Assembly: GCA_044892525.1 (NCBI GenBank)
Contig: CM097885.1
Span: forward strand, 3,412,001-3,476,000
Reading direction: 5' to 3'
From: Schmidtea polychroa
Taxonomy: Eukaryota
DNA length: 64,000 nucleotides
Position numbers and translations under genes: made by a program. This document shows, piece by piece, positions 1 through 64,000 of this stretch; position 1 is the first letter of the stretch, and every line of letters begins with the position of its first letter. The notes under the pieces are model-generated. The model made no database searches. It had not been told where the DNA came from and worked only from the letters and a program-made list of their open reading frames with translations.

Positions 1-568
1 TGACTAAAAAATTAATAACTTTTGTACCACTGATGATAAAAATTATTTCTATGGCTTAAAAGATAGATTTTCGACTGGCCTTCAAAATAATGTATAAATA
101 TTTAAATAATTTTGAAAACTCAAAAGGTTCTGGGAAGTCAAAAGGTAGGTCACCGCTAGATCACTTAATAATAATATGACCTTGAAAATAATAATATTTT
201 GAAAAATAATAATAATTTTAACCAAATTAGTGTCTGACTAAAAAATTAATAACTTTTGTACCACTGATGATAAAAATTATTTCTATGGCTTAAAAGATAG
301 ATTTTCGTCTGGCCTTCAAAATGATGTATAAATATTTAAATAATTTTGAAAACTCAAAAAGTTCTGGGAAGTCAAAAGGTAGGTCACCGCTAGATCACGA
401 TAATTAAAACAAAAAAAAAAAGTTCTTTGTTTCAATGACCTTGATGAGTCATTGTCTTTGTTAAAAATTTGACCTTGAAAAAAAAATCTTAAAAAAATTT
501 TTCCTGCCGGGGGGGGGGGGTAGGTGATCTAGCGGTGACCTGATCTAGCGGTGACCAATCCATCTACT
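1..568. mobile_element. Right terminus (TIR) of a Polinton extending left of the window
   Basis: Ends ...CCAATCCATCTACT (revcomp AGTAGATGGATTGG, same as the left end at 35502). G-run, TGACCTTGA and TGAGTCA motifs, ~237-bp tandem duplication. Abuts pPolB coding sequence. Confidence 0.75.
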
Positions 569-1449
569 CCTGTTCGAGATCATGATCATTTTACCGGTCA
601 ATATCTCGGAGCAGCATGTCAAGATTGTAATTTGGCTAGAAGAATTAATCCGTCTTTACCTGTTGTATTTCACAATCTTCGTGGATATGACATTCATCAT
701 ATATTAAAATATGCAATTGGAAAATTCCCAGATTGGAATTTAAATGTTATTCCACAATCAACAGAAAAGTTTCTCACACTTACAGCAACATCGAAAGGCA
801 GAAGAATTAGATTCATTGATTCTTTACAATTTTTAAATAGCAGCTTGGCAAATTTATCAAAAAATTTACCATGTCTTCGACTGACCTCAGATGTTTTCGA
901 ATCACAGATGATGACTTGTAAAACCATTTTTCCTTATGATATGGCTACATCAATGGATGTTTTACAGTCAATAACAGAATTACCTGCAATTTGGGAGGGA
1001 GTTAGTCAAGAAGATTATATACATGCAAATCGAATCTGGCAACAATACAACTGTGAGACATTGCTAGATTACATGCTAGTATATCTCAAGCTGGATGTTT
1101 TTCTGTTGGCCGATGTTTTTGAAGCTTTCAGAGAAAAAACATTTGACGAAGATGGACTTGAGGCTCTATCGTTTGTTTCCATACCCGGATTAAGTTGGGC
1201 ATCAGCTATTAAACAGTTACCTGAACCGATAGAACTTATTCAAGATCCAGAGCTTTACCGTTTATTTGAAGCTGGTATTCGTGGTGGAATGACATTTATC
1301 AACAAACATCATGTTGAAGCTGATGTATCAACACAAATGTCATACCTAGATGTTAATAATTTATATGGATGGGCTCTGTCGCAAAAACTTCCTGTTGGTG
1401 AATTTAGATGGATAAATGATCAGACTGAAATGAATGGTATTATTAAAAG
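569..1449 (+). pseudogene. Polinton protein-primed DNA polymerase B fragment, cut on both sides by Polinton ends
   Basis: DHDH..CxxC, FHNLRGYD, FIDSLQF, Y..LDV.LLAD, IRGG and YLDVNNLYG motifs. Similarity to the paralogue at 54258 stops at 1450. Confidence 0.9.
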
Positions 1450-1957
1450 AGTAGATGGAAGGGAGCCCGCTGGACCACATATACCCCCCCCCCGGGAAAA
1501 TTTTTTTTTAAAAATAAAAGGTCAAGGTCAATTTTTTAATAAAAGGTCAAGGTCATTTTTTTTTGTTTTATTAATTGGTCCAGCGGGCTCACACTTTTTT
1601 TCATCTTAAAAATTATCGTTCCCACCAAGAGATTTTATTGGACGATAGCTCATTGTAAAGCCCAGTGCAAGATCTATCTACTGATGTATAAAGATTATCA
1701 TCATCATTAATATTGACAAAGGTATTAACAAATGATGACCACCTTATTTTCATAGTTTGAATATGATTATTATTCAAAATATTATATGTGGTTCAGCGGC
1801 CACCTGGTTTTCGTTTGCCCAAAAGTTATCGTTCCAATCATTTTATTTCCTCGATCGATAGCTCATTGTGAAGCCCAGTGCAAGATCTATCTACTGATGT
1901 ATAAAGATTATCATCAGCATTAATATTGACAAAGTTATTAACGTTTTCCCGAGACCA

Positions 1958-2680
1958 TTTTCAAGGTCATATTATTATTTTTTCAAAATATTATTTTCAA
2001 GGTCATTTACTTTTTCAAGGTTATTTATTTTTTCAAGGTCATTCATTTTTTCAAGGTTATTTATTTTTTCAAGGTCATATTTTAAAATTATTCAGCGATA
2101 GCTCATTTTAAAGCCCGATCCAAAACCTTTCGAATGAGCTATAGAAGGTATCATCACCAATATTATTGGCAAAGTTATTAACATTTTACCAAAAATCATT
2201 TTCAAGGTCATATAATTATTAAGTGGTCTGGCGGGCTCCTGGTTTTCGTTTGCCCAAAGGTTATCGTTCCTATCATTTTCTTTCATCGATCGATAGCTTA
2301 ATTTAAAGCGTATTGCAAGACCTTTCGAATGAGCTATTGAAGGTATCATCATCATTATTATTGTCAAAGTTATTAACGTTTTCCCAAGACCATTTTCAAG
2401 GTCATTTATTATTTTCAAGGTCATTTATTTTTACAAGGTCATTTATTTTTTCAAGGTCATTTTTTTTCAAGGTCATTTATTCTTTCAAGGTCATTTATTT
2501 TTTCAAGGTCATTTATTTTTTCAATGTCATTTATTATTTTCAAGGTCATTTTTTTTTCAATATCATTTATTTTTTCAAGGTCATATTTTAAAATATGCAG
2601 AGTTCCCGACGAGAATTATTCAACGATAGCTCATTTTAAAGCCCAATCCAAGACCTTTCGAATGAGCCATATATTATTAA

Positions 2681-2724
<44 letters not shown>

Positions 2725-2916
2725 ACATTATTATTAATATTATTATTATTATTATTATTAATATTAATATATATACTTCTAGTCTATCCGACAAAATATT
2801 CTATCCCCCTATGGGTACTGCTCACGCTCAACAACTCGCAAGGGTATTATTAAACAAAACATACATTTATTTAAACAATAAAATAATTTAACAAAGGTTA
2901 TATTAATACAAAGTCA

Positions 2917-2994
<78 letters not shown>

Positions 2995-3200
2995 TTTATT
3001 ATTATTATTATTATTTTCAAGGTCATATTATTATTTTTCAAAACATTATTATTTTCAAGGTCATATTATTATTTTTCAAATATTATTATTCTCAAGGTCA
3101 TATTATTATTTTCAAGGTCATTTATTTTTCAAGGTCATTTATTTTTTCAAGGTCATTTTTTTTTTCAATGTCATTTATTTTTTCAAGGTCATATTTTAAA
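1958..3200 (+). repeat. Array of TTTTCAAGGTCA motifs plus (ATT)n tracts in the Polinton B terminal region
   Basis: Dozens of TCAAGGTCA copies, mostly at 18-22 bp spacing. Confidence 0.85.
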
Positions 3201-3336
3201 ATATACAGAGTTCCCGACGAGAATTATTCAACGATAGCTCATTTTAAAGACCAATCCAAGACCTTTCGAATGAGCCATATATTATTAACATTATTATTAT
3301 TATTATTATTATTATTCTTATTATTATTATTATTAA

Positions 3337-3371
<35 letters not shown>

Positions 3372-5621
3372 TTATTATTATTAATCTATATACTCCGAGT
3401 TTATCCGACAGGATGTTTTGACCCCCTAAGGGTATTGCTAGCAAGGGTACTGCTCACACTCAACAAGTCACATGGGTACTGGTCACACTCAACAAGTCAC
3501 AGGGTACTGTTCACAAAGTTACTGGTAAAAATATTCAAGACAAAACTTTAACAAAGTAATTATTCTTTAAATATACACTAAAATTTATTAACGCATTCAC
3601 ATTCATCATCTCCACAGTTCATGACATTTTCAACAACATGATCTATACAATCCCTATATACACACGGTTCAGTATCCGTAAATTCCTCCATAGGTTCATC
3701 AATTTCTTGAATGCTTTCCTCATCATCTTGAGTGTTTTCTTCATCTGTTTCATCAAATCCCGAATCTTCACTCTCTGCTACCCAGTCTATATTTAATGCG
3801 TTTGTAACAGATAATATATCCTCCATTTTTACACCAGATATTTCTGCTAATTTTTCCAATAAAATGTTTATTATAAATTCTAAATAATAAATAATTTGGA
3901 AATTAATTAATCATGTTAACCTTTTTCTGTAGTCATTAATAACACTTTAAAACTATATTATAAGTTTGTTTATAGATTTTCTTTGTTAAATTTGCATGTC
4001 ATTTGCATTAATGTTGCAATTAATAAAGAGAAAAAACAAATATGACTAATACATTTATTAAATATAACATTAAAATAGTTGTGAAAGTCTAGCAGACATA
4101 ATTTTCCAAATTGGAGAATACACATCATTATTATCAACTTTATATCAGTAGTGTGTATATATACCCAACCAACACAACCCTCCCAACAAAAACATACCTC
4201 TATTACGCTTAAACCATTAGAAAAACAACCTAAAACCTATTCTTTTATAGTATTTTAACCCCATATTTTAAACAACAACCACCCTTAATATTTAAAGCCT
4301 CAAACTCAAAAGCTTCAAACTAAAAAGAGAATAGAAAAGAAAATGGCATTATGAAAAAGTTAGAGGGCTATTTGGGATAGGGCTATATACACACTACTTT
4401 TGATCGCAATCAAACTCCGGAGTTGATCTTTATCAGATTATTGATTTTAAATTATATAAATTAAAAAATAAATGAAAAATAGTAAAACTGCTCTGAGGGG
4501 ACAGTGGTATTTTTTTTTTTTTCACTGTCCCCTCAACAGTTTTTTTGATCCGGATCATTTCAACCTCTTTCGTTTATCAAATCTCTTCTAATATACAAGC
4601 TGGCCAGACTCATACATCAGAATCAATCCGATAATAGCAGCACACCTTATTATTCGCTTCTCGCTCACGAAGTCGATTTCATCAGTGTTTTAAGCGTGCT
4701 GCTCGAAAGTACAAATGAATTCGAAAGTGAATTCGAAAGAGGTCCGAAAACAACTGAGAAATAAATGTGCACATTATGGAATCGATCCGGGGGTGTTCGA
4801 AAGACAGGTGGCGATAATTACCGGTTCGCCACCATCACCCGTTTCAATAATTTTTTTTTCATATTTATGTTTAAAAATAAAATAATTAATAAAATAAAAT
4901 AAATAAAATAAATAAAATAAATAAAATAAATAAAATAAATAAAATAAATAAAATAAATAAAATAAAATAAAAATAAATAAAATATACAACTACTTTATAA
5001 ATCTAAGATACCCACACCATTTTCAATATTATTTTCAAATTTTTAATATTATTTTATGTTGAAAAAAAAACTAACCACAGTTAGGATTTGAACCACCATC
5101 CATTTGAACCACTGTGCCAGTCTAGCCCACTGCGCTATCTAGGTTTGGATTTTTGTTATTTTTTGACTATAAATAATCGATTCAAGTTCTTTAACTCTTT
5201 CCTGTAATTGTTTCATTTTCTTCAATCTTATATCAGCAACATCTACAGCCTTCATATAAAAATGTCGATACTTTTCATTATCTACCATCAACTCTTTGAT
5301 GTATTCTAATGGTTCTTCTTCTCTTCTTTTCATTCTCTTATGTTTAACTTCATTCAATTCATTTCTCATTCTTTCTTTTAACTCATCCATTTTTATAAAT
5401 ATTTTTTTTATTGGATATATTAATTTTTGGTAGCTTAAGTTAAAACGTTTTTGATCTTAAATTTCCAAGAGTTGCCGTTGACCAATCACCTTAAAAATTT
5501 GTACAAGTACTAAATCGAGTATGCTGATCAATATTTCGTTAAAAAAAAATTTGAAAAAAAATGACCGAAATGGAATTTGAACCCATTGGTATTGGCAATG
5601 CAGTCGAGTGCTATTACCACT
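2674..5621 (+). repeat. Copy 1 of ~2.95 kb direct duplication flanking the LINE (includes a duplicate of the Polinton A left TIR starting at 4147)
   Basis: Near-identical to 13066-16038; identity ends at ...TATTACCACT (5621/16038). Confidence 0.95.
3578..3936 (-). CDS. Small acidic Cys-rich Polinton B protein, predicted two exons (intron 3880-3920); duplicate at ~14020-14378
   Basis: ATG at 3936 and a 41-bp GT..AG phase-1 intron join MTTEK-E-FIINILLEK in frame to the ORF. Confidence 0.55.
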
Positions 5622-6201
5622 CAAAATTTTATTAATTATAACAAGTTTTTTTTACAGAAAAAGAAGATGCTCAACATGGAGCATGCAATTCCTACTGCAA
5701 TCACATCAAAGAAGGATGGAAACAAAAGTATTGTCAAAAGTATTTGTCCATCAGTCTTTTGTTGTAATTGGCGTCTTCGGAATTTTCTTTGGCAGTAACT
5801 GATTTGTCATCAATGCATCGGATAATTTTTTCCGGCTTTGCAAATTTGATCTTGCAGTTGATATCACATTCAAATTGAAATTTTTATTCATTCAGGTCAT
5901 TTGATTAGGAAAACATAGTCATTTTCATTGAATGGGACATTGATGAATACAGGAAACATGCATCATTTTTGAAGGGATTATCCTGGCCTATGGGAAATTT
6001 TTACATTTCCTAGATTATATAAACAAATGACTTTTACAATGTGTAAAAGCCAGGTTAACTATATGCTATTTATATACATCGAAAAATAAAATACATTTAA
6101 ATTACTGCATTCATTCCAATAAAAATAGATAAATAAAAATTCTTCTGACAACAATGCTGATATTATAATTCCAAATTTTAATTATATTACGATGATTTTG
6201 A

Positions 6202-9200
6202 TTAATTGCAGAAGTCTGGTAGAATGCCATGCACATGATGATACCATATTTTGGCAGAGTGCTGGATATTGCTTAGAGCACATTCTTTTAGCAGACCTTC
6301 TGTTTGAATTTGGTCAATTCCAAGTTTATTACAAACATCATAAGTTGAAGAAGGAACTGAACCTAACGCACCAATAATGCAAGTCAGAAGCTCTACTTTA
6401 TAATCAGGTTTAGCAGCTTGTATTTCTTTCTGAAGTGAGCTATATTTTTCAATATTTGCCTTATCAGTCAGATCAAAGTGGGATAACGAGTCAATCGGAC
6501 ATTTTATATCAATCATGAAGATCCTTTTTCTCTCTGTGTCCGTAATAAGTAAATCAACACGCTCTTTGGAGTTAAGGACAAGAGAACAGGAATGATCAAT
6601 AACTACGATAAGATCTGGACTTTTTAGATGATTAGTTATTATTTTTATGCAATCGTTGTGTCTATTTAATGCAAGTGCTTGGTGAACTTTGCATGATTGA
6701 ATGGCATGAGACATGGTTTCATCTTCTTTCAGACAGCGCCTGCAAAGTCTAGCTTCTGCTTTTCTATTAGGCTTTGCATTAATATTCAGAGTATTCGTTC
6801 GCGCTCGATGAATAAAATTCCATGCGAATTCTGAAAGGCTGCTTTTAAAGATGGCTTTATTAATATCAGGTGATAATTTGATAGCTGCTGCAATCATATC
6901 ACTTTTATTACTTTGTTCCCACTTTTGAAAGTAAGAGTCATGCAATGTAGAGTGCAAGATATTTGAAATTGATTTACGAAACTTTGTTGTTAGGATTATC
7001 GTTCCGTGAAGTTTTGTTGTGATATATAGACAAACTTGGCCTTTGATGACTTGAAAAGAAATACTAATTGAATGTTCTCTTTCAAAAAAGATTATGGATG
7101 TTCGTACTCTTTGAAATCGTGTTTTCTTTCCACCGTGGTTAGTTTTAGATTCGGCTCCATTTAACCAGTTGAAACTTTCTTCAAGTGTCGGATCTTTCAA
7201 TCCAAGTCTAGGACCTGTTACAAATTTGAGAGAGTTGATATTGATTGTACGAGAATAATCACAATAAGAAGTAAAGAGTCGGAAAAAGTGCACGATTGTT
7301 TGAGTATGGTATTCGTCAAGTAGATCGACACATGAAGCTCCTCCATTTTTTGTTGAATTGTACAAATAAACGGTCTCAGAATTGTGTGGTAAATTCAAAA
7401 TCCTTCTCAGAATGCCACGTAATTTACTTGTATTATTTCCGGTGAGGTTAGAATTTTCTTTAGGAGCTGATAGAGCGCTCGTTTTTATTTCACGTGTTCG
7501 GAAAGGAAATGTCAATCTTGAATGGATAAAGATTTTGTAAGCTTTCAGTTTTTGCCAACCATATAATGTGGAATTCGCAATCTTGTTTGAATCACTGATA
7601 ACGTTTTCAAGGATCTCATAAGGGCTTTGGTCATTATCTTCACCCACTGGAACACCAAGATATTGGTAGAATTCTTTTGACAATAGTTTCTTGATCTCCT
7701 TTCCATTGATCAAGATTTCTCCATTTATGTTGACTCTCGGCAGTTGCATGTAGCCACACTTGTCAGGTCGGTACTCAAATCCTATATCAGCAGCAGTTTC
7801 AACAGCAATATCAACGATTTTTTGAAGATCATCGACATTTTTCGCAACAAGTGCAATGTCATCAGCATATGCTAAGACTTGAACGGATGAATCACCAATC
7901 ATGAATGGTTCAATACGTGATTTAGTTATTGCTTCAAGAACAGGATTTATGGCTAATGAGAAAAGAATCATTGAAAGAGGACATCCTTGCTTAACGCCCT
8001 TTTTGATTGGAAGATTAGGTGTCAATATTGGGCCACAACTGTAGAAAGAGCAAGTATCGGTATAGAGTAATTTGATAATCGATGTAAAGTCTTCACTGAC
8101 TCCAACAGTTTTCAGAACATTCCACATGTAATCATGAGGTACACTTCCAAATGCATCCTTGATATCCAACCAAGCAATCGCTAAAGGAGAATTCTTGCAA
8201 TATTTAGAATGTTCAAGTGCAGAAGAAAGTATTGAGTTATGCTCGACACAGCCTTCATGAATTGAACCCCCCTTTTGTCCCACGTGAAGAATATCGTTGC
8301 CAATTACCCATGATGTTAGACGTCTGGTCAAAATTGATGCAAAAACTTTATAGATAACTGACAATAAAGCTATTGGACGCCAAGATGATACTTTGTCATA
8401 ATTATCTATCTTGTCAGGTTTCGGAATTAATATAGTTTTGAAAGTTTTCCAACTAGTTGGGATAATTTTACTAGTGATGATTTTATTAAACAAGAAACTC
8501 AACAAGATACCTTCAGGGTCAAGAAGAACAAGATCTTTGTATTGAATACCATCAATACCTGGCGAAGTGTTGTCAGCTTGTTTAAGTTCATAAAGAACTT
8601 CAAAAGGTATAATTGGCTCAAGTTCAAGTAGTTTTGTCGTACTTTTACACATTTGGATAATTTTATCAAATGATTTCATTGATGGGTCTTCATGACTGAA
8701 ATGTTTCAAAATGTCTCTAATTTCAGGTCTGACAGTGACTGAGGTATCATTTATAATTTTATAAATAGTTAATTTCATGTTAACGAGAAATTCCGATCTT
8801 ATTTTATATTTATTAATTTTATCTGATTTTTGTTTACTCCCTAGGTAAGGTTCATGGGATGTAGTTTTAGTAAAATTATTTAATCGAGGAATTTGCTGAA
8901 TAATGATTTCAGTGATAATATTAACATCAGAATTTTTTAAAATTGTTAATAATTCAGAAATTTTAATTTTACGCTCTTCTAAATTGAGTTTAATTTTTTC
9001 TTTGGCTTTAAATTTATTCAGAATTTTCTCTTTATCTTTATTGTCAATCTCAGAAACAATTGGAAGGAGTGAATTAATAATTATTCCTATTTCTCTCAAA
9101 TTTATGTTCTCAAGAGACACATCGTGTGCATAGTTATTTATAAAAGCACATGTTAGAATTCTATTGAGCAAACCTGACCCACGAACATCGTGTGGGCAAG

Positions 9201-10803
9201 TGCCTACTTTCATTGCACGACCAGATGAGTTTTTTAATTCATTTATTTTTTTAACTAGACAAGAACCTATATATAAATAGTTTACACTGATATCTGGGGT
9301 ATTCGGATCCAAGAAATAATGCTCGTCAGTGTTATAATCAATTACGAGTAATGTTTCCCGAGACTTTGGGGGAGCAAAAATAGCAAATACAACCCCTGCG
9401 TTTTGAAGGCATTCATAATTTAAATGTTCATTCAAATAATGAGTACAATCATCAAGAATTGCACTACACATTGTTATTCCCAAAAGAATAAAGTCCGAAG
9501 ATAAACCTAAATTACTAAAGTATTTTGTTAAAATCTTGTCGGTTATTTTTCCATTTAATAAATTTAAGTTTAGAGAAATTTCAGTGCATTCTTTAGTTTT
9601 GATTTCATTAAGAAGTTTATATATTTTATCATGAGGAAAGTCACGATCTAAAATTAGCTTCTCTAAAAAAACAATAAAAGCACAAGCATGGAAAGTTGGA
9701 TCATCTGAAATGAAAGAACGGTGAGAAAAGCCATGATCATTTTGAAATTTTATTTTCATATTTAGAAAAAAACTGTTTAGGTAATCTGTTACATTTTCTC
9801 CTATTTTGGTTAGTCGATCAGAAATAACGGTGCTTCTAAAGTCGAGAATAGTACTAGTCATAAGTCTAGTAGAATAAAAGTATAAACACCAATAGTTTTC
9901 ATTCGGAATGACACTAATGACGTGATGTATATCCTTGAATTGTTTAAAATTGACATTTTCAATGATGTACCGATTATTTTGCGCAATTAAATTATTTGTT
10001 AAATCAGGGGAAAGCACAAGTATATTAGAAGTGCTTTTAAACCATTTAGTAATTAAAGATGTTACACACGATTTCTGAAATTGTGGTGTAACTTGAATTT
10101 TATTAACCTTATTTCTCTTTTGCTTTTCATGTTGCAATGCCTTTTTAAAATTAATCCCAATCAAGTTATTTTTAGGAAAGCCCCCACCAATAGTTTTGGG
10201 TATTTTATTAGAACTCGTGGTTTTGAATTCATGTACTTCTCGTCTAATTTCCTCAATCAAATTAGCTGAAAAGCTCTCGATATTTTTACTAATGAGAAGT
10301 GCATAGGCACAAATGAAAGGACCGCAATCAAAATTGTTTTCCTGATATCTAAGATCTTTGAAAGGATGACAAGATGGAGCTACTTGTAAATTGAAGGCCT
10401 TATTTAGAGCAATGTTGATCTTAAGTGTTGCTTGTTTATTTGTAAATAGGTTCCTATTTTCAAAAATTGGATCAATAAAATATGATTCCAGCAATGATTT
10501 ACTGTATACAAATAAAATCCAATGAACATTGTTAATATTTAAGGGGCAAAAGACAACATCAGCTTGAGACACATGTTCAGGAATTGAGATTATATTTTCC
10601 TGAATATCTGAGCACAAAATGTTAACAATGAAACACTGTAAATGTGCAAACGTCGGATTACGGATGTGTCGTTCGAGGTATTGATCAATGTCGTCGTCAG
10701 TAAACCAGACTTTTGGATCACGAAGTTTAACATATTTTAATTTAGTGCATTCTGCATCAGTCTCTTCAGAGATTGGGGCAGATATCGAGACTGATGCAGG
10801 CAC
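6202..10803 (-). CDS. LINE polyprotein: Ulp1/C48-like protease domain(s), reverse transcriptase, CCHC zinc knuckle, restriction-like endonuclease
   Basis: HW..D..Q...DCG; WRPIALL, LDIKDAFGSV, GVKQGCPLS, LAYADD, YLGV; CRRC..ETMSH..C; RVDL...IDIK. Confidence 0.95.
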   Translation of the reverse strand: MPASVSISAPISEETDAECTKLKYVKLRDPKVWFTDDDIDQYLERHIRNPTFAHLQCFIVNILCSDIQENIISIPEHVSQADVVFCPLNINNVHWILFVYSKSLLESYFIDPIFENRNLFTNKQATLKINIALNKAFNLQVAPSCHPFKDLRYQENNFDCGPFICAYALLISKNIESFSANLIEEIRREVHEFKTTSSNKIPKTIGGGFPKNNLIGINFKKALQHEKQKRNKVNKIQVTPQFQKSCVTSLITKWFKSTSNILVLSPDLTNNLIAQNNRYIIENVNFKQFKDIHHVISVIPNENYWCLYFYSTRLMTSTILDFRSTVISDRLTKIGENVTDYLNSFFLNMKIKFQNDHGFSHRSFISDDPTFHACAFIVFLEKLILDRDFPHDKIYKLLNEIKTKECTEISLNLNLLNGKITDKILTKYFSNLGLSSDFILLGITMCSAILDDCTHYLNEHLNYECLQNAGVVFAIFAPPKSRETLLVIDYNTDEHYFLDPNTPDISVNYLYIGSCLVKKINELKNSSGRAMKVGTCPHDVRGSGLLNRILTCAFINNYAHDVSLENINLREIGIIINSLLPIVSEIDNKDKEKILNKFKAKEKIKLNLEERKIKISELLTILKNSDVNIITEIIIQQIPRLNNFTKTTSHEPYLGSKQKSDKINKYKIRSEFLVNMKLTIYKIINDTSVTVRPEIRDILKHFSHEDPSMKSFDKIIQMCKSTTKLLELEPIIPFEVLYELKQADNTSPGIDGIQYKDLVLLDPEGILLSFLFNKIITSKIIPTSWKTFKTILIPKPDKIDNYDKVSSWRPIALLSVIYKVFASILTRRLTSWVIGNDILHVGQKGGSIHEGCVEHNSILSSALEHSKYCKNSPLAIAWLDIKDAFGSVPHDYMWNVLKTVGVSEDFTSIIKLLYTDTCSFYSCGPILTPNLPIKKGVKQGCPLSMILFSLAINPVLEAITKSRIEPFMIGDSSVQVLAYADDIALVAKNVDDLQKIVDIAVETAADIGFEYRPDKCGYMQLPRVNINGEILINGKEIKKLLSKEFYQYLGVPVGEDNDQSPYEILENVISDSNKIANSTLYGWQKLKAYKIFIHSRLTFPFRTREIKTSALSAPKENSNLTGNNTSKLRGILRRILNLPHNSETVYLYNSTKNGGASCVDLLDEYHTQTIVHFFRLFTSYCDYSRTININSLKFVTGPRLGLKDPTLEESFNWLNGAESKTNHGGKKTRFQRVRTSIIFFEREHSISISFQVIKGQVCLYITTKLHGTIILTTKFRKSISNILHSTLHDSYFQKWEQSNKSDMIAAAIKLSPDINKAIFKSSLSEFAWNFIHRARTNTLNINAKPNRKAEARLCRRCLKEDETMSHAIQSCKVHQALALNRHNDCIKIITNHLKSPDLIVVIDHSCSLVLNSKERVDLLITDTERKRIFMIDIKCPIDSLSHFDLTDKANIEKYSSLQKEIQAAKPDYKVELLTCIIGALGSVPSSTYDVCNKLGIDQIQTEGLLKECALSNIQHSAKIWYHHVHGILPDFCN

Positions 10804-10809
10804 ATGCCT

Positions 10810-13066
10810 TCATGAAAGTTTTGAAGCAGTCCTTTTCGTACGCGTTTTCACTGTCGTTGAAATATTTCTCGTTATGGAAGGAACAACAACCTCATCGATG
10901 TCAGTTTTTTGCCTTATTATACTTATAGTTGGCTCCTCGTCTGATTCTATTTCATATCTAGCGGCTTTAATTACATTTCCTGAGAAACCGTCGTCAATGA
11001 TATCTACAGTTGATTGGTCCTCAGTAATTATTTCTTCTGATGCAGGAAGCTGACTATCAACAATCGAAACATTCATTTTATTTGAAAGTTGATTGATTAA
11101 CTGAGTAATATATTTACTCATTTCAGCAGTACAAATTTTCCTGACTTTTAAATAAAGCCGAAATTTAAATTTATTATTTAAAAGGAAGTTCTTTTTGTCA
11201 CGTATGACCCAAAACATCAAACGTTTCGCACGTGTCAAATTAGTGTCAGTGCACTCGATCCCGGAATCAAAGTTGTTTATTTCTTTACTAATTTTGTCCA
11301 GCATTTGCAACTGATCATATCTCCTGGGGAAAGATTTTTCAACTAACTCTAAGAAGCAGTTGATTTCATTAATTGTTTGTGGAGAGATTATATTATGAAT
11401 TTTGTCAATTTCTCCTGACAATTTCCATTGTTTAAATCGAAGCAATCTCTCATGACAACTAGAGTTGAAATACGAAGAAGAAGGAATCAAATTTATCATT
11501 TCGACCCCCCAAATATCAACTTTGTCAAATTCTAGCGAAGAACAAGAATCCAAGTTACTAACAGAGTACATCAGTAGACAATTACGAATATAATTTTCGA
11601 CATATTCACCATATGTCCCGTTTCTTTTATATTTTAAACTATTTTTCAAATGTAAATAATTCAGATAGAATATTAAATCAATAAGTTTTGTAGGAGAGCT
11701 TGTTTGATTCAAAAGGGATTCAAATACACTGTCTTCTCTAGACATGTCAACAAAATTCAGAAGACCAATATTAAACCTTATATCAGGAACATATCCAGGT
11801 TGTATACTATCAGATTTATTAAATATCTCCTTATTTATAAATTTACCCCCCACAAATGAGATTTGTTCAGGAAATCTATTTTGTAATTTTAATTCTTTAA
11901 TTAAATTAATTAATTTTAAAGGATCTTTAGATATATTTTCTACAAACATTATTTCTTGAAGCTCTGGAAATGAATCATACAGATCACGGAGCTGGGAACG
12001 AGATAGTTCTGAACTACTTGTACATGTACTTTGGTCACAGTGATCATGGTCATTCAGAAGATCTAACATTAAAAAATCACCGTCACAATATTTTATCTGT
12101 GATTTTATAAGATAATCAGGGAGCTTATTCTGTTTTTTTAATAATTTTAATACATAGTTTATTTGCACCCCCCTCTGCTTTTCATTTTTAATTCCAGCAG
12201 TTTCAGCAAATTTACTTGATAAAGTAAACAAAAATTTCCTTATGGATATTGAAGCAGAAACAAACTTTGAATCATTTTTGAAAGTTTTAACAATATTTGA
12301 GCCAACAATAAAAACACCATTAGGAGGTCTATTAACAACCAGAGAAGAAGTCAAACTCTTATTTCCTATTTTAATCGAAACACAAACATTATTATTTCGA
12401 TAAAATAAATAATTAAAATTAACGATATTTAAGGGATTTTCAGATTTTTTAATAAGAGATAACTCTTTATTTATGTTATTATATTTATTTATTGATTCTT
12501 TTAATTTTATCAATTTAATAAATTGAGGGAAACATTTAAATAATTGTTGACGCTCCATTTTAGACAAAACCCTATTTAAGTTAAATTCATTATTATTACT
12601 AGAAATAGATTTGTAGTTTTTAACAGTCTTTTTGTAATTATTTGTCGGCTGTATAGGTTCTTTCAATTTATTTTTTAATTCATTAACTAAATTTAATTCA
12701 TTCTTATCTAAATTTTTTTTATAGGAAACTGTCCTATTATTGTCAGCAACAACTATAAGAATTTCAGACAAGTCATCAGAAAAAGAAGTACTTATTGGAG
12801 AACTCTTATCTAAGGTAGGCAAGACTGAAGAACACAATTGATTGTCAGAATTATTATTTGAAATAGAAGAAAAACATAATGGATTTAAGTTAGTGGCTTT
12901 CGAATTAACATAAAAATTATCCAAAGGTACATTTAACTTTGATGCATTATTAAAATCATTAATAGGTTTCAAATTAACATTAAAATTATCTTTATTTAAA
13001 AAATTAGAATTATTAATATCAACATTATTATGAGAAAATTATTAATAAAAAATTATTATTAACATT
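10810..13066 (-). CDS. N-terminal part of the LINE ORF (Asn/Lys-rich, no recognised domain), in frame with the RT ORF across one TGA
   Basis: 720 aa ORF, apparently open to the 5' junction; TCA TGA AGG CAT GTG keeps the frame. Confidence 0.75.
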
Positions 13067-13071
13067 ATTAA

Positions 13072-13115
<44 letters not shown>

Positions 13116-13304
13116 ACATTATTATTAATATTATTATTATTATTATTAATATTAATATATATACTTCTAGTCTATCCGACAAAATATTCTATCCCCCTAT
13201 GGGTACTGCTCACGCTCAACAACTCGCAAGGGTATTATTAAACAAAACATACATTTATTTAAACAATAAAATAATTTAACAAAGGTTATATTAATACAAA
13301 GTCA

Positions 13305-13436
<132 letters not shown>

Positions 13437-13778
13437 TTTATTATTATTATTATTATTTTCAAGGTCATATTATTATTTTTCAAAACATTATTATTTTCAA
13501 GGTCATATTATTATTTTTCAAATATTATTATTCTCAAGGTCATATTATTATTTTCAAGGTCATTTATTTTTCAAGGTCATTTATTTTTTCAAGGTCATTT
13601 TTTTTTTCAATGTCATTTATTTTTTCAAGGTCATATTTTAAAATATACAGAGTTCCCGACGAGAATTATTCAACGATAGCTCATTTTAAAGACCAATCCA
13701 AGACCTTTCGAATGAGCCATATATTATTAACATTATTATTATTATTATTATTATTATTCTTATTATTATTATTATTAA

Positions 13779-13813
<35 letters not shown>

Positions 13814-14588
13814 TTATTATTATTAATCTATATACTCCGAGTTTATCCGACAGGATGTTTTGACCCCCTAAGGGTATTGCTAGCAAGGGTACTGCTCACA
13901 CTCAACAAGTCACATGGGTACTGGTCACACTCAACAAGTCACAGGGTACTGTTCACAAAGTTACTGGTAAAAATATTCAAGACAAAACTTTAACAAAGTA
14001 ATTATTCTTTAAATATACACTAAAATTTATTAACGCATTCACATTCATCATCTCCACAGTTCATGACATTTTCAACAACATGATCTATACAATCCCTATA
14101 TACACACGGTTCAGTATCCGTAAATTCCTCCATAGGTTCATCAATTTCTTGAATGCTTTCCTCATCATCTTGAGTGTTTTCTTCATCTGTTTCATCAAAT
14201 CCCGAATCTTCACTCTCTGCTACCCAGTCTATATTTAATGCGTTTGTAACAGATAATATATCCTCCATTTTTACACCAGATATTTCTGCTAATTTTTCCA
14301 ATAAAAAGTTTATTATAAATTCTAAATAATAAATAATTTGGAAATTAATTAATCATGTTAACCTTTTTCTGTAGTCATTAATAACACTTTAAAACTATAT
14401 TATAAGTTTGTTTATAGATTTTCTTTGTTAAATTTGCATGTCATTTGCATTAATGTTGCAATTAATAAAGAGAAAAAACAAATATGACTAATACATTTAT
14501 TAAATATAACATTAAAATAGTTGTGAAAGTCTAGCAGACATAATTTTCCAAATTGGAGAATACACATCATTATTATCAACTTTATATC

Positions 14589-15581
14589 AGTAGTGTGTAT
14601 ATATACCCAACCAACACAACCCTCCCAACAAAAACATACCTCTATTACGCTTAAACCATTAGAAAAACAACCTAAAACCTATGCTTTTATAGTATTTTAA
14701 CCCCATATTTTAAACAACAACCACCCTTAATCTTTAAAGCCTCAAACTCAAAAGCTTCAAACTAAAAAGAGAATAGAAAAGAAAATGGCATTATGAAAAA
14801 GTTAGAGGGCTATTTGGGATAGGGCTATATACACACTACTTTTGATCGCAATCAAACTCCGGAGTTGATCTTTATCAGATTATTGATTTTAAATTATATA
14901 AATTAAAAAATAAATGAAAAATAGTAAAACTGCTCTGAGGGGACAGTGGTATTTTTTTTTTTTTTTCACTGTCCCCTCAACAGTTTTTTTGATCCGGATC
15001 ATTTCAACCTCTTTCGTTTATCAAATCTCTTCTAATATACAAGCTGGCCAGACTCATACATCAGAATCAATCCGATAATAGCAGCACACCTTATTATTCG
15101 CTTCTCGCTCACGAAGTCGATTTCATCAGTGTTTTAAGCGTGCTGCTCGAAAGTACAAATGAATTCGAAAGTGAATTCGAAAGAGGTCCGAAAACAACTG
15201 AGAAATAAATGTGCACATTATGGAATCGATCCGGGGGTGTTCGAAAGACAGGTGGCGATAATTACCGGTTCGCCACCATCACCCGTTTCAATAATTTTTT
15301 TTTCATATTTATGTTTAAAAATAAAATAATTAATAAAATAAAATAAATAAAATAAATAAAATAAATAAAATAAATAAAATAAAATAAAAATAAATAAAAT
15401 ATACAACTACTTTATAAATCTAAGATACCCACACCATTTTCAATATTATTTTCAAATTTTTAATATTATTTTATGTTGAAAAAAAAACTAACCACAGTTA
15501 GGATTTGAACCACCATCCATTTGAACCACTGTGCCAGTCTAGCCCACTGCGCTATCTAGGTTTGGATTTTTGTTATTTTTT
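14589..15581 (+). repeat. Left TIR of Polinton A
   Basis: Inverted match to 28664-29669. Confidence 0.95.
15488..15561 (-). ncRNA. tRNA-like Pol III cassette 1 (in TIR; copies at 28684-28757 + and ~5071-5144 -)
   Basis: A box TAGCGCAGTGG at +8, B box GGTTCAAATCC, long T run terminator. Confidence 0.6.
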
Positions 15582-15807
15582 GACTATAAATAATCGATTC
15601 AAGTTCTTTAACTCTTTCCTGTAATTGTTTCATTTTCTTCAATCTTATATCAGCAACATCTACAGCCTTCATATAAAAATGTCGATACTTTTCATTATCT
15701 ACCATCAACTCTTTGATGTATTCTAATGGTTCTTCTTCTCTTCTTTTCATTCTCTTATGTTTAACTTCATTCAATTCATTTCTCATTCTTTCTTTTAACT
15801 CATCCAT
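15556..15807 (-). CDS. Small coiled-coil protein of Polinton A (duplicate 5139-5390)
   Basis: 83 aa ATG ORF, charged helical sequence, AAAA-ATG context like other genes of the element. Confidence 0.55.
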   Translation of the reverse strand: MDELKERMRNELNEVKHKRMKRREEEPLEYIKELMVDNEKYRHFYMKAVDVADIRLKKMKQLQERVKELESIIYSQKITKIQT

Positions 15808-15978
15808 TTTTATAAATATTTTTTTTATTGGATATATTAATTTTTGGTAGCTTAAGTTAAAACGTTTTTGATCTTAAATTTCCAAGAGTTGCCGTTGACC
15901 AATCACCTTAAAAATTTGTACAAGTACTAAATCGAGTATGCTGATCAATATTTCGTTAAAAAAAAATTTGAAAAAAAA

Positions 15979-16051
15979 TGACCGAAATGGAATTTGAACC
16001 CATTGGTATTGGCAATGCAGTCGAGTGCTATTACCACTAAGCTATTAGAGC
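15979..16051 (-). ncRNA. tRNA-like Pol III cassette 2 (resembles tRNA-Cys GCA); LINE target
   Basis: GCTCTAA TAGCTTAGTGGTAATAGC ACTCGACTGCA...ATGGGTTCAAATTCCAT...T8. D and T stems pair; acceptor and anticodon stems do not. Confidence 0.65.
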
Positions 16052-16221
16052 TATACTCAATATAAAATAAGTTGTTAATGTGTGACAATTTATTGATGAA
16101 ATTAATAATTAATTATTCATTTTCTCGACAACTACCACTCAGATCGATCTGAAAATTTAAATATATACTTAAATCAGTACGCTGAATCAGATTCCGTTGA
16201 AAAAAAAATATCGAAAAAAAT

Positions 16222-16295
16222 TGACCAAAATCGAAAATTGAACCCGGTACTCCCGGTGATAAAATTGAAGCCTATTCCCACTCCGCTATAATGGC
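16222..16295 (-). ncRNA. tRNA-like Pol III cassette 3
   Basis: A box TAGCGGAGTGG at +8, B-box-like GGGTTCAATT, T7. 3' flank is homologous to that of cassette 2. Confidence 0.55.
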
Positions 16296-16352
16296 TTAAT
16301 CCTAATGCCTTAATTAATTCTATTGTGTGTGTGTAAATTTTAATATATAAAA

Positions 16353-17660
16353 ATGAATAATATAAATCTTAAAATTCAAGAAAAAAATAAATTAAATCTT
16401 GATTATAATAAAGAATTTACTCATGAAATCAAAAGAAATGATGTACTTAAAATCTCCCCAACTTCAGGATCTATTGCAAACTTAAATCGTAGAGGTGATA
16501 TAGTTTTTCAATCTCTTCAAACATCAAACCTTATAGATATTTGTAATGCCAAATTATATTATAAAATCGAATTAGAAATTGAAGCAAACAAAGATATAAC
16601 CCTAGAAAATAATTTCTTTCCAAATTTATTCTCCAACATGAGATTAAAACTAGGATCATCAGAAATTGAAACTGTTTTACATCCGGGGGTATATTCTACA
16701 ATGTTAAATTTTATTTTGACTGGTTGTGATTATAAAAATGAATATGGTGAATTAACAGGTTGAATTCCTGATGTTAATAAAGGAGATTTAGATAAAGCTG
16801 GTTTAGATATAAATTATGGTTACTATAAAAGAGCTGAACTTTATAAATCTAAAAAATTTGAAGGTTATTTTGAATTAAAACACTTATTTGAATTCATTCA
16901 AAACTATAACCGTATACTTCATAATGTTTTTATAGAATTTGTTTGTAATAGAGTAGAAGGTGATAAAAGATTGTTCTATGGAGCTGCAGATACAACAGCT
17001 AAATTAAAAATATCAACACTTGAATTGCATATACCTGAATGGACATTAAATCCACATTCCGAAATCAAACTCCTTGAAAGATTAAATTCCAACAAGTCTA
17101 TAAATGTAAATTATTTAAATAGAATCTGTAGTGAATTTAGTATGACAGAGGGTTCAAAATATTCTATAAAGGTAGCAAATTTAGCATACCGACCGAGATA
17201 TATCTTGATTGGATTCAAAGAAGTAGATTCATCTTTCCAAAAAAATAACAACTTGTTTATTCAAAAGATTGGAGTTGATAATTTAAAAACAATCCAAATT
17301 CAATTAAATAGTTCTTATTATCCAATAAATAGAATGGAATTTAATATTGAAAATAATGAAAACATATTCCCATATCTAAATTATATTGAAACATGTTATG
17401 ATTTCAAAGTTGAACCGCAATTAAGTTTAGAAGATTTCAAAAATTTATATTCTATATTTTGTATAAATGTTTCAGACCAAGATGATCGCCTAGCCATAAA
17501 TAATGTTGATGTTACACTTCATATAACAAAGGATTCTAATTTTAAAGCTAAAGTATATACATTAATATTAGAAGAAAAGAAAATAGAAATGAAATTATAT
17601 GGTGGAAGATTTCAATATTCGAAAATGTTAGAAGAGATTCTTAATATTTTAACATTTTAA
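16353..17660 (+). pseudogene. Major capsid protein (hexon-like double jelly roll), one in-frame TGA at 16761
   Basis: The two ORFs are in one frame, ~435 codons. NLN..G.I.F, NNFFP.LF, PRYILIGF and YP...F motifs are typical of Polinton MCP. Confidence 0.8.
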
Positions 17661-17661
17661 A

Positions 17662-19040
17662 ATGTCTCTCTATTGGAGATGTGAAAGTTGTAATTGTCAA
17701 GTTACAAGACATCATAAAGCAAGTCATCTAAAAACTAAAAAACATATAGGAGGCGACATGATTCCACGAGCCGGAGGCGACCTACAATCTTCAAAACCAA
17801 CATCTTCAATATTAAAACCTTTTACTACAGAAAAATATCCAGGTGAAAGACATTTATTTAAACACAACTATACCGGACCAGGAACAAGATTAGATATTAG
17901 ATTAGATGAAAATAATAATCCTAAACAAGGAGAAGAACCAATAAATAGAATTGATCAAGCAGCTTTAAAACATGATATTGCTTACAATTCAACAAATCTT
18001 AGAGATAGAAATGTTGCAGATGTGAATTTAATACATGATTTAAATAATATACAAAATCCATCAACTCAAGAAAAGATTCAAAGAGCTCTAGTTAAATTAG
18101 CAATGAAAGGTAAGATTTTCATAGGTGCTAGTTTACCAAGGATGGCAAAAGATGTTGCTAATAAAAAGATTATTGAACAAGCAGATGCTGAAAGATCCCT
18201 CGAGAATATATCCAAGACTAGTTTATTAACCCCAACAGAATCACAAATAAAATATGCCAACGAATTACACCATGAATTTAGAAAAAATAAAAAATATTTA
18301 AAAGTTCAAGTACATGAAAAAGGTCAAACATGGTCTGCAGATTTAGTCTTTATGCCAACCAAATCATCAGACCCTGAAAAATAAAAAATAATTTTAACTG
18401 TAATAGATTTATATACAAGATTTGCCTTTGCAAGGTGTTTAGAAAATAAAACAGGATATTCCATTACAGAAGCATTTGAAAATATATTTGAAGAACATCA
18501 AAGAATTCCAAAATATTTATGGAGTGATAAAGGAACAGAATTTTATAACAAAGTTTTTACAAAGTTTTTAAATGAAAATGACATTAAATTATATTCAACA
18601 GAAAACGAAGGAAAAGCAGTCGTAGTTGAAAGATTAAATAGAACATTAAAAAATAAATGTGAAAATATTTTACGGCTATTGGAAAACAAAAATGGAACAA
18701 TGAATTGTTACAAAAGATTGTAAATGAATATAATAATGATGTACATAGTTCTATAAAATCAACACCTTTAAATGCTTCCATAAATCCTGAAACCATTAAA
18801 GTGGTAAATATTGAAAATGATGTTATTGAAAAACCAAAGTTTAAAATTGGTGACCGAGTAAGAATATTTAAATATTAAAATAAATTTGAAAAAGGATTCA
18901 CAGCAAAATGGACAAATGAAATTTTTATTATAAATAAAATAAATTATACAACTCCAATAACATATAGCATCATTGATTTAAATAATGAAAAAATATTAGG
19001 TAGATTTTATAATAATGAGTTACAGAAAACAGATTTCTAA
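17662..19040 (+). pseudogene. Zn finger + parvovirus-type PLA2 + retroviral-like integrase; stops at 18382 and ~18876, frameshift ~18670
   Basis: HNYTGPGT..ID.AA..HDIAY; ELH, WSADL, ILTVIDLYTRF, SDKGTEFYN, VERLNRTLK, FKIGDRVRI, WT.EIF. Confidence 0.9.
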
Positions 19041-19845
19041 AATAAACTTTTCCATATTTCAGCTTCTTCTCTATCCAAATAAATATAATTATATTTTTCT
19101 CTCCAATGATTATCAACAAACATATCAAACATATTCTTATCGGGTTCAACATTTGAAAATAAATCATTATAAATCATATTCTTATCACGTCTATCTAATT
19201 TAAAAAATATATAAAACAATTTGAATTATTTCTTATAGAGTTTTTATCTAAAGCATAATAAGTTTGAGATATATAAATAACATTACAATTATTATGTCTT
19301 CCTCTTGTAAAGTAACTCTTTTGAATCTCTTGATTTTTCATGTTGACAGCATCATCAAATATAACTAGATTCTTTTTATCTTTAGGAAGTAAATCACAAT
19401 GTAAAACATCTTCAGGTTTATTAGAGAATAAAACTTGAATTGCCTCCTGCCCTTCTTCACAAATATAATCATTTTTATTATTAATATCTGATTCTAAAAT
19501 CTTTTCCTTATACCAATCAACCATATCACAAGGATGAAAAACTTCTTCAGGACATCTATGTTGATTTTTAAAAATATCAATTATAGCTTTTTTAGTTAAT
19601 TTATTTTCAAATCCACATTTCAAAAGTTGTAATTCTGGTTGATTTATGGTTGTAGAATAAAAGATTAAATTATTATAATCTAAAAAACCATCTTCAAGTA
19701 ACATTTTCAAAACAAGTACATTCTTTCCACATCCAGAAGATCCAACAATTAATAATCTAAAATTATCAGGAAATAATTTATTATTAAATTTAGATTTATG
19801 TCTATTTAAAATTAGTTTCCAAATTATTGGACTTCGTACATCCAT
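19037..19845 (-). pseudogene. A32/FtsK-like packaging ATPase, frameshift near 19200
   Basis: GSSGCGK Walker A, LVIFDD Walker B, RGRHNN..IYISQ, IRNN. Confidence 0.9.
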
Positions 19846-19860
19846 TTTATTTATTATAAA

Positions 19861-20472
19861 ATGACCTCGAAGAGTTCCTCTACTGAAGAATCTTTGCAAG
19901 AATTAATAAATTCAAATAAAAATAAATCAGTAGTAATTGATGGTAAAAAATATTTTATTGGAAAACATGTAAAAGAACAAGTTATAGCGAAGCTGAAGGG
20001 CTCTTCGACTAAAGAAGGCGGCATTCTTCCATTAGCTGCTTTAATACCTGCAATCATTGCTGGTTTATCAGGTGCTGCTGGAATAGCTGGAGGAATTGCA
20101 ACTACAGTTCAAAAAGCTAAAGAATCTCAAAAGACAGACCTAGAAAAAGAAAAATTACAAACTGAAATCGAGAAAATGAAGAAGGTAGGGCAAGCTAAGG
20201 GAAAAAGCCTCTATCTTAATCCATATGAGGGGACTCTGTCTGAAGGTCAAAAGTCTCAGGGGACTCTGTCCAAGGGAAAGGGTCTCTATCTTGATCCTTA
20301 TAAAGGTAGAGGTTTAAATGATTTTTTTAAAAATCAAATTTCTACATCTGAATCTTTATCTTCAAAAGATAAAGATGATTTTAAAAAAATATGTAAATCT
20401 TTAAAGAATGGATGCCTTTGTAAAACTAAAAATGGTAAAGGTTTATACTTGAAGCCCTTCGAACCCCATTGA
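19861..20472 (+). CDS. Virion core protein with adenovirus pX-like GG|ILP hydrophobic segment
   Basis: KEGGILPLAALIPAIIAGL; repeated G-K-G-LYL putative protease sites. Confidence 0.7.
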   Translation: MTSKSSSTEESLQELINSNKNKSVVIDGKKYFIGKHVKEQVIAKLKGSSTKEGGILPLAALIPAIIAGLSGAAGIAGGIATTVQKAKESQKTDLEKEKLQTEIEKMKKVGQAKGKSLYLNPYEGTLSEGQKSQGTLSKGKGLYLDPYKGRGLNDFFKNQISTSESLSSKDKDDFKKICKSLKNGCLCKTKNGKGLYLKPFEPH

Positions 20473-20494
20473 TACCATTTTTAATACCATAAAA

Positions 20495-21436
20495 ATGGTA
20501 TATGAAGAAAGATTAGCACTTTTAAAAAAATTACAATCTGAACAAGATAAATATAATAAAAAAGATACAACTCAACATGCTGAATCTATAATATTAAATG
20601 AGGTAATAACACAACAACAGGGGCCAACAATTAAAACTATAGAGGGACTTAAAACTATAGAAGCTCCTCTAACCCCTGAACTTAAAGCTATAGAACCTTC
20701 TAAAAAGGAATTATCAAGATTAATGGGTTTAAGAAAACGTAGAAATACTATTGATTTAGAAGAAGATGAATTTCTTTCAAGATTAACACCTCATAAGACT
20801 CCAATTAATTTTAAAATTAATACATCACTAGCTCCATCAATTATACCTACTATAGGTTATGATCCTAGAGGTTTTCAAACAATAACAATTAATAATCAAA
20901 AATTTTATATATATTTAAATTCAAAAAATAATCCAGCGATTATTTCAACAAATACTTTTATGAATAGAGAGCGTGTAGACATTGAACTTTCAGATGGTTT
21001 TCATGGATTAATTTCTGGATATCTTCCAGATGATGTTAAGAAAGAAGAAATTGATAAATATTTAAACTTAATAAAATTAATACATGGTAGTTCTAAAGCA
21101 AAACATATTCAAGATTTAAAGAATTATTTAAATAAAAATGAAAGGGGTTATGTTGTTACAGAGGGTAAGGGGATGCATGTGGCTACAGTTCAAAAAGCTA
21201 AAGAATCTCAAAAGACAGACCTAGAAAAAGAAAAATTACAAACTGAAATCGAGAAAATGAAGAAGGGGATGCATGTGGCTGCAAACCCAATCAATCTTTT
21301 TATTGAATTAAGAAAACTATTAGCAGCTAAAAAAGCAGGACATAATAATTTAGATTCTGATATTTTAAAGATTTCTAAAGATTTGTTAAAACAAGGAATA
21401 ATTTCAAAAGATAAATTTAATAAGTATATAAAATGA
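20495..21436 (+). CDS. Polinton conserved hypothetical (core/PZ-like) protein
   Basis: 313 aa; C-terminal L..L.AAKKAGHNN...I...L...GII motif common in Polintons. Confidence 0.7.
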   Translation: MVYEERLALLKKLQSEQDKYNKKDTTQHAESIILNEVITQQQGPTIKTIEGLKTIEAPLTPELKAIEPSKKELSRLMGLRKRRNTIDLEEDEFLSRLTPHKTPINFKINTSLAPSIIPTIGYDPRGFQTITINNQKFYIYLNSKNNPAIISTNTFMNRERVDIELSDGFHGLISGYLPDDVKKEEIDKYLNLIKLIHGSSKAKHIQDLKNYLNKNERGYVVTEGKGMHVATVQKAKESQKTDLEKEKLQTEIEKMKKGMHVAANPINLFIELRKLLAAKKAGHNNLDSDILKISKDLLKQGIISKDKFNKYIK

Positions 21437-21918
21437 CTCCTTCAATATTAGATTTTTTAAAAACATTTGGAATAAATGCAAAAACAAATTTTGATTTAAA
21501 AGATTATGCAGATTATTTAAATTTAAAAATAAAAATATTAATGAATAATGAATTGAAAGGTCCGAAGGTCAAAGGTCAAAGGGTCACTCCAAAGAATATA
21601 ATAATCAATTATCAAAATTCAAATGAAAAAGGATCTCATTGGGTTTGTATATATATGGACGAAGTCCCAATCTACTTTGATTCTTTTGGGATTAAACCCA
21701 CTAAAGAAGTTGAAGACTATCTGTCCGGAGTAAGCTCAAAGAGAGACTATACTTTTAATTCTTTACAAGTTCAACCTAATAATACTAAAATATGTGGTAT
21801 TTTAAGCTTATATGTTCTGTATAGATTGAATAAATCTCAAGGGACTCTGTCCAAAGGGGACTACTGTTTCACTTCCTTAATCCAAGAAATTTATAATGAT
21901 TTAAAATCTCTACTATAA
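21433..21918 (+). CDS. Adenain-like cysteine protease
   Basis: GSHWV, YFDSFG, Q..N..ICG. Confidence 0.92.
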   Translation: MTPSILDFLKTFGINAKTNFDLKDYADYLNLKIKILMNNELKGPKVKGQRVTPKNIIINYQNSNEKGSHWVCIYMDEVPIYFDSFGIKPTKEVEDYLSGVSSKRDYTFNSLQVQPNNTKICGILSLYVLYRLNKSQGTLSKGDYCFTSLIQEIYNDLKSLL

Positions 21919-21921
21919 GAA

Positions 21922-22659
21922 ATGGAAGATAATTTAAAAAAAATGGTAAACATAATGTCAGATAAATATTCAAGAACTTTATCTAGAAATTCAAAAGAAT
22001 CAGACTTTACTATAAATTTTGAAGATTCAATAAAATTAGATCAAAATTTAAATTATGAATTAGGTCTATTATGGTTTTGTGCTTATAATACTATTTTTAA
22101 TGTAACTAAAGATATTAACACATTTAGTTAGGTAAGCCCCCCAAAAACGGAGTATAACATAATAATAATAGAACCCGGGGCTTATGAGATAAAAGATTTA
22201 AATAATATACTTTCTAAAAAAACAAATGGAGCTATTGAAATTAAAATAGATTTACCAACTTCAAAATGTATAATGACTTTAAAGAATATAGGACTTAGGT
22301 TTCAAAATAATAGTTTCTTTAGAACAATTTTAGGATTTACACAAAACCATTATACCACACCTGAAGTTACATCAGAAAATATTATAAAAATAATAAATAC
22401 AAATACAATAAATATTCATTGCGATTGTATAACAGGTTCTTATAATAATGGTAAACAAAGTAATATTTTATATTCCTTTCCCTCAAACACAGTTCCTATG
22501 GGATATAAAATAGTTGAAAGAATGAATCCTCCAAATTATTTACCTTTATGTAGAAAATATATAATGGATATTAATTTTAAAATTCTTAATCAAGAAGGAG
22601 AATTGATTGATTTTAATGGAGAAGAGATTTCAATGTATTTACATTTGAAACAGGTTTGA
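21922..22659 (+). pseudogene. Minor capsid protein (penton), one in-frame TAG at 22129
   Basis: SDFTI.F...I.L, PGAYEI..LN, LGF, IHCD.I.GSY.NG, IDFNGE motifs. Confidence 0.85.
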
Positions 22660-22683
22660 AGATTCATTTTAAATTATTAATAA

Positions 22684-23661
22684 ATGAGTTCTTATATTCC
22701 TTGTAATAGAGGTGGTGGAACAATAAAAACAGGGTTTAATACAGAAGAAATATTAACTTTAACAGAAAATAAATATATTAATGAAAGAGGTGATTCAATG
22801 AAGGGAGATTTAAATTTAAATGGACACAAGATAAAAGATTTATCTTTACCAATTGATGAAGGTGATGCTGCTAATAAAAATTATACTGATTTAACAACAA
22901 CAAGAATTGAAAGTTCATTAACAACAAAAATTGATTCAATGGAATCAAAGCTTAATAATATCGAACAACGATTTAATGATAAATTTGACAAGTTACAAAG
23001 TCTGTTAACTGAACAAGTTGTAAAGTTAAATACTAGTATATTAAATTCTAAAGATAAACAAATTATGAATACTAAATTTATTACAATATATAATATAATA
23101 AATGAGATGATTACATCATTTAATAAAAGACTTTCAAATTTAGAATCTCATACAACACACATTAACACCACACATAGTATTAGAAAAAGAGCTGCTGAAT
23201 TAGAACAGAATAGAACATTATTACCCCATACATATAAACATTTTATAGAACCAACTTTAATAACAACAAATAGTAAAGAATGGAGTGTTTTTATGGTTGT
23301 AAAGATTATTGATCCTTATTTCTTTTTATTTGATGATGATAATGAAAGAATGAAATGGTTTGTGAAATGTGATTATAATAGTAAGTTTGAAAAGGGTGAT
23401 GTTATAATAAGTGGTTATGATTTAACACATGGATATTGGCATGATAAAACTGATTCACATAAAACACATAAAGTTAAAAGTAAGAATATTATTTTTAAAA
23501 GCACACTTGTACAATATATAGATTTAATATTTTATGAAAAAAAGGTTGATGTTGATGAAGTTCGTAAAGCATTGATGGAATTGTATAAAGACATTCTCTC
23601 AACAAGAGTCTCTTATGATATCCGAGTATTGGTACCAGATAATAAAATCTTATTTTTTTAA
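22684..23661 (+). CDS. Fibre/spike-like protein
   Basis: GDSMKGDLNL..HKI.DL..P....DAANKNY.D fibre-type motif followed by coiled coil. Confidence 0.55.
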   Translation: MSSYIPCNRGGGTIKTGFNTEEILTLTENKYINERGDSMKGDLNLNGHKIKDLSLPIDEGDAANKNYTDLTTTRIESSLTTKIDSMESKLNNIEQRFNDKFDKLQSLLTEQVVKLNTSILNSKDKQIMNTKFITIYNIINEMITSFNKRLSNLESHTTHINTTHSIRKRAAELEQNRTLLPHTYKHFIEPTLITTNSKEWSVFMVVKIIDPYFFLFDDDNERMKWFVKCDYNSKFEKGDVIISGYDLTHGYWHDKTDSHKTHKVKSKNIIFKSTLVQYIDLIFYEKKVDVDEVRKALMELYKDILSTRVSYDIRVLVPDNKILFF

Positions 23662-23669
23662 TTATTAAA

Positions 23670-24269
23670 ATGGAAGAAGTAAGAGAAGAAAATGTTTACC
23701 CAGAATTGTCATCAGGATATTATTCCCCCAAACCTTCGGGACCTTCAGCTCCCACAGAACTTGAAATTATGAGAGTGAAAGAATTTAAATCAGAAACCTT
23801 ACATTTACAAGATTTATTAAAGCATTATAAAAAAATTAAAAATAGATGGAATAAAGGGAATACAGTTTTAAAAGTTATAGGTTATTCTTTAGGATTTGCA
23901 TCTGCAATATTAACAGTTATTTTACCTATAACTTTACCAGTTTTAACACTTGCGCCAGTAATACTTGGAAGTATTTCTGTGGCTGATGGTTTCTTAACTG
24001 AAATAGTTTCATTATCTTATACTTCAAAAAAGAAAAGTTTATATCGTGAAGTTTGTTTGTCAATAGAATTAGGAATCTCTAAATTATTTTTATTTCAATT
24101 AAAAGCTTTGGAAGATGGAATCTTAACTGATGATGAAATAATGAAATCAAATCAAATAATACAAGATATTAAAAATAATATTAATAGATTAAAAAGTGCT
24201 AATGTTATAACTAATGAATATTCTAAAAAAATTAAACGGGAGAAATGGTTAAAGAATTCTTATTTATAA
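23670..24269 (+). CDS. Membrane protein with hydrophobic hairpin and N-terminal YPEL/PSAP motifs
   Basis: 199 aa; helix, two hydrophobic segments, helix. Confidence 0.65.
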   Translation: MEEVREENVYPELSSGYYSPKPSGPSAPTELEIMRVKEFKSETLHLQDLLKHYKKIKNRWNKGNTVLKVIGYSLGFASAILTVILPITLPVLTLAPVILGSISVADGFLTEIVSLSYTSKKKSLYREVCLSIELGISKLFLFQLKALEDGILTDDEIMKSNQIIQDIKNNINRLKSANVITNEYSKKIKREKWLKNSYL

Positions 24270-24347
24270 AATGGGTGTATTTTTAAAAAAGTAGATCAGG
24301 TTGCTATAGTTGCTTAAATTAATTGTCGACATTTCATTATTAAAAAA

Positions 24348-27300
24348 TTAAATATCGTTGAAAGCCAACCTTTGAATCATTAATTTATGATCTTTAAATT
24401 CTTTATCACTTAGACCTTTTATATATTCAGGATCAGTATTAAAATATTTAAGTTCTAAACATATAGGATTAAAAACTTGAGAATATAAAGGCTTCTCGAT
24501 TTCTCTCTCGGGATAAATGATTTCAACATTATAAATATCAAGATCAGTAATTTTTGTATCATATAACTTATTCAACTTTTCTAGATTTTTTATTATCGGT
24601 ATTAAATTATTTCCTATATCATAATTTGATAATGATACTTTTTGAGATTCTATCAAGTGAATATCATGGTTTTCGCTTTTAATCTGATGCACTTCATCAA
24701 TTTTATCTTTATGATTTGGATTCAATGTATCTATATAATCTTGATGAGAAAGATTCTTTGCAACGGATTTCTGTATTCCTTTACATCTGTTATCCTTTAC
24801 AGGTTTTTCTTCTTGTCCCTCTGGAATATAGGATATTTAAATGAAATAATTTCCTCTTTTTCTGGGGTTTTAAATATAATTTCTCGGGTTTTAAATTCAG
24901 GGTTTTCAAATGTTTCGTATGAATATTGTTTAGCACGAATAAATATTCCATTTTCTATAGGAGTAAAAGGTTTTTCATCTTTAAATGAAAATAATTCTCC
25001 AGTTGAATTTATTAAATTTGAAAGTATAGGATTTTCAGCAATATCTCTTTGTAAATCATGAGTTCTTATTGTTAAAAACATTGAATCTGTATCCATTGCA
25101 TGCATTGATATATTAGAACCATATATAGGTTGTAAGATGTTATAATATGTTTCATACATTTGTAATTTTGAAAGTTCTAAAATTGAAAACCCTATAAATA
25201 TTGGTTTGTTGTATGTTTTCTCAAAACTCTTTAGTTCTATTGCAGTAAGACTTTCAGAAAATACTTGTGCGTTTTTAAATGTAGGCTTTCCTAGCATACG
25301 ATTATAACGCTTAATATCTTTGGCAGTATTAGTTAGGAGTTCAATATGAGTATATTTATCAACATTCTCCATTGTCTTCCCAAAGACTGAATTGTTTAAA
25401 AGTTTTTAATTATTATCTTTAAAAAGGTTACCTTCTCTTTTTGCAATGTTTCGACATCTAATGTTCTCCTCGATAAAAGCTTTCATGAATGGCCTCTGTT
25501 TAAATCTTATGACACTATGAACTTTTTTTAATATCATACCTCGTGAAAGATAAAATTGGAGGAGTCTATAGTGACAAAGATAAAACCTTCGATCTGTTTG
25601 ATCACAAAGAAGTTTCATTGTTGGGGGTTTATCTTGTGAGATTTGCCATTCAGAAAGTTCGTTGATATCAATCTTTCTTCTTACAGGAGCTAATGGGAAT
25701 TATCTTGTTCCTGATTTTATATCATCTGGATATAATAAGTCACATTCTACAAAGTAACCTATTGGAGAATCTTTAGGTGTTGAAAGTATTTCTTTTATAA
25801 GTTCTTTTGATGATTCTATTTCAATGAAATCACCCATTGGTAAATATTGAGTCATAATTTCTGAATATAAAGCTGTTGCATCTATATAAAGTATAAATAT
25901 AGGATTTTTCATTGTTTCTAATATTTCTTTTAATTCCTCATTGTTAATTTTTATATATGGATCAGAGGTCTTTGAAAGCATTCTGCTAGTAGTTATTGCA
26001 TTTCTAGCTTTTATTTCTCTATTCCCCATTACTGAAGAGACTCCTCCTCTAATGTTTGTTTTAATTAGATTAAACATATCGAGGTTAGTTAAAAGATCTA
26101 TAATTTTATCAGCTTCTTCTATATTTGAAGTCCAAATGGTATATAATAAAGTATCCCAAGCTAAAGAGGGTGCTGTTATATAATTGTAAGGTTTAAGAAC
26201 AAAAGATTTTGTAAATTCTTCAAAGCAATCTGCTAGAATATAAACATCCAAGGATAAATACATACTTGTATATTCTCCTAAAGTTTTACACTTGAATAAT
26301 TCCCACATTTTATTTGCTCGAGAATATTCTTGATTTGTAATATGATTTTTTTGAAGTTGTGAATAGAAATCTTCTTGGCTAGGAAGACTTGTTTCATTAT
26401 ATCTTTCAAACGAGTCAACATAGTCAGAAGGATATATTCCTTTTGCTAAACATGTAGGATATTCTTCTAGAGGAATATTATTTTTTTCCAAGAATTCTCG
26501 AGTGATTTTAAAATCTTCTGGTTTCATTGTTTTAGCTATTCCATCTAGAGACATTTGAAGAATGTTTAACGAGTCTATAAATTTTAATTTTCCATATTCA
26601 ACTGATTTATATTTTTCTTTTGTTAAGCCGATAACTTTGAAAGAGTTTTTAGCATTTGCTGCTAAATGTTTAATAAATAGATGTATGTCATAACCAAAAA
26701 GATTATGAAATATAACAGGTACAAATTTAGGAGTATGACAATTAAGATTACAATTTTTATGAGCTGCTCCTCGATAATTATTTTCCTTTTTTAAATGATC
26801 ATGATCGAGGACTTTTATATTCGGAGACTCTTCAAATGGTTGTTTACACATCCAACAGTTGGAAGTGTTTTCATATTCTTGTTGTTGTTAATTAGAAATA
26901 TTTTGAGGATAGTTTGTTTTTAATACTTTAAATATTTCATGTTCTAGATCATTTATACTTTTAGTAAAATGATTCAAGACTTCTGTTTCTGAAATTCCTC
27001 GAAATGTATATTCTCTAGATTCTATGAGTTCAGGATAATTACTTTTAAATAATAATTTATAAGCAGATGGTAATTGTTTAGTTTTTTTAACACTATTAGG
27101 TTTATTTCTTTTTCTTAGAAAGGCTTTCATCCTCTCTGGTTTCATCTTCTCTCCTGAGGAGTTCCAGGAATCCATGAGTTTATTTTTTTCTATTATTTTT
27201 AAATATTGTTTAACCAAATCTTGTTTACGATTTATAGATTCAAAGTCCCCATAAAGCACTCCTACTGTTTGTAGTAAATTTGAAAAGTTTTTAAAATACA

Positions 27301-28584
27301 TCTTGGGATTATTAGGCATTTTAATTAAAGCTGGATCATCTTTTTCACAAAATCTTGTATGTTTAATCATAGAGTTTTTAGTTGTTGAATAATGAAGACA
27401 TCTTTTACATGTTCCTCCTCCACTAGTTGGATTCTCTGGTGATGTAAAAGCTTGAAAGTTTTTTATTAAAACATAATGTTGATTATTTTGTTGTTCCAAG
27501 ATTAAAAGATATATCTCCCTAGTGTTATCCTTGGGTTCATTATCTCTAACTTCATAATCTGAAATATAAATTGGAATAATTTCTCTGCTATTAACATGTT
27601 TCCCTTTAACACGTTCATAAATATTAATTTTAAGATTATTTAAACTTTCAAATTTTGGAATGTCTTCTAGTTTCATTGGATGTTTGAATCCTTTGGGAAA
27701 TATTAATTCATTTTCATATTGTTTGTATTTTGAAACTCTTTGAGGGTTTGATTCTTGAGGGTGTAAATGTGCAAGTATTGACCAGACTAAACATTTGTTA
27801 TCATTATTCTGTATGTTTATAACATTTTTAGATTTAAAGGGTGTAGGAATATAAGATTTAGGATTAGGTGGTAATCCTCTCCAATAATCAATCACTAAAG
27901 TTTGGAAAGAGTTGAATACTAAGTTTGAATCTCCTAATTCATTTTCAACTTCTTCTTGTTTTGCTTCTACTGCTTGAATTATTTCTTTGATGGTTTTATC
28001 AAATCCTTTAGTTGAAAATAAATATTTAAAGGGTATTCCAATTTCAACATCTAAAGGTGTTTTGCTTTGATTATAATTTTATATTTTATAACATTATACC
28101 TTGTCGGTTTATAATTTTTTAAAGCTTCAGTGAAAGAATTTTTAATATTTTTTTTATTTTTATTTATATATTCTCCAGGAGTTATAGGTCCATTGATTTC
28201 TAATTGAAATTCATCTACATGATTAAAATCATCCCAGTTATATTTTTCTCTTTCAACATGATCAGGTTCTCCTTCTGAATGACATTCCTCATCGTCAGAA
28301 TTTTGTTTTTTATTTTTACATTCTTTTATATGTTCTAAATAATAGAAATTTACTTTTGTTGAAAAGTTACAGTGAGAACATGTAAATATTTCTCTATTTT
28401 TCCCGATACAATTTTCAAAATGTTTATTATATCCAGAATGTAGAAATCTTCCTTTACATTTAGGACAAACTTTTGAATTTGTATCATTAAGATTGTTTTC
28501 TTTTAATAAATGAGCTTTCGATTTTAAGTGAGAAATTAATCCAGTTTTATTTTTAAAAACTTTATTACAAATATTACAATTCAT
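24348..28584 (-). pseudogene. Protein-primed DNA polymerase B with N-terminal C2H2 fingers; three in-frame stops and at least two frameshifts
   Basis: SYIPTP..IN..NND.KC..WSILA, YGDFES, DHDH, FHNL.GYD, YIDATALY, KLLNNSVFGKT, MDTDS. Confidence 0.95.
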
Positions 28585-28663
28585 TTTTAGAAAAAAATTT
28601 TTTATTGGATATCCTGTTTTGATTTTTTATGTTTTTATATTTATTTTCATAATGTGACAGTAT

Positions 28664-29669
28664 AAAAAATAACAAAAATCCAAACCTAGATAGCGCAGTG
28701 GGCTAGACTGGCACAGTGGTTCAAATGGATGGTGGTTCAAATCCTAACTGTGGTTAGTTTTTTTTTTTTTAAAAATTTGAAAATAATAGTGTGGGTATCT
28801 TAGATTTATATTTTATTTTATTTATTTTTATTTTATTTTATTTTATTTTATTTTATTTTATTTTATTTTATTTTATTTATTTTATTTATTTTATTTATTT
28901 TATTTATTTTATTTATTTTATTTATTTTATTAATTATTTTATTTTTAAACATAAATATGAAAAAAAAATTATTGAAACGGGTGATGGTGGCGAACCGGTA
29001 ATTATCGCCACCAGTCTTTCGAACACCCCCGGATCGATTCCATAATGTGCACATTTATTTCTCAGTTGTTTTCGGACCTCTTTCGAATTCACTTTCGAAT
29101 TCATTTGTACTTTCGAGCAGCACGCTTAAAACACTGATGAAATCGACTTCGTGAGCGAGAAGCGAATAATAAGGTGTGCTGCTATTATCGGATTGATTCT
29201 GATGTATGAGTCTGGCCAGCTTGTATATTAGAAGAGATTTGATAAACGAAAGAGGTTGAAATGATCCGGATCAAAAAAACTGTTGAGGGGACAGTGAAAA
29301 AAAAAATACCACTGTCCCCTCAGAGCAGTTTTACTATTTTTCATTTATTTTTTAATTTATATAATTTAAAATCAATAATCTGATAAAGATCAACTCCGGA
29401 GTTTGATTGCGATCAAAAGTAGTGTGTATATAGCCCTATCCCAAATAGCCCTCTAACTTTTTCATAATGCCATTTTCTTTTCTATTCTCTTTTTAGTTTG
29501 AAGCTTTTGAGTTTGAGGCTTTAAAGATTAAGGGTGGTTGTTGTTTAAAATATGGGGTTAAAATACTATAAAAGCATAGGTTTTAGGTTGTTTTTCTAAT
29601 GGTTTAAGCGTAATAGAGGTATGTTTTTGTTGGGAGGGTTGTGTTGGTTGGGTATATATACACACTACT
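28664..29669 (-). repeat. Right TIR of Polinton A
   Basis: Inverted match to 14589-15581; shares diagnostic bases with copy 2 rather than copy 1 of the duplication. Confidence 0.95.
28981..29052 (+). ncRNA. tRNA-like Pol III cassette 0 (in TIR; minus-strand copies in the left TIRs)
   Basis: A-box-like TGGCGAACCGG at +8, perfect D stem GCGA/TCGC, B-box-like GGATCGATTCC; weak terminator. Confidence 0.45.
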
Positions 29670-30018
29670 TATATCCTTTGATTGCAATTGTTATATACCA
29701 ATTTTCGTTTTCTTTGAAGCTGATTTCATCAAAGGAATCATAAAATCTTGCATATCGGTTGTTGAAAAATGCATGTTGATTACAAGATAGATTCGTATTC
29801 AACCGTTTGAAAACCTCATCAATAGATTTAACATCTAACATTGAAAGCGTGCCGGATAAAAATTGAAATTGGGTAGGAATTAGCTTGATCGGTGACACCA
29901 ATTTCATATTGATTTCTTCTTTTAAAAAATACATTTTATAGTTGTGGAACATTTGAACAGGTTGTACAAGTTCTGGAACAACTTTTGGCTTTTCAGTGCT
30001 TGAAAATTTCTTTGTCAT
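29670..30018 (-). pseudogene. Polinton B gene interrupted by Polinton A (3' part at 14512-14588); possibly OB-fold SSB-like
   Basis: Removing A and one TSD gives ...ITIAIKGYK-VDNNDVYSPIWKIMSARLSQLF*. The SSB assignment is a guess. Confidence 0.7.
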
Positions 30019-30302
30019 CGTGAATTATGATTAAAATGAAATGGTACAGGGTTTTTATACCTATGACTATTGTTTATCATCCAATCAGATTGCTGCATGT
30101 CTTTGTTTAAATTGCATGTCTTTGTTTAAATTGCATGTCATTTGCGTTAATGTTGCATTAATGTTTTTATTATAAATATTGTTTTTTATTATTATTTCTA
30201 ATATTACTATTATTACTTATATTATTACTATTTCTATTACAATTATTATTTCTTTTTCTATTATTTCGATTTACAAAAAACAAAACAATTCAACATAAAA
30301 AT

Positions 30303-30712
30303 TTATTTTGATACAATCTGACTCGAGTGGTGATTTCTCAGAGTCTTCACCAAACACCATTCAACATATTGTTGATAACGGAAATTGCAACAGCTACATC
30401 CGAAAATGCAAGGAACCTCTGGTTTCATTTCTTTCATCCCCCTTCCTATCTTGATATCCCATAGAAAGGTGTTTATTATATCGAATATCCAGATTCGTGT
30501 TTGGTTGTATACCAAATCCGGAATGATAGCTGGATCTCTATCTTGTAGAATTTCATTTAATTCTGGATAATAGAAGCATAATCTTTGCAGGATAATTGAT
30601 TGATACTCATCTATAAAAAATATATATATTAATGTAATAATAAAAATTTGAAATTACCATAATTTGCATGCTCTTTCATTGAGGTGATTGCGGAACTTTG
30701 TATGTTGTACAT
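30303..30712 (-). CDS. Small Polinton B protein with CxxxCxCC, two exons (intron 30611-30657)
   Basis: A 47-bp GT..AG phase-1 intron joins ATG 30712 in frame. Confidence 0.6.
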
Positions 30713-30833
30713 TTTTGTTGAATAAATGACAACTAAACCGAAAACATTTTGTTATAAATAATCATCAGCCAATTAGATTTCGACCAATCAGAATCATGCA
30801 TTTCAATTGCATTGAATTTGCAATGATAAATAA

Positions 30834-31298
30834 TTAATTAAGTGATAATAAAAAATCTAAAAATTCATTTCCTTCAATTATTGATTTAATTTCAGATATG
30901 ATATTATCAACTATACATTTGTAATCAATATTTTTTATTCCAAGAATTACTATCTTACCGCTAGCGAATATATTTACACATATAGGGTTATATTTTATAT
31001 ATCTCAAAGCTGGAAATAATTCTGGTTCGTAAACACATGGTATTAATTTAGCCAATTCATTTAAATTACAAGAAAAACCTATATCGGAAGTTACGGTTAT
31101 CGATTGTATTTCTAAATCATAAACATTATATTCACTAGCTTTGATTATTTCCTTACACCCCATAATTCTACATTTACCAGTTTTGAAATATATTATTGGA
31201 TATTTTTTACTTCTATTGATAAGTTGTTGTGGTTTCCCCATTGGAAATACCATTTTTGATACATCAGCTTTTGCCCTGTAATTTATATTTGAAAGCAT
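30834..31298 (-). CDS. TATA-box-binding protein (TBP)-like protein
   Basis: Two TBP repeats: ...YFKTGKCRIMGC and IQSI..TSD..F..NL..LA..YEPELFPAL.Y...IFASGKIVILG. Confidence 0.88.
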   Translation of the reverse strand: MLSNINYRAKADVSKMVFPMGKPQQLINRSKKYPIIYFKTGKCRIMGCKEIIKASEYNVYDLEIQSITVTSDIGFSCNLNELAKLIPCVYEPELFPALRYIKYNPICVNIFASGKIVILGIKNIDYKCIVDNIISEIKSIIEGNEFLDFLLSLN

Positions 31299-31404
31299 TT
31301 TAATGAAATAATTATAAAAACTCTGTTATATATATAGTTATTTTAAAAAAGAGTTCATTTAAATTATCAATATAAACAATAATTATATAGTTTAAATTTA
31401 AAAA

Positions 31405-31875
31405 ATGGAATTACGAAATGATGCAGTATACCAAATCGTTGGTCCGAGTGGTAGTGGAAAAACATTATTTGTTTGTAAATTACTAAAATCTAATTTGTTC
31501 AAAACAAAATTCAACAATATTTATTGGCATAGAGGCGCCAATGAAGAACATGGATTGACGCAAGTTTCTGTCAATTGAAAAACATGAAAATAGTAAAGGG
31601 TTTTGATAAAAACTGGTCAAGTCGTTTGAAGAAAGATGATGTCATCATTATCGATGATTTGTATCAAGAAGCCAATAAAGAAAAGGATTTTAATAATTTA
31701 TTCAGAAAAATCAGCAGACATGTTGGTGTAACAGTTATTTTCATAACACAAAATCTATTTCATCAAAGTGGTGCACATCGAACACGTAATTTAAATGTAC
31801 AATATCTAGTTATTATCAAGAATCCTAGAGATGCAAATGTCATTGATTTTCTTGGACGACAAGCATATCCATTTT
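31405..31875 (+). pseudogene. Packaging ATPase of Polinton B (frameshift ~31565, 3' deleted)
   Basis: GPSGSGKT, IIIDDL, SRH...VIFITQNLF, N.QYLV..KNPRD. Confidence 0.88.
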
Positions 31876-32050
31876 CACATTTGTTTTAGCTCCCGATTTT
31901 GATTTAAATCAGAGTCAACTACCACAAAACGGGAATTTACGACTGGATATTAAGTTTGCAAAGGCCATTACAGAACCGGTACATGTTATAATATATGGAG
32001 TATTTGAAAATGAAGTTCAAATTACTGCAAATAGAACCGTGCTAGTATAA
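31876..32050 (+). pseudogene. C-terminal remnant of major capsid protein
   Basis: LAPD...GNLRLDIKFAKAITEPVHVIIYGVFENEVQITANRTV*, a typical Polinton MCP C-terminus. Confidence 0.75.
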
Positions 32051-32078
32051 ATGTATATTGAAACATAAAAAATTTGTC

Positions 32079-32463
32079 ATGGAGTAAGTTTTTTGTTACT
32101 GTTTAATTTTATTAAAATAGTTCTGTTCAGGTTAATCGAATTGGAAAACAAATATTAGGAAATGAATTTGTAGGTGTTTTTCCTCTCGATAAAATTCCTT
32201 ATTTGAGTAATAATCAAGCCATAATTGTCAATACTCATTCGTCTCATCTTGGTGGAGAACATTGGATAGCTATATATGTGAAACCTAGTAATATATTCGT
32301 ATTCAATCCTATGGGTTTCTATTATCCTGCTTTGTTGATATCAAAACTTCAAACAATTGGGAAACCTATTGTATATAATAAAACTATGTTTCAAAATCCA
32401 TTGACTCAAACATGTGGTCAACACTGTTTGGCATGGTTGTTGTATAAAAAATCTGATGGTTAA
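32079..32463 (+). CDS. Adenain-like protease of Polinton B, predicted intron 32084-32120
   Basis: MD|SVQ..FVGVFP.D...IVNT....GEHW..Q....TCGQHC. FNPMG stands where FD is usual. Confidence 0.85.
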
Positions 32464-32808
32464 TAAATGTATACTGTATGATTTTTATTTGTTGATTATT
32501 TTAATTATTTGTTAAATATTATTATTTTATGTTTAAAATATTATTTGTTAAATTTTATGTTTAAAATTATTATGTAATACTATTACATGTTCAGTGCATA
32601 CACAGTGCAAAGTAACAAAGCACTGAGTAATAAAGACATGTAAAGGTCATTATTTCGTCATAGTTTGTATAAACAAACATGTAGTGTCTTTTCCTATCCT
32701 ATCTCTATTTTCATTGGTCGGTTAATAAAACCTGTAATATCTCTCTTATATAGTATACACTTTCATTTTTTCATCACTTTTAAAAATCTATTAACAATAT
32801 TTAACAAC

Positions 32809-33126
32809 ATGAACAACAACAACAACATTCAAAGAGTTTACGGAAAGATCGTTGGAGGAATTAATGGTAAATTTATTATTTTATTATTTTATTATTTTTA
32901 ATATGATTATTAGGTACTAATCAACAAATGAATATCGATGGACAAGCTGTAGACATGAATAGAATAAATGGTAATAGTTTACTATTATTATCATTATTAT
33001 TTTTATTATGCTTTTAGATGAAAATGTAATAAATACTTCTGCTGGTTCTGATGCTGGAAAATTTCTTTCGAAAGGACGAAAATGTAAGTATTTATTTATT
33101 GTTATAAGTTTTGAAGTTTTTTAAAC

Positions 33127-33174
<48 letters not shown>

Positions 33175-33768
33175 TAAAAGAAGAATATAAAGAAACTTAT
33201 GAAAAGAAGATTTATTCATGAAAATAAGATATTTTAATAGAAGATTTATTTATGATGATTTTGAAAGGAAGATTTATGAAAAGAAGATTTATTTATTTAT
33301 GATGATATTGAAAGGAAGATTTATGAAAAGAAGATTTATTAAATATGGTGATTTTGAACATTAAAATTAATAACTTTTGTATATTATTTAAAATCATAAT
33401 TTATTTTAATTATTTATGAAAGATACTATTTAAAAGACAATTTTGAATAATATCTTACGAAAAATATCTTAAACTATGAAAATGATTATTAAAATTATCT
33501 TAATATTTTTTAAACATTTTATGATAAAAATATTTTCATAGGTTTGAAATACCAAAACTTTTGTAATAGTCAATATCATAATGACTGCGATGATATAATG
33601 GAAAGATATTATAGTCATAAATATAACGGTGTCACCTACATCCTATGCCCTAAATGTGAGGTTATTGAAGTTATAACGTATAAGGAATTTTATAATAAGC
33701 ATAGACTCCATCTCCAAAAATTTAAACCTTCTAAGAAATCTCTTTTCTATAGCTTATATGAATCGTTT

Positions 33769-33848
<80 letters not shown>

Positions 33849-34662
33849 TAATATCAACAATAATAATACTAACAACACCAATAATAATTATGATATAAAC
33901 GAAATAAATAATCTAAAAGATCAAGTAAATAAATTAAATGATCAAATTAATAATCTAATTAATATGAATAAAAGAAAAAATAATGAAAAAATAAATTCAA
34001 TACCAAGTAAAAAATCTAAAGTTATTGATGTAATTACAATAAGTGATGATGAAATTGTTAATAATAATAATAGTAGTAGTAGTAATAATTATTATAATAA
34101 TAGTAATAATAATAATTATAATAATATTAATCAAATAGGTTATGGTGTCGTAGATGTCACCAGTGATTTAAATAATAATCATATTATATTAAAAATGGAC
34201 GTTTCGTCTTTAGATTTAAAAACGGTCTCTGTACCAGACATTTTAATAAATAAATTAAATTTATATGTAAATAAATTAAAATCATGTAAAATTCAATTTT
34301 GTCTAAAGGTGGAATTTATAAAAGATGATGAGTTACAATCTTTTGTAATCTCGAATTCCGCCCGAGTTTGGAGCGATACATTCATTTACGAAGGTATTGC
34401 TCGTTTAAATGAAAAAATAATTAAAATTAATGAGAAAGGTAGTAATTGGACTATCAATAATATAGAATACATAAGCTTTGTTCTGACTAAATTTGCTGAA
34501 ATAAGTCGGTTAAGTGGTAGAAGTTTTATTGAAACCCCAAAATCTTTAAGAAACTTAAGCTGTCTCGTTAATGTAGTTAATAATGACCACTTCTGCTTTT
34601 TGTATAGTTTCTTGTTAATTAATAAATATGACAGTATAAAATATATATTAATTAATGGATAA
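32809..34662 (+). pseudogene. Spliced N-terminal part of pPolB (introns 32867-32913, 32971-33017, 33084-33541), truncated by an insertion
   Basis: Three GT..AG phase-1 introns give one frame; GSNW...GRSFIETP..L..LVNV.N.D..CF.YS is the pPolB N-terminal motif. Confidence 0.75.
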
Positions 34663-35490
34663 AGAGGACCCACTCAACCCTATTATATTTAATTTACAAA
34701 GGGTTTCTCGCTCTTCTGGGTAATTAATACCATAAAATACCTTCAAAAATATGATCTCCATCGGGCCATTTGATAGTGATTTCATGGAACACATCTTGCA
34801 AATTGGAGGTATTTAATAAGAAATCTCTAAATCCGGAACATAAGTCTTTTAGTGTTTCACCATTTTGTCTGGTTCATCTTCTTCATAATCATATAATTCA
34901 TTTTCTTCATTACTAAGTAAAATAATTAAAATATTGTAGTAAATTCTTTATTTAATTACTTTATGGATACTAAATCGAAAGAAATAAAGTTATATGAAAA
35001 GTTTATTTAAATAATTTAGTTATTTAAGCATATTTAAACATTAATATTATTATATAGTCTAATTTTATATAATATTATAATATTATAATTTTATGTATTC
35101 TAAATTTATTTATAAATACAGTATAATTTTATATAATATTATAATATTATGTATTGTAAATTTAATATATCCTTCATTTAATTTTTTAAATTCAAAAATT
35201 TATAATGAAGATTCTTTGAATTAAAAAATATTCTGTTAGTATTTCCAGGCGTAAAACAACGAATTCAATAATTAAAATCTTAATTTTCATGTTTTTAGGG
35301 TTGTGGCAAGAAGTTAATCGCCATCTAATCGTTTATTCTCAATTTCCTCATTTTTGTTCAAAACATTCAGGTGAGTTCTTATCTGGAAAGTTTCTTTTAG
35401 CTCAGTTTTGTTAAAACACTCACGGTATTTTTGAGGGACGTGACACTGGAAATAAATTAACAAAGGGTGGTCATCCATACATGTTGTTGG
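34645..35490 (+). repeat. Unclassified interspersed repeat (inverted copy ~43110-44470, partial copy ~61400-61760)
   Basis: Direct sequence comparison; terminus GGATAAAGAGGACCCAC. Confidence 0.75.
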
Positions 35491-35986
35491 TCTGAGATGT
35501 CAGTAGATGGATTGGGCACCGCTGGCACAGGGCACCGCTAGCACAGTAACTCCCCCCCACCCCGACAGGAAAATTTTTAAAAAAAAAATTTTCAAGGTCA
35601 AATTTTAAACAAAGACATATGACTCATATTATGACTAATCAAGGTTAAATTTTTATTTTCAAGGGCATTTAAACAAAGACCATGACTCATCAAGGTCTTT
35701 CCAAGGTCATATGACTCATACGATGACTCAGCAACATCATTTTCAAGGTCGCATGACTCATACTATGACTCATCAAAATTCCCAAGGTCATTTAAACAAA
35801 GACAATGACTCGTCCAATGACTCATCAAAATTTTCAAGGTCATTTAAACAAAGACCATGTCTCAAACTATAACTCATCAAGGTCATTTTCCAAGTCGCAT
35901 GACTCATCCAAGGTCATTCCCAAGGTCACGTGAGTCATCGCGATGATTCATCAAGGTCATATTATTAATTTTAAAAAATATTATTA

Positions 35987-36053
<67 letters not shown>

Positions 36054-36379
36054 CTCCTAGTCTATCCGACAAAATATTCTGTCCCACATGGGTAATGCTC
36101 ACAAAGGTACTGCTCACGCACCACAAACTCGTATTCGATTATTTTATTTTTTTAAGGTCATATTATTATTTTTCAAAATATTATTATTTTCAAGGTCATA
36201 TTATTATTTTTTTAACATTTTCATAATTTTCTACATTTTCAATATTTTCATTATTATTTCAGGAACATTTTCATCAAATATTTTTCAAAGTAATATTTCC
36301 GTTAGCTTATTTTCAAACAGTTTTTTCAAAGTTCCTTATTATTACTATTATTATTATTATTATTATTATTTACAAAGTT

Positions 36380-36416
<37 letters not shown>

Positions 36417-36439
36417 GATTATTATTAATAATATTCATA

Positions 36440-36960
36440 AAACTTTATTTCTACGTCAAATTCATGATTTTCAACATTTTCATTTTTTGCATGAATATTT
36501 TAATAATTTTCTTTATTTTCATAATTTTCTACATTTTCAATATTTTCACGATTTTCAACATTTTCATGATTTTCAACATTTTCACGATTTTCAGCATTTT
36601 CATGATTATTTCAGGAATATTTTCATCAAATATTTTTCAAAGTATTATTTTCAAAGAAATAATTTTCAAAGAATTATTATTTTTATTTTTTATTTTTATT
36701 ATTTTTTATTATTATTATTTTTTTTATTATTTGCAAAGTTCTAATTATTATTTTAATTTAGAAGTTTCATTATTATTATTTACTTAAATATTCATAAAAC
36801 TTAATTTCTACATCAATTTCATGATTTTCATCATTTCCATCATTTGCATGATTATTTTAATAATTTTCTACATTTTCAATATTTTCACGATTTTCAACAT
36901 TTTCATGATTATTTCAGGAACCTTTCATCGAATATTTTTCAAAGTATTATTTTCAAAGAC
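36440..36960 (+). repeat. 18-bp minisatellite (CATGATTTTCAACATTTT-like)
   Basis: Tandem degenerate copies. Confidence 0.7.
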
Positions 36961-37032
36961 TTATTTTCAAATTATTTTCAAAGTTTTTATCAAAGTTTTT
37001 ATCAATATTATTATTATTATTATTATTATTAC

Positions 37033-37133
<101 letters not shown>

Positions 37134-37541
37134 CTCCTAGTCTATCCGACAAAATATTTTGTCCCCCTATGGGTACTGTTCACACTCAACAGGTTGCAAG
37201 GGTACTAGTCATGCTTATTATTATTGTTATACAATATGATGTTACTTAAACATTTGAAGGTTCTACCATGGTTACAATTTCTACATTTTGAAAACTCTAA
37301 TTTGATTGGCTATCTCAATTTTTATAAATGTAAAAACAAAAGTAATTTAGTTATTAAGAAATTTATTTATTACTGATGATTTCTACAAGTAAAACTGTTG
37401 AATATGAATGTGTAAATCACAAAACACATTTGGTAACTTTATTATTTTGTCAATATTTTTTATATATGTCATTTATAGCAAGGAAGTCCTACTAGAAATA
37501 AGGAAAAATTAAGTCCAACCTATTCCGAAGATAAGCGTTCA

Positions 37542-38034
37542 TTGAAATTTTTTAACAACACAGTTGAAGATTTTATAAATAATCATGATACTTACAGTGA
37601 TAAGAAAATCATAAATATTTTAAAAATTTTCAAACATTCCTCTATTGAATATTTGATTGATTTATTTAATTATGATAAATGCATTTTAAAGTTATCTAGT
37701 TATTTAATGTATTTAGAAAAAAACAGTGGTAAACAACGATTCACTGAATGAATACTTTTGGAGTTGTATGTATTTAAGGTTGAAACCGGGATATAGTAGA
37801 CTGATTTATGAATGGATAGCAAAAGCCGATTTGATTGAAAATAAGCTAACGGAAAAACTGAACGATGTTAAGAAAAGGTATTTAACTTGCTCAATTTGTA
37901 AAGAAAATCAAGTTTCAGTTTTGTATTTACCGTGTGGTCACGTAATTGTTTGTTCTAAGTGTCACGAGAAGAATGTTCACAATTGTCAAGCCTGTTCAAC
38001 ACTGATTAATGAATATCATACTATATACATGTAA
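37542..38034 (+). pseudogene. IAP-type C3HC4 RING finger protein (frameshift ~37735)
   Basis: CSIC....VLYLPCGH..CSKC.....CQAC; homologous to 51530-52223. Confidence 0.8.
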
Positions 38035-38159
38035 GTTCTCAATACAAATCAATACAATATCAAAGTCAAATGAATTATTACCATACATAATGACGGTACT
38101 ATAATGTAGAAAATTTTCAAACATTGAATAATATGAAATCATTTTGGTAATATTGATGA

Positions 38160-39870
38160 AATTTTAAATATTGAAAATCTAAAGTTGAAACCAGCTAATT
38201 TTATCATGATGATATATTTTAAATCTACTTGAAAATTATTGTAAAATATACTGAAATTTGTGATTTTGAAAGATATATCACGTTATAATTGCTATATAAT
38301 TGGCTGAATCGATGAAGAATTATGATCAATATATTTCATCTCTAGTTAGGTATTTGATGGTAAATGTGGTGAAATATTTGTAGAAAATATTGATTTTAGT
38401 GAATTTTGATCTTTTAGTGGGCTCTTACTACATGAATTTAGATACTAAATTATTTCAATGGAAGGATGTCTGTAACAATTAAATAAAATTCATATTTTGA
38501 AGAATTTTCTATGGATTTTAAGAGAATTGATATATTAAAGTCGGTTGGATTTAGTGAAGGTTCAATTAAGATGGTAATATATGATTTTTAAAGAGGATAT
38601 TTAAAGGAGTAGAAATATTTAGTGAGGGATCGGTTAAGGCGGAAATGTTTGAAATCTCTATTTAAATCGACAATGTTCTTATTGGTAAAATATCAAAGGG
38701 ACATAGCCAGTATTTAGCTATGAATTAATAATCGTTCCTGTGGAATTATATCGTTTTAGAGGTTTATTAGGTTGTGATGAATGTTATTGCACAGTAATTT
38801 ATGTTTTAGAACCAATTTTTATTAATTATCCATTGTTTTATTAGGTCGTTTAGGGTTAATGATCAATTTACTTGGTTTTGACAATGAAATATTTGAAATC
38901 TTTAGAATTAATTGGGATTGATATCAAAGGTTATTAAATTATTTTATTTAAGAAGTTATTTTATTCATTGTGGGGAAATATTGAGAAATATTGACTTAAA
39001 AGTTGGAAATCGACAACAGCTAAAGAAAATTGATCTTTATTGAAAATATTTTATGAGTTTAATTAGATTTCTAGAAATTAAATCGGTTGAATATTAAGGG
39101 TAAAATCTATTGAAGAAATATTGTTATCGGATGGATAAATCTTTCAATGATATTTTGCTAAATTACCTTTGTTAAATATTATTTTAAATGACTAAAAAAG
39201 AGAAAATTAACCAATATTCTTAAATTATTCGCACAAAATATCGCTGTTTTGGTAAAAGGTTACTCAAAATCCCTATTTAAAAATGTTAAGCATGTATTTC
39301 TCACAAAAATATATTACACCCAATGATCATTAAATTAGAAAATAATTGTAACCCTATATTTCTAACTAATAAGTACATTAATTGGTTAAATGATAACCAA
39401 ATGTTTCTATCATGACTCCTTTTTGCCTCAAACAAAGATAGAAATTTACTCCAAATGATAAAGACTTTCTACCAAAATTATCAATAAATATATGTTGTTA
39501 TTAATGAATATGCATTTCTCACAAAGTTCTATTAATTATTGTAATGAACATTACATGAATAAATTACCTATGAAATACTAAATATTCATATCTTACCTTT
39601 TGCTAAATATTATTTTAAATGACAAAACATGACAAAGTTAACCAATAAATTAGACGCTCGAAATGAGAATTCGGTAAGTTACATTCAAAATATTCAAAAT
39701 ATTCACGAATTTCTGATATCTATGATCATCCATTTCTCACTAAATTACCTATGAATTTTTAACTAATATACATGTGCTTTAATTAATATTGCGACATGTT
39801 GAATGTAAGCAGTACCCTTACGACAAATACACATAGGGGGACAAAATATATTGTCGGATAAATTAACACT
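38160..39870 (+). repeat. Diverged duplicate of ~41530-42980 (degenerate, possibly once coding)
   Basis: Colinear similarity over ~1.5 kb. Confidence 0.7.
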
Positions 39871-42800
39871 ATATATAAAAACTTACAATATGCTAAGGTT
39901 TTTATTGATTACTTTGTTGTATATTGCATTGATACATCAAAATGTCAGATAATATTTATAAATTAACTAAAAACTACACAAAAATACTATATTACCTAAG
40001 AATTCAGTTATGTTTCCAGTTAAATAATTGAGATAATTGGTATTACTATCAACTATATAAAAAAAATTGTTATGAATCCAGGAATATTTAAATTAAATGG
40101 TAAAGCCAAATACATGGATTTCTAACTAAATTTTTAAATTTATCGGAAATATTTTACTTAAGAAATTGCTATATATTTAAAATAACCATGTACTATTCAT
40201 CAAATTGCCTAAAAATTTGCTATATGGTATTGTTAAATAAAATAATCATAATAATAAAATTAAAAATAATAATATTATGTCAAGGCATGAAAAAATAATA
40301 TATGACTAATAAATTTGCAATACAAGTGCATAATTAACAAAGACTTTGCAAAAAATGGGCATGATTAACAAAGACATTAGAAATATTATCTTTGCATTAT
40401 GTCGAAGATGAATATGGCAGTAATATCAGAGGAGAATGAATGGACAGAAGAAAAGCAACATTATGATTTATAATAATTGTAAATATAATTGTATATATAA
40501 TTGTATATAATATTAAATTGTAAATTTCCATATATAAATAGCACTATTTCAAAATTAATACAAATATTAAAACAAAATGAATATGTTTTAATCAAAAGGT
40601 ATTACAATAAAACAATAAATTTATAAAAACAAATTAAAACATTTATTTACGAAACAATAATAACAAATACTACTGCAACATATAATGGCAGCTTTAAAAT
40701 ATGGGTTAGGGTTTCTTCTGCTTTCCCAACATCTTCATGGTTTGTGCGAAGATCTTTTTCCATTTTGATGAACTCATGGGTATATTTCATTCTGAATAAT
40801 CTAAAATAATATCATATATTATAATTTTTATGAATTTCATGAAATAATTTTAAATAAATGCAATTAATATATTTCCATCTCATCTATGCCACTTCTCGCT
40901 ATATTTAGTCTTACTTTCCATTAATGAATAATTCAAACACTTATTTTCACTTTTTTAAATTTCATTATTAATTAATCATAGAATAATGATGATTCTTACC
41001 ACCTGAGAATAATATTGTTAATTTTATCTCTATGTTATTAAAATTATCTTTCGATTTTACGCTGCTTACCATTTTAGAATAAGATTTTTTATTAAAATTT
41101 GTGATAATTTGACTTATTCAATTTGGAGTTATTGTTAATTCGTTTTATTATATATACTCTGAGTTTATCCGACAACATATTTTCTCCCTCTATGGGTACT
41201 GCTTGTAAGGGTATTGGTCGTAAGGGTACTGGTCGTAAAGGTACTGGTGTGTTTTAATGATTTTATTTAGGCAAATTTTTGGTTATTATTTGGCATTAAA
41301 TTCATTGGTAATTTTTTAGAGTTAGCGGGATTTTACTAACATTTTTTGTGAATTTCATGTTATTTGCTATATTTTATTGACTTGTTTTTAAATTTTAAAT
41401 AAAAATTAATTTTTAATGAGGTTAATAAAATGATAAATTTTGATGATGATGACTTTGTAATGATATTGAATTTGACTTAATAATTTTTTTTTTCATATAT
41501 TTTTCTAAGAATATTTACAGGTTGATGAACTTTAAAATATTGAAAATCTAAAGTTGAAACCAGCTAATTTTTTCACGATGATGATATATTTGAAATCTAC
41601 TTGAAAATTATTGTAAAATATACTGAAATTTGTGATTTAGTTTGAAAGATATATCATGTTATAATGGTTATAATTAGTTGAATCGATGAAGAATTATGAT
41701 CAATCAATGAGATATTATCATCTCTAGTTAGGTGTTTGATGAGACATGTGGTTAAATATTTATTTTAATGAATTTTGATCTTTTAGTGGACTCTTTGAAT
41801 TTAGCTACTAAATTATTTCAATCTGTAACAATTAAATAAAATTCATATTTTGAAGAATTTTCTATAGATTTTAAGATATATCAAAGGGCTCAAATAGGCG
41901 AAATTATAGTCGGTTGGATTTAGTGAGGGTTTGGTTAAGTTGGGAATATATAGTATTTAAAGGGGGATGTAGTCGGTTGAATGTCTAAAGGGGTAGAAAT
42001 ATTTGGTGAGGGATCGGTTAGGGTGGAAATGTTTTGAATATTTAAATGGGTGATGTTCTTATTGGAAATGTTTCAAGGGAAATAGTCTATTAATTATCCA
42101 GGATTTTATTAAAGTGTTAATGACTAATTTACTTGGTTTTGTCAATGAAATATTTGAAATATTTAGAGATAATTGATATCAAAGGTTATTGCTTTAAATT
42201 GATTTATTTAACATGTTAAAGACGGACTTTCATTATGAAGATAACGGTAACAAAAATATTGACTTAAAAGAGTTGGACATGGACAACTAAAGAAAACTTA
42301 ACTTTATTGAAGGAAATTTATGATTTTAATTATATTTCCAGAAATTAAATAGGTTGAATATTAGTTAATCTATTGAAGGAATATTGTTATCGGGTGGATA
42401 AATGATATTTTGCTAAATTACCTTTGCTAAATATTATTTTAAATGACTAAAAATAACAAAACTAACCAATTTCCATAAATTTATCGCACAAAATATCCAT
42501 GTTTTGGTTACTCAAACATCTTAAATTTCTCGCAAAGATATATTACGTCTAATGATCATCTAATTAAATTAGAAAATAATTGTTACTTTATAATATATAT
42601 TTCTAACTAATAAGCCCCTTAATTGAATAAATGATAACCATATTTCTATTATGACTCCTTTAATTATTTTTGCCTCAAACAAAGTTACTCCAAATGATAA
42701 AGAATTTAAAATTATCAATGAATAATGACCATGTTTTTCTCATATTATTAACTATTGTAACGAACATTAGATGAATAAATTAATTTTTGCTTTAAATGAC

Positions 42801-44068
42801 TACAAAGTTAACCAATAAATTAGTCGCTCGAAATGAGAATGCGGTAAGTTACATTTAAAATATTCACGATCATCTCAATAAATTACCTAAGAATTTCTAA
42901 ATGATTAATATACCCTTGCGACATGTTGAATGTGACCAGTACTCTTGCTAGCAATACCCATAGGGGGATAGAATATTTTGTCGGATAAACTCGGAGTATA
43001 TGGTCTTTATTGATATATCAAAATACTGTTATTTATAAATTAACTAAAACATACTCAAAAATACTATATTATTTTACTGAATGATACCTTAAATGTTTTT
43101 AATATACCTAACAACATGTATGGATGACCACCCATTGTTAATTTATTTCCAGTGTCACGTCCCTCAAAAATACCGTGAGTGTTTTAACAAAACTGAGCTA
43201 AAAGAAACTTTCCAGATAAGAACGTACCTGAATGTTTTGAAGAAAAATGAGCGAAATTGAGAACAAACGATTAGATGGCGATTTACTTCTGGCCACAACC
43301 CTAAAAACATGAAAATTAAGATTTTAATTATTGAATTCGTTGTTTTCCGCCTGAAAATACTAACAGAATATTTTTTAATTCAAAGAATCTTCATTATAAA
43401 TTTTTGAATTTAAAAAATTAAATGAAGGATATATTAAATTTAAAATACATAATATTATAATATTATATAAAATTATACTGTATTTATTAATAAATTTAGA
43501 ATACATAAAATTATAATATTATAATATTATATAAAATTATACTATATAATAATATTAATGTTTAAATATGCTTAAATAACTAAATTGTTTAAATATTTTT
43601 AAATAACTAAATTTAAATTATTTAAATAAACTTTTCATATAACTTTATTTCTTTCAATTTAGTATCCATAAAGTAATTAAATAAAGAATTTACTACAATA
43701 TTTTAATTATTTTACTCAGTAATGAAGAAAATGAATTATATGATTATGAAGATGAACCAGACAAAATGGTGAAACACTAAAAGACTTATGTTCTGGATTT
43801 AGAGATTTCTTATTAAAACATGAATTATAGAAGAAGATGAACCAGACAAAATGGTGAAACACTAAAAGACTTATGTTCTGGATTTCTTAAATGAATTAGC
43901 TGATTGTGGGTGTCCTTCAACATGAATGTTTACTTATCAGATTTAAATTATGTAAACTTTCTTTCAACGAATGTCAGGAAAAATGAGAAAACCGATGTTT
44001 TAGCAATTAAGTAAAGTACTCGTCATACCTGAAGAATATTATTATTAATGTAAGACATGAATTAATTC

Positions 44069-44157
<89 letters not shown>

Positions 44158-44899
44158 GGTATCTGTGTTCTATGGTGGGAAATGACATTGAAAAAGTATA
44201 CCACAAATAACAGTTGCCTAGTAGTCAGACAGAATTTAATTTGTGACGATAAAATGCTAGATAACATCTGTAAGTTAATTGCTTTTAAATCAATATAAAT
44301 TTTAGCAATGATAGTTGACACCGCATCAGAAACTAAGAAATACGTCCAATTTGCAAGATGTATTCCAAATGGCCCGATGGAGATGATAATTTTGAGATAG
44401 ATTACCAGCAGAAGAGCGAGAAAAATTTGTAAATTAAATATAATAGGGTTGGGTGGGTCCTCTTTATCCCTTATTTAATATATATTTACAAGCTGATCGT
44501 CGTGGTGGGCTGTTGTAATCCAACTAGTGGGAGGCCTCTGTAAATATATATTTGTGTTAGTGAAAACATTAATTAATTTGGTTATAGTGCCAATGACGCA
44601 TGTATTTTTTAATGTATTTTTATACGTTTCGAATGTGCTGGTAGTTGACTACCCATGCTAGGCGTAATGTTCCGTACATAAAACTATAATGCCCAGGTTC
44701 TTCTGACCCCACTTGGTGAGGCAAAGACGACCCTTGTGGACGCGAACAAATATCCACCGTGTCTTTCAGGCATAGATATTTGGTCACTGCTCATTAGGCC
44801 TGGCAATAAAAAATGCATAAACTTTGCCTTGTCCTCTCTTGTCTTGATTTTAATCGTTTAAATATTATTAAAAATAGTATGTGTGTATTTACTAACCTT

Positions 44900-45361
44900 A
44901 ATTAATATACCCTTGCGACATGTTGAATGTGAGTAGTACCCTTACTAGCAATACCCATAGGGTGACAGAATATCTTGTCGGATAGACTAGGAGTATATAC
45001 ACCCATCTTAAACAAGGTATGCGTATATAGAATGTATGTGTAAAATTATCGCTCCTTATTGAAAATTTCATGTAAAGGCAAACACAGAATACTGCAAACA
45101 TATAATAATTCTCTACCCCATAACTTTGTGTGTAAAAATTATTTTAGGTTTTTCACTAATTATAATAATAATAATAAAGTTTAATGGGTTGTGTGTGTGT
45201 GGAAAATATTTTAGGTTTTCACTAATATTGATAATAATAATTGTTAATGGGTTGTGTGTGTGTGTAGAAAATATTTTAGGTTTTTCAATAATAATAATAA
45301 TAATTGTTAATGGGTTGTGTATGTCTGTAAAAAATATTTTAGGTTTTTCACTAATATTTGC

Positions 45362-45401
<40 letters not shown>

Positions 45402-46255
45402 GTTAATGGGTTTTGTATGTGTGTAAACCATATTTTATGTTTTTCAATAATTATAATAATAATAATAATAACATCTTTCGCGTGGGCGTTAATATTTTAA
45501 AAGAAAATATTGAAAATTCAAAAAATAATAATAATAATATTTATGCAAAGCATGTGCAATAATTATGTCTTTGTTAAATAAGTCAACTTTAGCGTCAAAA
45601 TAAGTTTTCAAAATATATTTAAAATACCGCAACGTAATATATTTTTGTACTACCCCTTCATTAATTTAAGTTGGTCAGAATTTAATAATAATTTTAATAA
45701 TAATAATAAATAATAATAATAATTTGAAATTGTATTTGAAAATAATTTACGACATGTTGAATGTGAGTAGTACTTATGTGACCAGTACCCTTGCTAGCAA
45801 TACCCATAGGGGGACAAAATATCTTGTCGGATAGACTCGGAGTATATATAATAAAACGAATTAACAAAAACTTCAAATTGAATCAGTCAAATTATCACAA
45901 ATTTTAATAAAAAATCTTATTCTAAAATGGTAAGCAGCGTGTTAATACTTTAAAAGAAAATATTGATAATTTAAAAAATAATAATATTTATGCAAAGCAT
46001 GTGCAATAATTATGTCTTTGTTAATTAAGTAAACATTAGTGTCAAAATAAGTTTTTAAAATATATTTAAATTTTAAAATACCGCAACGTAATATATTTTT
46101 GTTCTACCCCTTCATTGATTTAAGTTGGTCAGAATTTAATAATAAGTATAATATGCCCTTTGAGACATGTTGAATGTGAGTAGTACACTTTTGACCATTA
46201 CCCATATGAGCAGTACCCATAGGGGGACAGAATATCTTGTCGGATAAACTCTGAC

Positions 46256-46299
<44 letters not shown>

Positions 46300-46337
46300 T
46301 CTTTCGCGCGGGTGTTAATATCTTTATCAATAATAAA

Positions 46338-46404
<67 letters not shown>

Positions 46405-46724
46405 TCTTTACCTATTATAATAATATATCATTAGATAGATCTTACTTAACTTGTTGCATGACCATGTGTGGACACTTATAATATTTTTTATACATTGTGT
46501 GTAATAATATGTTAAAGTTTTAGCAATACCTTTACCTTTGTGACCGTTACCCATTGTGTTAATAAATTTTAGTGTATATTTAAAGTATAATATTTAGAAT
46601 TTCTTTGTTAAAGTTTTGTCTTGAATATTTTTAGCAGTACCTTTATGACCATTATCTTTGTGACCTTTACCTTTGTGACCAGTACCCATAGGGGGACAGA
46701 ATATCTTGTCGGATAAACTCTGAC

Positions 46725-46757
<33 letters not shown>

Positions 46758-46797
46758 CATCTTTCGCGCAGGTGGTAATATCTTTACCAATAATAAA

Positions 46798-46854
<57 letters not shown>

Positions 46855-47294
46855 TAATAATAATAATATCTTTACCAATTATAATTATATATCATTAGAT
46901 AGATCTTACTTAACTTGTTGCATGACCATGTGTGGACACTAATAATATTTTTTATACATTGTGTGTACCTTTGTGACCATAGGGGAACAGAATATCTTGT
47001 CGGATTGACTATATATACAAAGTATGTGCAATAATTTTATTTTGTCAACTTAACCGTCAAAATAAGTTTTTAAAATAAATTTAAATTTTAAAATACCGCA
47101 ACGTAATATATTTAAAAAGTATGATGAGTCATGTGTCTTTGTTCAAATTTTCCTTTGTTATGCAATATGTCTTTGTTACGTAATATGTCTTTGTTACGTA
47201 ATTTAAAAAATTTTAAAATTTAAAAAAAATTAAAAACCCCTCCCCCGGGGGTAGGGGGTATGAAGTAATTTCCTTTGTGACGTCATCGATTACT
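44900..47294 (-). mobile_element. Probable right terminal region of another Polinton-family element
   Basis: Ends ...GGGGGTAGGGGG...CATCGATTACT; inverted copies of the TATCCGACAA..CCCCCTATGGGTA motif seen in the left ends. Confidence 0.5.
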
Positions 47295-47337
47295 TAATAG
47301 TTCTTTGTTCCCGGGTCCACACATTACCCTACTCGTT

Positions 47338-48500
47338 TTAACCGACTTTACATTTAATCGGTCCTTCTGCGTGCATCCTACTTTTCCTAGTTGGTGTATA
47401 TATTAAGCTACCTCTTACTTTTACTGCATTGATAAATGTCCGACCAGTCATCAATTTCCCTCTAGCAGTTAACCATTTATGAGCACACTGCACTTCTTTG
47501 GCTTCTCTAAGCCCCTTACCATCTAACTTACCATATAGGGTCATACCAGTGACTTCGTAAAATTGTTCATTGGTGGCTATTGGCTACTTACTCTTGCCGC
47601 TAGGATCTTATTAAGTGTCCTAGTTAACACTGAATTAACGGAAATAGGCCTATAATTACCTGGATATTTAGGGTTTTCTACTTTTGGAATTAATGAGGTT
47701 CGTGCTGTCTTTAATACTGGGGGTAAATGTCCTAGAGCTAATATAAGGTTAAACAATTTGAAGAGCGCAGCATGCGGTATAGTTCTCAAGGCCTTCGCGC
47801 TAATGCCGCCAGGACCACTCGCTGTTTTTAATTTCATTTTATTCACAGCAGCTGCGATCTTCTCTAATGAGATGTGTGCAGCTACTGACTTATCCTCCGT
47901 TATTCTCTGGACAGGCCGGGTATCGGTTTCAGACTCTTTTTCAAATACTTGTTTCCAATAGTCCCCTCTACCCGGAATTGAATCATCATCCAACACCAGA
48001 CTATCCAGGATAGTGCTAGCGGCCGTACTTCGATCCTTCTGAAATAGTCTCTGTAAAGGCCCATAAATAGCCCTCTTTCTAGCTACCTTTATGTGCTTTT
48101 TAACCATCCACGGGGATCTGGTTCGTTTGGTTACACTTACTTTTTCTCTTTTTGAGTTTTACTTGAAACTGCTTAGTTACTGATAATATTCATCAAGTAA
48201 AACTCGTTAAGAATTTTTATCTTCCGTGAAGATGATCCTATCCAGTTGATCCACGTGCCAAATGCTATGACACTCGCTTCGAGGGAATTTTCTTAGTATG
48301 GTCATGATGTCTGGAGATGGACGTGGGGCTTGTGGGTTCTCTTGGGCAATTTTGGCACATACAGATATCGACGCTTCGTGCTTTTGAGGGCACCAGGCCG
48401 TACGAACATACCCTCCCAGAACACAATAAAGGCTTTTCAGTTCTGAATTCAAAACGTTCCAGTCACTTTTGTTAATTGTTCTAGGCCGCACTCGTCGCCA
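47338..48500 (-). pseudogene. Deleted R2-group non-LTR retrotransposon (RT start and C-terminal pieces); related piece ~61000-61200
   Basis: TASGPGGI, ARTSLIPK, YRPISV...R..NKILAAR; WL......GRTFINAVKVR. Confidence 0.8.
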
Positions 48501-49645
48501 AGGGTATCAATTTTCAGAAGGTTGTTGAATGCGACACCTTGTCCCCACCGTCCTAAGACAGTAAGCCGCGCCCACTAATGAGCACTTGTCATAACGTGAC
48601 CAATGGACGATCAATTTTTTGTAGAAAATTTTCTTATATTATCATTAATTGTTCTATGAGAGATTTCCTTATATTATCATTAACAAATATCATTAAAAAT
48701 GTGATGGATTTCATCTTATCATTAATATATATCATTAAAGAAAATGAGAGATTCCATTCCATTCCAAGAATCAAGAGAAATACTATCTAATCCGTACTGG
48801 GATTGAACTACCTGTCCATTTCAAGAATCAAAGGAAATACTATCTAATCCGACCTGGGATTCAATTACGTCTAATTTAATTTTTTTATTTGTAATATTAA
48901 TTATTATAGTTGAGGGTCTTTTAAAAACTCTGTCTTTTCTAAAATTAAACATATTTAAATGATTTTTATGATTATTGTAAAACGCTATCTATGTTACGGG
49001 GTCACTAGTTTTGCATATGGAACATATAAAATAAGTTTTATTATAATATTCTTTCATGTAATAATTCTACATTATATAATGCAATTATTATCATGTTCTT
49101 TTGACGAACAATAATTTGGATAAAGTATACCTATAAATGAAAAATATATTTAAAAATTGACAAAAGGATTTTTGATAAAAATTGACTAAAAATATTATAA
49201 TTAATTTTTTTAATAATTTTGCTAAATTGTGTATGCAACCAATCAAAATTAGTTATTTGTTATAAATGATAATTTAATGAAATAAATTTAACAAAAAATT
49301 GACTAATATAAATAGTATCCTCTAATGAAGGGTAAAAAAACTTATTCATTGAAGGTATTTTTTATTTAATTATTTAAATTATTAATTTATCAATTTAAAA
49401 AAATGTTTTGCGAGGGATTTCCTCTTATCATTACTAAATATCATCATGTCAAAATGTAATGGATTTCATCTTATCATTAATATCTATCATTAAAAAAATA
49501 TGAGTGATTTCCTCTTATCATTACTAAATATCATCTAAAAATATGAGTGATTTCCTCTTATCATCTAAAAAAAAATTTTGCGAGGGATTTCCCCTTATCA
49601 TTACTAAATATCATCATGTCAAAATGTAATGGATTTCATCTTATC

Positions 49646-49769
<124 letters not shown>

Positions 49770-50443
49770 TTAAAAAATATGAGAAATTTCCTCTTATGAT
49801 CAAAAAATTGCTTAATATAAATTTATGAAAAATATATTGATAAAAATTGAATAAAATTTAAATAAAAAATTAATAATTTAAAAAATACTTACAATTGTTT
49901 TTATTTAATTTTTTCATAATGGGCATTTTTTTCATTAAATTTTAGACATTATTTTTGGGCATAGACATTTTCTTATCTAAAAAAAATATTTAAATTTTAA
50001 TAATTAAAAAAAAATCTTACAATCTTAGGTATTTGCGAATTATGACAAAATGAAAAAATTAATCATTTATATACTATTGATCTTTCTTAATAATTACATA
50101 ATAATTAAAGGATTAAATTAAAGAGATTAAAGAGATTTTACAATTTATAATTAACATTTAAATTTATCATTATTTTTAATACATATAATATTTAAATAAG
50201 AATATTAATAAATGAAGAACTCTTACATTTAACCGCCGATATAATATCGGTATTCTTGACATCAAAATTATCTACCGATGCATAGATAGATACTGGGGCG
50301 TTAACCTTAGTTGACTTATTGGATGGTTCATTAATGTAATCATCAGAATCGACGGTTGAAGTTATAACATTTCCTAATACACATATTTTAATTTTTAATC
50401 ATTTAATTATAATAATTTACCAGCTCACAATATATATGTCAAA

Positions 50444-50973
50444 AGTAGTAGGATGTGTCACCACTGGCACATTTCACCTCTGACACACTCCCCGCCGGGG
50501 GTAAAAAATTTTTTTTGAAGGTCAAATTTTAAACAAAGACATATGACTCATCAAGGTTATTGAAACGAAGACCATGACTCATCCAATGACTCATCGAGGT
50601 CATTGAAACAAAGACCATGACTCATTCAAGGTCATATTTTTAAGGTCAGGGTCATATTTTTAAAGGCCAAGGTCATATTTTTAAGGTCAATGTCATATTT
50701 TTTAGGTCAAGGTCATATTTTAAATGTCAAACCTTCACCAAAGGGTATCATTCGAAAGGCATTTGAGAGGTCTATCTAATGATCATACCCTTGAAGGTGA
50801 ATGGCGGGTCCTTGGCCTTCAAAGGGTAAAAAACCTTCGAATTTTTTCAAACTTTATAATATATATATCATTCAAAAGGTATTTGAGAGGTCTATCTAAT
50901 GGCTATACCCTCGAAGGTATATGGTGGGTCAATAACCTTCAAAGGGTGTCCAAAATTAAATATTTTTAAAACC

Positions 50974-51038
<65 letters not shown>

Positions 51039-51367
51039 TTCGAAAGGACTTTTGATGGTGAGTTCGAAGGTTGAAGAGTTCAAAGTTCGAAAATTTTAAA
51101 ACCTTATAATATATATATCAAACAAAAGGTATTTGAGATGTAAGTATCATGGTCATACTTTCAAAAGTCATATTTTACAAGATGGCGGCTATATGGTTTA
51201 ATTAAAGATTGTGTGTGTGTATTTTCTTAAAATTAATATTTTGAGAGTACCTTTGCTTGGATTTTATTGATCAAGTGGTCATTTTAAAGGTAATTCAAAG
51301 GGGATCAGTGTGCGCAAATGTTGTCTTAATTAGTTTTAATAAAGTAAAAATATTATTATTATAAGTA

Positions 51368-51428
<61 letters not shown>

Positions 51429-51430
51429 GA

Positions 51431-51484
<54 letters not shown>

Positions 51485-52450
51485 TATAGGTCTAATTACT
51501 TCATTTACAACATTCACAACTATTCATCGATGTCTTCAAACGATCCACAGGTTTGATGTTATAATTATTTAGTAATTTAATTATTTTAAATAAGGTACAA
51601 GAATTGTCTATTGATTGGGATCATTCTTTTTTAATAATAGATAAACTTCTAACAATAAATGATGAAGATTATATATTCCTGACCAAAATAAATAAATCTT
51701 TCAAATATCAAGTAATTCAAAATCTATTTGATAAGTTCGGCTTTAATATATCGATGTTGAAATTAACCAGCTATATAATATCTAAAATAATATTAACCAT
51801 ACAGAAATTAACATGCTTAAATTTTTCTGGATATGTATGGATTTCAGGTTCCGAAAATATCGCGAGCTTATTGAAATCTTCCTTCTTAATGCATATAAAC
51901 TTGGTATTGCAATACATAATTTACTGAATGAAGTCAGAAAACAGTTTATTACATGTTCTATATGTCGAATTCGAGAGGTTTTTATTCTATATCTGCCTTG
52001 TGGCCATATCATTATTTGTTCTTTATGTTTGAAAATCTGTAGTAGATGTCAGAGTTGTGGTGTCATAATCGATGAATCTCGTTCAATGTATTTTTTAAAT
52101 AAATGTTGTAAAACTCCTACTTATTATTATTATTATATAATTTCACCTTTCTATCACAAATCATTGTTAACTAAAAACATAGTTGATTATTATAAAATTT
52201 ATAACATAAAAATTCTACCATAAAAAGTTGACAAACAAAAATAACTAAATATTTACAAATTTTTTATTCGCCATCATATTTACAAATTTTTATTCAACAT
52301 CGTATTTACACAAATATATACATAATCACAATGTTAAATAATTGGCCCAAAATATAACTTTAAATTATTGAGTTGAATATTTGATTGAATTGTTGATCTC
52401 GAATGACAGGATCCGTTTCAGGCATGACGATATTACCACTACCATCTAAG
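50444..52450 (+). mobile_element. Left end of Polinton D
   Basis: AGTAGTAGG terminus, same AAGGTCA/TGACTCA/AACAAAGA architecture, then a RING gene. Confidence 0.65.
51530..52223 (+). pseudogene. IAP-type RING protein, predicted intron 51551-51594, frameshift ~51800
   Basis: CSIC...ILYLPCGH..CSLC....CQSC. Confidence 0.75.
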
Positions 52451-52451
52451 A

Positions 52452-53950
52452 CAGGGATGGCAATTACATGGCACGCGTGCCAAACTTGGCACGCAGACAA
52501 AAAACTTCTGGCACTCTAAGAAATTTAAAAAAAGAAGTAGAAAAAATTCTTATTATAAAATAATTACTGCTTTTTAAAAAAAAATTTGGACCCAAAATTT
52601 TAATCAACGGCTTTGAATTGAATTCTATATTTTTTTCTCTAGTTGGCTTTGCGTTATTAAATAACGCAATTAATTATTAAATTTAGTTTATTTTGGCACT
52701 TTGATAAAAACCTATTTGCCAAAATAACGGTTATTTTGTACATACGTATATGGTTGTGTTATAATTCTTGTATATTCTTACATCAGTTTTTAGTTTTGTT
52801 TTAACTTGTGCAGTTCAATAAAATTTGTGTTTAATTTTAAATAAAATTTATTTTTTGCTGAATTAAAATGGTACCAAAAAAACCAAAACTACAAGATATT
52901 CGTAGCTCTCTTGGACTGCTGATTACGGTTTTGTTAAACATGGAGATAAAAGTCGGTGCGGTCTGTGCTCTGAAATTATTGTATGTCGAACGTCTTCTAT
53001 TAAGCGACATTTTGAAACCAACCATAAAGAAATTGCCGAAAAAAATATTGAAGAAAGAAAAGAACTAATTTCTCAACGATTAAAGATAGCTGAAAATCAA
53101 TCGAATTCATTATCAAAATTTGTAAAAACCAACAGCAATGTTACAGAAGCTAGTTTTGAAATTTCTTATTTGATTGCTAAGCAATCAAAACCATTTTCTG
53201 ATGGAGAGTTTGTAAAAACGGTTATGTTAAAAGCGGCCGAAAGTTTGTTTCACGATTTTAATAATAAAGAAAAGATTATTCAAAGAATTCGAGAAGTCCA
53301 GCTAAGCCGAAATTCAGTTAAAGATAGAATTTTAAAAATAAGTGCGAATATTTCTGATCAACTTTACAACGATGTTAATAGCTGTGACTACATTTCAATT
53401 TGCCTCGATGAATCAACAGATATTAAGTTATCTGCCCGATTAGCAATCATTGCACGTTATCCGAAAGATAATGAAATGCACGAAGAACTTTTAAAATTAG
53501 CAAATATCCCAGAAAGAACAAGAGGTAGTGATATTTGTGAAGTTGTATTCAATGAATTAAACAAACTTAAAATAAATATTAAAAAAATCATTTCTGTAAC
53601 GACAGATGGAGCTCCTAATATGACTGGACCAGAGATAGGTTTTGTTAATTTATTTCAAAACCTAGTTGGTCATCCAATAATAGGCTTTCATTGCATTATT
53701 CATCAGCAAGTTCTTTGTGCAAAATTCGGAACTAGCGATTTCAAAGAAATATCAGAACAAGTTAATAAAATCATAAATTTTGTAGTTGCACGCGACATGC
53801 ATAAAAGACAATTTAAAAAACTTTTAAATGATATGGATTGCGAATACGATACTCTCTTAATGTGCAATAGTGTACTTTGGCTAAGTCGAGCGACATCCTT
53901 AGAACGATTTGTGAATTGCTTGGAAGAAATTTGACTTTTTTTACACGAAT
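52452..53950 (+). mobile_element. hAT (Buster/Charlie-type) DNA transposon, 3'-truncated, frameshifted transposase from 52868
   Basis: CAGGGATGGCAA terminus after ATCTAAGA (nnnTAnnn); BED finger, LDESTD, TTDGAP, HCIIH, WLSR. Confidence 0.9.
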
Positions 53951-54255
53951 TCGACAGGGATCGTTTTAAAGAATTTGTGTTAATTGTATATTGTAAAAAT
54001 AGGATTGAAATGTTGTATGATTATCAGAGTCTGAGAAAGTCTCAATTTACTTAGTTCTCAGTTACTATAGTAAAGTACCGTAAATAAATGGGCGGCCGCT
54101 GCTTAAGAGTATCAGAAACTTCTCTGTCCTTGAGCTACCCCTAAATATTGTTCAATTGTGTTCATATTTTGCCTGAATTTTTCTTTCATATATAGGAACA
54201 GAATGGGAGGGAAAGAAGGTAATATTTTGAAAGTTCAAAAATAAGCTCCACCCTT

Positions 54256-55525
54256 ACATGCTCGTATATCTCAAGTTGGATGTTTTTCTGTTGGCCGATG
54301 TTTTTGAAGCTTTCAGAGAAAAAACATTTGACGAAGATGGACTTGAGGCTCTATCGTTTGTTTCCATACCCGGATTAAGTTGGGCATCAGCTATTAAACA
54401 GTTACCTGAACCGATAGAACTTATTCAAGATCCAGAGTTTTACCGTCTATTTGAAGCTCGTATTCGTGGTGGAATGACATTTATCAACAAACACCATGTT
54501 GAAGCTGATGAATCAACACAAATGTCATACCTAGATATTAATAATTTATATGGATGGACGCTTTCGCAAAATCTTCCCATTGGTGAATTTAGATGGATAA
54601 ATGATCAGACTGAAATGAATGGTATTGTTGAAAGATGTGCAAATGGGGATGAGTTTGATGGAGATCGTGGATATGTTCTAGAGGTTGACATCATCCTATA
54701 GCTCCTGAAGTTTGTTATCCACCTGGTAGAAAAGTTGAAAGCTGTTGTTAACTCATGAGCCTATGAAAGACTATGTAGTTAATGATAGAGTTTTGACATA
54801 GTGGTTGAGTTACGACACAAAAGTTAATCGTGCTGTAGAATTCAAGCAAGTGGCTATTTTCAAAGGATATATTGATTACAATATCAAAATGAGAGCAGCC
54901 AGTACGGATTCATTTCAGTGAGATTATTATAAGTTAAAGAACAACAGTTTATACGGTAAAACTGTGGAAAACTTGAAGAAACATATAAATTTGAGATTAT
55001 GCAACCAAAGCAAAGATTGATAACTTATCATCCTATGTTTCATCGTAGCATCAAGATTCAATATAAAGAACTACAGTTAGAGAGAAGATTTCAATTGTCA
55101 AATTAATATCATAGCTGGTGACACAGATTCCTTTTTTTAAGAGTGTAAAAATGTAGATTTACGCTTACAAATATATCCAAAAATAATTGACGATGAGCTA
55201 CTAGATACTTCAAATTATCCAGTGACCGATCCGTTGTTCTCTGATAAAATTTGTTCAGTAATTGGTAAGTTTAAGGATGAGAAAAAAGGAAATCAATATA
55301 AAGAATGGGTGTTCCTTCGACTCAAGTGCTACTCGCTTCAAAGCGATAAAGAAACTCTAAAAGCCAAAGGAATAAGTCTTACAAATTCTAATATCACCCA
55401 TGAAGCCTATAAAAAAGTGTATACTGATGGTGGAATAGTCAGCATCCCACAAAAAAGAATAGGAAGTGTCAATCAACAATTGTATACTTTCATGACAGAA
55501 AAAAGAGCTCTCCAATGTTTGGACT
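54256..55525 (+). pseudogene. Degraded Polinton pPolB (close paralogue of 569-1449)
   Basis: Near identity to 1073-1449; KLKNNSLYGKT, AGDTDS, GKFKDE. Confidence 0.9.
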
Positions 55526-55559
55526 CTTCACTACCCGAGTCATGACCTCCCATTCACCC

Positions 55560-55825
55560 TGACAACAGATGCATCAAATATGTCCTTCAAATATGCAGCG
55601 CAGTCCTTCATCATATTAAAGACAATGTTTTACTCCCAATAGAATTTTTCTCTAGAATATTTTCATTGGCAGAGTCAAGGTACAGTGCATTCAAGCTGTT
55701 AAGCATTTTGGACACATTTTAGAAGGTAGACAATTCACAGTGGTTTGAGGCCTTTCCTGTCCGTGACATCACCGCTCACACGGTCGCACAAAATTTAGTA
55801 TCCACCTGGTTTTCACGGTATGGAA
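55560..55825 (+). pseudogene. Ty3/Gypsy RNase H and integrase remnants
   Basis: TDAS..AVL...[43 protein letters not shown]. Confidence 0.75.
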
Positions 55826-57646
55826 ATAATTATTATTTTCAATAAATATTTTCAATAAATATTTTACAAACATAAAATTATAATATTTGAAATTCTAAAT
55901 ATCTCGATTTACATTTTTGCAATTAATTTTAAAAATACAAAAATTTTACACAATTTTCAAATTGAATATTAAATATTTTTATAAATTTTGCATTTGATAT
56001 TTTTTATTCTTAATAAGATTTGCCCATGAGAAAATTCAGATTTGTTTAAATGCAAAACTTTAAATTTTAATTCTATAGAAAAAATTATTTTTCAAAACCC
56101 CTAAAAGCACTAGGACAAACAGAAAGGTAGTGAGTGAATTTCCTAATGAATTACAGAAGGGTATAGCCAAGGTTCCAGTTCTCTATTCTCAATTTATCAT
56201 CAATCAGAAGCAACAATTGACAAAGTTTATCTTATTCACAAATCATTTATTTTACAAAAGAAAATTATAAATAAATATCAGAAAAACATATAAAAAATCC
56301 GCAAATTTATATATAAAATTACATAAAAATTGTTAATAAATTGTTAAAGTTTTAATAAAATATTTCGAATAGTAAATATTTCCCTTGGTAAAATTCTGAA
56401 TGTGAAATAAATATTAAAATTTATATTAAAATTTAAAACTCTAAAAAATTTATTAATAAAACTAAACATTTCCAAATTTCAAATTTTATTTATAAATTTT
56501 ATTTTTAATTTGTTTTATTAATCAATTAATTACAAAATAATCTTAATGAAGCATTTTAAGTAATATTTAATTTTTAACTTATTTTTTAAAATTTTATTTA
56601 AATAGGTTTTTGTAGTTGCTGATGATTTCGAGTTATTTATGCAGTTAGATTCGGTTTACGGTAGGTTTCTTCGCAGGGATAATACAAATTACCTTTTATC
56701 TTGACTGCATTGTTGGAGATGCCACTCTCCTATCGCATTCAGCTATTCATTATATCCTTAAGGTTCTTGATTTCGCTTCCGGATAATCGTTCTTCCTAAT
56801 TCTTTTTTCGCCGCTTTTTTGACTACTTCAGGACGTTTTCTGTGTTCTCTTTTCAGGAACATATCCTCCATTATTTTATCTCAGCTTAAGTGAGAACTTG
56901 TCCAAGAATGCATTCCGTTCTATGTTTTTGGTTATTCTTTTCGAACCTCACCAGGGTCCTTAGAAATTTCAGTTTCTGCTCGCGACTTTATCATTTCTCG
57001 CATCTTGATTCATAGGTACCCCTAATACTGAAACCTCGCTTTGTCCTGTAGGTACCACTATTTCTCCCAACGGTTTATGTTCCCAAGTTTCCTCAATTTG
57101 TTATGTAGGTAAAATGTATTTCGGTTATTTTTTCCAATCCAACTACTTCATAATGCTCTAATCCCCTCATCGAAAAATGTGTCAATTAAGGGTTTTCCAT
57201 TATTAGATATATTATTAATTTTTATTTTACCATTCGTAATGCATTCGTATAATTTCCTCTATATTGATTCCTGTTGATTTCTTGATTCTATAAGCTAATA
57301 ATTCAGGAGCACAATATGAAAGTCTATTCTTTATTTTTGGAACATTTCTTCCATCTTGATTAAAATCTTGATATATAATTAAAATATTTTATAAATATCA
57401 TAAAAAACATCGAAGTGTAGTACTAGCAGATCTTGGTAGATTTTTCATTATTAATATTGGATTTCTGACGGATCCAAGTTTATATTGAAGTAGTCCGAGC
57501 AGGTATCGTTTAGGAGAGGCTTTCTGACTGAGCTGTTCCAGCCTCTGTCTGATAAGTTAAATGCTGTTAGTTTGAAAGTTTTTAGTTAGGTTTTTCTGAG
57601 TAGAAAGACTCCATTTTGGACTTTTATAACGTTTAATAGTTTATAT

Positions 57647-60394
57647 GATTACCAGTCACTTAATCCCCAGTCACTTAATCCCCGTCCATTAATCCCCGTC
57701 CATTAATCCCCGTCCATTAATCCCAGTCCATTAATCCCAGTCCATTAATCCCCGTCCATTAATCCCCGTCCATTAATCCCCGTCCATTAATCCCCGTCCA
57801 TTAATCCCCGTCCATTAATCCCCGTCCATTAATCCCCGTCCATTAATCCCCGTCCATTAATCCCCGTCCATTAATCCCCGTCCATTAATCCCCGTCCATT
57901 AATCCCCGTCCATTAATCCCCGTCCATTAATCCCCGTCCATTAATCCCCGTCCATTAATCCCCGTCCATTAATCCCCGTCCATTAATCCCCGTCCATTAA
58001 TCCCCGTCCATTAATCCCCGTCCATTAATCCCCGTCCATTAATCCCCGTCCATTAATCCCCGTCCATTAATCCCCGTCCATTAATCCCCGTCCATTAATC
58101 CCCGTCCATTAATCCCCGTCCATTAATCCCCGTCCATTAATCCCCGTCCATTAATCCCCGTCCATTAATCCCCGTCCATTAATCCCCGAGTCACTTAATC
58201 CCCGAGTCACTTAATCCCCGACACTTAATCCCAAAAATGCCATTTTAAGTTTAAAATTATGAAAGAATTTAATTCAAACAATTATTTTTATAATTATTTA
58301 GTAATTGTTTTATATGAACACGGCAATCATATCAAATTCAAAAAGCTAATAATTCACTATTCATGTATTCATTTTAAGTGTGAAAATCAATATGACAGGT
58401 AAGCTAATGATCAGAGGTACAATAGACGATCCATTGACTCATAGCGCTGTACAATGTTGTAAATTCTCCTAGATAATTCAGCGTACTTCCTCCTTGGACG
58501 TTGCTCTGTGCCGGCGCATGACTGAAGAACCGATGCCTTGTGTAGCTGACAATCCTTACGTAGACCATCGAGGAATGTCCACATTGTTGGATGATGACAC
58601 GAGAAGAGAGACTGTAGGGCGTGATGCCAACCCTCCACAGCATTGTTTGTTCGTGCAACACCGCCGATGACATCCAGGTATTTATTCCAAGTTTCTGGAG
58701 GAAATAACGCTGAAGCATAGTTATCTCCTCTACCGCGCAGTCTGCGACCACGTACATACGTTTGCTCGAAGTATGCTAGCAGTTCTGGCATGCGATCATG
58801 CTGCGGCATTGACTCTGCAAGCAATTCAAAAGAATCAACAATGTCTTCTTCACGAACATAGGCCAATGCTGGGAGGCATCTGACCATTCCACGTAACTCG
58901 TTGTTTTCGTCATAATCACTTCTCATACCCAATTCGGCGACTTTGCGTAATACCGCTTGACTTAAGTGAAAATAACATCCCGTTACTCTACATGACGGAA
59001 AATTCTCTTGAAAAGCGGTCATTGCAGCTTTCTCAAAGTCTGTTAATATAATATCTGGAGCTGCATTAGGTATTAGTTCTCTGACAACATTCAACAATCT
59101 ATTATAGGTTGCACTTGATTTGTCCTGAAGCAGGCAGTAAAGCACCGGTGGAATCACTCCTTGCGCAAATTGACCATTCCACGTAACTCGTCGTTTTCGT
59201 CATAATCACTTCTCATACCCAATTCGGCGACTTTGCGTAATACCGCTTGACTTAAGTGAAAATAACATCCCGTTACTCTACATGACGGAAAATTCTCTTG
59301 AAAAGCGGTCTGTTAATATAATATCTGGAGCTGCATTAGGTATTAGTTCTCTGACAACATTCAACAATCTATTATAGGTTGCTCTTGATTTGTCCTGAAG
59401 CAGGCAGTAAAGCACCGGTGGAATCACTCCTTGCGCAAATTGGAAATGGATTGTGTAGAGTTGATAGAATAAACTGGGGACAACTTTGAAAGTGCCGTCG
59501 GCGAACCAACATTTGCTGCTTCCGAGCCAGTCTAGCAATTGCCTGTCACCGAAAACTAGAAAGCGACTATCGTTGCTTGTTTCCATGGAGTCGTGTAATA
59601 GGAACTCCTTGTATAATGCTGGTACTTCAAACATTGCATCAACAGGAAGAGGTGGTAGAGCTCCCCCCACATCTTGGTTTCTGAGTCACGATGTCGATTC
59701 AGAGTCCTGTTTATAATACTTTTACTTGGTAGAGCCATTTGAACAGATGGAGGTAAATCGACGTTTACCGCAGCTTGACAAGCCCTCGCCGTTGTTGTTG
59801 CTTCAGTCATCTTCTGCTTCATTTTTCCCACCGCATTCTTTGCCATCGCCTTCTCTCTGTTACATTCATGATTGTGAGTAGATAACTGCTTGATTATTTT
59901 ACCGCTGTCTGTCACTAATGTTACCGGACACTTTAGCGATTGATGCTTGGTACATCTCCAATTCATGTTTCCGTTTAGCGCCTTCTTCTTGAGCCAGAAT
60001 TCATATCCCTCATGAACTAGCATAGATCTTCCTTTACTACTTATTATGAACTCTAGATGCATTTTTCTAACGGTAATAATATTTCAAAATAATATTTTCA
60101 ATAATATTTCAATAACGGTAATAATATTACAAAAATATTCGTACTAACTGAAATTGACAGCACTACATTACACAATGCTTTATAAAGGAATTTATAAAGG
60201 GGATTAAGTGACTCGGGGATTAAGTGACTCGGGGATTAAGTGACTCGGGGATTAAGTGACTCGGGGATTAAGTGACTCGGGGATTAAGTGACTCGGGGAT
60301 TAAGTGACTCGGGGATTAAGTGACTCGGGGATTAAGTGACTCGGGGATTAAGTGACTGGGGATTAAGTGACTGGGGATTAAGTGACCTGTCACC
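57647..60394 (-). mobile_element. MULE/Mutator transposon with tandem-repeat TIRs; FLYWCH + DDE transposase (58400-60062) disrupted by a frameshift and an internal duplication
   Basis: G...GTCACTTAATCCCC inverted ends; WRC..C..H.H, ADGTFK, TDFEKA, CYFH, RTNNAVEGWH. Confidence 0.92.
57655..58232 (+). repeat. 13-bp tandem array (TTAATCCCCGTCC A-type unit) of the MULE terminus; inverted 14-bp array at 60199-60386
   Basis: About 40 visible tandem copies. Confidence 0.95.
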
Positions 60395-61899
60395 TATTAT
60401 ATACTAATAATATAATCAAAGAATTTAAGATAGGAGGGAGATATATAGTATAGATAAAAAAATGAAACCGTCAATGAGCAGGACCCACACAAGGATCCTT
60501 ACATTTACCCATTGATAGATGTGAAAGATGGTGAGCCTTAATGCCGCCTTTTCTTCTTCTTTTTACTGTGTTTCTTTTTTTGGTTTCTTGTTGTGTCATT
60601 GGTCAGTTCATCGCAGTTTTCGTCTTTGCGTACTTGCATATACTCATGCATGGCTTGGAGAATTTGTGGGTCAGTTAGGATACGATTGTGTAACCTTTCC
60701 AAGAGTTCAAATTTATAGATTCTGCAATAGTTGGAAAGTCATCATAGTAGGATTTTTCAGTAGCTGGTATAGGCGTATTTATTAACCTGGTGATATTGGC
60801 ATTCGTATCAGTGTAGGGTTTTCTTTATTTAAATCGGAGGTAATCATTTGGGAGATTGGCAAATTATTCGAGTTAATGAGCAAAGATAGGTGGAAAATAG
60901 TCTGGATAGGTGGAGATGATCGAATTTATAAGTTTATTGATATTGGCGTTCATTTCATTGTTTGGATTTGATCTATATTGATTCCTGTTAATTTAATCAT
61001 CCACGGGGCCTGGTTCGTTCGGTTATACTTACTTTTTCTCTTTTTGAGTTTTACTTTTTATCTTCCGTAAGAATGATCCTATCCAGTTGATCCACGTGCC
61101 AAATGCTATGACGCTCGCTTCGAGGGAATTTCCTTAGTATAGTCATGATGCCTGGAGATGGACGTGGGGCTTGTGGGTTCTCCATCGCCTGCTCCAAGCC
61201 CATCCCCTTCATCTTGTCTTCTAAACTGCTTTGTATTTATTACTATCTAGATGTTTGCGAATAGATTCCTTTGAACGTTTGAAGGCTGAACATCCAAGGT
61301 GAAGTATTTCTAGAAGATGAGATTATGTTCTATAGGGGTTTTCAATGTGAAGTAATTTGTAAATGTAAAAAAATGTAAATATGGATAGATTTATTACGTT
61401 TTGATTTTAGAAATTTCTAAATCCCGAACATAAGTCTTTTAGTGTTTCACCATTTTATCTGGTTCATCTTCTTCATAATTATATAATTCATTTTCTTCAG
61501 TACTAAGTAAAATAATTAAAATATTATAGTAAATTCTTTATTTACTTACTTTATGGATACTAAAACGAAAGAAATAAAGTTATATCAAAAGTATATTTAA
61601 ACAATTTAGTTATTTAAGCATATTTAAACATTAATAATTATTATATAGTATAATTTTATATAATATTATAATATTATGTATTGTAAATTTATTATATCCT
61701 TCATTTAAATTTTAAAATTCAAAAATTTATAATGATTCTTTGAATTAAAAAATATTCTGTAGTAATAAATACACACACACAGTGTCTAAAAATACAAGTA
61801 AAAAATTGTTCACAAAGGTACTTTTATTCAAGACAATAAAATCAATACATTTATCATATAATTTAATCACCTCATCGTAAATAATCATGTCCGAAATAA

Positions 61900-62773
61900 T
61901 TATCATCTGCTAGATCATGAAAATCATCTGGATCATCTGCTGAGATAGCTTTCGTTGAATCTATAAATATATCGGTGTCACCGCCCCTATAATGGCCATA
62001 TTCCAAACTTTGATTTTTATCCACCCAATTTTGCTTACATGTCAAGGCTCTTTTATTATTTTTAATACTAAAAGTTGGTGATTTTTTGACGTTATTCTAA
62101 ACTGAGGGACTGTGTATATTTTATCGTTTAAATAACAATCTAGATACGACTGATGTGTTAGTCCAGTATCTTACATACTAATCCCCTTAGCCTTCATACT
62201 TTCCTCATCACCCATCAAACTGTAACATTTAGGTCTCAAGAACACCCAATCTTTATATAATCACCCTTTATTATCGTCTTTGAATTTACCAATGACAAAA
62301 TCAAGGTTCGTACTATATAAAGGATGATTTGGATCATAATTCGAAGTATCTAATAATTGATCTCTAATCATCGCAGGTAAAAGAATGTCAAGACTACAAT
62401 GTTTAATTTCCAAGAAGAAGGAATCTGTGTCCCCAGCAACGATATTAATTTCGCAGTTGAATTCGTCGCGATATTTTTGCAACTCTTCATACTGCAGCTG
62501 GTTCATCCTGAGATTGGATAAATCTAGTACAGTTTGACCAATGTAACTAGGTCTATTCAAACACACTATGTCCTTCCTCAATAAAACCGAAATCAAGTCA
62601 TCATCGATTTTCGTGGATTTACGAAAAGTTGGTTTCGAACAGTATGTTAATAATCTCTGTGAAGAATTACACAGACGTAAATTAATACGTTTTTTAAGAT
62701 TTTCAACAGTCTTGCCGTAAAGACTGTTGTTTAATAATTTATAAAAATTTTTATCTAGTTTATTTGTCGACAT
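61900..62773 (-). pseudogene. Polinton pPolB C-terminal fragment
   Basis: KLLNNSLYGKT, AGDTDS, GKFKD, LRPKCY, KAKG. Confidence 0.9.
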
Positions 62774-62778
62774 AAATC

Positions 62779-63273
62779 ATGTTTTCAAAAACAAGGATAT
62801 CGAGTAAAAAACAACCAAAAGTTCCACCAACAACTAATTATACTCCATCTAAAGAACTTATTACAGAAAACTTTCCTGCAATGAATCTTATTTCGAAAAA
62901 TCCTAAACCTAAACCTAAAAGTAAAACCACTAAGAAAGTAAAACTTGTTAAAAATCATCGGAGTTTCCCGTTTTTCAATACATTGTTAAAGGCACCCAGT
63001 ATGAAAAGAAACAGTATTTTGCAATCATTTCCAAATTATGTTGTCGATGATTTACTCGATATTATACTTAAAGTAGTCAAAGGCAAGATTAAAATCAGTA
63101 AATCTAAAAAGCAATTATTGAGTAAACATAGGAAACCTTTGCTATCATTAGTAAATAATAAAAATCGTCAACAAATGAGAAAAATTATATATAAACAACA
63201 AGGGGGATTTATCGGTGCATTGATACATTTAGCAATATCATTATTAGGTGGAATAATAGGAAGTCGATCATAA
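62779..63273 (+). CDS. Basic Polinton core protein ending in QQGG|F amphipathic tail
   Basis: Lys-rich; L.KH...L..L....R.....QQGGFIGAL motif. Confidence 0.7.
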   Translation: MFSKTRISSKKQPKVPPTTNYTPSKELITENFPAMNLISKNPKPKPKSKTTKKVKLVKNHRSFPFFNTLLKAPSMKRNSILQSFPNYVVDDLLDIILKVVKGKIKISKSKKQLLSKHRKPLLSLVNNKNRQQMRKIIYKQQGGFIGALIHLAISLLGGIIGSRS

Positions 63274-63276
63274 ACA

Positions 63277-63334
63277 ATGGGTGCTAATCCTTCATTACCA
63301 GACATTAAATTTAATATTAAATCTTCTTGTTGTA

Positions 63335-63360
<26 letters not shown>
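63277..63360 (+). CDS. Putative myristoylated micropeptide (27 aa)
   Basis: MGANPS...SSCC; packed between the core gene and the integrase. Confidence 0.4.

Positions 63361-64000
<640 letters not shown>

Follow-up and report, generated by a model that had tools for sequence, protein, structure and literature searches.

The main result of this study is that a Polinton/Maverick element carries, in both of its terminal repeats, a structured gene of about 359 nt headed by an internal promoter derived from tRNA-Asp, which we call U4. The element lies in the 64-kb window (the whole stretch of DNA analysed, 64,000 nucleotides), and U4 is one of four A-box/B-box units near its left end (U1 to U4; Table 1). 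A first-pass annotation had read these as four comparable RNA genes of about 75 nt and as candidate analogues of adenoviral VA RNAs. That comparability did not survive our analysis, which traced the units to three sources: U1 and U2 are host ribosomal DNA (rDNA) spacer that is absent from sister subfamilies, U3 is a short unit within the terminal repeat that resembles a promoter, and U4, which had been taken for a unit of 72 nt in its own right, heads a much longer RNA gene. Two of the four candidate genes are thus removed as host spacer DNA.

Table 1. Features of the Polinton and of its A-box/B-box units; positions are those of the window.
Feature	Position	Strand	Remark
Polinton/Maverick element, 15,081 bp	14589-29669		several genes broken in present copy
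Target duplication, 6 bp	14583-14588 and 29670-29675
Left terminal inverted repeat	14589-15581		partner 28664-29669; 92.7% over 1038 columns
Predicted structured Pol III RNA gene headed by U4, ~359 nt	14926-15284	-	start 15284 inferred
U4, tRNA-Asp(GTC)-derived head	15210-15284	-	A-box 15275-15265, B-box 15232-15222
Internal T4 at +91	15191-15194	-	in 33/33 copies
Hairpin A, 12-bp stem, large loop	15082-15147	-
Hairpin B, ~25 bp, 2x2 loop, G-U-rich, pre-miRNA-sized	15019-15081	-
Hairpin C, 3' terminal stem, A-rich loop, then U-tail	14926-14987	-	z -9.5
U4 RNA gene copy, right terminal repeat, 354 nt	28979-29332	+
U4 RNA gene copy, duplicated left part (2673-5621)	4484-4840	-
U3, 74-nt A/B-box unit in terminal repeat, then T9	15488-15561	-
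U3 copy, right terminal repeat	28684-28757	+
U3 copy, duplicated left part	5071-5144
ORF, 83 aa, without Pfam match	15556-15807	-	stop codon overlaps 5' end of U3
Host rDNA intergenic spacer piece, 498 bp	15844-16341		92-96% to L111:3086-4068; one subfamily
U2, tRNA-Cys-derived unit of the spacer's 243-bp subrepeat	15979-16051	-
U1, diverged paralogue of U2	16222-16295	-	74/74 identical to host spacer unit

The element is a Polinton by its inverted repeats of about 1 kb, its AG...CT ends and its 6-bp target duplication, and the core gene set of integrase, PolB, capsid and ATPase is present, although several of these genes are broken in this copy. Its proteins include a double jelly-roll capsid (PF21738), a PLA2-like protein (PF08398), an A32 ATPase (PF04665) and an rve integrase. 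The protein-primed PolB is in pieces, one of them 49% identical to a PF03175 protein, and an ORF at 21433-21918, considered as an adenovirus-type cysteine protease, had no Pfam match and no relevant PDB match. The family is large, with 2,140 capsid motif matches in the whole 781-Mb genome; among the scored hits of a genome search, capsid queries 71% and 49% identical recovered only this family and its subfamilies, and no relative was found among viral contigs. Other mobile DNA shares the window. PolB pieces of a different Polinton family lie at 551-1609 (matching PF03175) and 54231-55545 and are 96% alike over 382 bp, and an element carrying the 5' domain of SRP RNA has copies at 44336-44842 and 34639-34814 (Rfam SRP, 30.4 bits at locus L110).

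The units themselves are well supported as a cluster. The entire window was searched for A-boxes with a B-box 38-50 nt downstream, allowing at most three mismatches in total against consensus patterns. Nine matches were obtained, eight of which are the four units and their copies; there is also a stray match at 17025, without a T-run. The matches of the four units are at 16295, 16051, 15561 and 15282, all on the minus strand, and between 15100 and 16400 the observed four compare with a mean of 0.01 and a maximum of 1 in 300 dinucleotide shuffles. Copies of two of them recur in the right terminal repeat on the plus strand (28684 and 28981), hence pointing outward, and further copies lie in the duplicated left part (5144 and 4838). 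T-runs follow U1 (T7), U2 (T8) and U3 (T9), and U4 has none longer than 3 within 30 nt of its B-box. On the four units, their outward direction and their T-runs the first-pass annotation was accurate, as it was in stating that the units are not working tRNAs, a candidate function that we reject for all four: there is no intact cloverleaf, ARAGORN predicted 0 tRNAs, the Rfam tRNA model matched only U2 and below its cut-off (26.6 bits against 29; 32.4 bits in sibling copies), and acceptor stems pair, including G-U, at only 5/7, 5/7, 4/7 and, for U4, 3/7 positions. Boxes at tRNA spacing together with a T-run terminator are features of a Pol III type 2 gene, and judged on sequence there is support for the view that the units carry tRNA-derived promoters of this type.

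The interior of the U4 head scores 12.5 against tRNA-Asp(GTC), one of five host tRNA types compared, a value reached by none of 500 shuffles. In this copy the head forms no cloverleaf (its T-stem pairs at 2/5 positions) and refolds into another hairpin, so that release by RNase Z is doubtful. The gene ends with a hairpin followed by T4 and further T-runs; the T4 at +91 is a possible leaky terminator that would yield a short form of about 94 nt. For the gene as a whole the predicted free energy is -132 kcal/mol (z -8.06), a value that none of 100 shuffles equalled, and the minus strand folds better than the other (z -9.6 versus -5.0). The predicted fold buries the A-box in a 5' hairpin, places the B-box in a long-range stem and contains hairpins A, B and C. 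Sliding windows locate the fold signal at 14890-15139, with just one AT-rich window elsewhere at the left end. Hairpin B forms in minus-strand RNA only (z -5.4, versus +1.0 on the opposite strand), its energies as DNA being -2.7 and -0.1 kcal/mol; hairpin C can fold on either of the strands, and also as DNA, and the loop of hairpin A is partly deleted in some subfamilies. U1 was no better than shuffles in the fold test.

Comparison of 35 natural copies delimits the same gene: they align well between the start G and the T-run that follows the last hairpin, and poorly beyond it. Identity to the window's gene is 95-97% in 13 copies and drops to 51-73% over the next 200 nt. Among six diverged subfamily copies having the U4 gene, five keep it better than the 5' part of the capsid gene, an argument from conservation that is limited by the possible homogenisation of terminal repeats through conversion. 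Across 88 confident pairs in 45 copies, variants shared by at least three copies keep pairing in 7 of 9 cases, as against 9 of 33 for less common variants (Fisher p 0.016, with independence overstated since the copies are related), and of seven shared polymorphic pairs five can form only on the strand of the A and B boxes. There are exceptions: two shared variants of hairpin C disrupt pairing on the minus strand and are compatible with it on the plus strand, a common variant disrupts a pair of low confidence within the loop of hairpin A, and the sole common two-sided change falls in hairpin C (13/45 copies). Hairpin C may work on either strand or as DNA. Taken as a whole, we consider it highly probable that this is a real RNA gene under selection for structure.

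The gene travels with the ends of the Polinton. Its exact head motif has 2,819 matches genome-wide, of which 2,675 (95%) share the same upstream context and 144 lack it; that context is found in 32 of 35 known terminal-repeat copies. Units that were dispersed SINE heads, one of the outcomes named beforehand as refuting the first proposal, would not be expected to look like this, and we reject a tRNA-derived SINE as the identity of U4 on the grounds of its fixed upstream context and its movement with Polinton ends. The U4 gene does resemble such SINEs in joining a tRNA head to an unrelated body with A-runs, but unlike them it is not dispersed on its own. Along the first 19 Mb of C1, capsid loci had a head within 2 kb in 50 of 67 cases, at the far end only in 5 and in neither place in 12, and head pairs 10-18 kb apart faced outward 17 times and inward twice. 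Of 100 heads, 68 tie to a listed capsid motif, and all 10 examined of the other 32 lie in terminal-repeat context. One internally deleted Polinton copy of about 1.9 kb (L106, G000:C1:9865700-9868100) still has its two terminal repeats, together with a pair of U4 RNA genes that face outward.

On the other hand, the gene is not universal. Of ten diverged capsid loci, six carry U4 and four are without units at the capsid end, three of these ending in a short palindromic module and one having other coding sequence upstream. In sister subfamilies (L092, L095 and L097; capsid DNA 90-91% identical) the capsid gene is immediately preceded by a terminal palindromic module of about 200 bp, and Pol III units are absent. 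It follows from the four loci without units and from the 12 of 67 above that the family can exist without the gene. Among 22 metagenomic capsid relatives (25-53%), only six of which have at least 1.3 kb before the capsid match, no unit was found. One metagenomic Polinton (L068, capsid 51% identical) has an intergenic hairpin at 5436-5515 on the minus strand that matches Rfam mir-754 (48.6 bits, E 8e-7, below the cut-off of 84; fold z -9.5) and has no A/B boxes; the mir-754 model gave 0 matches on the present genome in a search flagged as uninformative.

Public sequencing data offer a weak hint of transcription. We used three runs from two studies that are presumed, though not recorded, to be RNA, with genome copy counts as the yardstick; contigs cannot show start, end, strand or level. 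Mean contig depth in the respective runs was 9,616, 5,162 and 38 on the U4 gene; the capsid gene had 64, 361 and 9.5, and U1/U2 had the lowest values, 21, 15 and 0.1. The excess of U4 over capsid is thus 149x, 14x and 4x, where copy counts predict about 1.3x. The bin containing U3 was also weakly raised. Such a pile-up on the U4 gene could come from host piRNAs. Depth drops upstream of U4 at a skipped repeat, and this drop was not used; nor was X3, a fourth presumed RNA run from another organism, whose contigs do not cover the U4 gene. Near 15001 there are poly-T loose ends of 16-19 letters, longer than the longest natural A-run at that place (14 in 41 copies); as those 41 are a minority of all copies, we claim neither a strand nor a tail from the loose ends. 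We saw no small RNA processed from the gene; motifs of the U4 gene had no match in eight supplementary files of one planarian small-RNA paper (searched as RNA letters only), and searches for them in papers gave unrelated matches only. We infer that the U4 RNA is probably made by Pol III, and a planarian miRNA may have been annotated from the hairpins of its gene.

U1 and U2 have a different history. They are cargo of one young Polinton subfamily, recently captured as one 498-bp piece of rDNA spacer, and are near-identical to sequence between the 28S and 18S genes of the one rDNA unit compared (spacer L111, 18S beginning at 7127). That spacer has three U2-type units in its 243-bp subrepeat (70-71/73 identical to U2), one U1-identical unit and a fifth tRNA-like unit. 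The U1/U2 region resembles the spacer subrepeats in its 92-96% identity and its 243-bp period and differs from them in lying outside the rDNA array, within a transposon. With their surrounding 145 nt, U1 and U2 are 68% alike; among five host tRNA types tRNA-Cys is nearest to U2, in keeping with the likeness to tRNA-Cys originally noticed in one unit. At a third locus, homology continues beyond the Polinton border into spacer, which makes host-to-element capture the simpler direction. Both units are absent from all 10 more diverged capsid loci examined, L096 has an empty site at the position of the piece, and about 21 of 50 elements carry the spacer piece, judging by spacing. U3 and U4 had no match in the spacer copy L111. 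Each of U1 and U2 is unchanged in 26 of 29 close siblings, which were picked by likeness to the unit stretch itself, and this reflects youth rather than selection. The boxes are indeed kept among siblings, as had been predicted, but in these 29 close relatives box and body vary alike (0.020 versus 0.023), and the comparison does not discriminate.

The host context of these units deserves mention in its own right. The five tRNA-like A/B-box units of spacer L111 (3223-4262, G000:C115) lie about 2.9-3.9 kb before 18S and opposite to rRNA transcription; they are a possible barrier or source of spacer transcripts. Host tRNA genes occur in long tandem arrays (G000:C1:269.25-270.39 Mb, C4:76.66 Mb and small contigs), and a tRNA-Cys motif has 1,029 matches with a 281-bp period in such arrays. 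A NeSL/LIN-like non-LTR retrotransposon with Ulp1 protease and RT (window 5622 to ~12970, minus strand) sits inside U2, with a duplication of about 3 kb (2673-5621 / 13064-16038). Its 3' end always joins the same place in a tRNA A-box (30 loci, L031-L060), namely in tRNA-Asp(GTC) at 24 loci, a tRNA with CCC anticodon at three and U2 at three, of which two are in Polintons and one in spacer-type DNA. Planarian LIN families target tRNA-Arg and tRNA-Glu, and the accessible text of that report does not contain Asp or Gly targets (PMC4640811). We rejected an adaptive role of U2 as a decoy target for the retrotransposon, given that it received 3 of 30 insertions and that sequence likeness explains them.

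U3, a short unit belonging to the terminal repeat, looks like a promoter. Its boxes and T-run are kept across 42 copies while the body varies, it has no stable fold and does no better than shuffles, it is doubled in L096, and it is complete in 5 of 10 diverged capsid loci. No parent tRNA was found for it among five host tRNA types or in the fifth spacer unit. Such a pattern suits a promoter or a TFIIIC site more than a structured RNA.

As for what the U4 gene does, our best reading is a Pol III RNA that would act on host RNA silencing, and we give this an even chance of being right. Host TFIIIC would bind the A and B boxes of U4, and Pol III would transcribe the gene outward. Some transcripts would end in the T4 at +91 and the rest in the T-runs that follow hairpin C. 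Through the long G-U-rich stems of its three hairpins (A, B and C) the longer RNA would engage the small-RNA machinery of the host. It might be processed into small RNAs encoded by the element, or it might be abundant and compete for Dicer, Exportin-5 or Argonaute, and silencing would be eased for a family that host small RNAs repress. Whether the RNA acts through the small-RNA pathway in particular we judge to be evenly balanced. That pathway is favoured by a layout like that of the viral TMERs (a tRNA head and an early stop, followed by long imperfect stems the size of a pre-miRNA), by the Pol III hairpin cassettes in foamy virus terminal repeats and by the fact that Polintons are prime piRNA targets, being among the main piRNA-silenced elements in a planarian according to the available part of one study (PMC8532177). 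A broader proposition is tentative and a good deal less probable: that Polintons encode their own Pol III non-coding RNAs, which feed or jam host silencing as an independent counterpart of VA RNAs and TMERs and helped the family reach about two thousand copies, and that some annotated flatworm microRNAs are Polinton-derived, the mir-754-like hairpin of L068, a related Polinton, being of note in this connection.

Other explanations account for part of these data. Genes for tRNAs can have barrier activity, and the units might act in cis on the DNA, with TFIIIC and Pol III on U3 and U4 (and on the captured U1 and U2) keeping the ends of the element open or blocking heterochromatin, any RNA being a by-product or else aiding replication or packaging at the termini. 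Every unit does lie at the element ends facing outward, U3 keeps its boxes and T-run without any fold and can be doubled, the host retains similar units in its rDNA spacer, and hairpin C folds even as DNA. A barrier, however, needs the boxes only, yet 290 nt downstream of U4 are kept, and G-U-dependent stems such as hairpin B fail as DNA; we consider a cis role unlikely. To the same modest degree we would credit a passenger, that is, a host Pol III RNA gene or an old SINE captured into the terminal repeat and kept alike by expansion and conversion rather than by benefit. The family demonstrably picks up host DNA, another Polinton-type element bears an SRP RNA head (the Rfam match at L110), subfamilies without the U4 gene exist, and some head motifs (144 of 2,819) stand without the upstream context. 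Against this, no Rfam family fits the U4 gene at E up to 10, the examined spacer copy has no match to U4, the shared variants that keep pairing arose among element copies, and conservation stops at the terminator where flanks differ. Least credible, and in our opinion very improbable, is the original proposal of four comparable decoy RNAs of about 75 nt that act on PKR or RNAi as VA-RNA analogues. The boxes and T-runs of U1 to U3 are intact and the U3 bin is weakly raised in the presumed RNA contigs, but U1 and U2 are host spacer DNA of one subfamily with the lowest contig depth (itself weak evidence), U1 and U3 fold no better than shuffles, and U4 is not 75 nt long. PKR is not known outside vertebrates and the host is probably a planarian flatworm, judging by its genome layout and the NeSL/LIN-like retrotransposon beside the element, which makes PKR antagonism unlikely.

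Should an RNA directed at host silencing prove to be the right reading, the Polinton class would contain a non-coding counter-silencing or small-RNA gene, with implications for whether this virus lineage has a repeated need for RNAs of this kind; abundant repeat-derived reads in stranded and small-RNA data may then stem from one Pol III gene. The idea is readily testable in a tractable animal. Within the open-access literature covered, we found no description of a Pol III RNA of a Polinton. In the accessible portion of the adintovirus paper, predicted tRNAs occur only in a legend on other viruses (PMC8502044), and only a small number of virus groups are described as having Pol III RNAs of their own (PMC4378190).

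The idea that the element carries a Pol III RNA comparable to those of viruses fits U4, but neither membership among VA RNAs nor the set of four comparable units held up. As far as the available text on adenovirus VA RNAI/II goes (PMC7589676), these share with U4 the boxes A and B, a proposed tRNA origin, a T4 stop and long stems, and the viruses that carry them are linear DNA viruses of a related class. Unlike VA RNA, which that text puts at about 160 nt, the U4 RNA has 359 nt, unpaired ends without a terminal stem, and its GGGU/ACCC pairing at the 5' end instead of the central domain; the Rfam VA RNA model had no match to the U4 gene at E up to 10, and we reject VA-RNA membership on length, fold and Rfam. 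The host, moreover, probably lacks PKR. Rfam models of 7SL, 7SK, vault, Y and RNase P/MRP RNAs likewise gave no match to the U4 gene, a search that a very diverged member would escape. The pri-/pre-miRNA cassettes of foamy virus and bovine leukemia virus, in the portion of the account available (PMC4378190), are also Pol III hairpin cassettes in integrated elements, those of foamy virus inside the terminal repeats (PMC4378190); U4 differs in belonging to a DNA transposon or virus rather than a retrovirus and in having a recognisable tRNA head. The closest resemblance is to the TMERs of murine gammaherpesvirus 68 (MHV68), for which the passages available describe a tRNA-like head, an early alternative stop and downstream hairpins (PMC4337559, PMC4378190). 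With them the U4 gene shares the A/B-box tRNA-like head, the early alternative Pol III stop, the downstream hairpins, a poly-U end and clustering at genome ends. It departs from them in its degenerate head, which refolds into another hairpin and presents no tRNA fold for RNase Z, in its length of about 359 nt against about 200 nt for a TMER as given there, and in its three hairpins. By prediction, the U4 gene has a TMER-like layout of head, early stop and pre-miRNA-sized hairpins, and the best reading of its RNA is one built like the herpesviral tRNA-miRNA chimeras rather than like adenoviral VA RNA.
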